The translations under genes were made by a program, and so were the position numbers. From contig CAZLEX010000003.1 in assembly GCA_964558655.1 (NCBI GenBank), positions 4,975-68,974 on the forward strand: a stretch of 64,000 nucleotides of DNA, in the 5' to 3' direction. Below are positions 1 through 64,000 of this stretch, piece by piece; within the stretch, counting starts at the first letter, position 1; every line of letters starts with the position of its first letter. A model generated the notes under the pieces. That model did no database searches. It was not told the DNA's origin and saw nothing but the letters and a program-made list of their open reading frames with translations. This DNA is from an uncultured Oscillospiraceae bacterium. Lineage in GTDB: Bacteria > Bacillota > Clostridia > Oscillospirales > SIG627.

Positions 1-761
1 TAGCCTGACAGGGCATAGCGAAAAACGGGGGAGAGGTAGGCAAAATAGGGCAGTTTGTGACAGATTATTTCGTATAGCGGTGTGTGAAAAGCGTTTCCGG
101 ATACGAGCGATGTGAAAAATATCAAAGCGGCAGGATAAAAAAGCATGGTTGAAAATGTCACGAGAATTGACATGACCGAACCGGACAGGACTGAGGCAAG
201 GAATGCCGTTGCCATAAGCGAAATGTAGAAAAGCAGTATAAAGATAAGCACGGTCGTTTGAGACTGTAAAATTTCCGAAAAAGAGGTCTGCTTCACCGTC
301 GTGCTTGTCCATGCGATGATAAGGGAAATATACCACGAGGGGACAATGGAGACGAAAAAGTAAACAAACGACGAAATCATGTTTGAGAGCAAATGTTCGC
401 ATCGGGTGAGAGGCTGGCTCTCCCAGAAGTCTATGGAATTTCTCTCACGGGAGTAAGAGGTGAGAGATGAGGCGGTGAATACCGCCGCCGCTACCGAAAC
501 AAGCACGGCGAAAATCGCCTGATATCCGTGAAGAGAGGTTACTTTTTTCCAAATGTATTCGCTGTAAGTGAGGTACTGACTGTAACGGTCGGCGTCCACA
601 CTTTCGGAAATATAGAGATTTTCCGCCATCGACACGGGTACCAAAGTGACGAGGAACATAACGATAAAACAGGCGACGAAAGTCAAAACGAGTGCCGAAC
701 GGCTGATTTTAAAATTGTTTTTTATGTTTGTGAAAACTCTTTTCATGCTGAAATTATTCAT
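1..761 (-). CDS. ABC-2-type transporter permease, partial (runs off window start)
   Basis: Absent from the ORF track because it has no stop inside the window. Manual minus-strand translation from ATG at 761 gives MNNFSMKRVFTNIKNNFKISRSALVLTFVACFIVMFLV... with several long hydrophobic segments. It lies last in the GntR-ATPase operon. Confidence 0.6.
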   Translation of the reverse strand, partial: MNNFSMKRVFTNIKNNFKISRSALVLTFVACFIVMFLVTLVPVSMAENLYISESVDADRYSQYLTYSEYIWKKVTSLHGYQAIFAVLVSVAAAVFTASSLTSYSRERNSIDFWESQPLTRCEHLLSNMISSFVYFFVSIVPSWYISLIIAWTSTTVKQTSFSEILQSQTTVLIFILLFYISLMATAFLASVLSGSVMSILVTFSTMLFYPAALIFFTSLVSGNAFHTPLYEIICHKLPYFAYLSPVFRYALSG

Positions 762-764
762 GGT

Positions 765-887
765 TTAATCCTTTCCTCCGAACTGTCTGCCGATTTTTAA
801 GAGTATGGCGGCGAAAAACGCGACCAATGTTACGGCGAGTGCAAAACGGCTGATTTTGAAATTGCTTTTTGTGCCGTGAGTATTCAT
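765..887 (-). CDS. 40-aa micro-ORF created by a junction duplication (permease-like N-terminus fused to an ATPase-like C-terminal tail)
   Basis: Manual translation: MNTHGTKSNFKISRFALAVTLVAFFAAILLKIGRQFGGKD. The NFKISR+TM part mirrors the permease N-terminus, and FGGKD-stop mirrors the ATPase C-terminus. Below the ORF-track size cutoff. Confidence 0.3.
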   Translation of the reverse strand: MNTHGTKSNFKISRFALAVTLVAFFAAILLKIGRQFGGKD

Positions 888-890
888 AAT

Positions 891-1790
891 TCAATCCTTT
901 CCTCCGAAAGATTTGTCCACTTCCAGAGAGAAAACCTCTTCAAGCGTTAAGGGGACGCTTTCCAGATATAAAATGCGGTTGCCCTCAAATGTTTGCGTAA
1001 GAATTTTTTCCGCTTCTTCGCGGGATTTGTCCGAAACGAAACTCAAAAGTTTTCCGCTCTTTTTGGCGTCGGAGAAGAAGGGGGAGATAAGCTCCGCTTC
1101 AAAATCGTTTTCAAAAGCCGCCTGATACTTGAGCCTTTCGGTTACGGCGGCGTCAATGCTTCGGTTAAAGACGAGACGCCCTCGGTCGATAAGTGCGACG
1201 GAATCGCAAATGCTCTCTATTTCGGCAAGATTGTGAGAGGAAAAGATAACGGTCGCATTCGTCTCGGCAACGGTTTCGGCAATAATACGCCTTGCCGTCT
1301 CTCTTGCAATCGGATCGAGTCCGTCGAAAGTTTCGTCGAAAAACAGGTAACGGGTAGAGCAGGACAGTGCCAAAATCACCTCTCCCTGCCGCCGCATACC
1401 CTTTGAGAAAGTCGAAGTTTTTCGCATGGGATCAAGGTGCAGTGTGTCACAGAGGGAGAGGAAACGGCTTTTGGAAAAATTCTCACGCATGGAGGATATC
1501 ATATTCGCCATATCGTTCAGGGTAAAGCTCTGAGGAAAATATCCCTCGTCGGATACGAAAGAAATATGCTTTTTGACAGAGATGTTCTCGAAAATTTCCT
1601 GTCCGTCGATATAAACGCTTCCGCTGTCCTGCCTCATTATTCCCGACAGTATGCGTAAAAGAGTTGATTTTCCGGCACCGTTCGTTCCCACAAGTCCCAA
1701 GACCTGACCTTTTTCAACCGTGAAAGAGACACGGTCAAGAGACAAAACGCCGTTGTCGTATTTTTTTGATACATTTTCTACTGAAATCAC
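891..1790 (-). CDS. ABC transporter ATP-binding protein
   Basis: Walker A GTNGAGKST, signature-like FSKGMRRQ, Walker B YLFFDETFDGLD. The start overlaps the GntR stop. Confidence 0.9.
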   Translation of the reverse strand: MISVENVSKKYDNGVLSLDRVSFTVEKGQVLGLVGTNGAGKSTLLRILSGIMRQDSGSVYIDGQEIFENISVKKHISFVSDEGYFPQSFTLNDMANMISSMRENFSKSRFLSLCDTLHLDPMRKTSTFSKGMRRQGEVILALSCSTRYLFFDETFDGLDPIARETARRIIAETVAETNATVIFSSHNLAEIESICDSVALIDRGRLVFNRSIDAAVTERLKYQAAFENDFEAELISPFFSDAKKSGKLLSFVSDKSREEAEKILTQTFEGNRILYLESVPLTLEEVFSLEVDKSFGGKD

Positions 1791-2152
1791 TTGTTATACT
1801 CCTTTTCGATTATTTCTTCGAGACGGTGTCGTTCCACTCCCGCCTCACGCACGAGGTTTAACGCTCTGATAAATTCCTCGATTCTTTTCAACTGTTCGGC
1901 AATCAGAGGTCCCTCGTTTTTTTCGGCAACGAAGCACCCTTTTCCCGCAACGGTATAGATAAAGCCTTCGCTTTCCAGCACCGACATCGAACGCTGAATG
2001 GTGTTCGGATTTACGCCGAGTTCTCCCGCAAGAGCTCTTACCGACGGAAGTTTGTCTCCCGGCTGAAGAATACCGGTGAGTATTTGCTTTTTAAAAGCGT
2101 CACAGAGCTGTTCCCATATGGGAGAGGCACTTTTAAAGTTGAGTATTATCAT
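1787..2152 (-). CDS. GntR-family transcriptional regulator, YtrA-like short subfamily
   Basis: 121 aa with the wHTH motif LPSVRALAGELGVNPNTIQRSMSVLESEGFIY. First gene of an operon with the ABC ATPase and permease. Confidence 0.85.
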   Translation of the reverse strand: MIILNFKSASPIWEQLCDAFKKQILTGILQPGDKLPSVRALAGELGVNPNTIQRSMSVLESEGFIYTVAGKGCFVAEKNEGPLIAEQLKRIEEFIRALNLVREAGVERHRLEEIIEKEYNK

Positions 2153-2216
2153 TATTACTCCTTTTTAGTGTATTAACCGTATTAGTACAGTTACATAATA
2201 TCACGCACTTTCCGTT

Positions 2217-2246
2217 TTGTCAATATGTTTTTTAAAAAAATATAAA
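2217..2246 (+). promoter_or_regulatory. Candidate sigma-A-type promoter (TTGTCA-18 nt-TATAAA)
   Basis: Hexamers read directly at 2217-2222 and 2241-2246 in the divergent intergenic region upstream of the island. Confidence 0.3.
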
Positions 2247-2269
2247 AAAGTTTCGTCATACCCGCGTCA

Positions 2270-2299
2270 TTGTATGTCATGCTTAGGGTGTGATAGAAT
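2270..2299 (+). promoter_or_regulatory. Candidate extended -10 promoter for the phage-like island (TTGTAT ... TGaTAGAAT)
   Basis: TG at 2291-2292 and TAGAAT at 2294-2299, with a -35-like TTGTAT at 2270-2275. About 65 nt upstream of the first island ORF. Confidence 0.35.
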
Positions 2300-2365
2300 T
2301 CGGGTGTCAGAAATCATGGTGCGGGAAACGGCACCGCACAGTGAGTAAAATGGGAGGTGATATAC

Positions 2366-2527
2366 ATGATTTTTGATATATGTGTTTTGCTCATCGGCGT
2401 ATCGGCACTTGCGGCGGTGACATATTTTTCCTACGCTGTCGGCAAAAAAAGCGTCGGTAGCGACAGCGAAGAAAAATGGAAAGAAATAATCGATTACAGC
2501 CCGTCGGGGCGGGAGGATAAAAAATGA
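2366..2527 (+). CDS. 53-aa single-pass membrane protein (holin-like topology), first gene of island
   Basis: Manual translation: MIFDICVLLIGVSALAAVTYFSYAVGKKSVGSDSEEKWKEIIDYSPSGREDKK. RBS GGGAGGTGA at 2352-2360. Its stop overlaps the portal ATG (ATGA at 2524). Below the ORF-track cutoff. Confidence 0.45.
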   Translation: MIFDICVLLIGVSALAAVTYFSYAVGKKSVGSDSEEKWKEIIDYSPSGREDKK

Positions 2528-4092
2528 AGTCCGGAGAAAAAAAACAAACGCCCGACTGGGAGCTTCTCGAAAAGGGACGGGAATACAACCGCTCGCTCGG
2601 ATTTTACGAAACCGTCGACCGCAACGAACGCTTTTGGAGAGGAGACCAGTGGAACGGCATAAAGGGGAAAGGGCTTCCGACTCCCGTTTTCAACATTTTC
2701 AAGCGTGTCGTGGGGTACTTCGTTTCAAACCTGATGTCCTCCAAGATAAGCCTGAAAATCGACGCCGAAGGAATAGGTGCGATAGTGAAAAAGAATGTGC
2801 GGGAGGAACTCGACACCGCATGTTCGACTCTCACCTCCTATCTCAACTACCGCTTTGAAAAAGACAATATATCTTCTCTCCTTTACGACGGAGTGAAAGA
2901 CGCCGCACTTTCGGGGGATATGTTTCTTTATGTATGGTGGGACGGCGAGAAAAACACTTCTCAGAGTTACAAAGGGGATTTCTCCACAAAACTTCTGGAC
3001 GGAACCAATGTATTTTTCGGAGATGTGAACACGCCCGATGTGCAAAGTCAGCCCTACATAATCATTTCGGGCAGGGAGCTTGTCGAAAGACTGCGTGAGG
3101 AGGCTGAGAAAAACGGAGTTGACGAGCGTGACATTCGGAAAATCGTTCCCGACGCCGACAGTCTCTGGGAAGCGGGAGACGAGGGCAAGAGAGAACTTAC
3201 GGGTACGAAAACGGGCTTTATCATAAAGCTCTGGCGTGAAAACGGTACGGTTCATTACCGCAAAAGTACGAAAAACTGTACCGTCACGAAAGATATCGAC
3301 ACACATCTTTCCCTTTACCCGATAGTGCTCATGAATTGGGACAGAACGAAAAATTCCTATCACGGTACAAGCGTTGCAAGCTCGCTCATCGAAAATCAGG
3401 TTTACATCAACAAGGCTTTCGCAATGGTCATGAAACACATGATAAATGTTTCCTTCTCCAAAGTCGTATACAACGCCAACTTAATTGACGAGTGGACAAA
3501 CGGAGTAGGCGAGGCGATTGCAGTAAACGGACCTGTCGACAATGTTGCCGCAACTCTTGATCCGGGAGCAATGCAGCCGGGATTTTTAGATGTCATCAAC
3601 ATGACTATGAGCATGACGAGGGAGCTTATGGGTGCGACCGACGCGGCTCTGGGCAATGTCGAGGCGACCAACACTTCGGCGATAATCGCACTTCAGGAAT
3701 CCTCAGCCGTTCCCCTTCAGATTCAAAAGAGAGCACTCTACACCGCCGTTGAACAGCTTGCACTCATTTGGATTGATTATATTCTTCATTATTATGACGG
3801 ATACCGAATGATGATATGGCGGGAAAAGGAGGGATTGCGTTCGGGAAAACTTCCTCTTTCTTCTTTGAGCGACGCGGTCTTTTCCTGCAATGTAAGTGCG
3901 GGAATGTCGAGTTACTGGAGCGAGGTTGCAAGCTGTGCGACGCTCGATACGCTTTTGAAAAACGGTCTTATAACTCTTGAACAGTATCTTGAGAGAATAC
4001 CCGACGGATATATAAGCCGCCGAGAAGAACTTCTTGAGGACTGCAAAAGAGCGTCGGGAGGTGTAAAGTATGACGGGCAGAGAGGCGTATAA
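2524..4092 (+). CDS. Phage portal protein
   Basis: 522 aa with the N-terminal ERFWRGDQW motif typical of SPP1-Gp6-type portals. It sits at the head of a scaffold/capsid module. Confidence 0.8.
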   Translation: MKSGEKKQTPDWELLEKGREYNRSLGFYETVDRNERFWRGDQWNGIKGKGLPTPVFNIFKRVVGYFVSNLMSSKISLKIDAEGIGAIVKKNVREELDTACSTLTSYLNYRFEKDNISSLLYDGVKDAALSGDMFLYVWWDGEKNTSQSYKGDFSTKLLDGTNVFFGDVNTPDVQSQPYIIISGRELVERLREEAEKNGVDERDIRKIVPDADSLWEAGDEGKRELTGTKTGFIIKLWRENGTVHYRKSTKNCTVTKDIDTHLSLYPIVLMNWDRTKNSYHGTSVASSLIENQVYINKAFAMVMKHMINVSFSKVVYNANLIDEWTNGVGEAIAVNGPVDNVAATLDPGAMQPGFLDVINMTMSMTRELMGATDAALGNVEATNTSAIIALQESSAVPLQIQKRALYTAVEQLALIWIDYILHYYDGYRMMIWREKEGLRSGKLPLSSLSDAVFSCNVSAGMSSYWSEVASCATLDTLLKNGLITLEQYLERIPDGYISRREELLEDCKRASGGVKYDGQRGV

Positions 4093-4480
4093 TGCTTCGC
4101 TTGCACTTATAAACGAAAGGGACAGTCGGGGAGAATCACGGGAAGATATTCTCGATTATGAAAAAAACGCTCCCGAACTGCTCAATCTCATTGTGGCGGG
4201 ATTATGGTCACAAGACTGTCTTGTACGGGGAATGTCCCCTCACAGTCGCTGTTATCCTCCCGAAAAGATTTCCTCTCTTGACGATGACCTCCCGCTTCAC
4301 GAAGCGGTGTGTACGCTTGTGCCGTATATTTTGGCGTCCATGCTCATTCGTGAAGAGGACAGCAGCCGTGCCGAGTATTTCGACGGGCTGTTCAGGCGTG
4401 CCGAAAGCACTTTAAAATCGGCGTTTGCACGGGCTGAAAGGCAGTGCATACGGGATATTTATTCTGAGGAGGGAAGGTAA
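4070..4480 (+). CDS. Hypothetical phage-module protein (136 aa)
   Basis: RBS GGAGGTG precedes the ATG. It overlaps the portal 3' end by 23 nt and the next gene by TAATG. No recognisable motif. Confidence 0.5.
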   Translation: MTGREAYNASLALINERDSRGESREDILDYEKNAPELLNLIVAGLWSQDCLVRGMSPHSRCYPPEKISSLDDDLPLHEAVCTLVPYILASMLIREEDSSRAEYFDGLFRRAESTLKSAFARAERQCIRDIYSEEGR

Positions 4481-6231
4481 TGCCGAAATCGTTTTCGTTT
4501 ACGCTGGACAAGTTTTACGGGATTGATTACAGGGCTGAAAACGCAGACAGTGTACTGTACAGCCCGGACACCGTGAATTTTCGCATAACCGATTCTTACA
4601 AGCTGAAAAAGCGTGACGGATATGCGGTGATTTTTCCTCATTCTTCGGCGGGACGGGGAATAATTTCCTGCCGTATCAATTCATGCGAGAGCGTTTTTTA
4701 CTGTGTCGGAAAGAATGTGTATTGCATGAGAGACGGGGAAGAAAGCGAAATAGGCACGCTCGACAGCGATGAGGGCGATGTGACTTTTCTTCCGTTTTCA
4801 AACAGGCTTTACATTTTCGACGGCGTTAAAATCAAGGTGTACGACGGAGAAAATTTCGGTGAACTTGAACCCTACCGCCCGCTGATAGCGGTCTCCACAA
4901 CGCCGGACGGGGCGGGAGTTGCCTACGAGGAGAAAAATCTTCTCACGGGGAAAATGCGTCAGAGTTTTACCATGAACGGCACCGGAGTTACTCTAAAACT
5001 TGCCCTTGAAAAAATCGACAGCGTCGATTATGTAAAAATAGGAGATGAAACCGTTGAGAAAAACCTATACACCGTAAACCTTGAAAAAGGAAGTGTAACG
5101 CTGGAAAGTAAATGGCGTGATTACGAAGTGATAGACGGGATAGAAATAGGTTTTTCAAAGAGCGACGGACAGGAGGGAGATATCCACCGAATGAGGTACG
5201 GCGTGCTTTACGGCGGAGAAAACGACACCCATGTCTTTCTCTACGGAGACCGAAGCGACCCTTCGCTTATAAGGTATTCGGGGGTGAGCGGCGGGTGTGC
5301 GATGATGGAATATTTTCCGGAAAACTCCTTTAACCGAGTAGGCACGAAAAGTGGGGTTACATCTATTGTACGGCACTACGACAGGCTGGTAATTTTCTGT
5401 GAGGGAGAGGCGTTTTACGCTTATACCGAAGAAAGCACCGGCATTGACGGCAAAACACGGAAAATTTTTCCTCAACGCCCTCTTTCAAACGCCGTTGGGT
5501 GCTGTGTGCCGGGATTTGCTCCGCTTGTTGATTCTTCCCCCGTGACTTTCGACAGAGGCACGCTTTTTCGCTGGCGTGAGACATCGGTGCGTGACGAGAG
5601 ATATGCCGAAGATATCGGCGGGCGTATAAAGGCGGGGCTTGCCGAATGGAAGTCGGAGAATATACGCTGTTTCGACAACTTTTCTTCTCACGAGCTCTAT
5701 GTGTATCACGGAAACGAAATTTTCCTGTACAACTACCGCCTGGACACCTTTTGCTTCTGGCGTGGAATTTCCGCCTGCGGTTTTGCACTGACGGAGGAGG
5801 GGAAACTCTTCTTTCTGAGAGAGGACGGTTCGCTTTGCCTGTTTTCCGCGTCGGAATATGACGATACAGAGCCGATTGAGGCGTATTGGACAAGCGGATA
5901 TATGAACATTGCCGACGGAGTGAAAAATCTGTATCGGGTAAAACTCGTAACCCGTCCCGATGTAAGAACGCGGACAGACCTTTTCTGGTACTCAGAACAC
6001 GCCTGTGAGGGCAGGAAAAGCTTTTCGGACAATTACCGCCGTTTTGCTTTTTCTTCACTCGACTTTTCCTCTTTGGGATTTATGACGAGCCTGTCGCCCG
6101 TGAAAATGAGCTATCGGCTCAGGCATAAGCGTTTTGAGAGAATAAAGCTGAAGATATCCTGCGACTCTCCCGGTGCGTCACTGCACCTGCTCTCACTTTG
6201 CCTTGAGGGTGCGGTGACCGGAAAAAAATAA
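4480..6231 (+). CDS. Hypothetical large virion-module protein (583 aa); function unknown
   Basis: Translationally coupled to the preceding ORF. It occupies the slot between the portal and scaffold genes, has no Walker A and no TM, and looks beta-strand-rich. Confidence 0.55.
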   Translation: MPKSFSFTLDKFYGIDYRAENADSVLYSPDTVNFRITDSYKLKKRDGYAVIFPHSSAGRGIISCRINSCESVFYCVGKNVYCMRDGEESEIGTLDSDEGDVTFLPFSNRLYIFDGVKIKVYDGENFGELEPYRPLIAVSTTPDGAGVAYEEKNLLTGKMRQSFTMNGTGVTLKLALEKIDSVDYVKIGDETVEKNLYTVNLEKGSVTLESKWRDYEVIDGIEIGFSKSDGQEGDIHRMRYGVLYGGENDTHVFLYGDRSDPSLIRYSGVSGGCAMMEYFPENSFNRVGTKSGVTSIVRHYDRLVIFCEGEAFYAYTEESTGIDGKTRKIFPQRPLSNAVGCCVPGFAPLVDSSPVTFDRGTLFRWRETSVRDERYAEDIGGRIKAGLAEWKSENIRCFDNFSSHELYVYHGNEIFLYNYRLDTFCFWRGISACGFALTEEGKLFFLREDGSLCLFSASEYDDTEPIEAYWTSGYMNIADGVKNLYRVKLVTRPDVRTRTDLFWYSEHACEGRKSFSDNYRRFAFSSLDFSSLGFMTSLSPVKMSYRLRHKRFERIKLKISCDSPGASLHLLSLCLEGAVTGKK

Positions 6232-6258
6232 CGAAGCTTTGCTTCTGAAAGGATTTTT

Positions 6259-6681
6259 ATGAACAAAAGAACCGAAGAATTAATCGACGAAATAGGAGTT
6301 TCGGCGGGTAAAGACGAGCTTCGCGAGCTTGAAAATTTCAGACACGAAGCGAAAATCCGCGAAAATCTCGCACTTGAACTTGAGGAGTTTTCCACGCTTT
6401 TCGAAGACGTGAAAATCGACGATATTCCCGATGAGGTTTGGGAGGAGTGTCCCGACGGACGCGGACTTTGTGCGTGGTACGCACTCTTTCTCCGCCGCCG
6501 TGAGCGTGACGAGGGGTGTGCCGAAACTCAGAACGCCCGAAATTCAAACTCTGCCGTACCCGATGTAAAAAGCATTGCCGGCGAAATTTATTTCACACCC
6601 GAAGCGGTGCAGGCAATGTCGGAAGATGAAATCGGCAGGAATTACGGGGCTATTTTGGAATCCATGAAAAAGTGGAAATAA
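6259..6681 (+). CDS. Scaffold-like acidic helical protein (140 aa)
   Basis: Highly acidic, helix-prone sequence immediately 5' of the capsid gene. Assigned by position only. Confidence 0.45.
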   Translation: MNKRTEELIDEIGVSAGKDELRELENFRHEAKIRENLALELEEFSTLFEDVKIDDIPDEVWEECPDGRGLCAWYALFLRRRERDEGCAETQNARNSNSAVPDVKSIAGEIYFTPEAVQAMSEDEIGRNYGAILESMKKWK

Positions 6682-6704
6682 ACAGTGTGAAAGGATAAAA
6701 AATT

Positions 6705-7526
6705 ATGGCTATTACAAACTTTATTCCGAGTGTATGGAGCAAAGCTCTTTACGACGAACTCGCAAAAAATTATGTTGCCGTCAAACTTTCAAACCGTGAA
6801 TTTGAAGGCGAAATCAAAAGTCAGGGAGACAGAGTTAAAATCAACGGGCTGGGACCGGTCACCGTATTCAATTATACGAAAAACACCAATATGCCCGCTC
6901 CGGAAGTGCTTTCGGATAACACCCGCACTCTTGTCATAGATCAGGCAAAAGGCTTTAACTTCTGCATTGACGCCATCGACGATGTGCAATCCTCTCCCGA
7001 CCTCATTCATGCGTCCATGAAAAAAGCCGCCGACGCCTTGAGCGATGTTGCCGACAAGTACGTTTATTCCCTTACCGACAGCGAGGTCGAGTGTGTGGAA
7101 AACAAGTCGGCAGACAGCGAGAACATTCTCAAAACCATTTCCGACGCAAGAAGAATTCTCATGGAACACAATGTTTCCAACTCGACGCCGATATCGCTCG
7201 AAGTACCGCCTGCCGTAGAACAGCTCCTGGTGCTTGCAAAGGTACTCCGCGATACCGATAACAGCCGTGATTTTTCAAACGGCTATATAGGAAAGCTCAT
7301 GGGATTTGATATTTATGTCACCAATAATATCGTCCCCGACGGAGAAGGAGTTTACAAGTGCGTTGCCCGTACCGAGCGTGCGGTAGCCTTTGCACAGCAG
7401 ATAAATTCAATCAAGCCTTACGAGCCCGAACAGCGTCACGGAACGGCGGTAAAGGGACTTCACCTTTACGGTGCGAAAATCGTTTATCCCAAAGAGATGG
7501 TATTTCTCAATCTTACACTTGCTTAA
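6705..7526 (+). CDS. Major capsid protein, HK97-fold/P22-coat-like, unusually small (273 aa)
   Basis: N-terminus AITNFIPSVWSKALYDEL...EGEIKSQGDRVKINGLG matches the pattern I recognise from small phage capsid proteins. It follows the scaffold-like gene. Confidence 0.75.
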   Translation: MAITNFIPSVWSKALYDELAKNYVAVKLSNREFEGEIKSQGDRVKINGLGPVTVFNYTKNTNMPAPEVLSDNTRTLVIDQAKGFNFCIDAIDDVQSSPDLIHASMKKAADALSDVADKYVYSLTDSEVECVENKSADSENILKTISDARRILMEHNVSNSTPISLEVPPAVEQLLVLAKVLRDTDNSRDFSNGYIGKLMGFDIYVTNNIVPDGEGVYKCVARTERAVAFAQQINSIKPYEPEQRHGTAVKGLHLYGAKIVYPKEMVFLNLTLA

Positions 7527-7535
7527 AGGAATTAA

Positions 7536-7557
7536 GTCCTGCCCTTCGGGGCAGGGC
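7536..7557 (+). promoter_or_regulatory. Stable 9-bp stem with UUCG tetraloop directly after the capsid stop codon
   Basis: GTCCTGCCC-TTCG-GGGCAGGGC read directly. No U-tract follows, and the RBS of the next gene starts about 5 nt later. Confidence 0.5.
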
Positions 7558-7574
7558 ACAAAAGGAGAAGCTTT

Positions 7575-8525
7575 ATGAAAATCACAAAATTTGACGCAGA
7601 TGTTTCAAATGTGTCGCAGCTCCCCGATATTCCCACTATTGAAAACGGTTACACCTCCGATGTGCTGAAAAAGACATTCGACCGTGCGGGTGAAACGATA
7701 AAAGAGTACATAAACGGCGTACTTATCGAAGAGCTTTGCGGAGGAGAAGGAGCTTTGAAAATCGGCTCGGGTTATATAGAAACGGTAGAAGGAGACAGCG
7801 TTCAGGAAAAGCTGGAAACGGTAGGCAGAAAACTTTCCGAGCTTGCGGGAGGTTCCATTCCCGACGGCACGGTGACGCCCGAAAAGTTTGTCGAATCCGT
7901 TCGTCTCTTTATGACGGAAGGCGGTATTCACGCTCTCTCTTATTCTGAGGCGGGCGAATATGTGTTTGTACCGTCAAAAAGCGGAAATCATAAAATAAAA
8001 GTGCAGGGTGCGGGAGGCGGCGGAAGCGTTGCCGGAAACAGACGCTGTTCTTACGGGGGCGGTTCGGGAGCCTATACCGAAGCGTACATACGGCTTGAAA
8101 AGGGGAAGGAATATAAACTCACCGTCGGAGCCGGAGGAGCGGGGCTTTCTGTGACCGATGAGAAAAAAATGCTCTCCGATGCCGAAGAGGGCGGCGAAAG
8201 TGCCTTTTTTGACGGTGAAAACAAACTTGTATGGGCAGAGGGCGGAAAAATCAAAAATCACGCTGACGGCGAAGCTGCGGCAGGAGGCGGAATTTTCGGA
8301 AGAAGCGGTGCTTATCCGCTCTTTTCGGGGTTAAGCTCTCTTGATGATTCCTGCTTTGCGATAGGTGCACCGTCGGCACTCTCTCCCGGAGTTTACAGTG
8401 CCGAAGTCTCTGCCGGAAGCGGTGCGGGAGGCTGGGGATCGTATATGGATATTACCGACGGCACTTACATTCCCGGAACAAAAGGCGGAGACGGCTTAAT
8501 AATAATAGAATGGCTGGAGGGATAG
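7575..8525 (+). CDS. Fibre-like protein with C-terminal glycine-rich domain
   Basis: The N-terminus KFDADVSNVSQLPDIP...TFDRAGETIKEYINGVLIEEL resembles Firmicute phage fibre N-termini. The C-terminal half carries GAGGGGS/GGGSGAY/GAGGAG runs and ends GGDGLIIIEW. Confidence 0.7.
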   Translation: MKITKFDADVSNVSQLPDIPTIENGYTSDVLKKTFDRAGETIKEYINGVLIEELCGGEGALKIGSGYIETVEGDSVQEKLETVGRKLSELAGGSIPDGTVTPEKFVESVRLFMTEGGIHALSYSEAGEYVFVPSKSGNHKIKVQGAGGGGSVAGNRRCSYGGGSGAYTEAYIRLEKGKEYKLTVGAGGAGLSVTDEKKMLSDAEEGGESAFFDGENKLVWAEGGKIKNHADGEAAAGGGIFGRSGAYPLFSGLSSLDDSCFAIGAPSALSPGVYSAEVSAGSGAGGWGSYMDITDGTYIPGTKGGDGLIIIEWLEG

Positions 8526-8526
8526 A

Positions 8527-9105
8527 ATGGTAAAAGAGTATTCTTACGCAAAAAACAAAAACGATTATCTCACTCCCAATTTCAAAGTGGGAGAGTTCCG
8601 TGCCCGTCGCGGAAACGAACTTGACGGGGACAGGATACTTATTGACGAAGAGCTTGTGGAAAAGTTAGAGCATTTGTCGCTTCTTGTCAGAAGAGCTCCG
8701 GTAATCGTGACAGACGGTTACCGCACGGAAGAGTTTGACATTCTTCTCACGGGTGGTGTGGGACAGCACACCAAAGGCAAAGCCGCTGATATACGGGTAA
8801 GCGGGTACACATCTTATGAGCTTGCCTCTCTTGCCGAAGAAATAGGTTTCGGCGGAATAGGCATTATCAATTCCGAGAGTATTCATGTCGATACACGTCC
8901 GTGGCACAGCTTTTTCCTGGAAAACAGCACGGCATTGTTCGATACAAGTCCCGTTTCGCATTTTACAAGTGCCGAAATGAGAAAAAAGCATGTGCAGAAA
9001 TATTTTTCTTTGGGAGACAACACCGTAAAATATCTTTCCGAATGGACTTGGGCAGACGCTCTTTTCGATAAACTTTTTTACGGAATAGTTGACGCGGGCA
9101 GGTGA
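8527..9105 (+). CDS. Peptidase M15-family cell-wall hydrolase (endolysin-like)
   Basis: DGYRT ... QHTKGKAADI ... SIHVD gives an H-x6-D...H zinc-ligand pattern. No signal peptide or wall-binding domain. Confidence 0.8.
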   Translation: MVKEYSYAKNKNDYLTPNFKVGEFRARRGNELDGDRILIDEELVEKLEHLSLLVRRAPVIVTDGYRTEEFDILLTGGVGQHTKGKAADIRVSGYTSYELASLAEEIGFGGIGIINSESIHVDTRPWHSFFLENSTALFDTSPVSHFTSAEMRKKHVQKYFSLGDNTVKYLSEWTWADALFDKLFYGIVDAGR

Positions 9106-9110
9106 AGTAT

Positions 9111-10049
9111 ATGTCATATGAAAACAGTGTGAAAAATATGGCGTCTCAGATAATAAACGGGTACGCCAAAGCGATGAACAGAATAAAAAACACCTACGAC
9201 GCCAAAGTAGGTGCTCTTGACGAGGAATATCTTGCGAGAAACCGCGAGATAAACCGTGAAAACATTGAGGCGAAAAATCGCACATCGGCGAATTATAAAC
9301 TCAGTCTTGACGAGGCACAAAAAAGTTTGCTTGACCGTGGGCTGTCAAAATCCGGAGAGGCTGTCAACACCGAAATTCTTTCCAATCTCTCCAAAAATTC
9401 GGCTTTTGCGGCACTTGATGCACAGGCACAGTCGGACAGAGAGGAAAACGCTCTTTCAAGAAGCCGTGAAAAGAGCGAACTCATATCCGACAGGCTTAAG
9501 CAGGAGCAGGAAACGGAAAACAGTATGCTCGAAGCGTTGAGAAATCAGTACAACCTCGACCGAAATTACGATTTGCAGCTGTCGGAAAACGCGGAGGATA
9601 CGAGACGCTGGAACGAGGAAAACGAGGAAGACAAAAGACGGTGGGAGGCAGAGCAGTCGCTTGCCGAGAGAAAGACAGCCGTATCGGAAGGTGAACTTGC
9701 CCTGAAAAAGTCCGACGCTCAAAAGCAAAGTATACAGACTGCCGCTTCGCAGATTAAAAACACCGTTTCCGACGCATTGGAAAAGCTTACGGGAAACGGA
9801 GGTATTGTCGGAAAGATAAAGAGTATTTTCCCGTCTCTTAGCGATGAGGAAACGACGAAACTGTCGAAATCTCCCGAAAAACTCGTTCAGGAGATGTACG
9901 AAGAATTTCAAAGAAAGGATTATTCGTCGGAAGATGTGCGTAATTACGCTCTGGCAAGTGCGGTTTACGATATAGTAAACGATTACGGCATAGACGAAGA
10001 TTATCGCAAACAAGTGCGTATTTACGCTCATGCAATGGGATATATCTGA
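9111..10049 (+). CDS. Coiled-coil protein of unknown function, last gene of island
   Basis: ATG at 9111 follows AGGTGA (the track start at 9102 is GTG). The sequence is E/K/R/N/L-rich with heptad-like stretches and no TM. Confidence 0.6.
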   Translation: MSYENSVKNMASQIINGYAKAMNRIKNTYDAKVGALDEEYLARNREINRENIEAKNRTSANYKLSLDEAQKSLLDRGLSKSGEAVNTEILSNLSKNSAFAALDAQAQSDREENALSRSREKSELISDRLKQEQETENSMLEALRNQYNLDRNYDLQLSENAEDTRRWNEENEEDKRRWEAEQSLAERKTAVSEGELALKKSDAQKQSIQTAASQIKNTVSDALEKLTGNGGIVGKIKSIFPSLSDEETTKLSKSPEKLVQEMYEEFQRKDYSSEDVRNYALASAVYDIVNDYGIDEDYRKQVRIYAHAMGYI

Positions 10050-10077
10050 AAAAGCACACCTCAGGGTGTGCTTTTTG
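10050..10077 (+). terminator. Rho-independent terminator closing the island
   Basis: Perfect 11-bp stem AAAAGCACACC-TCAG-GGTGTGCTTTT plus a T-run, starting 1 nt after the stop codon. Confidence 0.8.
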
Positions 10078-10128
10078 AATAAATTGTGCGTAAATGTTCC
10101 ATATTATATGGGAAAGAGAGGGATATTT

Positions 10129-13100
10129 ATGCAAAATCCGCTTTTGAAAGAAAAACTTATAGCAACCGGTTTTACCGGAGAAAAAGTAAAGGCGATACCC
10201 ATACGCAAATATCTTAAAAAAATCGCCGAAAGGGTAAAGAAGTCCGAAAAAAACCGTGCCGAAAAGAGTGTTTGGCTCAGTGAAAATTTTTATCTCATTG
10301 AGAGAGCCGTGCGGGAGACGGCAAGAATAAAACGGAAAAAATATTCTCCCCTTCTTCCGTTGACCGATGTATTCGCACACGAATGTGTAAAACTCGAAAA
10401 TGACGATGTATCGGCTTTGTTCGATGTCATAACGAGAGAGGGAAAAGCCGATGACACTCTCCTCGCAAGCGTACGCTATGCACTCATTTATTCCTGTGTC
10501 GCGGAGATTTCCGAGAGGTGTGAGAGCGAGGAAAAAATCGGAGAAAAAATTGAACTTTTGCGTGCCGTTATGACATTCGATATGAGCTCTCTTATCATGG
10601 GCTTTTCCGCATCCGAGAGGTATTTGCGTTCGGATCCGGCGGGAATATGGCAGAAAATGAGCCGTTCCTCCCGCCTGCTTTATAAAAAATCTCTTATGAA
10701 AACGGCACGCCGTGAGGGAGAAAGTTATGAAAAGGTATGCGAAAGCGTCGCACTCAGAGCTTCCGAAAATTCACGGCACATAGGAGAGTACATCGATTTT
10801 ACAAATTCAAGCCGATATCTCTACTATCCGCTGCTTTTTGTACTGTTCCTGATTTTTATGGCACTGTCCTTGCGTTTCCTTTTGCTCACCTGTCCCGCTT
10901 ATGTCGTGTGTTTGACTGCGGTTTGCCTGGCTGTTCCGCTCTTTGAAACTGCTTGCACTCTTGCGGGATTCGTCGTTTCGCTTTTTTACAAAAGCGATAT
11001 TCTGCCACGCATTGAAATTGACGGGATAGATGAGAGTGTATCGACGCTCGCCGTTGTGACGGCACTTGTTTCAAATGCCGATGAGGCGGAAGAACTTATA
11101 TCCCGCACGGAAAATCTCTATCTCAAATCGAAAAGCCGTGACGCAGAGGACGAAGGCTTGTTTTTCGGCGTGCTTATGGACTTGCCCGAAAGCGATATTC
11201 CGGTCGGGGAAAACGACGGAGAAATATTGAAAGTTTCGCTCGAAAAAGTCGATTTTCTCAATAAAAAACACGGCGGGCATTTTGAAGTTTTCTGGCGTGA
11301 CAGGGTATATGACGCATCAAGCGGACGGTACACGGCTTACGAGAGAAAAAGAGGTGCTCTTCTGGAACTTACCCGCTTTTCGCTCAAAAAGCCCTCCTCA
11401 ATACATTGCCACGGAGCACCTATGCCGAAAATCCGCTACATCGTAACTCTTGACAGCGATACGGATATATGTATGGGAGATCTCGCAAAACTTGTGGGAA
11501 CTATGGAGCATCCCTTGAACCGTCCCCGACTTGCCGAAAAAGACGGTGTATTTTATGTGAAAGAGGGTTTCGGAATTTTACAGCCTGCCATATTGCCCTC
11601 GCTTTCTTCGGCATATAAGACGCCTTTTTCAATTCTTACAAGCGGTGCCGGAGGGCATGACGCATATCATTCTCCAATCTTTAATCTGTTTTTCACTCTT
11701 CACCGCCGTGCCATGTTTTGCGGCAAGGGAATTTTCGATACCGAGTGTTATCTCAAAGTTCTTGAAAACGCATTTCCCGACAATACTGTCCTGAGTCACG
11801 ATATGCTTGAGGGTTCAAGACTTCGTGCGGGCTTTGCCGGAGATATCGTATTTTCCGACAGCACTCCCGGCAATATCATTTCCTATTATAAGCGTGCACA
11901 CCGCTGGGCGAGAGGGGATACGCAAGCCCTGATTTTCGTTACTCCCTATGTATGCGACCGACACGGACGCAGGGTAAAGAATGTACAGCCTCTGTCCGAC
12001 CGTTTCGTTTTTGTTTTCAATTTTTTAAGTCTTTTGTCTCCCGCTTTTTCTCTGTGTGCACTTCTTCTGGCAATGAATCTTGAGTGGCAAGCGGGTACAT
12101 TCATTGCTCTTGCCGCGCTTTTGCCTGTTTGGGTTTACTCTGTAACGGGCGTTTTTATGATGTTTGTACATCTCTCTTTCGTCACCATTTTCAGACGCTT
12201 TTTTACCCGTGCCGTTACGGGTTGCGTCAGGGAACTTGCGTGGCTCGTTTTTTCCCTTTCGGCATTGGCTTACCGAGCGTGGAACAATTTTAATGCCGTA
12301 TGTCTTTCGCTTTTTCGTCTTGCCGTCACACATCGCAAACTTTTGGAATGGAATACCGCACAGGCGGTTGAAAGCTCTCTGTATTCCAAAGGCGGTATTG
12401 TCGGATATTTCTTTTACACACTTCCGTCGTTTTTGACAGGTGTGTTCATCGTGATATTTTCCACCCACCCTCTTGTAAGACTTTCGGGTATCCTGTTCAT
12501 GTCTTTTTTCGCAATAGGATTTCTGAGTGCAAAAAACTCGCGAAAGTCAGTTTCGCTTTCCCCACATGATGAAAAGAAGCTTCGCCTTTATGCCGAAAAA
12601 ACATGGAAATTTTTCGACACTTTCCTAACAGAGTCCGACAATATGCTTCCCTGCGACAATGTCAGTATATCTCCGGAATATAAGGTGGCACACCGTACTT
12701 CTCCGACAAATATCGGACTTTGGCTTTTGTGTGCTCTCGCGTCACGCGATTTGGGGCTGATAAATTCCGATTCCCTTGCCCGACGCCTTGAAAAAACGCT
12801 CGAAGCTCTCGAAAAAATGCCGAAATGTCGGGGACATTTGTATAATTGGTATTCCACAAGAACGCTTGAGGTTATGGGAGACGCGTATATTTCCACAGTG
12901 GACAGCGGAAATTTTGCCGTCTGTCTTGCAACTCTCGTACAGGGGTTATACGAGTATGCGGGCGAATGTCCGAAACTTTGTGAAATTGCACGACGTTTTG
13001 AAAAGCTCGAGAAGGATATTGATTTTAAATTTTTGTACGATTCTCACCGTCGGCTTTTTTATATAGGATACAATGCCGATAAGCGAGAATACGACAATTC

Positions 13101-16100
13101 GCATTACGATTTGTATATGAGCGAGGTGCGTACTCTTTGCTATTATTCGGTGGCAAGGGGAATTGCCGACAAAAGACTGTGGGAGAGTCTCTCCCGTTCG
13201 CTTATCGCACGCCGTTTTTTAATTGGTGCGGCGTCATGGAGCGGTACGGCGTTTGAATATTTCATGCCCTGCCTGTTTTTGCCCGTTTATGAAAACAGCT
13301 TTGCGCAGGAGGCTCTTTCCTTTGCTTTCACTGAGCAGGTTTGCCGTTTTTCCCGTTTCAAAGGCATGAAAGTGTGGGGCACATCGGAAAGCGGTTATTT
13401 CGCTTTTGACCGCGACATGAATTATCAGTACCGTGCTTTCGGCGTACCATCGCTTGCACTCTCAAGTCAAAATGACACCGACAGGGTAATTTCACCCTAT
13501 TCGTCTTTTTTGATGCTTCGCGAAAATGTTTCTCTCTGCATTGAAAATCTTGAAAAGCTCGAAAAACTCGGAATGTTCGGGGAATACGGTTTTTACGAGG
13601 CGGCGGACTTTTCTCCCGAGCGTTCGGGAGGCGGTTTTGCAATGGTAAAAAGCTATATGTCTCATCACGCCGGAATGAGCCTTATCGCCATTGCGAATAC
13701 ACTTTTAAACGATATTTTCGTTTCCCGTTTCATGCGGGATTCCGAGATGAAAAGTGCGTCGGAGCTGCTTGAAGAAAGGGTACCGGCAGACGCACTGATT
13801 TTTTCGCGAAACAAAATCCGCACAAGAGAGCGTGAGGTGAAACTCTTTCATCTTTTCCTGCGTGACAGTCTGAGCGTTTGCAAAAATTCAGAGAGAGCCG
13901 CAACGCATATTCTTGCCGGCAGAGAATGTTTTATGGCTTTGAGCGAGCGTGGAGTTGAAAATTTTTCGGGACGGGATATTCTGTATTCTTCGCCGCGAAA
14001 AAATTCCTTTCTTCCTTTTTGCCGTGAGGGAGAAAAAATCTTCTCACCCGTTGCGGCCGAAAAAGAATTTTGCTATTCGTCCGGATTTGCCGTTTACCGC
14101 ACAAAAAACACGCAAATCACATTGAATCTGTCCTCCTCTTCTCCCACAGTGAGAATAACTGCGGCGTTTGACACTCAGGGGAGCGAGAGCGGATTTTATT
14201 TTGAACCGGCGTTTGTATCACACAAGGCGTATATCGCTCACCCCGCATATGCCGAGCTTTTCTTTGAAGGACGGTGGGACGGTGAAAAAAAGGCACTTTA
14301 TCTCACTTATCACGGTAAAAAGCCTTATTCTCTCTGCCTTTTGTGCAACTGTGAATTTGAGTTTGAACTGTTTCGGGAGACTGTCTTTGACAAAAAGGAA
14401 GCAAACACACAGAACCTTTTCGATTATATAAAAAGCACTCCGAATTTTTCCTGCAGAACGGGCACTCTTCTTTCTCCCTGCATTTTGGCACGGACTTCTT
14501 GCAGTGCGGGTGCGTTTTTCGTAATGGGATTCGGAAAAAGCGAGAATGAGGCGTTTTATGCGGCGTATGAAGAGCTTTCACTGAGCCGTCACCGAAGTCT
14601 TTCGCTTTCCGACGGATTTGAAAGACGCCTTTGGGCTTCCTCTTGTGCTCATGAATTTAACCGTCTGCTCGATGAGTTTTTGCTTTTCTCACTGAGGGAG
14701 AGTACAGGCATGAGGCAGGCGGAAATTTTACCTCCGATTTATTCGCAAAAAGCTCTCTGGAAGTGGGGAATATCGGGAGATTTGCCGATAGTTTTCGTGA
14801 GCGGTGCGCTGAAAGAGGAAACACTGGAGAAAATATTCGCACAGCATAAGTATCATTATATCGCCGGCGTCCGTTACGATATTGCACTCGTATGCTGCGA
14901 TTACGGATATATGCGGACACAGAGAGAGCGTGTAATAAGAGTGCTTAAAAATACTAAATGTTCTTTTATGCAAAACCAGCCGGGCGGTATATACCTGCTT
15001 GACAAGGACGCATGGGATACATTTCGTCTGTGTGCGAAAGTTGTGATTGAAAGGGAGAGCGATATCATCTCTCTTCCCGCACAGGAAGGTTTTTCTTTGG
15101 AGACACAAAAGAGGAGAGAAAATTCGTACAGTACGGAACATGGTTTTTCAAAAGGTAAATATATCATAAACAAGAGCGTTTACAGTCCGCCGATACTTTG
15201 GCACCATATTATCGCGTCTGACGGTTTCGGAACGCTTGTTACAAGCAGAAATCTCGGGCATACTTGGGCGTATAACGCCGGTCTTTCCCGTCTGACCTTT
15301 TGGGAAAACGACCGAGTCGGAGGGGAAATGAGCGAAAAAATATATCTTTCGCAGGGAGGATATTCCTATGATATGTGCGATTTTGCCGACAGAGTGGAAT
15401 TTTCTCCGGGAGAAGCAAGGTATCTTTCTTCTCTTTTCGAGGTGAGAGTTAATGTAAGCCCGACGCTCATGTACAAGGAGGTATCGGTAAAGCTTTTCAC
15501 AAACACGGAGATATCTCTTTTTTACAAAATTCCGTCTGTCATGGGTGACGGAACATCAAAGGCGGGAGGCGTTGTGTTTGAAAAAATTTCCTGCGGAATT
15601 AAATTTGCCAATCCTTTTTCCGAGTCCTTTGAAAAAGGGTTCGGATACCTTGTAAGCGACGGGGAGGTATTTTATTCACCATACGGACTCGGCGTAAAAA
15701 AGACGGTCTTTAAGGGAGAGGAGATAAAATTTTTTATAGGGTTTGCAAGGGGAGAAAAACACTTTGAAAGGGCAATCGCAAGAGCTTTATCGGGCAGTTG
15801 CGAAAAAGAAAGCCGTGAGAGTGCGAAAAAGTTTCTTCCGAAATGCGAAAAAAGTGTTTTTAACGAAAGCGAAGAGGAAATGTTTAAAACATTCATTCCT
15901 CTTCAGTGCGTATTTTCGCGGATAATCGCACGCACGGGTCCTTATCAGTCGGGCGGTGCATGGGGGTGCCGAGATCAGACGCAGGATATGTTTTATATGA
16001 TAAATGTTTGTCCGGAGCGTGTTGCGTCTCATCTGTTCCGACTTGCCTCCCATCAGTATCTTGAGGGAGATATGCAGCATTGGTGGCACGGCTTTCGCGG

Positions 16101-17112
16101 TACCCGCACAAAATGCTCCGACGACTATCTCTGGTTCGTTTTGCTTTTGAGCGAATATGCCGAACGGACGGGAGACAATAAAATCTTCGAAAAAAGGGTG
16201 AGATATCTGCAAAGTTCGCCTCTTGCCGAAAACGAAAGCGAGAGGTATGAGGAGGCTGAATTTTCTTCCTGTCGGGAAAACCTCGTAATGCACGCCAAAA
16301 GATGTCTCGACCTGTTTATGTCGCGTGGCAGGGGAGTACACGGTATTGTGCTTATGGGAAGCGGAGACTGGAACGACGGCATGAACCGTGTCGGTCAGGG
16401 AGGCGGAGAGAGCGTCTGGCTCGGATTTTTTGCCGTCAGTGTTTTTTACCGTGCTTTTCCGTTTTTGGAACGCTTCGGTATAAACACGGAAGAGTACAGA
16501 AATTTTTGCCGTGATGTTATATGTGCGATAGAAAATCACGCTTTTGAAACCGACCGGTATGTGAGGGCTTTTTTGTCCGATTCAAGCGTATTGGGAAGTA
16601 AAAGTTTTGAGGGAGGCTGTAAAATCGACGGAATTGTTTCTTCCGCCGCGTCCGTTTGCTATGCCGTTTCCTCTCTCGGTTCCCCCTCGCGTATTTGTGC
16701 TTCCCTCGATACTTCGTGGAGGGAGCTGTACGACAGAAAAAACAAAATCTTTAAGCTTTTTTCACCGCCTTTTGAAAAAGCAGATGACCGTGTGGGGTAT
16801 GTCACCTGTTATCCGCAGGGCATTAGGGAAAACGGCGGACAGTATACCCACGCCGCGATTTTTTCGGCAATAGGGTATTATTTCGCTCCCGCAGAAAAAA
16901 AGAAAAACCGCGAAAGAGCACGGCTTATTTTGGAGGCGGTGCTTCCCTGCAACAGAAATCCCGATGTTTTCAAGACGGAGCCTTACGCACTTGCCGCCGA
17001 TATATATTCAAATCCCTCCCATGAGGGACGGGGAGGGTGGAGCTTTTATACGGGTTCTGCCGGGTGGTGCGAATATCTTATGAACCTTTTTTCAAAAGAA
17101 AATCCGGAATAA
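10129..17112 (+). CDS. Cyclic beta-1,2-glucan synthase-like giant protein (GT84 + cyclisation region + GH94 phosphorylase-like domain)
   Basis: GT84 motifs are TLDSDTD, SHDMLEG and HRWARGDTQ, flanked by TM clusters. The middle region has PTNIGLWL, GHLYNWY and STVDSGN. The C-terminal GH94-like region has CRDQTQD, QHWWH and GSGDWNDGMN. Start moved to ATG 10129 (RBS GAGAGGG) because 10030-10128 spans the upstream terminator. Confidence 0.8.
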   Translation: MQNPLLKEKLIATGFTGEKVKAIPIRKYLKKIAERVKKSEKNRAEKSVWLSENFYLIERAVRETARIKRKKYSPLLPLTDVFAHECVKLENDDVSALFDVITREGKADDTLLASVRYALIYSCVAEISERCESEEKIGEKIELLRAVMTFDMSSLIMGFSASERYLRSDPAGIWQKMSRSSRLLYKKSLMKTARREGESYEKVCESVALRASENSRHIGEYIDFTNSSRYLYYPLLFVLFLIFMALSLRFLLLTCPAYVVCLTAVCLAVPLFETACTLAGFVVSLFYKSDILPRIEIDGIDESVSTLAVVTALVSNADEAEELISRTENLYLKSKSRDAEDEGLFFGVLMDLPESDIPVGENDGEILKVSLEKVDFLNKKHGGHFEVFWRDRVYDASSGRYTAYERKRGALLELTRFSLKKPSSIHCHGAPMPKIRYIVTLDSDTDICMGDLAKLVGTMEHPLNRPRLAEKDGVFYVKEGFGILQPAILPSLSSAYKTPFSILTSGAGGHDAYHSPIFNLFFTLHRRAMFCGKGIFDTECYLKVLENAFPDNTVLSHDMLEGSRLRAGFAGDIVFSDSTPGNIISYYKRAHRWARGDTQALIFVTPYVCDRHGRRVKNVQPLSDRFVFVFNFLSLLSPAFSLCALLLAMNLEWQAGTFIALAALLPVWVYSVTGVFMMFVHLSFVTIFRRFFTRAVTGCVRELAWLVFSLSALAYRAWNNFNAVCLSLFRLAVTHRKLLEWNTAQAVESSLYSKGGIVGYFFYTLPSFLTGVFIVIFSTHPLVRLSGILFMSFFAIGFLSAKNSRKSVSLSPHDEKKLRLYAEKTWKFFDTFLTESDNMLPCDNVSISPEYKVAHRTSPTNIGLWLLCALASRDLGLINSDSLARRLEKTLEALEKMPKCRGHLYNWYSTRTLEVMGDAYISTVDSGNFAVCLATLVQGLYEYAGECPKLCEIARRFEKLEKDIDFKFLYDSHRRLFYIGYNADKREYDNSHYDLYMSEVRTLCYYSVARGIADKRLWESLSRSLIARRFLIGAASWSGTAFEYFMPCLFLPVYENSFAQEALSFAFTEQVCRFSRFKGMKVWGTSESGYFAFDRDMNYQYRAFGVPSLALSSQNDTDRVISPYSSFLMLRENVSLCIENLEKLEKLGMFGEYGFYEAADFSPERSGGGFAMVKSYMSHHAGMSLIAIANTLLNDIFVSRFMRDSEMKSASELLEERVPADALIFSRNKIRTREREVKLFHLFLRDSLSVCKNSERAATHILAGRECFMALSERGVENFSGRDILYSSPRKNSFLPFCREGEKIFSPVAAEKEFCYSSGFAVYRTKNTQITLNLSSSSPTVRITAAFDTQGSESGFYFEPAFVSHKAYIAHPAYAELFFEGRWDGEKKALYLTYHGKKPYSLCLLCNCEFEFELFRETVFDKKEANTQNLFDYIKSTPNFSCRTGTLLSPCILARTSCSAGAFFVMGFGKSENEAFYAAYEELSLSRHRSLSLSDGFERRLWASSCAHEFNRLLDEFLLFSLRESTGMRQAEILPPIYSQKALWKWGISGDLPIVFVSGALKEETLEKIFAQHKYHYIAGVRYDIALVCCDYGYMRTQRERVIRVLKNTKCSFMQNQPGGIYLLDKDAWDTFRLCAKVVIERESDIISLPAQEGFSLETQKRRENSYSTEHGFSKGKYIINKSVYSPPILWHHIIASDGFGTLVTSRNLGHTWAYNAGLSRLTFWENDRVGGEMSEKIYLSQGGYSYDMCDFADRVEFSPGEARYLSSLFEVRVNVSPTLMYKEVSVKLFTNTEISLFYKIPSVMGDGTSKAGGVVFEKISCGIKFANPFSESFEKGFGYLVSDGEVFYSPYGLGVKKTVFKGEEIKFFIGFARGEKHFERAIARALSGSCEKESRESAKKFLPKCEKSVFNESEEEMFKTFIPLQCVFSRIIARTGPYQSGGAWGCRDQTQDMFYMINVCPERVASHLFRLASHQYLEGDMQHWWHGFRGTRTKCSDDYLWFVLLLSEYAERTGDNKIFEKRVRYLQSSPLAENESERYEEAEFSSCRENLVMHAKRCLDLFMSRGRGVHGIVLMGSGDWNDGMNRVGQGGGESVWLGFFAVSVFYRAFPFLERFGINTEEYRNFCRDVICAIENHAFETDRYVRAFLSDSSVLGSKSFEGGCKIDGIVSSAASVCYAVSSLGSPSRICASLDTSWRELYDRKNKIFKLFSPPFEKADDRVGYVTCYPQGIRENGGQYTHAAIFSAIGYYFAPAEKKKNRERARLILEAVLPCNRNPDVFKTEPYALAADIYSNPSHEGRGGWSFYTGSAGWCEYLMNLFSKENPE

Positions 17113-17163
17113 ATTTTTTTGTGTGTCATACAATGTATAAAAAATAAAAAAGGAGAAGAAAGT

Positions 17164-18726
17164 ATGAACACTGTCCGAAAGGGAGAATATGCCTGCCTTT
17201 TGTATCGGGGAGAAGAAAACGTCAGGCTTGAGGAAGAAATTCGCCTTCCCGATTACTGTCCCGGTATAGTAAGGCTTATACGGGTGGAAGCAGTACCCGT
17301 TTTCGAAAAATGCACCACCAGGTTACGAGACACCGCACTCACGGTTGATGTGTCGGGAAATGTGGAATTTACCGTGCTTTATTACGACGCGGAGGGGAAT
17401 ATATGCACACACGGTTTTTCGGCCGATTTCTCGGAAAATTTCAAGAAAGAGCTGGGAAAAGACTGCAATGCAATTCCGTCGAGTATTTTCGGTTTCGTTA
17501 CTCCCACAGCACTTCGCTCTTATCCGAAAGTCATGGCACCCGACAGGCTTCTTTCACGCTTTGAAATGACACTTTCGTTCGATATTTACTGCAACGGAGA
17601 ATACAGTGCCTACGATGCGGGTGAGGCGGTTGCATCGCACAAGGCCGATGCCGATATGTGCGAGAGCAACATCGCACAGATAATTTCCTCAAAAAGCGAG
17701 AATTTTACGCTCACGCAAGAGATAAAGATTCCCTCGTCTCTTCCGCCCTGCGAGAAAGTTCTGTCGGTGTCGGCAATTGTTTTGCCCGAATCAAATCACC
17801 CGTCGGACGATTCGGTATCCGTTTTTTCAAATGTGCTTTTCAGCGTTTTGTATCTTGCCGAGAATACGGGGGAGGCGGTGAGTTTTTACCAGCCGGTAGA
17901 GGTTCGCGATGTGATTGAGTGTGACGATTGCGCACAGGATTCCGTCTGCCGTATTCGTGCTTCGGCGGGAGGCGGCGAATGTGCCGTGCTTCCAGACAGT
18001 TTCGGCGAGATGAGAGTTTTCTCACTCACACTGCCCTATACCTTAAACTGCCTTGTTTTTGAGAATACGGAAAACACTTTTGTAAGCGATATTTACTGCA
18101 TAGGAGGCGGTTGCGAAAAAGAGTACGAAGCGAAAGATTTTTCGGAGTGTGTGGGAACGCTTTCGGAATCTTTGCCTTTTCGCCGTAGTTTTCAGCTTAA
18201 AGGTGATATCCAATCGGTAAAGAGCGTAAGTGTTCATACATTTGTGAAATCCTGTGAGGTGAACTCATCTTCGGCGTTTGCCGATGTGACGCTTTTTGTT
18301 TCGGCACTTGTAGAAGACAGTCAAAGGGGACTTGTCGAAAGCGAACAGACGCAGAATGTTAAAGTCGAAATGAATGTGCCCGAGAGCATTATTTCAAAAT
18401 TTTCTTCGGAAAATCTGTTTTGTGATGCCGAAGTTTACTGTGCTTTTGCCGACGGAAATATTTGCGACGGCGAGCTTGAGGTGACGGGCGAATTTGTCAC
18501 ACGGGCTATTGTCTTTAAAAGAAACTGCGTCAAATATGTGAGCGGTGTTGAGTTTTCTCAAAACGATTGCAAAAAATGCAAAACCGTATTTTATTATCCC
18601 TCAAAGGAGGATACCCTCTGGACTGTGGGACAAAGATACGGAGTGGAGCGGGAAAAAATACGGCAGGCGAATAAAATGGAAACGGATACGCTTCCCGCAG
18701 TTTGCCTGATACCGTTTGAAAAATAA
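17164..18726 (+). CDS. DUF3794 (SPOCS)-like protein with C-terminal LysM domain
   Basis: ATG at 17164 follows AGGAGAAG. The C-terminal segment YYPSKEDTLWTVGQRYGVEREKIRQANKM...LIP is LysM-like. Repeated beta-rich modules resemble SafA-type DUF3794 proteins. Confidence 0.65.
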   Translation: MNTVRKGEYACLLYRGEENVRLEEEIRLPDYCPGIVRLIRVEAVPVFEKCTTRLRDTALTVDVSGNVEFTVLYYDAEGNICTHGFSADFSENFKKELGKDCNAIPSSIFGFVTPTALRSYPKVMAPDRLLSRFEMTLSFDIYCNGEYSAYDAGEAVASHKADADMCESNIAQIISSKSENFTLTQEIKIPSSLPPCEKVLSVSAIVLPESNHPSDDSVSVFSNVLFSVLYLAENTGEAVSFYQPVEVRDVIECDDCAQDSVCRIRASAGGGECAVLPDSFGEMRVFSLTLPYTLNCLVFENTENTFVSDIYCIGGGCEKEYEAKDFSECVGTLSESLPFRRSFQLKGDIQSVKSVSVHTFVKSCEVNSSSAFADVTLFVSALVEDSQRGLVESEQTQNVKVEMNVPESIISKFSSENLFCDAEVYCAFADGNICDGELEVTGEFVTRAIVFKRNCVKYVSGVEFSQNDCKKCKTVFYYPSKEDTLWTVGQRYGVEREKIRQANKMETDTLPAVCLIPFEK

Positions 18727-18763
18727 AAAGGCGTGATTTTTTCATCAAGCTCATAAATACAAA

Positions 18764-18796
18764 GTCGGACACTTTTAAATGTGTCCGGCTGTTTTT
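18764..18796 (+). terminator. Intrinsic terminator between convergent genes
   Basis: GTCGGACAC-8 nt-GTGTCCGGC followed by TGTTTTTGT. Confidence 0.65.
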
Positions 18797-18805
18797 GTAT
18801 AAGGG

Positions 18806-20086
18806 TTAATCCTGAAGAAGTTTCTCTATGCAGGCGATTTTCGCACAGGTTACGAGAACTTCGATTGCCTGCCTGAGTTCATCGATGCTCGGATAAGACG
18901 GTGCGATTCTTATGTTCCTGTCACGCGGATCGTTTCCGTAAGGATATGTGGCACCCGCTTCGGTGAGCTTAACTCCGAGTTCGGCACACATGGCAACGGT
19001 TTTTTTAGCCGTTTGGTCAAGAAGATTAAGGCTTACAAAGTAACCGCCGAGAGGGTGCGTCCAGGAAGCAATGTCTCCGTTTTCAAATTCTCTCTCAAGT
19101 ACGCCTAAAACCGTCTCGAATTTGGGACGCATGATTGCCGCATGACGCTTCATGTGCTCTCTTACGCCGTCGGCGTTTTTGAAAAATTTAACATGGCGTG
19201 CCTGATTGATTTTGTCGTGTCCGATTGTCTGTACAAGCATTTGAGAAGAAGCTCTCTCTATGTTGCGTCTGCTTGATACAAGCACGCTCACGCCCGAGCC
19301 GGGATAGGATATTTTGGAGGTTGAGGCGAACATGTACGCCATATCTTCTTTGCCGGTTTTTTTAAGCTCATCGAAAAGATTGAGAAGCGTGTCGCTTTTG
19401 TCTTCGTAAAGGTCGTGAATAAAATAAGCATTGTCATAGAAAATTCTGAAGTCGGGTGCTTTGGGGTTGAGGGAAGCGAAACGGCGTACCGTCTCGTCCG
19501 AATATGTAATTCCGTCCGGATTTGAGTATTTCGGCACACACCATATACCCTTAACCGTGCTGTCGGTGCTTACGATTCTCTCGATTTCGTCCATGTCGGG
19601 ACCGGTCGGGGTCATCTCGACGGGAATCATCGCAATACCCATTTTTTCGGTAATTCTGAAATGCCTGTCATAACCGGGAACGGGACAAATAAACTTTATT
19701 TCACCCGCATCTTTCCAGGCGGGAGAAGTGCCGTCGGTGCCGAAAAGCATTGCACGGACGAGCATGTCGTACATTATGTTAAGAGAGCTGTTTCCGCATA
19801 CCATGACATTTTGAGCATCTACCTCAAGAAGATCGGCAAAGAATTTTTTACACTCCGGTATGCCGTCGATGACGCCGTAATTGCGTAAATCAACCGACGG
19901 TGACAGAACGCAATCCTCACCTGTCAGGCAGGTGAGCATACCGTCTGAAAGCTCAAGCTGTTCACGGCAGGGTTTTCCCCGTGACATATCAAGGTTCAAT
20001 GCGAGGCTTTTGAGTTCGCCGTATTTTTTTCTGAGTTCGCCGAGCTGTGAAAGAAGTTCTTCACGCTTTGCATTTTTGTATTGCAT
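18806..20086 (-). CDS. PLP-dependent aminotransferase (class I/II fold)
   Basis: 426 aa with the N-terminal LNLDMSRGKP motif and a STSKISYPGSG lysine region, typical of the aspartate-aminotransferase-like family. Confidence 0.75.
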   Translation of the reverse strand: MQYKNAKREELLSQLGELRKKYGELKSLALNLDMSRGKPCREQLELSDGMLTCLTGEDCVLSPSVDLRNYGVIDGIPECKKFFADLLEVDAQNVMVCGNSSLNIMYDMLVRAMLFGTDGTSPAWKDAGEIKFICPVPGYDRHFRITEKMGIAMIPVEMTPTGPDMDEIERIVSTDSTVKGIWCVPKYSNPDGITYSDETVRRFASLNPKAPDFRIFYDNAYFIHDLYEDKSDTLLNLFDELKKTGKEDMAYMFASTSKISYPGSGVSVLVSSRRNIERASSQMLVQTIGHDKINQARHVKFFKNADGVREHMKRHAAIMRPKFETVLGVLEREFENGDIASWTHPLGGYFVSLNLLDQTAKKTVAMCAELGVKLTEAGATYPYGNDPRDRNIRIAPSYPSIDELRQAIEVLVTCAKIACIEKLLQD

Positions 20087-20261
20087 AAAAACTTTGTCTC
20101 CTTAGTATTTTTCGAATTTTGTATATATTACAATAAAATCTTAAGAATGTCAAGCCGTAATCCGTGATTTCACAAAAAAATTTTCGGTTGTGTCTGCTTT
20201 GAATAAAAAATAATGGATAAGTTAAAAATATATTTGAAAAAAAGTAAAGGAGTTTTTGAAA

Positions 20262-20609
20262 ATGACTGTAAAAAGAGGGGATATTTTTTACGCCGATTTA
20301 AGTCCCGTTATCGGCTCCGAGCAGGGAGGAATCCGTCCCGTCGTAATCGTACAGAACGATGTGGGAAACCGCCACAGTCCGACGGTGATAGCCGCCGCAA
20401 TTACCAGTAAAACCGATAAGACACGCCTCCCTACGCATATAGATGTCACAGCAGACGCTCTCGGACTTTCAAAAAATTCGGTTATACTTCTTGAACAGGT
20501 GCGAACCATTGACAAAGCGAGACTGCGTGAAAAAATGGGGCATCTCACTCCGGATACAATGGCGAGAGTCGACGGTGCGATATCCGTGTCTTTCGGGCTT
20601 AACGCATAA
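20262..20609 (+). CDS. mazF: MazF/EndoA-type endoribonuclease toxin
   Basis: Near-colinear with B. subtilis EndoA: VKRGDIFYADLSPVIGSEQGGIRPVVIVQNDVGNRHSPTVIAAAITS...LPTHI...SVILLEQVRTIDK. ATG at 20262 follows AAGGAG. Confidence 0.9.
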   Translation: MTVKRGDIFYADLSPVIGSEQGGIRPVVIVQNDVGNRHSPTVIAAAITSKTDKTRLPTHIDVTADALGLSKNSVILLEQVRTIDKARLREKMGHLTPDTMARVDGAISVSFGLNA

Positions 20610-20618
20610 AAACCGAAA

Positions 20619-20656
20619 ACGGCTGTCGGTGATAATGATACATACAGCCGTATTTT
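20619..20656 (+). terminator. Candidate terminator between mazF and queT
   Basis: ACGGCTGT-17 nt loop-ACAGCCGT followed by ATTTTAT. Confidence 0.4.
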
Positions 20657-20669
20657 ATGCCGGTGAAAG

Positions 20670-21155
20670 TTATCTTTTGCCGGCTTTCCTTTTGTCGAGA
20701 AATATCATCATCGCTGTGCCGAACACTCCGCAGGATATAAATTCTCCTATAAAAACGGTTAAGTATATAAAGGGGAGTGCTGTGTCTGTGCCGGTATAAA
20801 AATATTTGAGTACGAGCGGAACGGTGAGGGTGTTTGCCGTAATTGTCACCAACGGTGCAAGACGGCGTGAGAAGTGCATTTTTGCCGTAATTGCTGCGGC
20901 AATGAGGGTTGTGAGACTGCCGACAACAGTGTCGACAGGCGTACAGCCGGTAAAAATGTTTGAAATTATGCACCCGACGAACAGTCCCGGTACGGCTGAT
21001 TTGTAATAGAGCGGAAGCACGGTAAGCATTTCCGAAAGTCTTAACTGTATAATTCCGCCGGAAAGTCCGAAGATTGCAGAAATTTCGGTCAGAATTACAT
21101 AGAGGCACGCTATGAGTGCACCCTGTGCGATGTAATGTGCACGGTCTTTTTTCAT
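20670..21155 (-). CDS. queT: Queuosine-precursor transporter QueT (ECF S-component-like)
   Basis: Start moved to MKKDRAHYIAQGALIACLYVILTE (ATG 21155, RBS AAGGAGAA). About 161 aa, polytopic, with a preQ1 riboswitch immediately upstream. Confidence 0.75.
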   Translation of the reverse strand: MKKDRAHYIAQGALIACLYVILTEISAIFGLSGGIIQLRLSEMLTVLPLYYKSAVPGLFVGCIISNIFTGCTPVDTVVGSLTTLIAAAITAKMHFSRRLAPLVTITANTLTVPLVLKYFYTGTDTALPFIYLTVFIGEFISCGVFGTAMMIFLDKRKAGKR

Positions 21156-21162
21156 TGTTTTT

Positions 21163-21204
21163 CTCCTTAGTTTTGTTTTAGGTGAGGATGGTTTCGAACT
21201 CACC
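21163..21204 (-). promoter_or_regulatory. preQ1-I riboswitch
   Basis: Minus strand reads GGUGAG-UUCGAAACCAUC-CUCACC-UAAAACAAAACUAAGGAG: a 6-bp P1, a 12-nt loop ending in C, then an A-rich tail ending ACUAAGG that includes the SD. Compare the B. subtilis queC element ...CCUCUAUAAAAAACUAAGG. Confidence 0.65.
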
Positions 21205-21216
21205 GTAATTTGCCGT

Positions 21217-21242
21217 AAAAATACAGGCGGGAAAACCGCCTG
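21217..21242 (-). terminator. Intrinsic terminator of murA
   Basis: Minus strand reads CAGGCGG-TTTTC-CCGCCTG-TATTTTT. Confidence 0.75.
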
Positions 21243-21279
21243 TAAGTGTATCATATTATGGAATAAAAGTCAAATAAAT

Positions 21280-22557
21280 TCACTGACTGTCGGAAGATGT
21301 GACGATTTTGATATCGGCACCGACCGCACGAAGCTTTCCGACAATGTCTTCATATCCTCTCTGAATGTGAAAAATATCGTCAATTTCCGTTCTGCCCTTT
21401 GCCGCAAGTCCCGCTACAACCATGGCGGCTCCCGCACGCAAGTCGATTGCACGGACTCTGGCACCCGCAAGACAGCCGGACTTTCCGTTTATGTTTGCGA
21501 CCGTGTTGTCGGAGACCGTTATGTCGGCTCCCATTCTTTTAAGTTCCTCTACATATCTGAAACGGTTGTCCCAAACGCCCTCAATCATTCTGCTTTTCCC
21601 GTCGGCAAGGCACATAAGCGTGCACATTTGGGGATTCATATCTGTCGGAAAACCCGGATAGGGCTGTGTCCTGACATTTATCGCCGACAGCTTTGAGGAA
21701 ATGCTTACGGTGACCGATTCGTCCTCTTCCTCCACCGTCGCTCCCATTTCTTCAAGCTTTGAGGATATGGATTCAAGGTGTTTCGGAATAATATTGGAAA
21801 TTTTAAGTTTTCCGTGAGTTGCCGCCGCAAGCACCATGAAAGTGCCTGCCTCAATCATGTCGGGAATAATTCCGTATGTAACTCCGTGCAATTTGGAAAC
21901 TCCCGTTATTTTTATTGTATCCGTTCCCGCACCGATTATTTTGGCTCCGCAGGCGTTGAGAAAGTTTGCAGTATCGACGATGTGAGGTTCTCTTGCGGCA
22001 TTTTCTATAACCGTCACGCCTTTTGCCTTGACGGCGGCAAGCATGATGTTAATCGTAGCCCCCACCGAAACCACATCCATAAAGACCGAGCCTCCGCAGA
22101 GTCCTCCGTCGGTAAGTGCGATAATGTGCCTGTCGTTTACCGATACTTCGGCCCCGAGTGCCTCAAAGCCCTTAATGTGCTGGTCAATCGGTCTTATCCC
22201 GAAATCACAGCCTCCGGGACAGGCGACATTTGTCCTGCCGAAGCGTGCGAGCTCGGCACCCAATATGTAATAGGACGCTCTCATTTTGCGTACAAGTTCA
22301 TCGGGGGAGGAACAGGGAGTGATGTTTCTTGAGTCTATTTTTACACAGCCTTTGGAAAGACGGGTGACTGTTGCCCCCATAGCTTCCAAAATCTCAAGAG
22401 AACGGTTTACATCGCTTATATCGGGAATATTTTCTATAATACATTCGTCTTCTATCATGATGTTGGCCAAAAGAATCGCAACCGCAGCATTTTTCATGCC
22501 CGAAATTTGAATTTCTCCGATTAACGGTTTTCCGCCGTTTATTACCAGTTTATCCAT
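21280..22557 (-). CDS. murA: UDP-N-acetylglucosamine 1-carboxyvinyltransferase
   Basis: 425 aa: MDKLVINGGKPLIGEIQISGMKNAAV..., active-site region CPGGCDFGIRPIDQH, and C-terminal HIQRGYEDI. Confidence 0.95.
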   Translation of the reverse strand: MDKLVINGGKPLIGEIQISGMKNAAVAILLANIMIEDECIIENIPDISDVNRSLEILEAMGATVTRLSKGCVKIDSRNITPCSSPDELVRKMRASYYILGAELARFGRTNVACPGGCDFGIRPIDQHIKGFEALGAEVSVNDRHIIALTDGGLCGGSVFMDVVSVGATINIMLAAVKAKGVTVIENAAREPHIVDTANFLNACGAKIIGAGTDTIKITGVSKLHGVTYGIIPDMIEAGTFMVLAAATHGKLKISNIIPKHLESISSKLEEMGATVEEEDESVTVSISSKLSAINVRTQPYPGFPTDMNPQMCTLMCLADGKSRMIEGVWDNRFRYVEELKRMGADITVSDNTVANINGKSGCLAGARVRAIDLRAGAAMVVAGLAAKGRTEIDDIFHIQRGYEDIVGKLRAVGADIKIVTSSDSQ

Positions 22558-22662
22558 TATGATAAATAAATCCTTTCAAGATTGCAAAATCGCAGAGTTT
22601 TGATGCTGTGTGTATATTTTAACACATATTTCGTAAAAAAGGAATAGAAAATGAAAAAAATG

Positions 22663-23523
22663 TCAATATCTTTGTGTACAGCTTGTGGCGTCGTATACGC
22701 TTTCTTCTCCGTCCGCAAAGGTTATTTTGTAGGAGGGAGTCATGTAAACATCGCCGTTTTCCGCCCTGACGGGATAGTAAATAAGTTCTATTTTTTTAAT
22801 TTCACATTCGGAAAGTGTGAAAAGAAAATTGAGAGCGTCAAGAGAATTTGCCTTTAACTGTGTAAGAGTGCCGGCAAAGAACAAAGTACCCTCTGCACGA
22901 AGGAGCGAGCCGTCCTTAAGCGCAACGGTAATTACTGCTTTGTCAATCTGCACGGAGTTTATCTTTTGAACAAAACCGATGTATAAAATTCCGTCGGCGT
23001 CTGTGAAAGAGCCGGTTGCCTCAAGAGAAAAATCGCCGTTACCCAGCCCCGCAAAAAGCTTGTCGGAAAGCTTTTCGGCGTATTTTGAGGCTGATTTTTC
23101 GGGGGGACTGTTCCGGAGTTTCTCCAAAATCCGCTCTTCGAAATCAGCCGTGCCGTCCAGAGCGTATTCAAAGGTGCCCTCGTCGTAAAAAGAGAGAGTT
23201 TCTCTCTCGTTAGTGTATCCCACGCCGTTCGGAATGACATACCGGGCAAAAGAACTTTTCATAATGCTTTTTGCCGTTTTTTCATAAACCGTGTCGGATA
23301 TCGCAAGCTTAAGGACGGATGGGACGGTTTTTTCTTCGGGAAGTGTGCCGATATCCGTTACAATTCCTCTTTCGGCAAGTATTTTTACCGCAAGCTCCAT
23401 TTCCCCGTCGCTGTACAGCTTATCGGAATCCGAGTATGCTTTGTATTGATAAACAAAGAAAATATTTACCGCGAGAAACATGACAATGAGCAGGAGCTTC
23501 AGTTTTGACGAATTCATACGCAC
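22663..23523 (-). CDS. YycI-like regulatory protein of the WalRK system
   Basis: 286 aa with an N-terminal anchor LKLLLIVMFLAVNIFFVYQY like YycI. Fourth gene after the response regulator, histidine kinase and YycH-like gene. Confidence 0.55.
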   Translation of the reverse strand: MRMNSSKLKLLLIVMFLAVNIFFVYQYKAYSDSDKLYSDGEMELAVKILAERGIVTDIGTLPEEKTVPSVLKLAISDTVYEKTAKSIMKSSFARYVIPNGVGYTNERETLSFYDEGTFEYALDGTADFEERILEKLRNSPPEKSASKYAEKLSDKLFAGLGNGDFSLEATGSFTDADGILYIGFVQKINSVQIDKAVITVALKDGSLLRAEGTLFFAGTLTQLKANSLDALNFLFTLSECEIKKIELIYYPVRAENGDVYMTPSYKITFADGEESVYDATSCTQRY

Positions 23524-23530
23524 ACTCCTT

Positions 23531-24973
23531 TCATTTAACGCTTATCCATGTGGCAGAGGTGGGCAGACCGTACTCTTTTACCGTATAAACAAGCAGAAAA
23601 TCTTTTGTATCGGTGAAATTGTCACCTTTAAGCAGAGAGACCGCCAAAAGCTTTGAAATGTCGGATTTTATGAGTGTATCCGAATATTCTTCCGAAGGGT
23701 CCTCATATTCCGTTTCGAGAAGTATCATGGATACGGCGGTAAGCCCCTTGTCGTCAAAAGTGAGACTTATTTCGTAATTCTCGTCTTCCCCGACAATGCG
23801 GCAGAGATTTTCGTAATATCCGAATGTGTATACCGTTTGGTTTCCCTCCCGCCTTATTCCGCAAAGCAGAAGACGGGCGTCCTCTCCGATAAAGTCCCCT
23901 TTGAATTTATCCAAAAACGCCGTTGCGGCGGCAATCTGTTCAAATGAAGAAAACTGCGTGCGTTCGCTTTCCAACAGGTCGGACAGGGTTATCTGAGCTT
24001 CTGTGTCACGGCTCAGGGCGTATTCGACAACACCCTTCTGACTTACGGTGAGACGGCTGCTTGAATTTACGAAAACCAGCGTCGCTTCGGCGTCCGTATA
24101 AACTCCGACAGTGGAGGGATTAATGTCGAATTTTTCCAAAAGCGTTGCCAATTCCGAATCGGAAACGGGGGAGTAAGTGTTTCTTCCTTGCACAAACTGT
24201 ATATTTTGAAGCAGATTAATCACGGTGTTGTGAACCGAAACCGAATTTAAACGGGCGGGTTCATCCGTTAAAACACAGTCGTTCGGCAGTGAAGAGGAAA
24301 TTTTTTTGTCCGTGTTGATTTGTGCATCGAAAAAGTCTTTATTAACAGTATATGCGGTAATATTGTTGCTGTTAAAATCGTAAATCATCGCCGTTGAGGC
24401 AGAAGTGGCTGCGGAAAAGTAAAAATAATTTTCTTCACCGTCTTTTGAGAGAGCCGAAACGGTGTTTGCGTCTTCCGAAAAGAGCAGAAGTTTTTTAACC
24501 GTGCACAGTTCTCCGGAACAAAATTCGTCAGGTCTGTTGTCAAAGGCACATATTGTCAGATAGGGGAGAGCTTCGGGAAATTCGACGAGAATGTAATCGC
24601 TTTCTTTGAGAGCACTCTCCCACTTTTCCACCGTCGCTTTTGAACAGACATATGCGTCGGAAAAAACTTCTTTTGCGAGAAATTTTATGTTTTCCCAGAT
24701 TTTCTCCGTCAGTTTTTCGTTGGTTTCTGTCGTGTATGCACTGCCGTCTGCGACAAGAGTAACCGCGAGTGGCGAAAAATATTCGGTGTTTGCACTGTAT
24801 TGAGTATGCGAATTTGTTTTTTCGGTGAAAATCCAGAGATTTGAGTCGAGAATCTGCGTGTCTTCATCTTCGTTTGAAAAACGCAGCTGCATATTTTTTA
24901 CCCAGAGAAACAGCATGAGCAAAACAAGAAAAATTATAAGTGCGCTTTTCGCTTTTTCCGCGTATTTTCTCAT
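23531..24973 (-). CDS. YycH-like regulatory protein of the WalRK system
   Basis: 480 aa with a single N-terminal TM and a large extracytoplasmic domain, immediately downstream of the kinase. Assigned by position and topology. Confidence 0.55.
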   Translation of the reverse strand: MRKYAEKAKSALIIFLVLLMLFLWVKNMQLRFSNEDEDTQILDSNLWIFTEKTNSHTQYSANTEYFSPLAVTLVADGSAYTTETNEKLTEKIWENIKFLAKEVFSDAYVCSKATVEKWESALKESDYILVEFPEALPYLTICAFDNRPDEFCSGELCTVKKLLLFSEDANTVSALSKDGEENYFYFSAATSASTAMIYDFNSNNITAYTVNKDFFDAQINTDKKISSSLPNDCVLTDEPARLNSVSVHNTVINLLQNIQFVQGRNTYSPVSDSELATLLEKFDINPSTVGVYTDAEATLVFVNSSSRLTVSQKGVVEYALSRDTEAQITLSDLLESERTQFSSFEQIAAATAFLDKFKGDFIGEDARLLLCGIRREGNQTVYTFGYYENLCRIVGEDENYEISLTFDDKGLTAVSMILLETEYEDPSEEYSDTLIKSDISKLLAVSLLKGDNFTDTKDFLLVYTVKEYGLPTSATWISVK

Positions 24974-24990
24974 ACCGCTTCTCCTTTGTC

Positions 24991-26799
24991 TTAATTGATG
25001 TAGTTAGCTTTTTTCGGCAGATATACCGTTATCTGCGTGCCTTTTTTTATTTCGGAGTCAATCGTGATAGTTCCTCCGTGCTCCAGAGTTATCTCTTTTG
25101 CGATTGCAAGTCCCAGACCGGTTCCGCCCTTGTCGGAATTGCGTGCCTTTTCGACACGGTAAAATCTTTCGAATATGTGCGGAAGGTCCTCGGCGGGTAT
25201 ACCGATTCCGTTGTCGGTTACCCGTACGGTAAACCAGTCGTTTTTCCCGAGAGAAAGAGGAGAACAGTCTTCAAAATAGTCGCAGAAAATTTCAATCGTG
25301 CCGTTGTTCTGAGTGTACTTGACGGCGTTTTGAATAATGTTCAGAATGACCTGTTCGACTTTTTCACGGTCGGCTTCCATATTGGGCATATCCTTGTCGG
25401 ATTTTTTAAGTATGAGTTTGTGAGAGGCTTTGTCGGCTTCGCTCTTTACCACATCGGTACACTGACCGAGCAGACCGAAAAGAGAGAAAGAGGACGGTTT
25501 CCACATCATTCGGCGGTTGTCAAGTCTTGACAGAACGAGCAAATCTTTTACGATGTGCGACATACGGTCGCTTTCTCCTATTACCATTTGCAGAAAACGG
25601 CTCTGCATTTCCTGAGGCATTTCGGGATTGCCGGCTATTGTTTCGGCGGCTCCCTTTATGCTTGTGAGCGGGGTGCCGAGTTCGTGAGAGACATTGGCGA
25701 TGAATTCTCTTCTTGATTTTTCAAGTTCGAAATGTTCGGTTATGTCGTGAAGTACGGTTATATACCCTCCGAAAGAGCCTTCGGCAAGGTCGAATCTGAA
25801 CCGGCCGAAACTTATGTCGAAAACTTTGTCCCGATACACAACATTGTTTAGGAGAAGAGCGTCGTTTTCTTCAACCGACAGCCCTTCGCTCAGGCTGTCG
25901 AGATTAAGTTCTTCGATAAGTCTTGAGAGAGTGAGATTATCCGCGTCGGTAAACAGTTCTTTTGCCTCCGGATTTATGTGCATTGTGTTTCCGTCGCCGT
26001 CAAAAGCGATAACGCTGTCTTTGAGGTAATAGAAAATCGTTTCGAGTTTTTGCCGTTCTCCCGAAATATCTTTCATGGTGTTTTCCAGATTTTCCGCCAT
26101 TTTGTTAAAAGTCGAGGTCAGGGTTCCTATTTCGTCGTTTGAATAAACGGTGAGCTTTTCACCGAAATTTCCTTCGGAAACATGGGTTGCTTTTTTTGTT
26201 ATTTTTCTTATGGGAGCGGTTATGGCTCTCGATAAGAAAAACGAGAGAACAAGTGCGACGAGAAGCCCTATGAGAAGCGAATGAATGAGTATTGTAAATA
26301 CCATGCGGGAGAAATCTCTCATTTCTTCGCAGGTGTCGGACACATAGACAATTACGGAGTTTTCGCCGTCGTCGGAGCTGATAAGCACCGCATAATCCAT
26401 GATTTTGTTTCCCGCACTTTGCTCATGAGAAGATGTGCCGGAGATGGCCGAGAGGAGATTGTGCGTCTTTGTTATGTTACGGTTTTCCTCGTCGGTCGAA
26501 CCCGAAAGATAATTGCCGTCTTTGTCGAGTATGTAGTAATTTCGGTAAGAATCGACACCTATACGGGCGGAATGAGCCCAGAGAGCGTTTTTCATCTGCT
26601 CTTCGAAGTTTTTCGTGCCAAGCAGGGCTGAAAGCTCCTTCTTTAAACTGTCCGTAAACACTTCGTCCTGTTGAGATACGAATTCTTCCTTGTAATACTC
26701 AAAAATGTTGCTTATGAGTATGGTGCCCACCACCGTCATTACCGATATTATCAGCGACACCAGAATAAGCATGATTTTGAATTGCAGTTTCTTATACAA
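24991..26799 (-). CDS. walK: Sensor histidine kinase, WalK-like
   Basis: 602 aa: two TM segments, HAMP, a PAS-like region, H-box SHELGTPLTSIKG, an N box, and G boxes DNGIGI and GGTGLGLAI. Operon context includes YycH/I-like genes. Confidence 0.7.
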   Translation of the reverse strand: MYKKLQFKIMLILVSLIISVMTVVGTILISNIFEYYKEEFVSQQDEVFTDSLKKELSALLGTKNFEEQMKNALWAHSARIGVDSYRNYYILDKDGNYLSGSTDEENRNITKTHNLLSAISGTSSHEQSAGNKIMDYAVLISSDDGENSVIVYVSDTCEEMRDFSRMVFTILIHSLLIGLLVALVLSFFLSRAITAPIRKITKKATHVSEGNFGEKLTVYSNDEIGTLTSTFNKMAENLENTMKDISGERQKLETIFYYLKDSVIAFDGDGNTMHINPEAKELFTDADNLTLSRLIEELNLDSLSEGLSVEENDALLLNNVVYRDKVFDISFGRFRFDLAEGSFGGYITVLHDITEHFELEKSRREFIANVSHELGTPLTSIKGAAETIAGNPEMPQEMQSRFLQMVIGESDRMSHIVKDLLVLSRLDNRRMMWKPSSFSLFGLLGQCTDVVKSEADKASHKLILKKSDKDMPNMEADREKVEQVILNIIQNAVKYTQNNGTIEIFCDYFEDCSPLSLGKNDWFTVRVTDNGIGIPAEDLPHIFERFYRVEKARNSDKGGTGLGLAIAKEITLEHGGTITIDSEIKKGTQITVYLPKKANYIN

Positions 26800-26820
26800 A
26801 CTTTCGGTCTCCTAACATAG

Positions 26821-27522
26821 TTACTTGTTTATTATATACCCCAATCCCCGCTTGGTAGCGATAAGGCTCTCTTCGCCGGGATCGTCTATTTTCTGCCTGA
26901 GTCTTGCGACGGTTACATCTACGGTACGCTGGTCGCCGTATGTCGGATCGTATCCCCAAACCGCACTTATCAGTTCGTCACGGCTGTACACCTTGCCAGC
27001 ATTTTTGGCAAGAAATGAGAGAAGCTCGTATTCCTTTTTGGAAAGTTCGATTTCCCTATCTCCTTTTTTGACAAGATAACTTTCAAAGTCGATAAACAGA
27101 TTTTTTATTCTCATCGTGCCGTCGGCGATTTTGTTTGTCACAAGTTCGTTGGAATATCTCCTGATATTAGCCTTTATTCTCGACATGAGCTCGTTTATGC
27201 TGAAAGGCTTCGTCATGTAGTCGTCGGCTCCTATTTCAAGACCGTTTATTTTGTCACGCTCTTCGTCCCGTGCGGTCAGAATTATTATCGGAACATCAAG
27301 CTTTTCCCTAACTTTTCTGCACACTTCGAATCCGTCTATAACGGGGAGCATGAGGTCGAGCAGTATCAGGTCGTATTCTCCGGAAAGCGCTTCTTCAAGC
27401 CCCGCTTTTCCGTCGTGAACCGAGCGGGCGGTGTATCCCGCCGCTTCTATGTTGTAGTGAAGTATCTCGGCAATCATTTTTTCGTCCTCGACAATGAGGA
27501 CTTTTTTGTTTTTCGTATCCAA
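26821..27522 (-). CDS. walR: OmpR-family response regulator, WalR-like
   Basis: KVLIVEDE, DLILLDLMLP, and a C-terminal winged helix RTVDVTVARLRQKI. Start set to TTG 27522, 8 nt after AAGGAGA; the track ATG at 27561 would overlap the upstream gene. Confidence 0.75.
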   Translation of the reverse strand: MDTKNKKVLIVEDEKMIAEILHYNIEAAGYTARSVHDGKAGLEEALSGEYDLILLDLMLPVIDGFEVCRKVREKLDVPIIILTARDEERDKINGLEIGADDYMTKPFSINELMSRIKANIRRYSNELVTNKIADGTMRIKNLFIDFESYLVKKGDREIELSKKEYELLSFLAKNAGKVYSRDELISAVWGYDPTYGDQRTVDVTVARLRQKIDDPGEESLIATKRGLGYIINK

Positions 27523-27538
27523 AATTTTTTCTCCTTTT

Positions 27539-28645
27539 TTATGAAAGCGTGCCTGAAACACCGGGATTTATTACGGCGAGTTTTATCCTCTTGTCGTTGG
27601 AAAACAGCCCCAAAAGGTGCAAAATCAGATTGTTGTTTTCTTCCGTTGCGCTTACCTTTACGGAAACACGCTCATGCGTGAGAGAGGCTGCGTAAATTTC
27701 GTTTGCTCTCTCGCTGTCCCGTCCCTCTGTTTTATCGGCATCGAGTATTGCCGTCCAAACGGTGAACCCCGCATTTTCAAGCTCTTCGGCGTTGCCGTCG
27801 GCAAGGCATGTTTCAGACAGCCCGTTTGTGAGAAGATAAAGCACATTTTGCGTTTCCTTCGCATCTTCGGCGGTTTTGTTGCCGCTTGCCGAAATTCCCA
27901 CGGCGTTACCGCATATGAGTGCGTGGTATATTTCTTTCGGCTTTTGTGCAACGGTGGCAGCGTCAAAAAACAGAGTTGCCTTTTCTCCGAAAGCTTCAAG
28001 CGTGTTTATAATGTCACGGGTATAGTTTGCGTCCTTTATGTCAAGCAGGAGATATACGGTTGTCTGAGCGGTGCTTGACGGTACCGAAGGATCTGTTATG
28101 GGCGGAGTATCGGGAATATCGGGGTTGTCGGGAGACACGGGATTTAGCCGTCCCGCCGGATCGAAAAGCTCTATAAGCTCTATAAAATCCAGCGAGTGCG
28201 TCAAATCGGTGAGCCTCTTGTGTATGACACCCTCTTCTTCGTATGTCTCGATCTTCAAAGAGAGAATGTCGGCACAGTATTCCAAAGGCATATATATCGT
28301 TGAATTGATAACGGGAAAGGTTTCAGATGTATGGTTTCCGTCGAGTATAATTCCGTCACTGCCGAAAGAAAAAGCGAAATAACGGCCGGTTTCGGTGTTC
28401 ATGAAATAAAAGCTCTCGTACTTTTCGCTGTATTCGTAAAGTATGTTTTTAAATCCCAGAAAAAAGCTTGACGGAACATAAAGCTCGTCTCCGATTAACA
28501 TAGGAGGATATTGCGAAAAGGAGAATTTCGTGTCGTTTTTGTAAAGGACATATCTGTCGGTGCCGTCTGCCGAAGTGCCGAAAACGAAGAGAAGAGACGA
28601 TAAGAGCAGAATAAGCGACAGCAATATCGGAACTGTCTTTTTCAT
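27539..28645 (-). CDS. Secreted protein: amine-oxidase-stalk-like N-domain, Pro-rich linker, degenerate polysaccharide-deacetylase-like C-domain
   Basis: Signal peptide MKKTVPILLSLILLLSSLLFVFG and linker PDNPDIPDTPPITDPSVP. The C-domain KATLFFDAATV...GNAVGISA resembles NodB but lacks the DD and H motifs. Confidence 0.4.
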   Translation of the reverse strand: MKKTVPILLSLILLLSSLLFVFGTSADGTDRYVLYKNDTKFSFSQYPPMLIGDELYVPSSFFLGFKNILYEYSEKYESFYFMNTETGRYFAFSFGSDGIILDGNHTSETFPVINSTIYMPLEYCADILSLKIETYEEEGVIHKRLTDLTHSLDFIELIELFDPAGRLNPVSPDNPDIPDTPPITDPSVPSSTAQTTVYLLLDIKDANYTRDIINTLEAFGEKATLFFDAATVAQKPKEIYHALICGNAVGISASGNKTAEDAKETQNVLYLLTNGLSETCLADGNAEELENAGFTVWTAILDADKTEGRDSERANEIYAASLTHERVSVKVSATEENNNLILHLLGLFSNDKRIKLAVINPGVSGTLS

Positions 28646-28657
28646 AAATACCTCCTT

Positions 28658-29761
28658 TTAAAACTTTGAGTTGATATACGATGTGATGAGTATAAGACTT
28701 TGGCTGTAAGACTTCACACCGCTTTCCACACCGTTCGCCTTGAGATAGGTATCGTTTACCGTTTCGGCAATCTCGCTTACGGCCGAATTTGAATATTTCG
28801 AGTAGTGCTGCGAGGAAGAATAATAGTCGTACAGCACGATATCGGGAAGAGTGGGGAGAATTTCGTAATATGCTTCGGGATTGAATTCGTAAAGCTCGTT
28901 GGCAAGGAGGATAAAAGCTTCAGCCCACGCCGAGTAACGCAGGTAGGGGTTTTCCGCCTGAGAAAGTATCAGGAACGCCGAAAAATCCGCCTCGTCTTCG
29001 GGAGCTATTCCGCGCTGGTGAGAATATTCGTGTGCAACGGTGTAGGGGAGAGTGTAGTTTGCGTAATTTGTGTTGATACAGGGCTCACCCGTGAAAAAAG
29101 TGTATATCCCCGCAATGTGAGTGTAGGTGAGAGGGACGCTGAGGGCAAGCGGTTTTGCCCGAACTCCCGTTTTTTGATAAAAGCCGTATTTTTCGGCGGT
29201 ACGGTTTACCTCCTTTTCCACTTCTTCAAAAAGAGCCGAGAGGTTCATGTTCGGGTCGGAGGTTCCGGTTAAATCGGAGGAGGAAACGAATTCCGCCACC
29301 GCCGCAAGTTCCTCTGCCGCCCGCCGTGTCGCCTGCTCAATATCATATTCCGTAATTGCAGTTTCGATTTCGAGATGACGGTAAATCGGCACTCTGTGGT
29401 AGGACGCCGAAAAAGTTACGGTAAATAAGGCTATTACAACAACGGTACACTTGAGCACAAAAGAAAGAAATTTTTTTAAGCTGAAAGCTCTGAGAAAATT
29501 TTTGAAAAAAAGTTTTAAAACCGATATCACCGCCACCGCCGAAACGAGAACGGCGGCAAAAATGACAAGCGTTTCGGAAAGTGCGAACGGAAAGAGGTTT
29601 GCGGGAAGAAAAATCAGTTTGAATACGGGAGATATATACATGCAGAAAAATTCCGCAAACCGTTCCGATAAGCGAAAAAGCACTTCGAGTATACATGAGG
29701 AAACAAGAATCAGAAAAAATATAAAATTCGATTTCTTTTCAAAAAATTTTAAAACAGACAT
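28658..29761 (-). CDS. DUF3810-like membrane metallopeptidase-like protein
   Basis: Start moved to MSVLKFFEKK (29761). N-terminal TM segments and an HExxH motif in TVAHEYSHQRGIAPEDEADF. Confidence 0.6.
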   Translation of the reverse strand: MSVLKFFEKKSNFIFFLILVSSCILEVLFRLSERFAEFFCMYISPVFKLIFLPANLFPFALSETLVIFAAVLVSAVAVISVLKLFFKNFLRAFSLKKFLSFVLKCTVVVIALFTVTFSASYHRVPIYRHLEIETAITEYDIEQATRRAAEELAAVAEFVSSSDLTGTSDPNMNLSALFEEVEKEVNRTAEKYGFYQKTGVRAKPLALSVPLTYTHIAGIYTFFTGEPCINTNYANYTLPYTVAHEYSHQRGIAPEDEADFSAFLILSQAENPYLRYSAWAEAFILLANELYEFNPEAYYEILPTLPDIVLYDYYSSSQHYSKYSNSAVSEIAETVNDTYLKANGVESGVKSYSQSLILITSYINSKF

Positions 29762-30642
29762 ATTTGTTCTCCGAAAAGCCGCTTTATGCACATTTCCATG
29801 TCTTCCGGAAGAGGACAGGTGACACAAACGCTTTCTTTGGTAAAAGGGTGTATAAATTCAACTCCCATCGCATGAAGTGCCTGACGGTCAATGTATTCGC
29901 TGTGCAGGGAGTAGAGAGTGTCGCTTAAGATAGGGTGGTTCAGAGCTTTCATGTGAACTCTGAGCTGATGGGTTCTTCCCGTTACGGGAGATAGGGAAAC
30001 AAGACTCGCCGCATCCGACGATTTCAAAACCTTGTATTCGGTGAGAGCTTCTTCTCCCCTGTGGCAGACAGTTCTTATTATGTTTCGCGGATCGGGACGG
30101 GTTATGGGGTAGGAAACCGTTCCCTCACCGTCTATTTTTCCGAGACATACGGCAATATATTCTTTTTTTACCTGTCTGTTTATGAGAAGCTTTGAAAATT
30201 CGTTTGCCGCAAGCTGATTTTTTGCGACTATTACGGCACCGCTGGTGTCGGTATCAAGGCGGGTAAGCGAACGGAAAACAAAAGTGCGGTCACGGTAAAG
30301 GTAAAGAACCCTTGAGGCAAGCGTGTCTCCCCGATGATTTCTCGATGGGTGTGTCGGAATACCAGCGGGCTTGGCAAAAGCCGCATACCATTCGTCCTCC
30401 CAGAGAAGCTCTGCGGGAGCGTTAAAGGGCAGAATGTTTTCGCTGCTTTTTCTGTCATCGGTGTTAAGAGTGAGGATATCGCCTTTTTTCAGTATGAATC
30501 TTACCGTTACTTTTTTACCGTTGACACATATGCCGTCATCGTAAGATTTAAGCCGCGTGAGCAGACGGGCGGATATTTTAAGCGATTTTATAACATCTTT
30601 GACGGTTTTTCCGTCAAGGGAGGAGTCAGTTTCGATTGTCAT
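29749..30642 (-). CDS. RluA-family pseudouridine synthase with S4 domain
   Basis: Catalytic motif RLDTDTSGAVIVAKN, an S4-like N-terminus, and HQLRVH. Confidence 0.85.
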   Translation of the reverse strand: MTIETDSSLDGKTVKDVIKSLKISARLLTRLKSYDDGICVNGKKVTVRFILKKGDILTLNTDDRKSSENILPFNAPAELLWEDEWYAAFAKPAGIPTHPSRNHRGDTLASRVLYLYRDRTFVFRSLTRLDTDTSGAVIVAKNQLAANEFSKLLINRQVKKEYIAVCLGKIDGEGTVSYPITRPDPRNIIRTVCHRGEEALTEYKVLKSSDAASLVSLSPVTGRTHQLRVHMKALNHPILSDTLYSLHSEYIDRQALHAMGVEFIHPFTKESVCVTCPLPEDMEMCIKRLFGEQICLF

Positions 30643-30753
30643 TTTTTACCGTTCGTTCCGAATAAGCCTTTCATTTTTTCATATATGTATATTTTACTAT
30701 ATACTGTCAAGTTTTTCAAGTGCTATTTTTTGTAATTTTTTACTCCGTAAGTG

Positions 30754-30782
30754 TTGATTTTGAGTTGTAAATGTGATATAGT
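30754..30782 (+). promoter_or_regulatory. Candidate promoter TTGATT-17 nt-TGaTATAGT
   Basis: Hexamers read directly in the AT-rich divergent intergenic region. Confidence 0.4.
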
Positions 30783-30828
30783 AATATAATAATTGTAATT
30801 ACAGTATTTGTTTGCTATTGGGAGAATT

Positions 30829-31695
30829 ATGTGGATATCTGAAAAACTTACCGATTATGAACTTTTGGATACATCTGACGGCGCAAGGCTGGAAAGATGG
30901 GGAAAATACATACTTTCGCGTCCGGACCCTCAGGTTATTTGGAAAGGCGTGAGGAAAAGCGAAGAATGGAAAAAAGTCGATGCCGTATATCACCGCTCGG
31001 ACAGAGGCGGCGGCTCATGGGAGATAAGAAACCGCTCCATGCCTGATGCATGGACCGTTTCGACGAACGGTCTCGTACTCGGCGTGCGTACAATGGGATT
31101 TAAACACACGGGTGTTTTTCCCGAACAGGCGGTCAATTGGGAATGGGCAAGCGAACTTATCCGCAATGCCTCCCGACCGATAAAAGTGCTTAACCTTTTT
31201 GCCTATACGGGAGGTGCGACAATGGCGTGTGCTGCGGCGGGGGCTTCCGTCTGTCATGTTGACGCTTCTCGCGGAATGGTTTTGCAGGCGAAGGAGAACG
31301 CAAAGTTTTCTGGACTTGAAAATTCTCCGATAAGATACATCGTTGACGACTGTGCCAAATTTCTCACACGGGAGATAAAGCGGGGCAATTTTTACGACGC
31401 GGTTATTCTCGACCCTCCGTCATACGGAAGAGGTCCTTCGGGAGAAATATGGAAAATCGAAGACTGCATAGGCGAACTTCTTGACCTCTGCCGTCGGGTG
31501 CTTTCCGATAAGCCGCTTTTCGTTCTGCTCAATTCTTACACGACGGGGCTCGCTCCTTCGACAATGGCGTATTTGCTTCACTTGAAAATCGCTTCGGTGT
31601 TGGGCGGAAAGATAGATTTTGACGAAATAGGACTGACGACTCTGTCAACCGGAAAGGCTCTCGGATGCGGAGCAAGTGCGAGGTGGACGGTATGA
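30829..31695 (+). CDS. Class I SAM-dependent (rRNA large-subunit-type) methyltransferase
   Basis: VLNLFAYTGGATMACAAAGA (motif I) and AVILDPPSYGRG (motif IV). ATG at 30829 follows GGGAGA. Confidence 0.75.
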   Translation: MWISEKLTDYELLDTSDGARLERWGKYILSRPDPQVIWKGVRKSEEWKKVDAVYHRSDRGGGSWEIRNRSMPDAWTVSTNGLVLGVRTMGFKHTGVFPEQAVNWEWASELIRNASRPIKVLNLFAYTGGATMACAAAGASVCHVDASRGMVLQAKENAKFSGLENSPIRYIVDDCAKFLTREIKRGNFYDAVILDPPSYGRGPSGEIWKIEDCIGELLDLCRRVLSDKPLFVLLNSYTTGLAPSTMAYLLHLKIASVLGGKIDFDEIGLTTLSTGKALGCGASARWTV

Positions 31696-32543
31696 GCGAG
31701 ATGATAAAATTCGAGAATGTTTATTTCGATTACGGAGAAGACGGTTCTGTCTCACGGGAAGGTGCGGTTTTAAAAAACACCTGTCTTTCGATTGAAAAAG
31801 GCAGTTTTGTCGCACTGCTCGGTCATAACGGATCGGGAAAATCGACAATGGCAAAGCTCATGAACGGCGTCCTCGTGCCTAAATCGGGGAAGGTAACGGT
31901 CTGCGGGTTTGATACCGCCGATGACGAAAACATATGGGAAATACGCCGTCGGGTAGGAATGGTATTCCAAAATCCCGACAACCAGATTGTTGCGACAACC
32001 GTCGAAGAAGATGTTGCGTTCGGTCCCGAAAATCTCGGGATTGAACCCGAAGAAATACGCCGTCGGGTAGACGAGGCACTCGAAAGTGTGCATATGACGG
32101 AATTTAAGCTCCATTCTCCATCCCAGCTTTCCGGCGGACAGAAGCAGAGGGTGGCAATTGCCGGAATTTTGGCAATGAAGCCGGAGTGCATTATTTTCGA
32201 TGAGTCCACCGCCATGCTCGATCCTCAGGGCAGACAGGAAGTCATGGAGGAGATTTTAAAGCTGAAAGAGCAGGGAATGACGGTCATTCTCATAACCCAT
32301 TACATGAACGAAGCGGTTTTTGCCGACAGAGTCGTCGTGGTTAACGACGGAGAGACGGTAATGGACTCCGCACCCGCAAAGGTCTTTTGCGAGGTGGAAA
32401 AACTTCGCGGTCTCGGGCTTGATGTCCCGCAGGTTACCCATCTTGCACACCTTCTTTCAAATGACGGGTACAGCTTGCGGCGTGATATACTTTTTGAAGA
32501 TGAAGCTTACGATGAACTTTCGCACTTGTTGCAAAAGAGGTGA
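31692..32543 (+). CDS. ecfA1: ECF transporter ATPase subunit A1
   Basis: GHNGSGKST, LSGGQKQRVAIAG and IIFDESTAMLD. Conserved ecfA-ecfA-ecfT-truA order. Confidence 0.9.
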   Translation: MSEMIKFENVYFDYGEDGSVSREGAVLKNTCLSIEKGSFVALLGHNGSGKSTMAKLMNGVLVPKSGKVTVCGFDTADDENIWEIRRRVGMVFQNPDNQIVATTVEEDVAFGPENLGIEPEEIRRRVDEALESVHMTEFKLHSPSQLSGGQKQRVAIAGILAMKPECIIFDESTAMLDPQGRQEVMEEILKLKEQGMTVILITHYMNEAVFADRVVVVNDGETVMDSAPAKVFCEVEKLRGLGLDVPQVTHLAHLLSNDGYSLRRDILFEDEAYDELSHLLQKR

Positions 32544-32547
32544 AAAA

Positions 32548-33411
32548 TTGGGAATTATAAAACTTGAAAAGGTTTCTTATGTGTACAGTCCTTCGACACC
32601 TTTTGAGAAGGAGGCACTGCACAATGTAGATATAGAGTTCCGAGAGGGAGCCGTGACCGGCATAATCGGGCATACGGGATCGGGTAAATCCACAGTAGCT
32701 CAATTGCTCAACGGATTGCTCAAGCCCACATCGGGCAGAGTTCTGCTTGACGGGCGGGATATTTTCGAGGACGCAAAAAAAGTGTCGGATATTCGCTTCC
32801 GGGTGGGACTTGTGTTTCAGTACCCGGAATACCAGCTTTTCGAGGAAAGCGTCTATCGGGATATCGCATTCGGCCCTACCAATATGGGACTGGACGAAGA
32901 GGAAATAAAAAGGCGTGTTTACGATGCGGCAAGGTTTGCCGGAATCGGAAAAGACCTGCTTGAAAAATCTCCGTTTGAATTGTCGGGCGGTCAGAGACGC
33001 CGTGCGGCAATTGCGGGAGTTATGGCAATGGAACCCGAAATAATCGTTTTGGACGAACCTGCGGCGGGACTTGATCCGCGTGGCAGAGATGAAATTCTGA
33101 CGGGAATAAGGCGGTACAGGGAAGAGAAAAACAACACAGTTATTCTCATTTCTCACAGCATGGAGGATATGGCACTCTATTCCGACAGGCTTGTCGTAAT
33201 GGCGGGAGGAGAGGTGCTTACCGAAGGAAGTGTCGACGAAGTTTTCGGAAAATCCTCACTAATAGAAAAATCGGGTTTAAAACTGCCTCAGATTACCTCT
33301 GTCGCCGACAGGCTCCGCAATGACGGATATCCGCTTTCAAGCGGGATTTATACCGTTGAAAAAGCTCATTCGGAAATTCTGTCTCTCCTGAAAGGAGACA
33401 AAAGATGTTAA
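32548..33411 (+). CDS. ecfA2: ECF transporter ATPase subunit A2
   Basis: TTG start follows AGAGGTGA. GHTGSGKST, LSGGQRRRAAIAG and IVLDEPAAGLD. Confidence 0.9.
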   Translation: MGIIKLEKVSYVYSPSTPFEKEALHNVDIEFREGAVTGIIGHTGSGKSTVAQLLNGLLKPTSGRVLLDGRDIFEDAKKVSDIRFRVGLVFQYPEYQLFEESVYRDIAFGPTNMGLDEEEIKRRVYDAARFAGIGKDLLEKSPFELSGGQRRRAAIAGVMAMEPEIIVLDEPAAGLDPRGRDEILTGIRRYREEKNNTVILISHSMEDMALYSDRLVVMAGGEVLTEGSVDEVFGKSSLIEKSGLKLPQITSVADRLRNDGYPLSSGIYTVEKAHSEILSLLKGDKRC

Positions 33412-34235
33412 AAGATATTACTTTAGGGCAGTTTTTTCCGGGAAACTCAATTCTCCATAAAACAGATCCGCGAATAAAGCTTGTCTTAACCGTGCTGTTT
33501 ATAGTATCGGTATTTTCGGCGAAAAATATTTTTTCTTTCGCACTGCTCATTGCGGGCATCGCGGTTTTGATACTGCTGTCCGGAATATCCGTGAAAGTTA
33601 TTCTGAGAGGCATACGCCCCGTCCTGTTTTTAATGCTGTTTACGGCAATTGTGAATTTGTTTTGGACAAAGGGTGAGGGAGATCCGCTCATATCTTTCGG
33701 ATTTATCAAAATCTGGGAAATAGGAATAGTGAATGCGGCGTTTATGGTAGTTCGCATAGTTTCGCTCATAGCGGGTACTTCGCTCCTTTTGACTTATACC
33801 ACATCTCCCATAGCACTTACCGACGCTCTTGAGAGAATTTTGAAACCTCTCGGATATCTTCATGTTCCCGTTCACGATTTCGCAATGATGATGACGATAG
33901 CCCTTCGGTTTATCCCCACTCTTCTGGAGGAGACCGACAAGATTATAAATGCACAGAAGGCAAGAGGAGCGGGCTTCGATAAAGGAAACCTCATTGACAA
34001 AGTCAAAGCTTTTGTGCCTATACTCATACCGCTTTTTATTTCGGCATTCAGGCGTGCCGACGATTTGGCATGTGCTATGGAATGTCGCTGTTACAGAGGC
34101 GGAGAGGGCAGAACGAGAATGAAAGTTTTGCATATACGCTTTTCCGATATTCTGATTTGCACGGTGTTTGTTCTGTTTGCCGCCGCACTGTTCTTCCTGA
34201 ATACTTTCGATACTTCGATAACACTTTTGAGGTGA
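33405..34235 (+). CDS. ecfT: ECF transporter transmembrane subunit T
   Basis: 276 aa, polytopic, with DPRIKL near the N-terminus and an ARG-type coupling helix (QKARGAGF). Overlaps the ecfA2 stop. Confidence 0.85.
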   Translation: MLKDITLGQFFPGNSILHKTDPRIKLVLTVLFIVSVFSAKNIFSFALLIAGIAVLILLSGISVKVILRGIRPVLFLMLFTAIVNLFWTKGEGDPLISFGFIKIWEIGIVNAAFMVVRIVSLIAGTSLLLTYTTSPIALTDALERILKPLGYLHVPVHDFAMMMTIALRFIPTLLEETDKIINAQKARGAGFDKGNLIDKVKAFVPILIPLFISAFRRADDLACAMECRCYRGGEGRTRMKVLHIRFSDILICTVFVLFAAALFFLNTFDTSITLLR

Positions 34236-34237
34236 GC

Positions 34238-34969
34238 ATGAAATATAAGCTTACGGTTGCATACGACGGTTCTTTCTTTTCGGGGTGGCAGGTACAGAAA
34301 AACGCCGTTACCGTACAGGGAGAGATGACACGCTGTGTCCGGCGTATTTTCGGAGACGGTGCGAGCGTTACCGGTTCAAGCCGAACCGACAGCGGAGTTC
34401 ACGCTCTCGGGTTTGTGTGTCATATAACGGCTGAAGGTAGTACGCTTTCCCCGCAAAATACGGCACAGGCTCTGAATTCTCTGCTTCCGCCGCATATTTT
34501 CGTCATTTCCTGCGAGGAGGCTGACGAGAATTTTCATGCAAGATACAGTGCCGTTTCCAAAGAATACAGATACTTGATTTGCGACGGCGGAATACGGGAT
34601 CCGTTTCTGTATAACAGGGCATGGTTTTATCCCCGTCGTCTCGACGAAGAAAAGATGAACGAGGCGTCAAAGGATTTTTTGGGGACTTTTGACTTTAGGT
34701 CGTTTATGGCACAGGGGTCGAAAGTTACCGACACGCACCGAACGGTGTATTCGGCTCAGGTGATACGCCGTGACGGAAAGATTGAGTTTTCCGTTTGCGC
34801 AAACGGATTTCTTTACAACATGGTAAGAATAATGACGGGGACGCTGGTAGATATAAGCTGCGGAAAAATAAACGAATCCGTTCGTGATATCATTGCCTGC
34901 AAATCCCGATCCCACGCGGGTATTACGGCTCCTGCTCAGGGGTTGTATCTTTACCGTGTAAATTATTGA
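34238..34969 (+). CDS. truA: tRNA pseudouridine(38-40) synthase
   Basis: MKYKLTVAYDGSFFSGWQVQ, catalytic SSRTDSGVHA, and FLYNMVRIM. Confidence 0.9.
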   Translation: MKYKLTVAYDGSFFSGWQVQKNAVTVQGEMTRCVRRIFGDGASVTGSSRTDSGVHALGFVCHITAEGSTLSPQNTAQALNSLLPPHIFVISCEEADENFHARYSAVSKEYRYLICDGGIRDPFLYNRAWFYPRRLDEEKMNEASKDFLGTFDFRSFMAQGSKVTDTHRTVYSAQVIRRDGKIEFSVCANGFLYNMVRIMTGTLVDISCGKINESVRDIIACKSRSHAGITAPAQGLYLYRVNY

Positions 34970-34983
34970 AAACAGGAGGCTTT

Positions 34984-36183
34984 ATGGAAAAAAAAGAAGA
35001 AAAAGAAGAAAAAGTTTTTTCTCCGAACGCTTTTGACCGTAAAGCGTCTTTAATAAAAAAAATAAAATATGCCGTAGCTTTGTTGCTTGTTTTTGATTTT
35101 CTGTTTTTCTTTTTGGGTTATCGCAATGACATAACCGTCGAAAATATTCGCTATCTTTTAAAATATGTGAATATTTCTCCGTCCGTAATCGGTTCGGAAA
35201 ATGCCCGTGTAATCCCGATTGAAAGCACTGACGGAGTGCAAACGGCAATTTTTCGGCAGGAACTCGTCGTCGTTACCAAAAATAAGGTTACGACATATGA
35301 CATGAACGCCAAAGAAGGCTTTTCGGATACGGTTTCCCTGTCATCTCCGGCAATTTCCACCGGCAAAAATTTCTTTGCGGTATATGACAGAGGAGATAAT
35401 TACTTTGCTCTGTACAATTCGTTTTCAAAGATATACGAAGAGGTAACTCCCTATCCCGTCTGGGATATAATAATTTCCGACAGCGGAGAATACTCCGTTA
35501 TAACCGCCGAGAAGGGATACCGCAGTGCTCTTCGGGTATATAACACAAATTTTGAAAATAAAATGAACTATCTTACCTCCGACAAGTATATAATATGTTC
35601 CGATACGCACAGCGGTAAAGATGTTTTTTATATTGTCGGGTGTCTGAAAAACAGTGAGGACGGGGATTTTCTCTCTTCCGCCGTTATCTTGAAAGACGGA
35701 TCTGAAGATGTTTATCTGACGGTGGAATTTCCGTCGGAAATGATACTTAACGCTAAATTCTTCGACAACGGAAACATGTGCGTCCTTACGGATAAATCGG
35801 TGAGGGTACTCGATTTGGCGGGCGGAGAACTTTCAAAAACTTCTTTTTCTTCGGACAGTCTGAAAATGTTTGATGCGGGTACGGATTACTGTGTGCTTAT
35901 ACTCAACGAAAATTCAATCGGCACAAAGCACAGAATGATAATTATTGACGATCGCGGGAATACTTTGACGGATACAGTTATCGATTCTTCGGTGGACGAT
36001 ATTTCAGCCGGAGACAGAGAGGTGCTTATTTTGGGTTCTTCATCCATTATATCTTTTAAACTTGACGATAATACTTTAACGGAACATTCTGCCGATAAGG
36101 GATATACAAAAGTCTTATCGCTCAAAAAGTCCGAAGCGATTTTGATTTACGACGATAACGCTTACATTGTAAGTACGAAATAA
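34984..36183 (+). CDS. Membrane-anchored protein of unknown function (DUF5711-like)
   Basis: ATG follows AGGAGG. Lys/Glu-rich N-terminus, one TM (AVALLLVFDFLFFFLGY), then a repetitive beta-rich ectodomain. Confidence 0.5.
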   Translation: MEKKEEKEEKVFSPNAFDRKASLIKKIKYAVALLLVFDFLFFFLGYRNDITVENIRYLLKYVNISPSVIGSENARVIPIESTDGVQTAIFRQELVVVTKNKVTTYDMNAKEGFSDTVSLSSPAISTGKNFFAVYDRGDNYFALYNSFSKIYEEVTPYPVWDIIISDSGEYSVITAEKGYRSALRVYNTNFENKMNYLTSDKYIICSDTHSGKDVFYIVGCLKNSEDGDFLSSAVILKDGSEDVYLTVEFPSEMILNAKFFDNGNMCVLTDKSVRVLDLAGGELSKTSFSSDSLKMFDAGTDYCVLILNENSIGTKHRMIIIDDRGNTLTDTVIDSSVDDISAGDREVLILGSSSIISFKLDDNTLTEHSADKGYTKVLSLKKSEAILIYDDNAYIVSTK

Positions 36184-36193
36184 CGGAGGTAAT

Positions 36194-36898
36194 ATGACGC
36201 TTTTTATTGATTTAATTCTTATAGGTGTTTTTGTCGGATTTACAGTGGCGGGATACAGAAAAGGATTTGTGAAAATGCTCATATCCTGCTTTAAAAACCT
36301 GGCGGCTTTTCTCATTGCATTTTTTACCGCTCCGAAATTGGGAGAGATAATTGCGAAGATGTCTTTCATGGACAATGTGAGAGTTACCGTTGCCGAAAAA
36401 CTTACGACGCTTTTGGGAACCGACAGTGCGACGGCCGAAGATGTCAAAAGAATTATAAATTCCGAACAGAACGCATTTGCCGAATTTGCCGAAAGAATGG
36501 GCGTTGACACAAACGCCGTGAGTAAGGTTGCCGAAAATGCCGTGGGGAATGTAAACGAAGCGGTGGGAGAATATATTGCCGAGCCGTGTGTTTCGGTTCT
36601 CTCCTGCGTGATTGCGTTCGTGATTGTATTCGTCGTTTCGGTTTTGGCGATAAAACTTGTCGGTGTTGTGCTATCTCTCATTGTCAAGCTCCCCGTTCTT
36701 CACGCTTCAAACAAGATACTCGGTATTGTGACCGGTGCTCTGCTCGGACTTTTCTGGGTGTTTATTATTACGGCTGTCATAAGGACGGCGTCACCGTTTT
36801 TCGCAGACAATATTATGGTTGCGACACTTGAGAGCACAGGAAGCCTTTACAGCAGGATAGCTTCTTTTTCTCCCGATTTTCTTTCAAAGCTTTTGTAA
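36194..36898 (+). CDS. CvpA-family membrane protein
   Basis: N-terminus LFIDLILIGVFVGFTVAGYRKGFVK is typical of CvpA. Four or five TM segments. Confidence 0.6.
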   Translation: MTLFIDLILIGVFVGFTVAGYRKGFVKMLISCFKNLAAFLIAFFTAPKLGEIIAKMSFMDNVRVTVAEKLTTLLGTDSATAEDVKRIINSEQNAFAEFAERMGVDTNAVSKVAENAVGNVNEAVGEYIAEPCVSVLSCVIAFVIVFVVSVLAIKLVGVVLSLIVKLPVLHASNKILGIVTGALLGLFWVFIITAVIRTASPFFADNIMVATLESTGSLYSRIASFSPDFLSKLL

Positions 36899-36934
36899 AA
36901 AAAATATTAAAATCATTTTAATTACGGAGATAGT

Positions 36935-37492
36935 ATGATAAAATTCAAAAAAAGCGATATTCCGAATTACATCTCGGTTTTCAGACTGTGTCTTATACCG
37001 GTGTTTCTGTATTTTTATTTTGAGCAGAGAAATACGGCACGGGCGGCGTGCGTGTTTCTGCTTGCCGGTATGAGCGATGTCCTGGACGGTTATCTTGCCA
37101 GAAGAAATCAATGGGTGTCGAACATGGGACGGATTCTCGATCCTGTTGCCGACAAGTGTATGCAGTCGACGGTTTTGATATCCCTGTCGGTTGACAGAAT
37201 CGTGCCGTGGGCAATCAGTGCGGTTTTGATAGGGAAGGAATTGCTTATGGTTCTCGGAGCCACCAGGCTTATAAAAAAATTCAATACATATGCACAGTCC
37301 GGCTGGTACGGAAAGGGTGCGGTAGTGCTTTTTTATGCGGTGGTTGTGTCTTTAATGCTTTTTGATATGGGAAAAGCCGTAAAGATTATTCTTTCCTGCC
37401 TTTTGATTTTCGCAATGTTTTTCGCTCTTACGATGTATTATCTGAAAACATACAGATCGAAAAGCACAGACGGCAGGACGGTAAAAGATTAA
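36935..37492 (+). CDS. pgsA: CDP-diacylglycerol--glycerol-3-phosphate 3-phosphatidyltransferase
   Basis: CDP-alcohol transferase motif DVLDGYLARRNQWVSNMGRILDPVADK; 185 aa, polytopic. Confidence 0.85.
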   Translation: MIKFKKSDIPNYISVFRLCLIPVFLYFYFEQRNTARAACVFLLAGMSDVLDGYLARRNQWVSNMGRILDPVADKCMQSTVLISLSVDRIVPWAISAVLIGKELLMVLGATRLIKKFNTYAQSGWYGKGAVVLFYAVVVSLMLFDMGKAVKIILSCLLIFAMFFALTMYYLKTYRSKSTDGRTVKD

Positions 37493-37537
37493 AACGGCAA
37501 ACAATAAAAAATAACAGTTAAAAGGAAAAGGTATAAT

Positions 37538-39820
37538 ATGTTTCAATTATGTTCACGCTGCAAGACGCGTCCTGCGGTGGTCTTTATTACAAAAGTGGAA
37601 AACAACGAATCGAAACCGATGGGCTTGTGCCTCCAGTGTGCACGGGAGCTCAAGGTCGGTCCGATCGATCAGATAATCAAGCAAACGGGCTTGAGCGACG
37701 AAGAGCTTGACGCCATGATGCAGGGTATGGAAAATTTGGTAAGCGAAATGGGAGACGAAGGACTTGACGCTCTCGTTCCCACCGATGACGGCCCCGACGC
37801 CACCGGAGCTCCCGCAATGGATCTCAGTCATCTTTTTTCAAATTCCGAGAACGATGCCGGTAAAGCAAAGACAAAGCAGGAGCGGGAAAACGGCAAAAAA
37901 GAGAAAAAATTTCTCTCGCAGTTTTGTATAGATGTTACCTCAAGAGCAAGAGAGGGAAAACTTGACAGAATTGTCGGAAGGGAAAAGGAACTCGAAAGGG
38001 TAATTCAAATTCTCTGCCGCAGACAAAAGAACAACCCCTGTCTCATAGGTGAACCGGGTGTCGGAAAAACCGCACTTGCCGAAGCACTTGCCCAAAGAAT
38101 CGCCGACGGAAAGGTTCCGTTTAAACTTTTGGGCAAAGAAGTATTTCTGCTTGATATGACCACTCTCGTTGCCGGAACTCAGTTCAGGGGACAGTTTGAA
38201 AACCGAATGAGAGGTCTTATAGAAGAGGTAAAGAAGTTAGGAAATATTATCCTCGTTATAGACGAAGTACACACGATAGTCGGAGCGGGAGACGCCGAAG
38301 GCGGAATGAACGCCGCCAATATTCTCAAACCCGCACTCTCACGCGGTGAAATACAGATAATAGGTGCGACGACACTTTCGGAATACCGTAAGTATATCGA
38401 AAAAGATGCCGCACTTGAACGCCGTTTTCAGCCTGTAATGGTAAACGAACCTTCCGTTGCCGATACTGTGCTCGTTCTTCGCGGAATAAAGAAGTATTAC
38501 GAAGATTTTCACTCACTGAGCGTGCCGGACAGAATACTCGAAAAAACCGTTATTCTCTCCGAAAGATACATTACCGACAGATTTCTGCCGGATAAGGCAA
38601 TTGACTTGCTTGACGAAGCCTGTGCGAGAAAAGCACTTGAAAGCCCCGTTATAAACCGTTTGGGTGAGCTTGAGCAAAGCCTTTCCAAACTTAAGGAACA
38701 GAGAGAGGCACTTGAAGCCCTTCCCGATCCGACAGAGGAAGTTTATTCCAAAATTGCCGATGTCAAAGTCCGAGAGATAAAGGAAAACAACGAAAAGGAC
38801 GCATTAAACGCCGAACGCGAAAAAATAGAAATTACCGAAGAGGATCTTGCACGGGTAATTGAGGTGTGGACGGGAATACCTGCGGGGAATATAGCCGAAA
38901 ACGATTACAGAAAGCTCGAAACTCTTCAGGATAAGCTTAAAGAAAAAATTATAGGACAGGACAGAGCCGTCGAAGCGGTTACCCGTGCCATAAAACGCTC
39001 CCGTGTCGGAATTTCCTACAAACGACGTCCGGTTTCGTTTATATTCGCCGGTCCTACGGGAGTGGGCAAAACAGAGCTTGTAAAAACTCTCGCATCGATA
39101 CTTTTCGACTCTCCCGAGTCTCTTATTCGTCTCGATATGTCGGAATTCATGGAGAAGCACTCCGTTTCCAGAATCATCGGTTCGCCTCCCGGATATGTCG
39201 GTTACGACGACGCAGGACAGCTTACCGAAAAGATAAGAAGAAAGCCCTATTCGGTCGTACTGTTCGACGAAATAGAAAAGGCTCATCCCGATGTCATGAA
39301 TATACTTCTTCAGATTTTGGACGACGGTATAATAAGCGATGCACACGGTAAGCAGGTTAATTTTGAAAATACCGTTTTGGTTATGACGACAAACGCCGGT
39401 GCGAGCGTCGGTACGAACACTACGGGATTTTTAGCTTCTTCTCACATTATCGATTCCGAGAAAACCGAAAAAGCTCTTTCACGCTTCCTGCGTCCCGAAT
39501 TTTTAAACAGGGTTGACGAAATAATCACATTCAACCGTCTTGGACATGAGGAAATAAAGAAAATCACTTCTTTGAGACTTTCGGAACTTGCCAAAGTCCT
39601 TTTCGCAAAGGGAATTGTTCTGTCATATGACGATAAGGCAGTTGAGTATATCGCCGAAAAGTCGTTCTCGGAGAAATACGGAGCGAGAAATGTCGCAAGA
39701 TATATACAAACGGAGATTGAAGATAAAATTGCCGAGTCGATTATAAAATCATACGAAAAGGGTATATCCAAAGTCAATGTTTCATCTGACGGCGGTGTTA
39801 TAAAGGTTGAGTGCGAATAA
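37538..39820 (+). CDS. ClpC/ClpA-type double AAA+ ATPase with N-terminal CxxC...CxxC zinc-ribbon instead of Clp_N repeats
   Basis: D1 has GEPGVGKTA and LVIDEVH; D2 has GPTGVGKTE and VLFDEIEKAH. The N-terminus is CSRC-x22-CLQC. Confidence 0.85.
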   Translation: MFQLCSRCKTRPAVVFITKVENNESKPMGLCLQCARELKVGPIDQIIKQTGLSDEELDAMMQGMENLVSEMGDEGLDALVPTDDGPDATGAPAMDLSHLFSNSENDAGKAKTKQERENGKKEKKFLSQFCIDVTSRAREGKLDRIVGREKELERVIQILCRRQKNNPCLIGEPGVGKTALAEALAQRIADGKVPFKLLGKEVFLLDMTTLVAGTQFRGQFENRMRGLIEEVKKLGNIILVIDEVHTIVGAGDAEGGMNAANILKPALSRGEIQIIGATTLSEYRKYIEKDAALERRFQPVMVNEPSVADTVLVLRGIKKYYEDFHSLSVPDRILEKTVILSERYITDRFLPDKAIDLLDEACARKALESPVINRLGELEQSLSKLKEQREALEALPDPTEEVYSKIADVKVREIKENNEKDALNAEREKIEITEEDLARVIEVWTGIPAGNIAENDYRKLETLQDKLKEKIIGQDRAVEAVTRAIKRSRVGISYKRRPVSFIFAGPTGVGKTELVKTLASILFDSPESLIRLDMSEFMEKHSVSRIIGSPPGYVGYDDAGQLTEKIRRKPYSVVLFDEIEKAHPDVMNILLQILDDGIISDAHGKQVNFENTVLVMTTNAGASVGTNTTGFLASSHIIDSEKTEKALSRFLRPEFLNRVDEIITFNRLGHEEIKKITSLRLSELAKVLFAKGIVLSYDDKAVEYIAEKSFSEKYGARNVARYIQTEIEDKIAESIIKSYEKGISKVNVSSDGGVIKVECE

Positions 39821-42436
39821 ATGAACCTGCTTGAAATCAATGCACAGCGTCTTTTTGAGATTTTACGCACATCTGCCGAAAAAGGACTTGACGAGCGTCA
39901 GGTAAAAATCAACCGGAGGGAATTCGGTGCCGACGCTCTGCGTAAAAATCCGCCGGGACGCTCTTTCGGAAGGACCGTTTTCGGCAACATAATGCTGATA
40001 CTCTTTTTCCTGCTGTCTCTTTTTTCTTTCGATGTGAAAAAAGATGCCTCGTCCGGAATTTGCGTAATTCTGATACTGTGTTTCTATTTTGCTTTTCAGG
40101 GAATTGCATCACGGGCTGTTGCGGCAACGGAAAAGAAAATACATTCGTACAGACTTTCTTCCTGTACTGTAATACGGGAAGGAATAAGGCAAAAGGCGGA
40201 TTATTCCGATCTTGTTCCCGGAGATATCATAGTTCTTTCTCAGGGAGATGTTTTGCCCTGCGACGCTCTTGTACTCAGGCAAAAAACGCTCAGAGTCATT
40301 GAGGCACAGCTTACGGGGAATGTTTCGCCTGTCGTAAAACTTACGCAGGAAGATGTGCTTTCGACAAAAGGGTGTCCCTATTACGAATGTATACTTTTTG
40401 CGGGTTCGGTAGTACATTGCGGAGAGGCTCTGGCACTTGTCTGCAATGTGGGAGACAATGTTTTTGACAGAAAAAATAAGTTTGTCTGCCGAATAATGCC
40501 GGGCGGTCGTCCCGAAATTTACGAAAAGGCAATGAAAATCGCCGACAGCGTTTCGACTGTCTGGATAATTCTCTGCATTATCACTGTCATTACGGGAATA
40601 CTGAAAGGAGCACAGCTCTTTTCGCTTTTCCATATTGCGACGGCACTGTCGGTTGCGGTGCTGCCCGATTTGATAGTCACACTTTCCGAGCTTAATCTCG
40701 CTCTGTCTACCCTGCGTCTTTACAAAAAGGGAGCGGTCGTCAAAAATCTTTGTGCCGTTGACCGTATGTGCGATATAAACTGTATTGCGGTGGATTCCGG
40801 GAAATATTTCCGAAGCGAAAATCCCCGTCCTCATACGGTTATCGTCGGGGACAGGAAGAAAAAATTCAAAAATGCGTCCGAGCCCGATGTAAGAGAGCTG
40901 TTTAAGCTTGCCTGTATCGCCTGCGTCGGAAACGAAAACGGTGAGGGAATGTATTATAACGACATAAGCGTCGAGGAATCGCTGCTTAAAACGGCGGCGA
41001 GGCTCGGTATGCCTCAGTCGGCTTTGTACGAAGAATACCTGCTTCTCGAAAAAATGCCGTTTACCGTTGAAAACGGCATGAGCCGTGTTATAGTTTTTCG
41101 TGACGGCGAATTTTATCTCGTCTCTTTAGGACTTCCCGAATGTATTTTGAGAGTTTGTTCCTCCTGCCGTTCGTCCGGAACCGAAAAGAATTTTTTTGAA
41201 AAAGACAAGCGTGTTTTGCTTGAAGATTCAAAACTTATCGCGGCAGATAACGAGGGCATTGCCGGAGTTGCGATAAAACGCATTTCTTATCGTGAGGGAG
41301 CGGGACAGATAAATAATGCGAGAGGTTCGGTTTTTATGGGATTTATAGGACTGCACACGGCGATAACCGCCGACTCTGCGGGAGCTGTAAATCTTTGCCA
41401 AAAATCCGGAATAGATATACTTTTGATGACGAACGAATCTCGCACGACAGCGGTCGGATTTGCCGACAGCCTTGCAATTATGAAAAACGGTGACGAGGCT
41501 GTTGACGGTGCCGAATTTGAGAGAATTGATGAGGGACTGTTTAGAGCTGATATAAAAAAATACAAAGTGTTCCTGTCCTTCGATCCCGAAAAAAAGGCAA
41601 AAATAGTCAAGTACAGGAAAGAAGAGGGGGATATAGTGGCATCGGCCGTCTCATCTCTTTACGATATACCTTTACAGGCAGAGTCCGATATAGCTTTTTG
41701 TACCGGCAATGTCAGGGATAACAATGTTGCGAGAAATTCCGATGTAATACTTACAAAAGGCTTTGCGGGCGTTACCGACTGCATAAAGTACGCAAGATGC
41801 GTGTACAGAAATATACGGCATATGCTTGAGTTTTTTATGCTTACACAGTTTACATCTGCGTCCTGTGCCTTTATGTTTCTGATATTTTTGCCCGAAATAC
41901 TGCTTTTGCCCATACAGATAATTCTGTATTCGCTTCTGGCGTTTTTTCCGTCGGCACTTGTTATCTCCACCGAGAAAGTACGCGGAACCGAAATGAAAGC
42001 TTCGTTCGGTGAAGAAAATGTCAATATCAATTTTCAAAATATTATAACTCTTCCCTTAATTTGCGGACTGGTTTCCGGACTTACGGCAACACTGTCTGCC
42101 AGAATTATGTATGACGGGGGTGCCTCCCTTGCGCAATGTCGCGGAATTGCCTATTTTACGCTCTGCGTTACGGCACTTTTCATGGCGGCGGCGGTGTCGG
42201 GAGATTTTCGGCTGTCTTCGGGAATTTTCAAGAATAAAAATCTGTTTGCCGTCTCTTTGCCGGCAACACTGATTTCTTTGCTTCTTCTGATTACTCCGAA
42301 AATATCGGATTTTTTGGGAATGAGCATAACAAGCGTTAAAACAGTCTTTATATCCGTTTTGATAAGCCTTATTCCGTGTGTGCTTGCGTTCGGATTAAAG
42401 CTTGTAAAAAAATATGTTTTCAATAATATTAAATAA
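39821..42436 (+). CDS. P-type ATPase homologue with all catalytic motifs degenerate (pseudo-ATPase)
   Basis: Colinear with P2-type cation ATPases (GLDERQV..., LVPGDIIVLSQGDVLPCDA, 8-10 TM). However TGES is TGNV, DKTGT is DSGKY, KGAPE is LGLPE, TGD is TNE, and GDGVNDAP is VSSLYDIP. Confidence 0.75.
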   Translation: MNLLEINAQRLFEILRTSAEKGLDERQVKINRREFGADALRKNPPGRSFGRTVFGNIMLILFFLLSLFSFDVKKDASSGICVILILCFYFAFQGIASRAVAATEKKIHSYRLSSCTVIREGIRQKADYSDLVPGDIIVLSQGDVLPCDALVLRQKTLRVIEAQLTGNVSPVVKLTQEDVLSTKGCPYYECILFAGSVVHCGEALALVCNVGDNVFDRKNKFVCRIMPGGRPEIYEKAMKIADSVSTVWIILCIITVITGILKGAQLFSLFHIATALSVAVLPDLIVTLSELNLALSTLRLYKKGAVVKNLCAVDRMCDINCIAVDSGKYFRSENPRPHTVIVGDRKKKFKNASEPDVRELFKLACIACVGNENGEGMYYNDISVEESLLKTAARLGMPQSALYEEYLLLEKMPFTVENGMSRVIVFRDGEFYLVSLGLPECILRVCSSCRSSGTEKNFFEKDKRVLLEDSKLIAADNEGIAGVAIKRISYREGAGQINNARGSVFMGFIGLHTAITADSAGAVNLCQKSGIDILLMTNESRTTAVGFADSLAIMKNGDEAVDGAEFERIDEGLFRADIKKYKVFLSFDPEKKAKIVKYRKEEGDIVASAVSSLYDIPLQAESDIAFCTGNVRDNNVARNSDVILTKGFAGVTDCIKYARCVYRNIRHMLEFFMLTQFTSASCAFMFLIFLPEILLLPIQIILYSLLAFFPSALVISTEKVRGTEMKASFGEENVNINFQNIITLPLICGLVSGLTATLSARIMYDGGASLAQCRGIAYFTLCVTALFMAAAVSGDFRLSSGIFKNKNLFAVSLPATLISLLLLITPKISDFLGMSITSVKTVFISVLISLIPCVLAFGLKLVKKYVFNNIK

Positions 42437-42451
42437 AAAGGAGAAATAAAA

Positions 42452-42661
42452 ATGGAAAAAGTAACACGCGAAACAATAATCGGAGATATCCTTGATTACG
42501 ACAGCGAAACGGGAGTGTTTTTCCTGGAAATAGGTATGCACTGTCTGGGCTGTCCTTCGGCAAGAGGAGAAAGCATTGAGGATGCCTGTGCGGTTCACGG
42601 AACAGATGCCGATGAACTCGTGGAGAAGATTAATAAATATTTGGCAGAGAAAAATGCCTGA
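42452..42661 (+). CDS. DUF1858 redox-disulfide domain protein
   Basis: 69 aa with a GMHCLGCPSA CxxC motif, typical of hybrid-cluster-protein-associated small proteins. Confidence 0.7.
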   Translation: MEKVTRETIIGDILDYDSETGVFFLEIGMHCLGCPSARGESIEDACAVHGTDADELVEKINKYLAEKNA

Positions 42662-43373
42662 AACAAAACTTTCGAGGCGGCTTCATGCCGCCTTCTTGCT
42701 TGTAAAAGGCGGAGGTATTCTTGCCGACATCGGAACCGACCACGCACTTTTGCCTATCGCACTTGTCAAATCGGGAAAGGCCAGACGGGCTTTTGCCTGC
42801 GATATTAACCCGAAACCGCTTGAAAAAGCCGCCGAAAACATAAAGAGGGAAAGACTCGAAGATAAAATCTCCACACTTCTTGCCGACGGTGCCGAAGGAT
42901 TGGAAGGAATTGCCGACGAATTTGTAATTGCGGGAATGGGCGGAGAACTAATTGCCGAAATTATCGGGAAAGCCCCGTTTTTAAAGAAAAAAGAAATTCA
43001 TCTTGTGCTTCAGCCTATGACGAAAAAAGAAGTGCTCAGAGCTTTTCTTTGGGATAACGGATACGCAATCGGCGAAGAAAAACATATTGAAGATGCAGGA
43101 CACTGTTATACTTTGCTGTCCGTTCGCTATGTCGGAGAAAAAATCTCTTATACAGATATCGAAACATATATAGGGAAAAGCGATGTCATAAATTCTTTGG
43201 ACTGTGACGGCGTTAGGGTGCTTGTTAAAGAGAACGAAAAAATTATGCAGGACACCGTCAACAGAATAAAAGGCAGGGAAAGCTCTGCAATGTCCGTTGA
43301 AAGCGAAAAGCTTTTTTTGTCCGAGCTTAAAAGAATTACAGATACGCTGAAAGGAAATATTAATGAAACTTAA
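42654..43373 (+). CDS. trmK: tRNA (adenine22-N1)-methyltransferase
   Basis: LSRRLHAAFLLV...ILADIGTDHALLPIALV is colinear with B. subtilis YqfN. Followed by NIF3 as in Bacillus. Confidence 0.8.
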   Translation: MPETKLSRRLHAAFLLVKGGGILADIGTDHALLPIALVKSGKARRAFACDINPKPLEKAAENIKRERLEDKISTLLADGAEGLEGIADEFVIAGMGGELIAEIIGKAPFLKKKEIHLVLQPMTKKEVLRAFLWDNGYAIGEEKHIEDAGHCYTLLSVRYVGEKISYTDIETYIGKSDVINSLDCDGVRVLVKENEKIMQDTVNRIKGRESSAMSVESEKLFLSELKRITDTLKGNINET

Positions 43374-44130
43374 CGATATAATACTGAATTTGGAACAGCT
43401 TTTGCCGAAATCACTGAGCGAAGAATGGGACAATGACGGAGTGATGTTTTGCCTTGACCGCAATGCACAGATAAGCAAGACGGTTCTCACGCTCGATGTA
43501 ACATGTGAATGTATCGAATTCGCACAGAAAAGCAGAGCTGAGCTTATAATAAGTCATCACCCGTTCATTTTCAAACCTCTTTGCAGCATTGACGAGTCTT
43601 TGAAAGCCGAAATGATAGAGATGCTTGTGCATCGGAAAATATCCGTCCTGTCATACCATACTCGTTTCGATAACATAAAAGGCGGTATGAACGACGCACT
43701 TGCTAAGGCTTTGGGACTTGAAAATATAAGCGAGTTTGAACAAATGGGCAGGATCGGCGAGCTGTCTTTTGAATTTTCTCCCGAAGAGTTCGCCGCCTAT
43801 GTCTGCGAATGTTTGGATACCGATACGGTTCTTTACAGTGCAGGCAAAAAAATAAAAAAAGTTTCCGTACTCGGAGGAGGCGGAAAGGACTTTGTTCTTC
43901 CCGCACGCCTTGCCGGAGCCGACGCCATTGTTACGGGGGATATGTCGCACGGAGTTGTCATGAGTGAGGTTCCGTCGGGAATTACGGTTGTCGATGCGGG
44001 ACATTACGGCACGGAAAAAATATTCACCGAAGCTTTTTTGCCTTTTCTCGAAAGTGCGGGAGTTGCTTCGGAGAGCGTCTTGAAATATCAGGGCAAAAAT
44101 CCCGGAGTTTTTGTTTGTAAGGAGAAATAA
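43363..44130 (+). CDS. Nif3-family dinuclear metal-centre protein
   Basis: DNDGVMF, ELIISHHPFIF and YHTRFD motifs. Confidence 0.8.
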   Translation: MKLNDIILNLEQLLPKSLSEEWDNDGVMFCLDRNAQISKTVLTLDVTCECIEFAQKSRAELIISHHPFIFKPLCSIDESLKAEMIEMLVHRKISVLSYHTRFDNIKGGMNDALAKALGLENISEFEQMGRIGELSFEFSPEEFAAYVCECLDTDTVLYSAGKKIKKVSVLGGGGKDFVLPARLAGADAIVTGDMSHGVVMSEVPSGITVVDAGHYGTEKIFTEAFLPFLESAGVASESVLKYQGKNPGVFVCKEK

Positions 44131-45897
44131 ATGGCTTTTGATGCGGGTATGCTTTGTGCCGTTGTGAGAGAGCTGAATACGGTTCTCGGCAAGGATAATA
44201 TGCAAAACGGAAGCAAAGTCGAAAAAATATATATGCCGGAAAAAGACGAAATACACCTGGTACTTCGCACATACAGCGCAAGTTACAGGCTTGTCCTGTC
44301 GGCAAGTCCGAATAATGCGAGAATTTTGATTAGCGAGAGTTCAAAGGAAAATCCCCCCACGCCTCCGTCGCTTTGTATGCTTTTGAGAAAAAAACTGTCG
44401 GGTGCGGTAATTTCAAAAATTTCGCAGTCGGGCTTTGAACGCGTCTGCACAATAGAGTTTGACACCAAAGACGAGATGGGCTTTTCTTCCAAAAAATATC
44501 TTGTCTGCGAAATAATGGGAAAATATTCCAATATAGTTTTTTGCGACGATAAAATGAAAATTTTAGGTGCGGTAAGGACGGTAGACGCAACATCTTCCCT
44601 TACACGCAGGATAATTCCCGGTACGCAGTATGCCTTGCCTCCGTCACAAAATAAGCTAAATCCGACAACTGTCACTCAAGACGAGTTTTACAAAAAACTT
44701 GAAAGTTTTGAACCCTCCTTTATCTCCGATAAAGCGATAACTCTTTCTTTTTGCGGGATAGCTCCACTTATTTCAGCGGAAATTTGTTACCGTGCCTCAG
44801 GAGATGTGTCCGTTACACTCGGGAAAATTCAGCCTTCGAGACTGTGGGAAGAATTTTCAAAATATATCGCTTTTTTGAAAAACGGAGAGTTTTCCCCTTG
44901 CCTGCTCTTTGAAAACGGAAAAGACACGGCGTTTGAGTATTCGGTTTATCCGATATTGCACTACGAAGATAAAATCAAAACGCTTGAAACCGAGAGCGTT
45001 TCGCAGATGATAGAGCGTTTCTTTTCGCTCCGTGACAGAAACGACCGCCAAAGGCAGAAATCTCACGATATTTTTAAAGTTTTGACAAATGCCAAAAACC
45101 GCCTGATAAAGAAAACGGAAGTGCAGACGCAGGAACTTTCCGACTGTGAAGATATGGAAGAATGTCGTGCCTTTGCCGACCTCATTATTCAGGAAATGTA
45201 CCGCATAAAGAGAGGCGATTTGAGCGTGGAAGCCGTCGATTATTCCTCCGAACCGTATAAAACGGTGAAAATACCGCTTGACAGCCGTCTTTCTCCCTCA
45301 CAGAACGCACAGAGGTATTACAAAAAGTACAACCGTAAGAAAAATGCGAAAAAAATACTCACCTCTCAGATAGAACAGTCAAAAAAAGAAATTGAGTATA
45401 TAGATACCGTGTTTGATGCTCTTTCCCGTGCCGAAAAGGAAAAAGAGCTTTCGGAAATCCGCGAAGAACTTTCTTTGTGGGGATATATAAAAAGGGACGC
45501 CAAAAAGCTCCGTTCTTCCGACAAGAAAAAAGATTTTAAGCCCGCCGTTTTTCTCTCTCCGTCGGGATATGAAATTTATGTGGGAAAAAACAATTTGCAA
45601 AATGACTATATCACCACGAAACTTTCCGAAAAAAACGATTGGTGGTTCCATGTCAAAAATCAGCCCGGAAGTCATGTTCTTATGAAAGTCGGGACAAAAG
45701 AAGAGCCTCCCGCAGAGGATTTTACCTTTGCCTGTACTCTTGCGGCAAAGAATTCCTCCGTGCAGGGAGACAATACAGCCGTCGATTATACTATGATAAA
45801 ATATGTGAAAAAGCCCTTAGGTTCAAAACCCGGTTTTGTCACATATACGACGCACTGGACTGCATTCGTGTCCCCGAAAGACAACATTATCGTATAA
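44131..45897 (+). CDS. rqcH: Ribosome quality control protein RqcH (NFACT/FbpA family)
   Basis: N-terminus MAFDAGMLCAVVRELN..., PPSLCMLLRKKLSG, and a C-terminal NFACT-R region WWFHVKNQPGSHVLM. Confidence 0.85.
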   Translation: MAFDAGMLCAVVRELNTVLGKDNMQNGSKVEKIYMPEKDEIHLVLRTYSASYRLVLSASPNNARILISESSKENPPTPPSLCMLLRKKLSGAVISKISQSGFERVCTIEFDTKDEMGFSSKKYLVCEIMGKYSNIVFCDDKMKILGAVRTVDATSSLTRRIIPGTQYALPPSQNKLNPTTVTQDEFYKKLESFEPSFISDKAITLSFCGIAPLISAEICYRASGDVSVTLGKIQPSRLWEEFSKYIAFLKNGEFSPCLLFENGKDTAFEYSVYPILHYEDKIKTLETESVSQMIERFFSLRDRNDRQRQKSHDIFKVLTNAKNRLIKKTEVQTQELSDCEDMEECRAFADLIIQEMYRIKRGDLSVEAVDYSSEPYKTVKIPLDSRLSPSQNAQRYYKKYNRKKNAKKILTSQIEQSKKEIEYIDTVFDALSRAEKEKELSEIREELSLWGYIKRDAKKLRSSDKKKDFKPAVFLSPSGYEIYVGKNNLQNDYITTKLSEKNDWWFHVKNQPGSHVLMKVGTKEEPPAEDFTFACTLAAKNSSVQGDNTAVDYTMIKYVKKPLGSKPGFVTYTTHWTAFVSPKDNIIV

Positions 45898-45909
45898 GGA
45901 GTTTTAAAT

Positions 45910-48900
45910 ATGAGTTTTGAAAAGTATACGAAGTTTTTTGACGGAGAACCCGACGGAAAAACCGTTCGTGTAAAAGGCAGTGCCGAATTTTCTTTTTCCG
46001 CCGTACCGCAGGAAAATACGGCTTACAGGCTTTTCACGGTAGGGGAAAGTGAACAGTATTACATGTATAAGGACGAACCCGACGGGCCTCTCCTTTACCG
46101 TTCGCTTTCCGACAGTTTGAATACCGAACACGCCGTACACGATGCTTTCTGCCTTGATTTCTCCTCACGCAGAAGCGAAGATTTTATAAGGCGTACTTAT
46201 AAGAAAGTCATGTGGCCGCCGGTACTCTCTTATCTTATGATGAATCCCGTTCCGACGCTTTGGAAAACCGGCATCACCGTTTCGGGAGAGAATGTTACGG
46301 TGGAAGATGACGGATTTTTGCAGATGCGTGTGGATATACGGCTGAAAAAAGAAAATGTCAATCCTCACAGTACCGCCGGCAAACCCGATTACAGTATCGT
46401 TATTCCTTTTCCATGCGGTACATATTCTCCCGTCCGTCTTGAAAAAGAAATAGATATCCCGCAAAATACTTCTCATGTCGGAGTTTTTGTCGAAGGTAAA
46501 AAATATACGGGAAAAGTTTGGTGTGAAATGCCGTTTTTGACCGGAGACTCTCAAAATTTGCTCCCGCCGTTTGCTCCGCATGACGAAACCGGTGAGAAGT
46601 TTATGTGGACTTCGCAGTATTTGAGTCGTCGCGAATGGCCGGAATTTCGCGTTAAACTTAACGGCGAGACGGTTTTTTCGGGAGAAGTTTTCGAGCGGTC
46701 TCACCGTCATTCCGAGTGGGAGATTCCTCTGCCGGCACAACTCATAAAAGAAAATAACGCTCTTTCTTACGAACTTATTTCGGATTACCGGGAGCCTTTG
46801 CCTTACACATTTTACGAAATAGGACTTATCGAACAGCCCTCTGCCGATATTTCTCTTATTTCCGTACAGCAGATTTCTCATGCGGGCGGTAAATTACGCG
46901 TGCTGATAAAGACAATGTATGAGAACATGAGGGTTACTCTTTCGGAATGTGACAGTGCTCTTTCGGGAGAAAGTGAGTATTTCTTTGAGGAAAGAGGACT
47001 TCACGGAATTTTGCTTGACTGCCTTTATCCCGCACTGTCTCAGAAGTTTACTTTGAGTACGGAGAGTACGACTGTTTCGGGAGTGGCTGAAAGAATAGCC
47101 GTGAAGAATGAGGACGGAGTGATTACCGGATCCGGAGATATGATTTACATATGTGCCGACGATGACAGCATGGAAGAGTATCTGTCATGGTATGTTTCAA
47201 ACGGCGTGGGGGATCTGGTAACTATTCGTCCCGCTTATCGCTGGTCGGGCACGAGGTGCCTTAACAAGCCTCTATGGAGACGCCTTTGCAAGCTTATGGA
47301 TGAGCTTGACATGAAGTGGGTGATGATTGCCGACGGAAGAGAACTTCAGGGAATTTCCGCACAGCCTTCCGATGAGGATATGGCAGGACGGGGATATCTC
47401 GGCAGACAGGACCACGAATGTGACGGAGCCGAATTTTACTGGGGACAGAAAAAGGCAGATTCATTCTATACTGAACAGTGGCTTGATATGGCACATTTTG
47501 CATGGCAGGAAGACCGTGAGCATGTGCGGGGTGCTTTTTCCGAAAGTGAGTACATTTACAAAGGTAATGATATATATTACCGCTCCGACCGCGACCGTCC
47601 GAAAGACAATGCTCTTTGCCGAAGTGCAGTAGTCGGACATATTGACGCCGCAAAAAGTTCGGGAGCAAAGCGTCATACCGGCCCCGCCTCCGTTTTCAAG
47701 TATATGTACGAAGCGGGTTATACATGGCTCGGAGCCGAAACAATGTATTCCACAATGGAATTGACTTTGGGCTTTTTACGCGGTTTTGCCAAAGATAAAT
47801 CAATGACCTCGTGGGGCGTTCATCACGCTTTGCAGTGGTCCTCAACTCCCAATGACGCACCGGAACATTTCAGAAGATTTAAGCTTGCACTTTATGCTTC
47901 CTATATTCTCGGAGCAACCGATATAAATACCGAAGAGGGATTTTGGCATATTGAAGAGGGATACGAACATTATCACCGTTTTTCTCACGCCTGCAGGGAA
48001 CATCTTGCCTGTCAGCAGGAGTTCTTCCGATATGTTTGCTCACACACGAGAAGCGGAGAGTTTTACACACCTTTTGCGTTGATTTCCGGGCGTGATGACG
48101 GTATTGATATGAGTGCGATAGGTAAAAACTGGGGCATGGAGGGAGAGAAAACGCCTGCCGAAAGAAGCTGGGAACTTGTCAAAGCTCTTTATCCTCAGTC
48201 AAAGCCCGCAACTCTCATGACTTATCATAATTGCCCAACGGACCGTGCAGTCGGTTTTCATACCTCAACTCCCTACGGCTCATGTGACATGATTCCCGCC
48301 GAGAGCAGAACGGAAACCGTGCAGTCTTATCGGTCGCTGATTTTTATGGGATATAACCGAATGACAGACAGCGATGAGCGTAAATTCTTCCGTTGCATGA
48401 AAAACGGAGCGTCTGTGCTCATGACTCGTGCACATCTTACAAAAACATCGGATTTTGCCACGATAAAACAGGGTAATCTCGAATTTGACAACAGCTGTCT
48501 TTCTTTTACCGAAGGCGATCCCGTTTTCGTTTCGGACACCTTTAACGGCAACTCCGTTTTTGTGTGTGACAATCCTTTGCCTGCCGACGAAGTTTTGCTT
48601 TATACCGATTCTCACAGGCCTCTTTTGTGTCGCTACCGCGTCGGAAAAGGCGAGCTTTATCTCTTTTCCGTCAGGGAATATCCCTCTTGCCCGGCTATTT
48701 CCGAATATTATGAGGAGATGATGATTCGCCTTGCGGAAAAGGCGGGAGAAGAGGAAGATGTTTGGGCAAAAACCGGAGAAGATACCGAGTTTGCCGTATA
48801 TGTTCAGCCCGACGGAACCCGTCATGTGTATTTTCTCGCTGTCGATTGGTGGCAGGACAGTGAAAAATTGCGGACTGCGTATTTGAAAATAGGTGATGAC

Positions 48901-49128
48901 GGATACCGTGTACAAATGCCTTTCGGCACCCTTGTGAAGTGCGTTTGCAATGAAAGCTGTGCCGTTTGGACTGCCGACGGTGAGGGCGAAGTTCTCTCTG
49001 TTTCCAAAAAATGCGTTCGGGTGCAGGGGAACGGTACTGTCGTGTTTACTGTCGCACAAAACGGCAGTCAGAAAGATATTGAGGTCGATTTTTCTTCTTC
49101 GCCCGTTAAAGAGTTCGGCTTAAACTAA
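45910..49128 (+). CDS. Large cytoplasmic protein of unknown function (1072 aa)
   Basis: Long clean ORF 12 nt after rqcH. No signal peptide, TM or nucleotide-binding motif, and no family recognised by eye. Confidence 0.7.
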   Translation: MSFEKYTKFFDGEPDGKTVRVKGSAEFSFSAVPQENTAYRLFTVGESEQYYMYKDEPDGPLLYRSLSDSLNTEHAVHDAFCLDFSSRRSEDFIRRTYKKVMWPPVLSYLMMNPVPTLWKTGITVSGENVTVEDDGFLQMRVDIRLKKENVNPHSTAGKPDYSIVIPFPCGTYSPVRLEKEIDIPQNTSHVGVFVEGKKYTGKVWCEMPFLTGDSQNLLPPFAPHDETGEKFMWTSQYLSRREWPEFRVKLNGETVFSGEVFERSHRHSEWEIPLPAQLIKENNALSYELISDYREPLPYTFYEIGLIEQPSADISLISVQQISHAGGKLRVLIKTMYENMRVTLSECDSALSGESEYFFEERGLHGILLDCLYPALSQKFTLSTESTTVSGVAERIAVKNEDGVITGSGDMIYICADDDSMEEYLSWYVSNGVGDLVTIRPAYRWSGTRCLNKPLWRRLCKLMDELDMKWVMIADGRELQGISAQPSDEDMAGRGYLGRQDHECDGAEFYWGQKKADSFYTEQWLDMAHFAWQEDREHVRGAFSESEYIYKGNDIYYRSDRDRPKDNALCRSAVVGHIDAAKSSGAKRHTGPASVFKYMYEAGYTWLGAETMYSTMELTLGFLRGFAKDKSMTSWGVHHALQWSSTPNDAPEHFRRFKLALYASYILGATDINTEEGFWHIEEGYEHYHRFSHACREHLACQQEFFRYVCSHTRSGEFYTPFALISGRDDGIDMSAIGKNWGMEGEKTPAERSWELVKALYPQSKPATLMTYHNCPTDRAVGFHTSTPYGSCDMIPAESRTETVQSYRSLIFMGYNRMTDSDERKFFRCMKNGASVLMTRAHLTKTSDFATIKQGNLEFDNSCLSFTEGDPVFVSDTFNGNSVFVCDNPLPADEVLLYTDSHRPLLCRYRVGKGELYLFSVREYPSCPAISEYYEEMMIRLAEKAGEEEDVWAKTGEDTEFAVYVQPDGTRHVYFLAVDWWQDSEKLRTAYLKIGDDGYRVQMPFGTLVKCVCNESCAVWTADGEGEVLSVSKKCVRVQGNGTVVFTVAQNGSQKDIEVDFSSSPVKEFGLN

Positions 49129-49166
49129 ATTTCGCCTGTACCGAAAAAGTAATGTAAAATATAAAG

Positions 49167-49213
49167 TCCCCCGATTTTTCGACTGCAAGGCCGAAAAAAA
49201 TCGGGGGAGTTTT
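49167..49213 (+). terminator. Strong bidirectional terminator
   Basis: 12-bp stem CCCCCGATTTTT ... AAAAATCGGGGG followed by GTTTTGTTTG. Lies between convergent genes. Confidence 0.65.
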
Positions 49214-49253
49214 GTTTGTGTGATAAGCGCCGTAAAAGTCGTATAATAAAAAC

Positions 49254-49487
49254 TTATTCCTTGACAATCAGGTCGGCGATCGCTTCGATCACCTCGTCCT
49301 CATCGGCACCTTCAGCCGTGAGAGTAATCGGTTGCATAAGGTTAAGGGAGAAAATACCCATTATGGATTTTGCATCTACAACATATCTGCCGCTGGAAAG
49401 GTCAACATCGGAAGTAAAGCGGGAAACGGTATTGATAAAACTCTGTACCTGAGGAATTGTCGAAAGGCGTATTTGTGCTTGTTTCAT
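49254..49487 (-). CDS. HPr-fold protein lacking the His15 phosphorylation site
   Basis: 77 aa. The Ser46 region DAKSIMGIFSL is conserved, but the GIHARPA site reads TIPQVQS. Confidence 0.7.
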   Translation of the reverse strand: MKQAQIRLSTIPQVQSFINTVSRFTSDVDLSSGRYVVDAKSIMGIFSLNLMQPITLTAEGADEDEVIEAIADLIVKE

Positions 49488-49510
49488 AATAATCTCCTTT
49501 ATTCGTAAAA

Positions 49511-50215
49511 TTACGGAAGAAGTCTGCGGGGAACAATGCGGTGTGCCACAAGGCAGGGTTCAAAAGCTTCTGCATATTTTGTTTTGCATTGCATACCGCG
49601 AAATTCCGAGAGAATTCTGCACTCGTTTGTATAGTCGACATGGTCATGCTCACGCAGCCATACTTCCTGACTTTCGTGACACATGAGCATTTCGATTTTC
49701 TTATCGTAAACATCGGTGATATCGACATACTCACTCGGATTGAAACCGACCTCAGACGCCGTACCCATATAATAAATGGGAGCAATCTTGTCTATGGCGG
49801 GGTACTTCGTGACATAGTGAGGACAAGTCGCCATGAACGAAGCGTCAAAAGCGAGATGAGAAGCGGCAACATGGTCGCACATATAATCGTTCGGTTTTTG
49901 AATAAAGATCAGGTCAGGATTGACCTGTCTGAAAATATCGACCATTATGTCTTTTTGCTCACGGCTTTGATAATAGGACTGAAGGTCGCCTATGTCAGCC
50001 GTAATGTAGTTAAAACCGGCAAGTTCACATGAACGGCGAGCCTCGTTTTTTCTCATTTCGGCAAGCTCGTCGGGCATAATAACGGCGTGTCCCATGCTTC
50101 CGTTGTTGACGGTGCATATCCAGACCTCGTCGCCTCTCTGTTTGCATTTTAAAAGAGTTCCGGCACAGTGAAATTCAACATCGTCGGGATGTGCCGCCAC
50201 TGCCAATACTATCAT
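49511..50215 (-). CDS. PIG-L/LmbE-family deacetylase
   Basis: MIVLAVAAHPDDVEF (AHPDD-x-E motif); 234 aa. Confidence 0.8.
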   Translation of the reverse strand: MIVLAVAAHPDDVEFHCAGTLLKCKQRGDEVWICTVNNGSMGHAVIMPDELAEMRKNEARRSCELAGFNYITADIGDLQSYYQSREQKDIMVDIFRQVNPDLIFIQKPNDYMCDHVAASHLAFDASFMATCPHYVTKYPAIDKIAPIYYMGTASEVGFNPSEYVDITDVYDKKIEMLMCHESQEVWLREHDHVDYTNECRILSEFRGMQCKTKYAEAFEPCLVAHRIVPRRLLP

Positions 50216-50304
50216 AAGCGTATCTCCGTGCTTTTAATATAAAATTTATATAATGATTATATAACATAAGGAGGTATTTGTCAACATAATAATGAATAAA
50301 AGCC

Positions 50305-50808
50305 TTATGATTTTTTCAGTCTGTCTTCCATGTAGCCCACAATATTTTCACGCGGTATTTTGAGGACATGGGAGATTTCGTCGAAAAGTATCCTTTCGGC
50401 TTTTTCGGCAATTGCGTCATCGGAGGCACGGGACTTTTTTCCGGCGGCAGCAAGATATGCACGCCTTTCCCAAACGGCCTTTATTACAGCACAAACTTCC
50501 TGTCTGTCACCTGTTTCGAGCATGGCACGGAACTTCTGAGCTCTCAGCTTGTCGTTGTTTTCCCACTCCACGAAAAGAGAGGGGAAAGTGTCAATAAGAG
50601 CGTCGATCTCGCTTTCGGTCATAAGAGGCATTATTTTTCCGCACAGTTCTTCATTTGACAGAGGCACCAAAACCGAAGAGTTTCTGTCATGCAGCGGTCG
50701 CAAAACATAGTATTCTTCGCATTTGCCGGAAAAATTTTCTTTTTTTATATCTTCTATTCGGCAAAGGCCGGATGACCTGTAAAGCACTGTATCACCGATT
50801 TTCCACAC
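50305..50808 (-). CDS. CarD/CdnL-family transcription factor
   Basis: N-terminal Tudor-like IGDTVLYRSSGLCRIEDI...YYVLRP; 167 aa. Confidence 0.75.
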   Translation of the reverse strand: MWKIGDTVLYRSSGLCRIEDIKKENFSGKCEEYYVLRPLHDRNSSVLVPLSNEELCGKIMPLMTESEIDALIDTFPSLFVEWENNDKLRAQKFRAMLETGDRQEVCAVIKAVWERRAYLAAAGKKSRASDDAIAEKAERILFDEISHVLKIPRENIVGYMEDRLKKS

Positions 50809-50927
50809 AGTCTGTATCTCCTTGTCTTAAAAAATTAGGTTTCGCAAGACTTACCGTATGTATTATACCGCAAAACGCAAAAAATTGCATGAGTGATTTT
50901 TAACAAAAATCAAAGACCTTTATGCAC

Positions 50928-51449
50928 TTAAAGTAACCAAACATCAATTTTCGAGTCCCGCTTGGGACGGTTGTAATAATCGCGGGTGGCTTGGACAAGA
51001 CGAAGAAATTCTTCTCTTATTTGCTCGGGAGAGGTAATTTGCACAAAGTCTCCCGCCTCAAGAAGCTTTGAAAAAAGCGTATCGGAATTTACCTGAAAAA
51101 CGGCACGCACTGCGTCGGAATCTTCAATCCCCGTCTTTTTACCGAAAATTTTTTCGACTTTCGCTTCGTTTTCCTTGCGGTATTCCAGCGTTACGACCTC
51201 TTTTTTTGCCGTTGAGGGAATTTTCGCACCGCTTTTTTCCATGTAGTAACCGAGTTTATTGTCGTGACACAGGACGATTTTGTATCCGTTTGAAATAAGC
51301 GTGTTTATGTCACGGCAGACGGATTTACGCTCTGCCGAAAAGCCCTGCTCTTCCAAAGCGGCACATATTTGCGAAGCTGTTACCGGGTGCTTTGCGTCAC
51401 TTTCGGAAAGAATTGACAGCACTTTCAGAAGTTTGACTTTCGATTGCAT
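50928..51449 (-). CDS. Winged-HTH putative transcriptional regulator
   Basis: The N-terminal 60 aa (LKVLSILSESDAKHPVTASQICAALEEQGFSAERKSVCRDINTL) look like an HTH_11/DeoR-type wHTH. The C-terminal domain is unknown. Confidence 0.5.
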   Translation of the reverse strand: MQSKVKLLKVLSILSESDAKHPVTASQICAALEEQGFSAERKSVCRDINTLISNGYKIVLCHDNKLGYYMEKSGAKIPSTAKKEVVTLEYRKENEAKVEKIFGKKTGIEDSDAVRAVFQVNSDTLFSKLLEAGDFVQITSPEQIREEFLRLVQATRDYYNRPKRDSKIDVWLL

Positions 51450-51568
51450 ATTTTTTCCTCCTGCTGTTAAACTGTTGTTAAAATTTGCACTTGTTCTTTT
51501 TATTAATATAATTATACCACACCTGTGACAAAAAGTGTATATGTTTTTTTGATTTTGAGGTGATTTTT

Positions 51569-51745
51569 TTGAAAAAAGTTTTTATCCTGATTGTGACGGC
51601 TCTTCTTCTTTTTGCTTCGTCTGTCCGTTTTCGAGGGGGCGGGGGAGATTTATCCGAGAGTTTGGATACGCTTGTCTCGGCACTGAGTGAAAATTCCGCT
51701 GCCGCCGAAGTCTTTTGCCCGAAAGACGAGACGGTCGGGACATGA
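51569..51745 (+). CDS. Small signal-anchored protein (58-61 aa) coupled to mini site-2 protease
   Basis: TTG at 51569 lies 5 nt after GAGGTGA (the track uses GTG at 51560). Hydrophobic N-terminus KKVFILIVTALLLFASS. Its stop overlaps the next ATG (ATGA). Confidence 0.45.
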   Translation: MKKVFILIVTALLLFASSVRFRGGGGDLSESLDTLVSALSENSAAAEVFCPKDETVGT

Positions 51746-52338
51746 GGGTTAGAATAGAAGCCGATTTTGCACTGACGCTGTTTTTTGTTTTTTTAATGAA
51801 TTCAATACAGTCTCTTCTCCTCTTTTTTACCGCCGCCGCTCTTCACGAAATGGGACACATTTTCTTTCTGTCGGTCTACAAAATAAAAAATACCGAGCTT
51901 GTACTCGGTATAACGGGAGCCGAAATTCACGCCGATATGACTTTTGTGCCGTATAAAAGAGAAGCTTGCGTGTGTTTGGGAGGAGCCGGGTGCAATATTG
52001 TCGTGTGTGTCCTCTGCTTGCTGTTTTTGCATTTCTTTTATTCAAAACAGGTTGTATTTTTCTTTTTTGCCAATCTGTTTTATGCTGCGGCTAATCTTCT
52101 TCCCGTATCGGGACTTGACGGCGGAAGAGCTCTCGAATGTTTATTGCTGTCAAAGTTTGAAATGATTTTCGCACGGAAGATTCTTTTCGTCGTAAGTGGT
52201 GTCAGTGCCGCCGGCGTCTGTGTCGGCTCGTTTTTTGCCTTCCGTCTGTTCGGATTTAATCCGACGCTTCTGGTGCTTGCACTGAGCCTTGTCTTTCAGT
52301 GCATATTTTCAAATCCCTGCTGGCGTAAAGCTTCGTAA
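51742..52338 (+). CDS. Minimal M50 site-2 protease-family membrane protein
   Basis: HEMGH within a TM helix and NLLPVSGLDGGR as the second S2P motif. About 198 aa with no PDZ or CBS domain. Its 3' end overlaps convergent trmL by 43 nt. Confidence 0.65.
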   Translation: MRVRIEADFALTLFFVFLMNSIQSLLLFFTAAALHEMGHIFFLSVYKIKNTELVLGITGAEIHADMTFVPYKREACVCLGGAGCNIVVCVLCLLFLHFFYSKQVVFFFFANLFYAAANLLPVSGLDGGRALECLLLSKFEMIFARKILFVVSGVSAAGVCVGSFFAFRLFGFNPTLLVLALSLVFQCIFSNPCWRKAS

Positions 52339-52769
52339 ACCGCAACCGCTGCGGCGTTGGAAAGGTTAAGACAACGCAGGTCGCTTCTCATGGGTATCCT
52401 CACACATTCTTCACGCCTTTTTTCAATCAAATCGGCGGGAAGTCCGCGAGTTTCCTTGCCGAAAATAAGAAAGACTTTCCCCGTGAGGTCGGCGTCGCAG
52501 TAGTTTCTTTGAGCTTTTGTTGTGAAAAAAAACATCTTTCCGATGTTTTTTTCGAAAAATTCCTCTATGTTATCGTAATAGCGAATGTCAAGCTTGTCCC
52601 AATAGTCAAGCCCCGCACGCTTCAGCTTTGCCGAATCGGGACAGAAACCGAGAGGGCGTATGAGATGAAGTACGGCACCCGTTACCGCACAGGTGCGGGC
52701 AATGTTGCCGGTATTTTGAGGAATTTCCGGTTCGTGAAGAACTATGTTTATTTTGTCGTTTGTTTGCAT
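52296..52769 (-). CDS. trmL: tRNA (cytidine/uridine34-2'-O)-methyltransferase (SpoU/TrmL)
   Basis: Start at MQTNDKINIVLHEPEIPQNTGNIARTC, with C-terminal LNLSNAAAVAVYEALRQ. Confidence 0.85.
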   Translation of the reverse strand: MQTNDKINIVLHEPEIPQNTGNIARTCAVTGAVLHLIRPLGFCPDSAKLKRAGLDYWDKLDIRYYDNIEEFFEKNIGKMFFFTTKAQRNYCDADLTGKVFLIFGKETRGLPADLIEKRREECVRIPMRSDLRCLNLSNAAAVAVYEALRQQGFENMH

Positions 52770-52963
52770 CTTATTTCTCCGTGTAAAAAACTTGCTTATT
52801 TTCAATCAAATGATACCACATAAAGCGGCAATTTGTAAAGTATTTTATAAAAATTCGTGATAAACTTGACAAAACGGGCTTTAGTAAATATAATAGAGAA
52901 AGCACGACCGAAAATTCGTGCGTGATTTTGTGTTATCAGCTGTAACGGAAGAAAGGAAAAATT

Positions 52964-54661
52964 ATGAAAAAAGGTTATCCCGATCACCGATACCGTGTTA
53001 CAACCGACTTTAAACAGCTTGTAAAATCGGCGGCGGAAGAATACGGCGACCGTGTCTATCTTCGCTCAAAAGGCAAAGCTCCCGATGAATTCATCGATGT
53101 GACTTATACCGAGTTTGACGAAATGGTCGATTTTTTGGGTACTTCGTTTTACGCTATGGGACTCGCACGGGAACATATAGCGATAATCGGAAACACTTGC
53201 CCCGAATGGATTGCCTCTTACATTGCCTGCATTGCCGGAGGCGGTGTTGCGGTTCCGCTTGACCGTGAACTGCACAAAGAGGAGATAGGCAAGTTTATAG
53301 AATTGGCACAAGTTCGTGCAGTAGTCTTTTCTCCCTCATTCCGCGAACTTTTTGAACAGCTTTCCGATATACTGCCGGTTTCTTATTTTATAGAAATCGG
53401 AGACGGGGAAGACTTTATAAACGAAAAATTCACGAGTACGGCACGCCTTATCGAGAGCGGCCGCGAACTTATAGACGACGGATATCGCGATTATCTCGAA
53501 TTTGAGCCTATCGTCGCAGACGATGCCGCAATACTCTTTACATCGGGAACTACCGGTACCAGCAAGGGCGTTTTGCTCTCTCAGGCAAATATCGTTTCGG
53601 CAATAAATGCGTCTAACAGTATGCTTTATTTTTCACCCGACGATGTGTTAATGTCCGTTTTGCCAATTCATCATACTTACGAGATGACCTGCGGAATACT
53701 CACCCCGCTTGCGATAGGCGCGACCGTTTGCATAAACGACAGCCTGAAATATCTTGTAAAAAATCTTAAAACTTTTCGTCCTACGGTTCTTATACTCGTT
53801 CCGCAGTTCGTTACCACGATTTACAAGCGTATATGGGACAGTGCCGTAAAAAGCGGTAAAGACAAAAAGCTTAAGAACGGCATAGGCGTAAGCAATGTGT
53901 TGCGTAAACTCAAACTCGATATCACCAAATCGCTTTTTTCGGAGGTTACCTCTACTTTCGGCGGAAGACTGCGTAAAGTCGTTTGCGGCGGTGCGGCTCT
54001 GTCCGAAGAATATGTTAAGGGATTTAACGATCTCGGTATAAATCTGGTGCAGGGATACGGAATTACCGAGTGTGCACCGCTCATTTCGGTTTGTCCGTTT
54101 ACATGGAACAAATACGGGTCGGTAGGTCTGCCCGTACCCGGACTTGAAGTGAGAATTGTCAAGGAAAAATCAAGTGACCGTGACGGTGAAATTGTTGTGA
54201 GAGGCACCAATGTCATGCGTGGATATTACAACGATCCCGTAAAAACGCGTGAGGTACTTACTCCGTCCGGCTGGTTCTCAACGGGAGATATCGGATACAC
54301 CGACGAGGACGGCTTCATATATATTACGGGAAGAAAAAAGAATATCATAATCCTTGACAACGGAAAGAATGTTTTCCCGGAAGAGCTTGAAGAATACATT
54401 TACCGTTCTCCGCTCGTCGCAGAGTGCATTGTTGCGGGGAAGAAGACAGAGGACGGCTCCACCGTCATCTGTGCCCAGATATATCCGGATTTTGAAAAAG
54501 CGAAAGAACAGGGTATCGAGGGAATTGAAAACATTAAAGACACGCTCCGTGACTATGTTCAGAATCTTAACAAGACACTTCCTCTGTTCAAGCAGATAAG
54601 AAGCGTTGAGATAAGAAAGAGCGAGTTTGATAAAACAACAACAAAAAAAATCAAAAGGTAA
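52964..54661 (+). CDS. AMP-forming long-chain acyl-CoA/ACP ligase (ANL superfamily)
   Basis: AILFTSGTTGTSKGV (A3 motif), QGYGITE, TGDIGYTDEDGFIYITGRKK. Confidence 0.85.
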   Translation: MKKGYPDHRYRVTTDFKQLVKSAAEEYGDRVYLRSKGKAPDEFIDVTYTEFDEMVDFLGTSFYAMGLAREHIAIIGNTCPEWIASYIACIAGGGVAVPLDRELHKEEIGKFIELAQVRAVVFSPSFRELFEQLSDILPVSYFIEIGDGEDFINEKFTSTARLIESGRELIDDGYRDYLEFEPIVADDAAILFTSGTTGTSKGVLLSQANIVSAINASNSMLYFSPDDVLMSVLPIHHTYEMTCGILTPLAIGATVCINDSLKYLVKNLKTFRPTVLILVPQFVTTIYKRIWDSAVKSGKDKKLKNGIGVSNVLRKLKLDITKSLFSEVTSTFGGRLRKVVCGGAALSEEYVKGFNDLGINLVQGYGITECAPLISVCPFTWNKYGSVGLPVPGLEVRIVKEKSSDRDGEIVVRGTNVMRGYYNDPVKTREVLTPSGWFSTGDIGYTDEDGFIYITGRKKNIIILDNGKNVFPEELEEYIYRSPLVAECIVAGKKTEDGSTVICAQIYPDFEKAKEQGIEGIENIKDTLRDYVQNLNKTLPLFKQIRSVEIRKSEFDKTTTKKIKR

Positions 54662-54676
54662 TTTAAGGAGTTTTTT

Positions 54677-54901
54677 ATGTTTGAAGAAATCAAAGAGGCA
54701 CTTGAAGAAGAACTTGATGTTCCTGCCGACATTATCACACCCTCATCGGAATTCGTTAACGATTTAAAGCTCAATTCACTTGAACTTGCGGATTTGGTTG
54801 TTATTTGCGAGGAAAGATTTGAAATTGAAATCGATGAAGAAGATGTTCATTCGCTCATCACCGTCGGAGACCTTGTTGAGTACATCGAATCCAAGAGGTG
54901 A
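54677..54901 (+). CDS. Stand-alone acyl carrier protein
   Basis: 74 aa, acidic, with a DLKLNSLELADLV phosphopantetheine-Ser motif. Lies 15 nt after the ligase, preceded by AAGGAG. Confidence 0.75.
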   Translation: MFEEIKEALEEELDVPADIITPSSEFVNDLKLNSLELADLVVICEERFEIEIDEEDVHSLITVGDLVEYIESKR

Positions 54902-54905
54902 GTGT

Positions 54906-55391
54906 ATGGGAAATAAGGTTTCGGCAAGAATCGTAATGGAAAACGGTGCGGTGATAGAGCTTGAACTTTATCCCGACATTGCTCCCGTGACGGTTGAAAA
55001 TTTTAAAAAGCTGGCGTCGGAAGGCTTTTACGACGGTCTTATCTTCCACCGCGTCATTCCCGGATTTATGATACAGGGAGGCTGTCCCGACGGTACGGGT
55101 ATGGGCGGTCCCGGATATCAAATCAAAGGGGAGTTTTCTCAAAACGGTTTCAAAAACGATTTGAAGCATGAAAGAGGCGTAATTTCAATGGCTCGTGCCA
55201 TGCACCCCGATTCTGCGGGAAGTCAGTTCTTTATCATGCACGCCGACGCTCCTCATCTTGACGGAGCATATGCGGCGTTCGGAAAAGTTGTGAACGGAAT
55301 CGAAGAAGTTGACCGAATTGCGTCGGAAGACACCGATTTCAGAGATAAACCTCTAAAAAATCAGGTCATAAAAACAATTGAAATTATTTAA
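54906..55391 (+). CDS. Cyclophilin-type peptidyl-prolyl isomerase
   Basis: FHRVIPGFMIQGGCP and SAGSQFFI. ATG at 54906 follows AGAGGTGA. Confidence 0.9.
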   Translation: MGNKVSARIVMENGAVIELELYPDIAPVTVENFKKLASEGFYDGLIFHRVIPGFMIQGGCPDGTGMGGPGYQIKGEFSQNGFKNDLKHERGVISMARAMHPDSAGSQFFIMHADAPHLDGAYAAFGKVVNGIEEVDRIASEDTDFRDKPLKNQVIKTIEII

Positions 55392-55393
55392 TG

Positions 55394-55425
55394 AAAAGGC
55401 TCCTTGTTTGAGGAGCTTTTTCGCT
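55394..55425 (+). terminator. Intrinsic terminator
   Basis: AAAAGGCTCCT-TGTTTG-AGGAGCTTTTT. Confidence 0.75.
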
Positions 55426-55482
55426 TTTTGAAAATTTTTTGACTTTAGTAAATATTTATACTAAATCAAGGAGTGTAAATTT

Positions 55483-57258
55483 ATGAAAAAACTCATTTTT
55501 GCTTTTTTATTGTTTACAGCACTTTTTACTGCGGGTGCGTCGGCACTGTCTTCCGTAGAATATTCCGAAGCGGGTTTTGACGCGGTTTTGCCGTCCTCTT
55601 GCAATGTCGTTACGGTCTTGCTGGACGGAAAATACGGAGTGGTTGACCTTGACGGAAATACCGTTGTACCATTCGATTACTATTACGCCGCCTCTCCCAA
55701 CGCCGAAGGGCAGACTGTCCTTTACAAACTTGACGGCACGGATATTGTTACCGAAGTTTTCGACTGCTTCGGCAATTTAATGTATTCTTCAAGCTATGCT
55801 TCAAACGGCAAAATCGTCTCTTTTGTATCCGAAGGCATTATCCTTGCCATATCGAATGTCTCTTTTGACGAAGAATGGCATATAGTTTACAGTGTTGACT
55901 ATATATCCCTCGACACAGGGAAATTGCTTTTCGGCTTTGACAATGTGAAAGACGCCACCCCCTTTTCCGAAGGATATGCCGTAATCGGAACATATTCCAA
56001 TACTTGTGTAATAAATACGAGCGGCGAAAAAGTCTATACGGGCGAGGGAGAATTTGAAACACTCGCACTTTGCGGTGACGGTAAAATTCCTTTTTCGATA
56101 TTTGACGAAGAAAGCGGAACCGAGTCCTATTACATTGTCGACCTTGAAAAAAAAGAAAGAATTTGCCTCTCGCAAAACGATGTTGCAAAAGGCACGAATT
56201 TCAAACGGATCTCTTCTCCCATAGCGAACATTGCATCTTTTTATTCCATTGAAAACGAAAATATGATAGGCACACTTTCGCAAGACGGAGTGTATATTTA
56301 CTTAACCGAAAACCCCACAACATTCGATATCGATTATACCGTTGTCGCAAACGGCAAAACGGGCGAGGTCATAGATAACATTGCCGGATATAACGCAGGG
56401 GAAAAGTATATCATGGCGGGAGAAGAGGGAAGTTACTTTTATGTAACTCTCGACGGAAAGAAAGTCAACTGTGCATATGAGGCGGTAACTCCTTTTTCAG
56501 ACGGTAAAGCGGCCGTATTCGCCGATGACGGAAAGTATGTTTTCGTCGATGAGAATTTTAACGAGATTTCCGAACACTTCGACGATGCGGGAAGTGTGAT
56601 TAATGCGGGAAAAATATTTTATGCCTTAAAAGACGGCAAATACCGTTTTATAACTCTTTCTCATGACAGTATCGGGCAGAATGTCGGAATGGACAATTTC
56701 AAATCGGTCAACGAATATAACCTCTCGGTTTTCCCCGATGTGAAGGAAAATGACTGGTTCTTTGAAAATGTTTCTTTCGCATACGAAAAAGGGCTTATGT
56801 ACGGTAAGGAAAACGGCTTTGCACCGAAAGACAACCTCACCGTCGCTCAGGTAATCACAATGGCTGCCCGCTTAAATTCCATTTATAACACGGGTGAGGC
56901 CGAATTTGTGCAGGGAGATGTCTGGTATAAAGTTTATGTTGATTACTGCATATCTCACGGAATAATCCGTGAGGGAGAGTATACCGATTTTAACAGAAAC
57001 GCCACCCGTGCCGAGTTCGTCCGTATACTTTCGGCGTCTGTACCCGAGAGCGAATTCGGAGAAAAAAACAGCGTTTCGGCAATTCCCGATGTCGCCGAAA
57101 GCGAAACAACCGCACCGATATATATGTTTTACAGGGCAGGTATACTCGCAGGCAGTGACGAGGCACATACATTCTTTCCGGACAGCGATATAACCCGTGC
57201 GGAAAGTGCGGCGATACTTACGAGAATTATTGAGAAAAAATTGCGTCTTTCGTTCTAA
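55483..57258 (+). CDS. Secreted WG-repeat protein with C-terminal SLH domains
   Basis: Signal peptide ending in ASA, repeated DGKYGVVDLDGNTVVPFDY-type units, and a C-terminal region FPDVKENDWFFENVSFAYEKGLMYG...TRAESAAILTRI. Confidence 0.7.
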   Translation: MKKLIFAFLLFTALFTAGASALSSVEYSEAGFDAVLPSSCNVVTVLLDGKYGVVDLDGNTVVPFDYYYAASPNAEGQTVLYKLDGTDIVTEVFDCFGNLMYSSSYASNGKIVSFVSEGIILAISNVSFDEEWHIVYSVDYISLDTGKLLFGFDNVKDATPFSEGYAVIGTYSNTCVINTSGEKVYTGEGEFETLALCGDGKIPFSIFDEESGTESYYIVDLEKKERICLSQNDVAKGTNFKRISSPIANIASFYSIENENMIGTLSQDGVYIYLTENPTTFDIDYTVVANGKTGEVIDNIAGYNAGEKYIMAGEEGSYFYVTLDGKKVNCAYEAVTPFSDGKAAVFADDGKYVFVDENFNEISEHFDDAGSVINAGKIFYALKDGKYRFITLSHDSIGQNVGMDNFKSVNEYNLSVFPDVKENDWFFENVSFAYEKGLMYGKENGFAPKDNLTVAQVITMAARLNSIYNTGEAEFVQGDVWYKVYVDYCISHGIIREGEYTDFNRNATRAEFVRILSASVPESEFGEKNSVSAIPDVAESETTAPIYMFYRAGILAGSDEAHTFFPDSDITRAESAAILTRIIEKKLRLSF

Positions 57259-57275
57259 AATTTAAAAAATACCGA

Positions 57276-57304
57276 TTGACATTAACTGTGTACAGTGTTA
57301 TAAT
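57276..57304 (+). promoter_or_regulatory. Consensus sigma-A promoter TTGACA-17 nt-TGtTATAAT
   Basis: Perfect -35 (57276-57281) and -10 (57299-57304) hexamers with an extended TG, about 50 nt upstream of the metY-like ATG. Confidence 0.65.
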
Positions 57305-57355
57305 ATACTCTCAAAAAGCGGCGTAAAGCCGACATTGCGAAAGTAGGGTGATATA

Positions 57356-58618
57356 ATGAAATTTGAAACAAAATGTCTTCATTCGGGCTATTCTCCGAAA
57401 AATACCGAGCCGCGTGTTGTGCCCATAGTACAAAGCACGACTTATGTGTACGACTCGACCGAAGAAGTTGCGTCCGTGTTTGACGAACCGACAAAGTCCC
57501 TGATTTATTCCCGTTTTGCCAACCCGACGGTTATGGCGGTGGAGAATAAAATCGCCGACATGGAAGGCGGAGTGGGTGCTATGTGTACCTCTTCCGGACA
57601 GGCGGCAACTCTTATGTCAATCCTGAATATATGCAGCGCCGGCGACAGCTTTATCAGCACTTCCGAAATTTACGGAGGTACCGTAAATCTCTTTTCCTTC
57701 ACTTTGAAGAAACTCGGAATTGAGTGCATTTTTATTGACAAAAACGCTTCCGACGAGGAGATTATGAGTGCGTTTCGCCCCAATACAAAAGCGGTTTTCG
57801 GGGAAACTATCGCAAATCCCGCACTTTCAGTTCTGGATATCGAACGCTTTGCGAAGATTGCTCACGCAAACGGAGTGCCTCTCATAGTTGATAGCACTTT
57901 TGCAACTCCCGCTCTCTGCCGTCCCTTTGAATTCGGAGCAGATATCGTAATCCATTCTACCTCAAAATATATGGACGGTCACGCCGTTCAGGTAGGCGGA
58001 GTTATCGTTGACAGCGGTAATTTCGACTGGACAAACGGTCGCTTCCCCGAACTTGTCGAACCCGATGAGTCTTATCACGGCATATCTTATGTTGAAACTT
58101 ACGGCAAAGCGGCTTATATCATCAAGGCGAGAATGCAGCTCATGAGGGACTTCGGCACATATCCTGCGGCACATTCGGCGTTCCTCCTGAACTTAGGTCT
58201 TGAAACTTTGGCGATAAGAATGGATAGATATTGCGAAAACGCACTCCGTGTTGCAAAGTATTTTAAGGCAAGCGACAAGATAGAAAGCGTTAAGTATCCC
58301 GGGCTTGAAGACGATGAAGATTACGCACTCGCGAAGAAGTATCTCAAGGGTGCTTCCGGCGTTATTTCAATCGTAATAAAAGGCGGAAGAGAAAAGGCAA
58401 TGAAGTTTATGAACTCTTTGCACCTTGCTTCCAACGAAGTCCATGTTGCCGATATACGCACTTGCGTGCTTCACCCGGCAAGCGAAACTCACCGCCAGCT
58501 TACCGACGAACAGCTCAAAGCCTGCGGAATCGAAGCGGGCATGGTTCGCTTCTCTGTGGGACTTGAAAATGTTGACGATATCATCGCCGATATAGAACAG
58601 GCTCTCTCGCAAATATAA
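57356..58618 (+). CDS. O-acetylhomoserine sulfhydrylase / aminocarboxypropyltransferase (Cys/Met PLP family)
   Basis: MKFETKCLHSGY..., the STSKYMDGH PLP-lysine motif, and 420 aa. Confidence 0.85.
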   Translation: MKFETKCLHSGYSPKNTEPRVVPIVQSTTYVYDSTEEVASVFDEPTKSLIYSRFANPTVMAVENKIADMEGGVGAMCTSSGQAATLMSILNICSAGDSFISTSEIYGGTVNLFSFTLKKLGIECIFIDKNASDEEIMSAFRPNTKAVFGETIANPALSVLDIERFAKIAHANGVPLIVDSTFATPALCRPFEFGADIVIHSTSKYMDGHAVQVGGVIVDSGNFDWTNGRFPELVEPDESYHGISYVETYGKAAYIIKARMQLMRDFGTYPAAHSAFLLNLGLETLAIRMDRYCENALRVAKYFKASDKIESVKYPGLEDDEDYALAKKYLKGASGVISIVIKGGREKAMKFMNSLHLASNEVHVADIRTCVLHPASETHRQLTDEQLKACGIEAGMVRFSVGLENVDDIIADIEQALSQI

Positions 58619-58643
58619 AAAACAGTATAATAATTTTTTCGGG

Positions 58644-58673
58644 AAGGCGACAGGATTTCGGTTATGTCGCCTT
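58644..58673 (+). terminator. Candidate terminator
   Basis: AAGGCGAC-14 nt-GTCGCCTT followed by a weak T-tract. Confidence 0.35.
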
Positions 58674-58727
58674 TACGCTTATAATGTCAAGACGGTAACC
58701 GAATAACGAATAAACGGAGGTATACTT

Positions 58728-59264
58728 ATGAAAACAATGGAAACAATCTGTGCGAGAAAATCCGTCCGCACCTATACGGGCGAACAGATTACAAAGGAAC
58801 AGCTTGATATCATTCTCAAAGCCGCCAATGCCGCTCCCGTCGGTATGGGACAGTATGAGGGCGTTCATCTGACACTCATTACAAACAAAGACCTGCTCGG
58901 AAAAATCGATGCCGCCGGTGCGGCAATGTTCGGCAAGCCGGACATTCACCCGCTTTACAATGCACCGATGCTTATTTTGGTATCGGCAAAGATGCCGCCG
59001 GTAGAGGCAATGAAAAATGTCACCTATTCCAACGCGGCGATTATCGTGCAGAATATGGCACTTGCCGCAACCGAGCTCGGTGTCGGTGTCTGTCACATTT
59101 GGGGTGCCACAATGGCAATGCTCAACGCTCCCGATATCCTGAAAGAATTGAATCTGCCCGAAGGCTTCGTTCCGTGCTCTGCCGTCACTCTCGGCAAGAC
59201 GGATTGCGTTTACGAACAGAGAGAAATCCCGATGAATCGTATTGCGATAAACACAGTAGAATAA
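58728..59264 (+). CDS. Nitroreductase-family protein
   Basis: ICARKSVRTYTGEQITKEQLDIILKAANAAP is a typical N-terminus; 178 aa. Confidence 0.8.
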   Translation: MKTMETICARKSVRTYTGEQITKEQLDIILKAANAAPVGMGQYEGVHLTLITNKDLLGKIDAAGAAMFGKPDIHPLYNAPMLILVSAKMPPVEAMKNVTYSNAAIIVQNMALAATELGVGVCHIWGATMAMLNAPDILKELNLPEGFVPCSAVTLGKTDCVYEQREIPMNRIAINTVE

Positions 59265-59266
59265 AC

Positions 59267-59306
59267 AAAAAGGCACTTGCTTCACACGAGCAAGTGCCTT
59301 TTTTTC
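59267..59306. terminator. Bidirectional intrinsic terminator
   Basis: AAAAAGGCACTTGCT-7 nt-AGCAAGTGCCTTTTTTT, between convergent genes. Confidence 0.85.
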
Positions 59307-59307
59307 G

Positions 59308-59829
59308 TTATTTTAAGAATTTAAGTCTCTTTCTCCAGAGATTGACATACAGGAATATGATTTTTGTCAGAAGCACATCGTAAATTACAAAGACAATGTT
59401 TGAGAGTACGAACACCGCCACAGTAAGTATCGGCGTCAGGGTTTCGACTGTGATAACTTTGACGGTTATTATATAGATTACGGTTAAAACGGCGTTGAAA
59501 ATAAGGAATTTAAGCAATATGCACATGACACGGGAAAGCCTTTCGAGTACCTTCTTCACAAGCGAATACCACCCGCAGAAAGCGACGAAAAGCAGGGAAG
59601 AAAATTTTGACGGAAGTAAAATCAGTGCGAGAACCGAGCTTGTTATCCAGACGCTTATACCCGCACGGTCTCCGAATTCGACAATGACAAGAGTGGTGAG
59701 TATTCCGCACAGAGCCGCCACCGAATAATCGAGTACATCTATTACCGAACCGATATACATAAGTACAACGCACATCGCACTCATGATACCGCAAAATGCG
59801 ACGGCGTGCGTTCTTTTTCTTTCTCTCAT
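59308..59829 (-). CDS. Polytopic membrane protein of unknown function
   Basis: 173 aa with 5-6 hydrophobic helices. Last gene of a five-gene minus-strand operon. Confidence 0.6.
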   Translation of the reverse strand: MRERKRTHAVAFCGIMSAMCVVLMYIGSVIDVLDYSVAALCGILTTLVIVEFGDRAGISVWITSSVLALILLPSKFSSLLFVAFCGWYSLVKKVLERLSRVMCILLKFLIFNAVLTVIYIITVKVITVETLTPILTVAVFVLSNIVFVIYDVLLTKIIFLYVNLWRKRLKFLK

Positions 59830-59830
59830 T

Positions 59831-60418
59831 TCAGCAACACCTTATTAAATCCCCGCCCATACATTCGCAAAGGCAGTCGGCACAGAGAAGCCCCGTGCAC
59901 ATATCGCATACATCGCAGTCTCCCGAATGCTGCGTGTTAAATCCGCCGTACTTGCCTTGACTTGACATGAAATTGTTGTAAGCGGTGCGGTATTCGGTGT
60001 TGTCGGGATCCATCGCGCACGCTCGCTCAAGATAGGAACGGGCTTGCGAGTATTGCCTGCGACTGATGTAAACACAGCCTTTGAGGTAGTACCACTCGGC
60101 GTTTCTGTCGGTGGCGCGGTTGAGTGCGTCTTCGGCTCCGTTAAGGTTCCCGTTCGCAATCATCTGCCGTATTTCGGAGTAAGAACTGCCGTATGAACCG
60201 TAAGACGAACCCGAGTAGGAATTTTTCGACTGACGCTCCGATGTTATTTGGTCGTACGCCTCGTTGATTTCTTTCATCTTTTCGTCTGCAAGGTCCTTGA
60301 GCGGATTGTTGACATAGTTGTCGGGGTGATACTTTTTCGCAAGCTCTCTGTACGCTTTTTTTATTTCGTCATCGCTTGCGCCGGGAGATACTCCCAAAAC
60401 TTTGTATGGGTCTTTCAT
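59831..60418 (-). CDS. J-domain protein with TPR-like middle and Cys-rich C-terminal tail
   Basis: Start at [10 protein letters not shown] (RBS GGAGGAAAAA). HPD motif in KKYHPDN. The tail [28 protein letters not shown] has 9 Cys. Confidence 0.8.
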
Positions 60419-61275
60419 TTTTTCCTCCGTTGAGAATTCATTATTCCGTAAATTTCCCACCCAAGCCCCATCGAAAGAATGTTGTCGGTAATTCGGCAAT
60501 ATTCGTGGTTGGGGGAGAGTGAAAGTGCCGTGTGAGCGTCTCTGGCGTGTGCGGCAATCACCGCATCAATATCGCGAAAATGGGACTTTGCCTCTTCCGG
60601 CGTTTTGTATTCCTCCAAAAGCGGATTGAATTTTTTTCGAGCGTAATCTTTTTCGAGGTCGTCGACGGCGTCGGCAAGATAAAGCCACGCTCCGACCGAC
60701 TGCCCGACCGAGCGGGCTATCCGTTCGGCACTTCCCTCAAGCCCGAATGCCACCGCCTCTCCCAAAACCTCTCCGAACGACGCGGCAAGGTCGTCGGCGT
60801 TGCCGTGAGCTTTTTCCGTGTCTGAGAAAAGGTTCATCTTAATTTTTATGTTTTCGCAAAGCTTCTGCCATTCTTCGCTTTTCAAGTGTTTTCGGCATTT
60901 CGTTTTTAAATAAAGGGAAGCGAGTGCCAAAAACGGAGAGAGCAGAGGACGGTCGCCGTCCCGCCTTTTGTCGTCAATGTTGTCTTTTATCAGTATTAAT
61001 GAAACTTTCGACGCATATTTTATTCCGTCCGATGTTATAAACGACCTCTTCTTTGCGGGATTGTACGGACAGCGTCCGGCTTCCGTCGAAATTTTCCCTT
61101 CGGTCAGAATGTCCCGCACCATTGCCAGAAAAACAAAATCGTAACTTAAAGAAAATGGAATAAAAAATGAGATGTTTTTCTTTATTTCACGGCAAAGTCC
61201 GCAATAGACGGATTTGTACAGAGCTAAGTCTTTGACGAGTAACTCTTCCTTTTTTGTCTTTATGTATCCGAACAT
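60415..61275 (-). CDS. DUF5685-like protein of unknown function
   Basis: 286 aa with N-terminus [33 protein letters not shown]. Its stop overlaps the J-domain ATG (ATGA). Confidence 0.55.
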
Positions 61276-61277
61276 GG

Positions 61278-62480
61278 TTAAATCATTCCGTAAAACTTTT
61301 CGATTTCGCTCTCGTTTGAAAAACTGCGGGAGGAGAGATTTTCAATGTACTTTTCAACGCTTTTTTCGTCGTTTAGCATTTGGGAAAGTCCGCTGTAAAC
61401 GCCCTCTTCTCCTATTTCGGAGATTTTGCCGAGTTTTCCGCACTCAAGCTGTTCTTTCGCCGAAAGATAATTGCAGACGAAAATCGGCTTTTTGAGAATT
61501 TTCGCTTCTTCCACCGAAATCGGCTTGCCCTCATATCTCGAAGGCTGAGCGTATATGTCGCAGTTTGCCATGTATCCGTAAGGGTTGGGAGTCGTGCCTA
61601 AGAAAATAAACCGGTCCTCAACGCCTTCTCTTTTTACGATTTCTTTTATGTAGTTTACATAATCTTCGTCTCCGTCACCCAGCACATACCAGCGTAGGTT
61701 GTGCGAGTCTCGCAAAAGTCGTGCAAATGCGGGAATTGCGAAATCGTACCCCTTTTGGTCGGCGATTCTTCCCACCGTCAAAATTCGCTTCCCGTCAAAA
61801 CCGTCGTCGAAAGTCTTTCCGCTCTCGGCCATTTTACATATAAGCTCGGTAGAGTTGATGTTTTCCATAACGACGCATTTTTCGCTAAGAGAGGGAAGCT
61901 CTCTTTTAAGTGCGTCGTCAACGGCGGTCGATACATTGACGATTTTGTCGCATTTTTCAAAGTAGGGTAGATATATTTCGTTGTCACGCTTCGGAAAAGA
62001 GTAGTCGAAGTGAAGCCAGGTGATTTTTTTGTCGGCACTTACTTTGTCAATCATGTAAAACATCGTCCTGTCACCCCAATAAGACACCGCAACATCGTAT
62101 TTCTTTTCGACTTCGGGCATCAGGTGCATGAGCGATATCCACATTTTCGTGGCGACAGACTCTCGCTTGGAGGGCTGTGTTATAAGTTTTATAAAATAGG
62201 GAAGTATCCGAAACGCCGTTAATGGATTTTTCTTTATGAGCGTGTTGAAAATACAGGACACGGCGTTTTTGCCCGACAACAGAAACAGGTCGCCGTACTT
62301 TTTCATTTCGATTATATTTACATCATTCGGTATCTGTTCGAGAAAAAGCCCCTCTTTTTTCGCAAGGAGCAGATCTATTTCGTATTTTTCACGGTCAAGC
62401 GTATTTATAAAGGAAAGAAAAGATTTTTCGCTTCCCGCACACCTCATTGTAATTCCGATAAAAAGAAGTTTCTTTTTCAT
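61278..62480 (-). CDS. GT4-family (GT-B) glycosyltransferase
   Basis: The C-terminal segment YAQPSRYEGKPISVEEAKILKKPIF carries an EX7E-type motif; 400 aa. Confidence 0.75.
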   Translation of the reverse strand: MKKKLLFIGITMRCAGSEKSFLSFINTLDREKYEIDLLLAKKEGLFLEQIPNDVNIIEMKKYGDLFLLSGKNAVSCIFNTLIKKNPLTAFRILPYFIKLITQPSKRESVATKMWISLMHLMPEVEKKYDVAVSYWGDRTMFYMIDKVSADKKITWLHFDYSFPKRDNEIYLPYFEKCDKIVNVSTAVDDALKRELPSLSEKCVVMENINSTELICKMAESGKTFDDGFDGKRILTVGRIADQKGYDFAIPAFARLLRDSHNLRWYVLGDGDEDYVNYIKEIVKREGVEDRFIFLGTTPNPYGYMANCDIYAQPSRYEGKPISVEEAKILKKPIFVCNYLSAKEQLECGKLGKISEIGEEGVYSGLSQMLNDEKSVEKYIENLSSRSFSNESEIEKFYGMI

Positions 62481-62481
62481 T

Positions 62482-63690
62482 TCAAAAGTCCTGCCTTATA
62501 ATATATGGTGATTGTTTTAAAAAGATGTTCGGCGGACAAGGAGCTTTTCGGCACATCGCCCACACCTCGTCAGCACGGCACTCGTACGCCCACTGACGCT
62601 TAAAGTCTCGTTTGTCCGAAAATTTTTCATTGTCGGCGTTTTTGACGATTATCGGAAACTCCGACCGACGCCGCTCTGCCAGAAATTCGCACCCTCGCCG
62701 ATTTGCCGCCGTAAGCTGAAGAAAAGCGGGGGACTCATGTATAAATTCGTTGTGACTTGTGCCGAACAAACAGGACAGGAGAGTTCGGTTTATCCTCGCC
62801 CGTGTAATTCTCGGACTCGTCACCTCCGAAATAAAAGCGTCGAAATTTTCGGCACATCTTACTGCGTTTGCAATGCGGGATGCAAGCTCTCCGCTTCCCA
62901 CGCACTCTTCGATTTCGTTTGTGCTTTTAAAAAGGAGCGTTGCTCTCAAAATGTCACGGAACTTTCCACTCTCGGCGTATTTACCGCTTCGGGCAAGCTC
63001 ACTGTATATTTCACCGCACTTTTGCGGCACGAACCGTTCCGCCGAAAATGCGGGAGAGAGAATTTTCTCCCGAAGAAAAGTCGCTGACGGCAGAGGAGAT
63101 TCCCTAAGACTTTTGTATCCCTCACCCTCGCGCTTTATTATTATGACTTCCGGGTTGTAATTCTGCTTTTTAAGTGCCTTTATGTACTCGACGGCGAGAA
63201 TGTTGTTTGGCTGTGATATAATTTCGGCATACTCTTTGCCCATTGTCTTAGCAATGTGTCTTTCCCCCGCACGCATGAGGGAGAGGGATGGATCGGCTTG
63301 ACATTCCTCCTTAACACCCGTGCGGTATTCTTCCGTCAGGGTGTATTCGGCAATTTCGAAAAGAGCGTCACGCCCGTCACATTCGGCACCGAAACAAACG
63401 GCATCCAAGTTGAGCTTCGCACAGGCGTAAATTCCCGACGAGGCAAACCCCTCTGCCGACAGGTTTACACAGACCGTCGGCATACACAGACATAAGTCGG
63501 CACCTCCCGCGACGGCTGAATACCCTCTGGAATATTTGTCGAAAAGAGACGGTTCTCCCCGTTGTACGAAATTGGGACTCATTAATGAAACTACCGTACA
63601 TTCTCCGTACTTTTCCCGAACCTTGCCGATTTGAAATTTGTGACCGTTGTGAAACGGGTTGTATTCCGAAATGATACCGACGCTTTTCAC
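62482..63690 (-). CDS. tmcAL: tRNA(Met) cytidine acetate ligase (YlbM/UPF0348)
   Basis: MKSVGIISEYNPFHNGHKFQ...LMSPNFVQRGEPSLFDKYSR is colinear with B. subtilis YlbM. Confidence 0.85.
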   Translation of the reverse strand: MKSVGIISEYNPFHNGHKFQIGKVREKYGECTVVSLMSPNFVQRGEPSLFDKYSRGYSAVAGGADLCLCMPTVCVNLSAEGFASSGIYACAKLNLDAVCFGAECDGRDALFEIAEYTLTEEYRTGVKEECQADPSLSLMRAGERHIAKTMGKEYAEIISQPNNILAVEYIKALKKQNYNPEVIIIKREGEGYKSLRESPLPSATFLREKILSPAFSAERFVPQKCGEIYSELARSGKYAESGKFRDILRATLLFKSTNEIEECVGSGELASRIANAVRCAENFDAFISEVTSPRITRARINRTLLSCLFGTSHNEFIHESPAFLQLTAANRRGCEFLAERRRSEFPIIVKNADNEKFSDKRDFKRQWAYECRADEVWAMCRKAPCPPNIFLKQSPYIIRQDF

Positions 63691-63903
63691 ATCTTCAATC
63701 CTCCGATGTTAACAGTACATTATTATATTATCACGAAATTGTGTCAAAATCAATAATAGGATAAAAACTTATTGCAACATTGTTTTCTCACAGTCAACTC
63801 ATCTGTGTACTTATTGCCCGAAAAAACTTTTTGAAAAATGTGCAATTTTCACTAAATGCGAAAAGCTTTTTTGTGCTTTTATGAAAAAAAGCACAAAAAC
63901 ATA

Positions 63904-63932
63904 TTGACTAAATACTTTTTTGTGTGTATAAT
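63904..63932 (+). promoter_or_regulatory. Candidate promoter TTGACT-17 nt-TATAAT reading out of the window
   Basis: Hexamers at 63904-63909 and 63927-63932. The downstream 68 nt contain nested stems and no start codon context. Confidence 0.45.
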
Positions 63933-64000
63933 ACTTAATGTATAAGTGCCCATTGTGTATTCCGAACGCAAATGCGGAAAATATGGAATACGGGCGAAGA

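Follow-up and report, generated by a model that had tools for sequence, protein, structure and literature searches.

Between positions 2366 and 10077 of the 64-kb window, by which we mean the whole stretch of DNA that was analysed, lies a phage-derived operon of nine genes (7.7 kb) that encodes a complete head, a short tail and a lysin, without a DNA-packaging motor (Table 1). The original prediction had described nine same-direction genes packed with overlaps or tiny gaps, and the list of open reading frames together with a reading of the sequence bore this out. The block is flanked by host genes, gntR-ABC on one side and a GH94 gene on the other. The GH94 start had been placed at 10030; the most likely start is 10129, and therefore the GH94 gene and the island do not overlap. 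The terminator hairpin at the end of the operon was confirmed in the sequence, having been missed by a simple scan because its T run belongs to the stem. Promoters had also been proposed at 2217–2299. A consensus scan reported no plus-strand promoter there and found a divergent gntR promoter instead, so the two plus-strand promoters remain candidates read by eye.

Pfam scans of the 39 other ORFs of the window (38 outside the island flanks plus the GH94 neighbour) returned housekeeping families only, in agreement with the claim that no recombinase, polymerase, repressor, tail tube or tape measure is present in the window. Genes for replication, integration or lysogeny control were found neither among the nine island proteins (Pfam and PHROG) nor among those 39 ORFs (Pfam). 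The scans of the island proteins likewise gave no integrase, excisionase or regulatory gene, and no direct repeats or att site flanking the island were found. As had been claimed, a Walker A motif is absent from the island proteins (0/9).

Table 1 Genes and signals of the island and its upstream intergenic region (window coordinates).
Feature	Position	Strand	Evidence
g1, single-pass membrane protein, 53 aa	2366–2527	+	RBS GGGAGGTG; ATGA overlap with portal gene
g2, portal, P22/SU10 (podovirus) type, 522 aa	2524–4092	+	PF16510 (E 3.3e-12); PF23899 (E 9.8e-09); phrog_156 (E 2.5e-33)
g3, probable head-to-tail adaptor, helical, 136 aa	4070–4480	+	position
g4, predicted podovirus tail nozzle/hub, beta-propeller type (T7 gp12 / P22 gp10), 583 aa	4480–6231	+	AF2; Foldseek
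g5, acidic scaffolding protein, 140 aa	6259–6681	+	position; C-terminal similarity; acidity
g6, major capsid protein, HK97 fold, 273 aa	6705–7526	+	PF25209 (E 4.2e-07); phrog_267 (E 6.9e-40)
g7, tail fibre / receptor-binding candidate, glycine-rich C-terminal domain, 316 aa	7575–8525	+	PF21722 (Gly_rich_2, E 4.3e-10); phrog_863 (E 2.2e-10)
g8, M15 (VanY-like) zinc peptidase, endolysin candidate, 192 aa	8527–9105	+	PF08291 (Peptidase_M15_3, E 2.8e-10); phrog_894 (endolysin, E 1.2e-20)
g9, coiled-coil protein, 315 aa	9102–10049	+	family alignment; gene maps
Candidate sigma-70-like promoter 1	2217–2246	+	TTGTCA-18-TATAAA, read by eye
Candidate sigma-70-like promoter 2	2270–2299	+	TTGTAT-17-TAGAAT, read by eye
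Divergent gntR promoter	2223–2195	minus	consensus scan; same intergenic region as the plus-strand candidates
Intrinsic-terminator-like hairpin, operon end	10050–10077	+	AAAAAGCACACC / tcag / GGTGTGCTTTTT

Head, tail and lysis proteins

Pfam and PHROG matches upheld the earlier assignments of a portal, an HK97-type capsid protein, a glycine-rich fibre and an M15 peptidase. The portal is ~30% identical to those of the Bacillus podophages Pascal and Page and 58–79% identical to its orthologues in related loci of types A and B (see below). The capsid protein shares 36–40% identity with the capsid proteins of phages D6E, AP45 and phiCP34O and 62–90% with its type A orthologues. In every locus the gene for the acidic g5 (D+E = 33 versus K+R = 19) adjoins the capsid gene on its 5′ side, and its C-terminal ~30–40 residues are 45–50% identical to the C-terminus of 280-aa proteins in the scaffold position of loci L002 and L137. 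No maturation protease was found among the island genes; P22-type head assembly is scaffold-dependent and proceeds without one.

The island had been described as head-like and devoid of tail genes. This proved wrong, as it has genes for a podovirus nozzle, a probable adaptor and a fibre. The AF2 model of g4 (29-sequence alignment; pLDDT 89.8, pTM 0.87) matched tail chains of Pa223, SU10, T7 gp12 and P22 gp10 in Foldseek searches against the PDB (E 1.7e-20 to 1e-12), including 9nwi_Y of the Pa223 tail (E 1.7e-20), 7z4b of SU10 (E 4e-16), 9jyz_P of T7 (E 1.4e-15) and 8u10_1, P22 gp10 (E 5e-14). It also matches phrog_3287 (virion structural protein), and its 56 homologues are ~580–600 aa each. 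As modelled, g4 is a podovirus tail nozzle and not the terminase that had been considered for this 583-aa protein; the island would therefore encode a short tail, more than a head alone. Taken together, g2 and g4 match the P22/SU10/T7-type tail machine by portal family and beta-propeller nozzle fold.

The gene g3 stands immediately 5′ of the nozzle gene wherever both were detected, that is in types A and B, in the sister clade C and in phage relatives, and it probably encodes the head-to-tail adaptor. In Acidaminobacterium (L137) the protein encoded at this position gives a weak match to the Pfam family SU10_adaptor, and hhalign of the g3 family against it aligned the C-terminal helix only (probability 34%). 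The single-sequence AF2 model of g3 is all-helical with low confidence (pLDDT 61). The N-terminus of g7 resembles the tail fibre family phrog_14469 (E 0.0028), and a g7 homologue lies directly 3′ of the nozzle gene in the ~40-kb phage contigs L104, L106, L120, L130, L134 and L135. The peptidase g8, which is confined to type A loci, has both motifs intact in its translation, H-x-x-G-x-A-x-D (HTKGKAAD) followed by E-S-I-H.

Pfam and PHROG scans gave no match for g1. Its C-terminal motif W-x-x-I-[IL]-x-Y-[DN]-H-[KR]-K is conserved, and homologous small transmembrane ORFs with this motif precede the portal gene in type A loci and in some of type B; a role as a holin-like protein or an assembly factor is possible. 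All three clades (A, B and C) have loci with g9, which in types B and C comes right after the nozzle gene; its product matched nothing in PDB, Pfam or annotated PHROG families. From its gene position, g9 is a candidate tail needle or plug, or an ejected internal protein. Thus the island has genes for all that a small particle of podovirus type requires, namely portal, scaffold, capsid protein of HK97 fold and tail nozzle, along with a fibre, an M15 lysin and three conserved accessory proteins.

Conservation and inheritance of the block

It had been suggested to check whether relatives keep the same nine-gene block at this locus. Type A, with all nine genes between the same host flanks, is present in at least 14 species-level genomes; type B, a shorter version of six to seven genes, adds ~29 further ones, giving a terminase-less clade of ~43 species-level genomes, all of them MAGs of uncultured gut Clostridia/Oscillospiraceae. 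The block lies between gntR-ABC and GH94 in L003, L010–14, L017, L019–21 and L034, and is inverted as a whole, with flanks unchanged, in L004–6, L016 and L018. In at least 10 species the type B module is bordered by lgt/folD/trigger-factor-like genes on one side and RNase H/mnmA on the other. Since type B has no local fibre and lysis genes, part of its set must come from other loci. The block keeps the same chromosomal position even in species with no more than 40–55% identity between their flanking genes, and no full prophage was found at this locus in relatives. In the portal phylogeny the terminase-less loci form one monophyletic clade, with A+B and the sister clade C each supported by 200/200 bootstrap replicates.

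A proposed dN/dS check gave 0.03–0.25 for every gene in five type A pairs, which include a relative 95% identical to the window; the ranges were 0.03–0.07 for the portal, 0.04–0.16 for g3, 0.03–0.10 for the capsid protein, 0.03–0.12 for g8 and 0.06–0.12 for g9. Type B genes gave 0.02–0.23. Between the window and L003 the portal is 76% and the capsid protein 85% identical, versus 56%, 55% and 48% for the flanking ABC, gntR and GH94 products, and portal divergence follows GH94 divergence (r = 0.89). No complete type A locus among those examined has a disrupted ORF or shows decay, and the proposed check of GC and codon usage put the block inside the range of host genes. From these comparisons, the block appears to be inherited vertically in the host lineage under purifying selection, unlike a sporadic prophage.

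The original prediction had left two options, a domesticated particle-forming module and an unusually clean prophage remnant. The first is strongly supported by the gene-for-gene conservation at the same locus, the purifying selection on every gene, the host-like codon usage and the monophyly of the terminase-less portal clade. The phage origin is certain, and the loss of terminase, replication and lysogeny genes is what an inert, functionless remnant would show; yet the same conservation, selection, codon and phylogeny evidence effectively refutes that option. Maintenance across ~43 species-level genomes, intact genes in the complete type A loci examined, low dN/dS in every gene and neighbouring host genes less conserved than portal and capsid make an inert remnant highly improbable.

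A phage satellite that forms its own capsids, obtains terminase and perhaps induction from a helper phage and spreads horizontally would also account for a compact element with its own capsid genes and no terminase at the locus. Similar clusters (L091, L092) are flagged as viral in IMG/VR, and a 2026 preprint points out that capsid-forming satellites and the GTA-like clusters of gut MAGs can look alike. Like this island, cf-PICIs are small, carry their own capsid and portal genes and leave missing virion functions to another element. They have, however, an integrase, regulation, replication and their own terminase, and borrow their tails, whereas the island has none of the first four, encodes its own tail and keeps a fixed chromosomal position. 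The satellite reading is poorly supported because integrase, att site and replication gene are lacking and the position is fixed; excisionase, regulatory genes and flanking direct repeats are missing too, element divergence follows that of host genes, and codon usage is fully host-like. We regard it as improbable, if less so than a remnant.

The missing terminase and related gene transfer agents

No terminase had been seen in the 64-kb window, and tblastn and a TerL profile HMM, both empty, agreed. The HMM also found nothing in 944 kb of type A/B DNA (best E 0.33). TerL lies immediately upstream of the portal gene in 37/37 clade C loci versus 0/40 A/B loci having upstream DNA. Among the 80 best genome matches, none carries both an A/B and a clade C locus, and thus the clade C cluster is not an obvious terminase donor. 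The terminase search covered the window and 10 kb on either side of A/B loci; a terminase in trans is therefore an assumption.

Clade C clusters (~9.3 kb) run TerS-TerL-portal-scaffold-MCP-X-adaptor-nozzle-CC-holin, have a Hol44 holin and are flanked by housekeeping genes (secDF, lepA, hemW-like). Compared with this order, the adaptor–nozzle pair of the window element is shifted ahead of the scaffold–capsid pair. In Acidaminobacterium L137 host genes lie within the cluster and the portal gene is 10 kb from TerL; judging from this locus, split and rearranged clusters occur in the superfamily. The nearest named relatives, among the TerL and MCP clusters tested, are Ruminococcus sp. CAG:382 and Acidaminobacterium chupaoyuni, not Faecalibacterium.

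The first podovirus-like gene transfer agent of gut Firmicutes, FpGTA, was reported in 2026 from one genus, in Faecalibacterium prausnitzii (Nat Commun 2026;17:2046, PMC12946183). Its operon I holds TerS, TerL, portal, scaffold and capsid genes, a second locus lies 125 kb away, and its 40-nm particles contain 8.4–8.9 kb of host DNA; the same study detected GTA-like DNA packaging in several other gut genera, where the gene cluster was not found (PMC12946183). In both FpGTA and the window element, a gut Oscillospirales member carries chromosomal particle genes of podovirus origin, with a portal–scaffold–capsid core, conserved 'hypothetical' tail proteins and no replication or integration genes, and both are near-ubiquitous in their host lineage. 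Compared by gene order, the architecture of clade C is that of FpGTA operon I. Unlike FpGTA, the window element has no TerS/TerL at the locus, a rearranged gene order, and fibre and lysin genes within the same operon rather than at a second locus; it is known from genes alone, whereas FpGTA particles and their packaged DNA were seen. By architecture, then, the element is a motor-less sister of the GTA-like clusters recently found in gut Firmicutes.

Other systems resemble it in part. RcGTA of Alphaproteobacteria (Rhodogtaviriformidae) is likewise a domesticated, vertically inherited head–tail cluster under purifying selection, without replication or integration genes, with further parts at other loci and release by lysis. 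It differs in being siphovirus-like, with a long tail, a maturation protease and TerS/TerL heading the main cluster, and belongs to a different phylum and is unrelated in sequence. The P22/SU10/T7 podoviruses and the Pagevirus phages of Bacillus megaterium (Pascal, Page) share the P22/SU10-family portal, and the P22/SU10/T7-type phages share the T7 gp12 / P22 gp10 nozzle fold and protease-free, scaffold-dependent head assembly; unlike the element, these podoviruses have full viral genomes of ~40 kb, in which TerS/TerL precede the portal gene and which also encode tailspikes, ejection proteins and replication functions.

The absence of TerL from A/B loci, set against its constant place beside the portal in the sister clade, also suits a clade truly without terminase, whose particles are empty or non-canonically loaded and serve another purpose. 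They might be bacteriocin-like particles that kill relatives by binding to and piercing them, decoy procapsids that sequester packaging complexes when a related phage infects, or protein-carrying shells. The killer outcome has a precedent in PBSX of Bacillus subtilis, a chromosomal phage-derived particle system of Firmicutes that is released by lysis and acts on other cells without DNA delivery, although PBSX is myovirus-like, spans 28 kb and has its own terminase and repressor, as opposed to a 7.7-kb podovirus-like operon. A PBSX-like tailocin role for such particles is left open by the FpGTA authors (PMC12946183). The lack of co-resident clade C clusters among the 80 best genome matches, the missing Walker A motifs and the ancient, stable terminase-less state indicated by a single monophyletic clade point the same way.

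In P22-type phages the adaptor and tail join the portal after DNA packaging, so a conserved adaptor–nozzle–needle set best fits DNA-filled heads. The portal is also equally constrained in the terminase-less clade (omega ~0.04) and in clade C (~0.06), and the site-wise conservation profiles correlate (rho 0.66) with no relaxed region. GTAs are as a rule spread over several loci, an arrangement that this superfamily shows as well, and the parts missing from type B must in any case be elsewhere. A truly terminase-less clade is hence unlikely, though a serious candidate, and we are slightly more doubtful still that a gut Clostridia clade has long kept, under strong selection, a portal-bearing capsid and short tail in genomes without terminase for a role other than terminase-driven packaging.

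We somewhat favour the reading that the island is a domesticated, vertically inherited P22/SU10-like phage operon, the structural and lysis locus of a GTA-like system whose terminase is encoded elsewhere; GTA genes, those of FpGTA included, are typically split over several loci. In a variant of this reading the terminase of the GTA-type operon has been lost. On this account, a subpopulation of cells would transcribe the operon from the region upstream of g1, and scaffold, capsid protein and portal would build a small procapsid, into which a terminase from an unlinked locus would pack a short headful of cellular DNA. Adaptor, nozzle, coiled-coil protein and fibres would then close and arm the particle, and the M15 peptidase, perhaps together with the small membrane protein g1, would lyse the producer cell.

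These results indicate that the podovirus-like, GTA-like family is broader than one genus, comprising a terminase-bearing clade in many Oscillospiraceae/Ruminococcus-like species and a sister clade of ~43 species that keeps the particle genes without an adjacent terminase and in rearranged order. Virome databases are now cataloguing such loci as 'viruses', which could make virus counts too high and blur the host-DNA signals of VLP data. If the terminase lies elsewhere, this would be a new multi-locus type of GTA, and portal, capsid and nozzle would be marker genes with which to look for producers in metagenomes of animal guts; without any terminase, it would be a rare exaptation of a portal-bearing phage particle for a non-packaging role.

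Gene content of the operon

Structurally the operon is self-sufficient: it encodes what a small short-tailed particle needs, together with a lysin. ORF analysis and sequence reading recovered the nine co-directional genes of the original prediction, with all the claimed junctions and the terminator hairpin, while the proposed plus-strand promoters upstream of g1 are candidates by eye only. Family scans supported the portal, capsid, glycine-rich fibre and M15 peptidase assignments, and a Walker A motif was absent from all nine proteins, as predicted. An Rfam scan of the whole window matched no family.

Coordinates and matches of features in the window and in related loci of other genomes or contigs (L-handles)
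Feature	Position	Content	Match or remark
5' leader hairpin	2318-2335	small, GC-rich; GGTGC-n8-GCACC	between candidate promoters and g1
Operon g1-g9	2366-10077 (+)	nine genes	type A
g1	2366-2527	small membrane protein upstream of portal	homologues e.g. L004:7872-8048, L007:6455-6658
g2		P22/SU10-type portal	phrog_156, E 2.5e-33
g6		HK97-fold capsid protein	phrog_267, E 6.9e-40
g7		glycine-rich fibre-like protein	Gly_rich_2, E 4.3e-10
g8		M15 peptidase / endolysin	phrog_894, E 1.2e-20
Junction	2524	ATGA overlap	
Junction	4070-4092	23-nt overlap	
Junction	4480	TAATG	
Junction	8525/8527	1-nt gap	
Junction	9102-9105	overlap	
Terminator hairpin	10050-10077	AAAAAGCACACC-tcag-GGTGTGCTTTTT	
GH94 gene	10129-17112	2327-aa giant protein, GH94/glucoamylase-like	cyclic beta-1,2-glucan-synthase-like architecture
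SipL homologue	17119-18726	SPOCS domain	3' of GH94 gene
Large ORFs	45910-49128; 22663-24973; 27539-28645	1072, 286, 480, 368 aa	no Pfam match at thresholds used
Type C example	L070:7980-17307	compact cluster	
Portal homologue	L046:8277-9794	57% identity	no recognisable scaffold, capsid or nozzle gene after it
Related cluster, Acidaminobacterium chupaoyuni	L137, CP176394.1, 1929669-1950505	cultured organism	

A structure model of the 583-aa g4 protein, built on a 29-sequence alignment, reached a pLDDT of 89.8. Its best PDB matches were exclusively podovirus tail nozzle or hub chains, with Pa223 at the top rank (E 1.7e-20), followed by SU10, T7 gp12, P22 gp10, several Klebsiella phages and cyanopodophages. 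Since the model matches such chains, the island does encode a tail, one of the short podovirus kind, and the modelled nozzle contradicts the earlier claim that tail genes were lacking. The nozzle rules out a head-only island, and portal and tail rule out an encapsulin-like compartment. Homologues of the nozzle protein number 56; they hardly vary in length, and many lie on long MAG contigs.

Wherever a locus showed both genes, the one for the 136-aa g3 protein lay immediately 5' of the nozzle gene. The protein at the same position in a related cluster matches SU10_adaptor weakly, and g3 gives a weak profile match to that protein; position and these two matches make g3 a probable adaptor. A single-sequence AF2 model of g3 had a pLDDT of 61, too low to search with. 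Searching PDB sequences with g3 and g9 profiles returned spurious coiled-coil or designed-protein matches only, and Pfam and PHROG scans of members of both families gave nothing useful. The acidic 140-aa g5 protein carries a C-terminal coat-binding-like segment common to the scaffold-position proteins of related clusters. The 315-aa coiled-coil protein g9 was found in loci of all three portal clades (A, B and C), directly 3' of the nozzle gene in types B and C, and from its position we guess that it is a needle/plug or an ejected protein. The C-terminal motif of g1, W-x-x-I-[IL]-x-Y-[DN]-H-[KR]-K, is kept in many relatives (e.g. as W-x-x-I-I-x-Y-D-H-K-K) and matches no known family. The place of g1 upstream of the portal is that of TerL in sister clade C.

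Related loci and the terminase

A genome scan with the portal alignment as query and one genome per species detected relatives in 348 genomes, the best 80 of which were all MAGs of gut Clostridia, Oscillospiraceae or "Eubacteriales". By gene maps and a TerL search, the portal loci fell cleanly into three types. Type A, which includes the window (portals 67-79% identical to its own), has the same nine genes in the same order, with gntR-ABC-permease on one side, GH94/sipL on the other and no TerL at the locus. Type B (56-61%) reads portal-scaffold-capsid-adaptor-nozzle-(fibre)-coiled-coil, also without TerL at the locus, between housekeeping genes (e.g. M16 peptidases, lgt, folD, trigger-factor-like genes and LysR on one side, RNase H and mnmA on the other). 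Type C (48-52%) reads TerS-TerL-portal-scaffold-capsid-X-adaptor-nozzle-coiled-coil-holin-c15, with TerL directly upstream of the portal, and is flanked by the housekeeping genes secD, secF, lepA and a hemW-like radical-SAM gene. These type C clusters are GTA-like: they are compact (~9.3 kb), carry a Hol44 holin and occur in at least 37 species (L052-L088). One TerL cluster has 307 members, Ruminococcus sp. CAG:382 among them. The L046 portal may be an orphan or belong to yet another rearranged variant. Assemblies carrying type A or B loci include GCA_054276095.1 (contig JAZOHP010000007.1), GCA_017467865.1 (JAFUKG010000041.1), SVQQ01, JAFXEX01 and JAZOLO01.

In a bootstrapped NJ portal tree, with ~40-kb phage contigs as outgroups (portals 38-44% identical to the window's), A was nested within B, and bootstrap values were 200/200 for A+B, 200/200 for C and 159/200 for A+B+C. 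Five type A loci (L004-L006, L016, L018) carry the nine genes as a single inverted block at the same position, with unchanged flanks. No inverted repeats flanking the block were found in the window, where a search for flanking repeats marking an integrated element or invertible segment gave short chance-level matches only.

Two terminase searches were made: tblastn with the TerS and TerL sequences of phage Pascal and faecal contig MT836592.1 as queries, and a scan of six-frame ORFs from the window and every A/B locus with a profile HMM built on 51 TerL sequences. Neither search found a terminase in the window, as originally predicted, or at the A/B loci; across 944 kb of A/B DNA the profile returned nothing (best E 0.33). 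All 37 type C loci have TerL as the immediate 5' neighbour of the portal gene, and TerL was found at none of the 40 type A/B loci that include 2 kb or more of DNA 5' of that gene. A truly terminase-less particle with another role would suit two observations, namely that no A/B locus has TerL nearby and that no co-resident clade C cluster occurs among the top portal-scan matches; we regard such a particle as possible but rather doubtful. We lean towards a GTA-like element whose terminase is supplied in trans.

Selection and inheritance

We compared the window with L139, a relative at 95% identity, and obtained Nei-Gojobori dN/dS values of 0.04 for the portal, 0.05 for the capsid, 0.09 for the fibre, 0.13 for the 136-aa protein, 0.15 for the nozzle and 0.25 for the scaffold. 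For all eight large genes, three other informative type A pairs, with dS of roughly 0.5-1.6, gave 0.03-0.20, and a more divergent pair with partly saturated dS gave 0.05-0.18; type A values were thus well below 1 (0.03-0.25), and type B and C pairs were similar. The type A relative L003 shares 76% identity with the window in the portal and 85% in the capsid, compared with 56%, 55% and 48% in the flanking ABC, gntR and GH94 genes. Within type A, portal divergence tracks GH94 divergence (r = 0.89), and site-wise portal conservation correlates between the terminase-less clade and clade C (rho 0.66) with no relaxed region. Together these results exclude a decaying remnant and argue for a vertically inherited working machine. 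The clean prophage remnant offered as one option in the original prediction is contradicted by the dN/dS values, the identities relative to the flanks and the portal-GH94 tracking, and an inert remnant is barely credible.

The rest of the window is ordinary chromosome, with sipL, aspartate aminotransferase, an EPSP-synthase-family (murA/aroA-type) gene, a two-component system, ecfA1A2T-truA, clpC, a P-type ATPase, rqcH and others. As claimed, no recombinase, polymerase, repressor, tail tube or tape measure was seen in the window. Both GC content and codon usage of the block are within the variation among host genes. Host-like codon usage and deep synteny rule out a recent prophage. A satellite is improbable, since integrase, att site and replication genes are lacking, the locus is fixed and the element brings a tail of its own. 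The GH94 gene adjoins the block in most type A genomes, and its most likely start is ATG 10129, not 10030. The SipL homologue after it suggests that the host is an endospore former.

Comparison with podovirus-like gene transfer agents

The FpGTA of Faecalibacterium prausnitzii, described in Nature Communications in January 2026, was termed the first podovirus-like GTA-like element (PMC12946183). FpGTA reference sequences are RCH50851.1 (portal), RCH50849.1 (capsid) and CP030777 2536737-2546346. Operon I of FpGTA comprises some ten genes, namely those for TerS, TerL, portal, scaffold and capsid plus conserved hypotheticals of short-tailed-phage type; fibre, receptor-binding and lysis functions are encoded at a second locus 125 kb away, and the particles measure about 40 nm and contain random pieces of host DNA, 8.4-8.9 kb long (PMC12946183). 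GTA-like packaging was also reported in Gemmiger, Ruminococcus callidus, Onthomonas and Christensenellaceae, where the responsible genes were not found (PMC12946183). Compared by gene layout, clade C and FpGTA operon I have the same architecture.

No link to FpGTA was obtained through the high-GC faecal contig L002, whose capsid has Acidaminobacterium chupaoyuni as its nearest named relative. This species and Ruminococcus sp. CAG:382 were the nearest named relatives reached; the large TerL clusters either bear the latter name or are assigned to Clostridia. In the A. chupaoyuni cluster, host genes (coaX, encoding type III pantothenate kinase, and an ECF component) are inserted between the capsid and adaptor genes and the portal lies about 10 kb downstream of TerL, so splitting and shuffling do occur in this superfamily.

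In the GTA-like reading, scaffold, capsid protein and portal would form a procapsid, into which a terminase encoded at an unlinked locus would pack a short headful of DNA. The particle would then be completed by adaptor, nozzle, coiled-coil protein and fibres, and lysis through the M15 peptidase, perhaps with g1, would release it.

Several database "viruses" of 5-10 kb are just these chromosomal clusters: L002 (MT836592.1) and the IMG/VR UViGs L091, L092 and L095, of which L091 contains nothing but a type A block, and the L070 cluster recurs identically as L095. Chromosomal clusters of this kind are thus being filed as phages. A. chupaoyuni is a possible experimental model. The original option of a domesticated particle module was right: the operon is a conserved host trait, best described as a terminase-less, rearranged new variant among the just-recognised podovirus-like GTA-type elements of gut Oscillospirales.

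Follow-up and report, generated by a model that had tools for sequence, protein, structure and literature searches.

P-type ATPases are defined by an aspartyl-phosphate cycle. Among them, the P2A pumps PMR1/SPCA, LMCA1 of Listeria and YloB of Bacillus subtilis are the closest described counterparts of a gene that we investigated in a 64,000-nucleotide stretch of DNA from an uncultured Oscillospiraceae bacterium (the whole analyzed stretch is hereafter termed the window). The encoded protein is colinear with these pumps over their full length and shares their domain order, but all of its phosphorylation, dephosphorylation and nucleotide motifs, as well as the Ca2+ ligands of M4, M5 and M6, are replaced. 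To our knowledge, conserved bacterial relatives of P-type ATPases that lack the aspartyl-phosphate cycle are essentially undescribed, and our literature search recovered no prior description of dead P-type ATPases in bacteria. The only comparable case that we found is TMEM94 (ERMA), a eukaryotic P-type-ATPase-like protein of the endoplasmic reticulum whose status as an ATPase is disputed (against, PMC12134183; in favor, PMC13322241). Both proteins have a P-type ATPase-like fold, and for TMEM94 membership in the catalytic family is in question. The dispute over TMEM94, which is not known to be related in sequence to the present proteins, concerns whether it is active, whereas the family described here has the nucleophile itself replaced in whole clades.

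The genes on either side also have described relatives. The upstream product resembles ClpE of Bacillus, Lactococcus and Streptococcus in carrying a zinc ribbon instead of Clp_N repeats and in having two AAA+ modules. It differs from ClpE in that no CtsR operator was found near its gene and in that the ClpP-loop position reads TGF, where [LIV]-G-[FL] is expected. We know of no described membrane partner or P-type ATPase neighbor of ClpE, and a literature search for membrane adaptors of ClpE found none. The downstream product shares a CxxC motif and an HMM, DUF1858/TIGR03980, with the Clostridium thermocellum protein A3DK08 (PDB 2k53). This family was named after its association with the hybrid cluster protein, whereas the tie seen here is to a putatively dead pump; a literature search on the function of DUF1858 turned up nothing relevant.

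A degenerate pump homologue and its family

The open reading frame at positions 39,821–42,436 (this and all features below lie on the forward strand) is intact and encodes 871 amino acids with a full P2A pump fold. Two Pfam models matched above their cut-offs (E1-E2_ATPase, 8e-24; Cation_ATPase_C, 3.5e-9), the top NCBIfam model was the PMR1-type Ca-ATPase TIGR01522, colinear over residues 8–853, and the closest solved structure was Listeria LMCA1 (6zhf, 1.8e-41, residues 18–813). The AlphaFold2 model (pLDDT 85.2, pTM 0.79) contains ten transmembrane helices, and its top Foldseek matches were SPCA1, LMCA1 and SERCA (1e-43 to 1e-38). The P2-type domain order is kept throughout: an N-terminal segment, the A domain, M1–M4, the P, N and P domains, and M5–M10. 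A sequence-only reading of this DNA had described the protein as colinear with P2 pumps, with about ten transmembrane helices, and these matches agree with it. The protein scored 196.6 bits against TIGR01522, whose cut-off is 798.3, and fell below the cut-off of every specific NCBIfam model, but it passed the generic TIGR01494 (73.7 versus 62.3 bits). This pass accounts for the name “cation-transporting P-type ATPase” and the like in databases, where the degenerate pumps are listed either so or as “hypothetical”. No second pump was found elsewhere in the window.

To place the catalytic motif columns, we used MAFFT and HMMER alignments against canonical pumps. TGNV stands in place of TGES (aa 165–168; 40,313–40,324), with loss of the Glu183 equivalent; across the family this column reads TGN[TSVA], or TGRR in clade 3. 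DSGKYFR replaces DKTGTLT (aa 325–331; 40,793–40,813), so that the window protein keeps the Asp but not the following Lys-Thr-Gly-Thr. At the position of the phosphorylated Asp, clade 3 has Asn (a few of its members have His), and type B, a second degenerate family described below, has Gly, Ser, Glu, Asn or Asp; a function shared by these proteins therefore cannot need the Asp. In the N domain, LGLPE replaces KGAPE (aa 436–440; 41,126–41,140; [LI]GxP or RGNPN across the family), removing the equivalent of the nucleotide-binding Lys515; the Phe487 equivalent is kept within a PF dipeptide, and the Arg560 column is not conserved. The alignment further places HTAIT at the DPPR columns (DPPR to TAIT, aa 513–516; 41,354–41,368), LMTNES at MITGDH (41,423–41,440; TGD to TNE at aa 537–539, with the Thr kept and Gly-Asp changed to Asn-Glu), and VSSLYDIP at GDGVNDAP (aa 610–617; 41,648–41,671). 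In the last of these, the D703 position, occupied by Ser or Gly, has Ser in the window protein, and the D707 equivalent is kept. The hinge VFLSFDPEKKAKIV (41,567–41,608) retains the equivalent of Lys684. A misplacement of the motifs is ruled out: HMMER and MAFFT agree on columns that lie where the sequence-only reading had put them, and a sequence scan found no DKTG, GDGxND or DPxR elsewhere in the 871 residues.

This degenerate state is family-wide, and the substituted motifs are themselves conserved. Intact orthologues were recovered from 26 species-level metagenome-assembled genomes (MAGs), at identities down to about 30%. The reading frame is uninterrupted at all 26 loci, one of which (L022) ends at a contig end, and its length ranges from 852 to about 890 amino acids. 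We estimated dN/dS at about 0.05 for pairs with dS of 0.8–0.9 and at 0.07–0.10 for more distant pairs. An independent assembly and data set holds a 98%-identical copy of the window protein. The family, which we termed type A, falls into 11 clusters at 50% identity, and no fewer than 25 other clusters are degenerate too. Type B is a more divergent family found in the same slot after ClpE-like genes. A neighbor-joining tree, a rough one that long-branch attraction could affect, supported type A, type B, their union and the set of all degenerate groups with values of 100, 100, 65 and 100 (of 100), respectively. The carriers occur across a large clade of uncultured Clostridia from gut and rumen; a cluster look-up and a homology search with type B yielded MAGs alone, with no cultured carrier.

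Conservation is unevenly distributed along the protein. It is higher in the N-terminus, A domain and P domain than in M1–2, M7–10 and the N domain, and it peaks in the N-terminus together with the A domain, including the strand LVPGDIIVLSQGDVLPCDA (40,211–40,267). The N-terminal MNLLE (39,821–39,835) is invariant in all type A proteins, including a 25%-identical member (P0059) and the two members unlinked from the upstream gene (L012 and L013, see below). Further motifs conserved specifically in this family are PYYECILFAGS, VCNxG, DRMCDINC and D-S-S-[KR]-Y-F-R. The cysteines C147, C190, C208 and C317 are likewise conserved.

The gene thus encodes a homologue of an enzyme family in which catalytic residues are missing and strong purifying selection acts across species, and in this operational sense it is a pseudo-enzyme. 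A uniquely decayed copy is ruled out by the intact orthologues, the family-wide degeneracy and the dN/dS values; the earlier suggestion of repurposing instead of decay is accordingly borne out, as is the expectation that orthologues would show the same degenerate motifs. As to its origin, a canonical relative (L084) adjoins rqcH and yicC-remA-gmk-rpoZ-coaBC, a neighborhood that we take to be the yloA-yloB neighborhood of B. subtilis. In the window, rqcH lies four genes downstream of the pump gene, and the two occurrences of rqcH make a YloB-type ancestor plausible. Taken at the level of sequence, the gene is very probably a conserved pseudo-enzyme descended from a P2A Ca2+-ATPase of the PMR1/LMCA1/YloB kind.

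Conserved neighbors of the pump homologue

The gene immediately upstream (37,538–39,820) encodes a ClpE-like double-ring AAA+ unfoldase of 760 amino acids. Its N-terminal CxxC...CxxC zinc ribbon reads C5-x2-C8...C31-x2-C34, Walker A motifs lie at residues 171 and 505 and Walker B motifs at 238 and 573, and the protein is close to both ClpC and ClpE structures (6em8, 2.7e-199; 29hb, 7e-184). A search for a CtsR operator upstream of this gene found none; the only match, with two mismatches, lies inside the pump reading frame and is at chance level. The sequence-only reading had called for a check that the gene pair is conserved, and the survey of loci confirmed this. A clp gene precedes the pump homologue in 22 of the 24 type A loci for which the upstream DNA is present and in two distant members (L081 and L082). 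Conversely, independent sampling of six ClpE-like orthologues showed a degenerate pump gene, of type B, after each of them. No Clp gene lies upstream at any of 54 canonical pump loci, and a separate check of the two nearest canonical pumps also showed no linkage to Clp.

Downstream, a 69-aa gene (42,452–42,661) starts 15 nucleotides past the pump stop, after an AAGGAG Shine-Dalgarno sequence. It encodes a DUF1858/TIGR03980 “hybrid cluster protein-associated redox disulfide” protein (83.9 bits versus a cut-off of 44.95; PDB 2k53 at 5.7e-23) with the CxxC motif GMHCLGCP. This gene, which the earlier reading did not mention, lies downstream in 33 of 33 degenerate loci examined, compared with 1 of 54 canonical pump loci, and is a more constant neighbor of the dead pump than clp. 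A hairpin at 42,674–42,694 was considered as a terminator after the DUF1858 gene; it falls inside the trmK coding start and hence does not mark the end of the operon. Overall, the order of zinc-ribbon ClpE-like unfoldase, pseudo-pump and DUF1858 CxxC protein forms a fixed cassette.

Does this cassette reflect a functional partnership? In the window, the TAA of the clp-like gene (39,818–39,820) is followed by the pump ATG at 39,821 with no spacer (TAAATG, 39,818–39,823), a joint that had been read as a sign of co-translation and possibly of physical partnership. That the junction signals such a partnership is not supported as stated; the accompanying idea of a membrane dock for the unfoldase may still be right. 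Spacers of zero or below are usual in this operon (0 for NIF3/RqcH, −11 for TrmK/NIF3, and −8 for DUF1858/TrmK, where the end of the DUF1858 gene overlaps the trmK start). In orthologues, the clp stop ranges from 8 nucleotides before the pump ATG to 4 nucleotides overlapping it. A fusion of the two proteins by readthrough would be in frame in the window, but the orthologous offsets (+1, +4, −1, −2, −4, −5 and −8) argue that no such fusion is conserved.

The main alternative is that the dead pump serves some separate function, for instance by sensing the state of the membrane, as a structural component of it or with DUF1858 as its only partner, and merely inherits its place beside clp. The cassette lies in a long superoperon of housekeeping genes. 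Gene order there is conserved as a whole, from ecfA (EcfA-EcfA'-EcfT-TruA-DUF5711-CvpA-PgsA-Clp-pump) through DUF1858, and its genes commonly abut or overlap, so that both the adjacency and the coupling could be inherited and not functional. Two loci, L012 and L013, point the same way: the pump no longer adjoins the clp gene, which is still found at another place on that contig (P0196). Neither gene has been lost, constraint shows no visible loosening, and the pump retains MNLLE, the pump-DUF1858-TrmK order and a dN comparable to that of other pairs. Against this, the clp linkage persists down to 24% pump identity even as the genes beyond DUF1858 differ (TrmK-NIF3-RqcH versus MscL-BcrAD-ThrRS), and it is broken in just two of the roughly 32 loci for which the upstream DNA is present. 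On balance, we regard inherited synteny as a rather unlikely explanation, though one with evidence in its favor.

Proposed role and competing activities

The reading that we prefer is that the pump homologue no longer pumps and would act as a non-catalytic, membrane-embedded component. Its working surface would be the constrained cytoplasmic headpiece, formed by the N-terminus with its invariant MNLLE, the A domain and the core of the P domain, where conservation is highest, and its likeliest partners would be the products of the flanking genes. Specifically, the pump homologue may hold or regulate the ClpE-like unfoldase, together with ClpP, at the membrane, and DUF1858 could exert thiol or redox control over this arrangement. 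That the ClpE-like protein, DUF1858 or both are indeed its partners is suggested by the cassette, and we put it forward tentatively, at somewhat below an even chance. For the full reading, which combines the pseudo-enzyme with these partners, we consider the chances about even, as a compromise between the two parts. A more elaborate version, in which the pump homologue would be a membrane-embedded adaptor whose A domain and N-terminus recruit the ClpE-like unfoldase and ClpP to extract or degrade membrane proteins, with DUF1858 as a redox gate, is speculative and quite unlikely; if true, such a three-part machine could be likened to FtsH or the P5A dislocase, built from a pump fossil and a soluble AAA+ motor.

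The membrane core bears on the possibility that the protein is still a transporter or channel, in which protons, a cation or a lipid-like substrate would move passively or with another source of energy by way of an Asp in M4 and a Gln in M5. In M4, PDLIV replaces PEGLP (aa 282–286; 40,664–40,678) with an invariant Pro, and an Asp occupies the E309 position in most type A and type B members. In M5 (LTQFT) and M6 (LYSLLAFFPS; both within 41,840–41,953), the N768 position is a nearly invariant Gln (Q676). All ten transmembrane helices are retained in the AlphaFold2 model. The conserved Asp and Gln could mean a residual ligand site. The canonical cation ligands, which the sequence-only reading had not checked, are lost as well: in the window protein E309 has become Asp, E771 and N796 Ser, T799 Ala and D800 Phe. 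The E771, N796 and D800 equivalents are hydrophobic or small and differ between clades (Phe, Ile or Cys for D800), M1–2 and M7–10 are the least conserved segments, and all of the energy-coupling chemistry is gone. These observations make a transport function improbable.

That the protein, in clades 1 and 2 at least, is still an ATPase forming a phosphoenzyme by way of unorthodox motifs is harder still to reconcile with the data. The claim that every invariant motif is replaced stands for the motif columns, but not for each residue within them. D325 (the DKTGT Asp and thus the nucleophile), T537 (T625), the second Lys of PEKK (K684) and D615 (D707) survive in the window protein, and in this clade they may permit residual binding of phosphate or nucleotide. 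The set of residues that the aspartyl-phosphate cycle requires is not there, with the TGES Glu (E183), the KTGT after the Asp (including T353), the first Asp of GDGVND (the Mg-binding D703), the KGAPE Lys (K515) and DPPR all lost. Moreover, a Pfam search detected no HAD hydrolase domain (PF00702 or PF08282), unlike in the canonical pump matches, which carry PF00702, and in clade 3, whose members share the cassette, the nucleophile position is Asn. We consider an active ATPase very improbable. Finally, the idea that the gene is a pseudogene in decay or a product of misassembly has nothing but the missing motifs to recommend it and can practically be dismissed, given the dN/dS of 0.05, the steady reading-frame lengths over 26 species, the 98%-identical copy in independent data and the confident predicted fold.

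A radiation of putatively dead pumps in uncultured Clostridia

Judged by its residues, the window gene is a previously unrecognized non-enzymatic descendant of a pump. It belongs to a whole radiation of putatively dead pumps, comprising type A, type B and further groups, in abundant uncultured Clostridia of the gut and rumen, and recognizing them corrects the transporter annotation of the genomes that carry them. The pseudo-pump also comes with concrete candidate partners, the ClpE-like unfoldase and the DUF1858 protein, neither of which has a known membrane partner. The family would constitute a natural experiment in the uses to which the pump fold can be put without pumping.

A pump fold without pump chemistry

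The open frame at 39821..42436 (+) encodes an 871-aa protein that, judged by its homology, is clearly related to P2-type pumps and falls below every specific pump model. Pfam returned E1-E2_ATPase (8e-24), Cation_ATPase_C (3.5e-9), weak matches to Cation_ATPase and Cation_ATPase_N, and no HAD hydrolase domain. The NCBIfam PMR1-type Ca2+-ATPase model spans the protein end to end at 196.6 bits (cut-off 798.3), and the generic TIGR01494 is the only NCBIfam model that it passes (73.7 vs 62.3). The closest solved structures are Listeria LMCA1 and human SPCA1 (~1e-41). An AlphaFold2 model computed from 37 family members (pLDDT 85.2, pTM 0.79) contains ten transmembrane helices and matches SPCA1, LMCA1, SERCA and Na,K-ATPase at 1e-43 to 1e-38; as modeled, the pump fold is intact. 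The end-to-end alignment and the ten helices bear out the sequence-only reading, which had described a colinear P2-type homologue with about ten such helices.

That reading had also listed a substitute for each catalytic motif. HMM, structure-relative and MAFFT alignments with canonical pumps placed TGNV, PDLIV, DSGKYFR, LGLPE, TAIT, TNE and VSSLYDIP in the motif columns, and a scan of the whole protein found no canonical pump motif elsewhere, so the motifs had not been misplaced. Its claim that every catalytic signature is lost holds for the motifs but not for single residues: four persist, the DKTGT Asp and those matching T625, K684 and D707 (reference pump numbering). The membrane Ca2+ ligands are replaced (E309 by D, N768 by Q, E771 by S, N796 by S, T799 by A and D800 by F).

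Gene neighbors of the degenerate pumps

The 760-aa Clp ATPase encoded directly upstream (+) is ClpE-like in architecture: an N-terminal CxxC...CxxC zinc ribbon replaces the Clp_N repeats, two Walker A/B pairs are present, and the nearest structures are ClpC and ClpE. At the position of the ClpP-docking tripeptide (aa 629-631, 39422..39430, +) it carries TGF where [LIV]-G-[FL] is expected. Its TAA (39818-39820) abuts the pump ATG at 39821, as had been noted (TAAATG). The pairing of the two genes, first seen in the window, proved to be conserved. The same Clp gene lies directly 5' of the pump in 22 of the 24 type A loci (those of the window protein's own family) having upstream DNA, with its stop between 8 nt before the pump ATG and a 4-nt overlap, and the very distant homologues P0059 and P0072 (loci L081 and L082) occupy the same gene block. 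Six ClpE-like orthologues (61-64% identity) were sampled irrespective of their neighbors, and the gene after each one is P-type-ATPase-like, 856-960 aa long and devoid of a HAD domain. No Clp gene was found upstream of the canonical pumps (0/54 loci), and two of the nearest canonical pumps reside in unrelated gene contexts.

A second neighbor had been overlooked: a 69-aa gene at 42452..42661 (+), between the pump and trmK, which starts 15 nt past the pump stop and is preceded by an AAGGAG Shine-Dalgarno sequence. Its DUF1858 product matches TIGR03980, "hybrid cluster protein-associated redox disulfide" (83.9 bits vs a cut-off of 44.95), and PDB 2k53 (5.7e-23), and carries the CxxC motif GMHCLGCP. 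This gene follows the degenerate pump at all 25 type A loci with downstream DNA, including L012 and L013, where pump and Clp gene are no longer linked, and at L081, L082 and L085-L090 (33/33 degenerate loci examined); it occurs within 10 kb of the pump at one of 54 canonical loci. Just past its stop, within the 5' coding part of trmK, lies a terminator-like hairpin, the region's strongest (42674..42694, +; 8 bp, 6 GC), which could be an attenuator or chance.

Five of the six pumps that follow the sampled ClpE-like orthologues belong to a second degenerate family, type B, with the replacement motifs xKNxAFP, D[SE]EW and AERxEEL and a retained KGAPE. Its members (L082, L085-L089; P0247-P0257, P0268, P0312, P0338, P0344), from other uncultured Clostridia, occupy the slot after the ClpE-like gene and precede DUF1858-MscL. 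In a crude neighbor-joining bootstrap, types A and B were each monophyletic in 100/100 replicates and grouped together in 65/100; all degenerate groups formed one clade in 100/100, to which long-branch attraction may contribute. The shared genomic slot is a better argument than this tree for a common origin of the two types.

Functional cassette or inherited order

The gene order in the window is TruA, DUF5711, CvpA, PgsA-like, Clp ATPase, pseudo-pump, DUF1858, TrmK, NIF3, RqcH and a 1072-aa protein (45910..49128, +, directly 3' of rqcH) without Pfam or NCBIfam matches. From truA to this last frame (34070..49128) the genes are separated by only -11 to +45 nt and look like one long operon. As a rule the junctions leave no gap or overlap (TruA/DUF5711 -4, DUF1858/TrmK -8, TrmK/NIF3 -11), and NIF3/RqcH (44130/44131) forms a second zero-spacer joint; TAAATG is thus nothing unusual here, and the earlier suggestion that it may signal a physical partnership is not supported in that form.

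The linkage itself is moderate evidence for a functional Clp-pump-DUF1858 cassette, not for a physical complex. We favor a non-catalytic membrane component working with its operon neighbors, one that would position or regulate the ClpE-like unfoldase at the membrane, with the DUF1858 protein possibly serving as a thiol switch. A live alternative is that the linkage reflects synteny only and the protein has an autonomous structural or sensor role. Synteny extends over the entire stretch between ecfA and DUF1858, so inherited order could account for the association, and tight spacing is general in the operon. Moreover, in L012 and L013 (9523..12916) a lipocalin-like gene precedes the pump in place of Clp and the ClpE-like gene lies at another site of the same 300-kb contig (P0196 on the L012 contig), yet the pump is intact, retains its MNLLE N-terminus and heads an unbroken pump-DUF1858-TrmK order. 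Against this alternative, the Clp-pump-DUF1858 core is still found where pump identity has dropped to ~24%, although the order 3' of DUF1858 varies by lineage (TrmK-NIF3-RqcH vs MscL-BcrAD-ThrRS).

A dead-pump family under selection

The window copy is not uniquely degenerate: homologues P0001-P0059, from 98% down to 25% identity, likewise lack a PF00702 match and DKTG. The split is sharp, with ordinary pumps carrying all motifs starting at ~24%. When one genome per GTDB species was scanned, 26 MAGs had degenerate copies; every one of them belongs to gut or rumen Clostridia, Eubacteriales or Oscillospiraceae. The remaining 54 loci recovered were canonical pumps. In an exhaustive profile search, type A comprised 11 clusters at 50% identity, followed by a continuum, and the best 150 included at least 25 further fully degenerate clusters. 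Fully degenerate groups occur among P0269, P0378, P0383, P0384; P0292, P0330; and P0290, P0294, P0298, P0306, together with partly degenerate members that keep DKTGT and TGD and have lost ion-site residues and GDGVND.

The N-terminal pentapeptide MNLLE is invariant and, with the A domain and some stretches of the P domain, marks the peak of conservation; M1-2, M7-10 and the N domain are the least conserved. Across the aligned family this pattern is the reverse of that expected for an ion pathway, and it weighs against a residual passive pathway built on the Asp of M4 and the Gln of M5, both conserved. Constraint thus centers on the cytoplasmic A domain and N-terminal headpiece of a strongly selected protein.

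Replacement motifs are conserved inside each of the three type A clades: TGES became TGN[TSA] and DKTGTLT became D[SN][SG][KR]YFR in clades 1 and 2, and TGRR and NS[SG][DE]YLF in clade 3. Because Asn occupies the nucleophile position throughout clade 3, a common function cannot depend on phosphorylation, which argues against an unorthodox ATPase. In the family alignment, the A-domain loop (40313..40324) and the former phosphorylation loop (40793..40813) may also have exchanged charges, TGN[ST] pairing with D-S-S-[KR] in clades 1 and 2 and TGRR with N-S-S-[DE] in clade 3; since this was apparently a single evolutionary event, it hints only faintly at a locked contact between the loops. Decay, the sole rival refuted, is contradicted by the 26 carriers, the conserved replacement motifs and dN/dS (0.05 in the two closest pairs, dS 0.8-0.9; 0.07-0.10 in more distant pairs), in line with the repurposed pseudo-enzyme originally proposed.

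At the canonical Ca-pump locus L084 (5887..16301), the pump adjoins rqcH and yicC-remA-gmk-rpoZ-coaBC, an arrangement that resembles the yloA(rqcH)-yloB(Ca2+-ATPase) region of B. subtilis. In the window, rqcH lies four genes 3' of the dead pump, and by analogy a YloB-type ancestor is plausible. All family members come from uncultured MAGs and bear database names such as "cation-transporting P-type ATPase" or "hypothetical protein". Full-text literature searches returned no account of catalytically dead P-type ATPases in bacteria and none of a membrane partner for ClpE. The nearest parallel is TMEM94/ERMA, a eukaryotic protein whose status as a P-type ATPase is disputed (PMC12134183, PMC13322241). 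The dead-pump family, well documented as sequence and with a function that we infer, would surprise P-type ATPase specialists.
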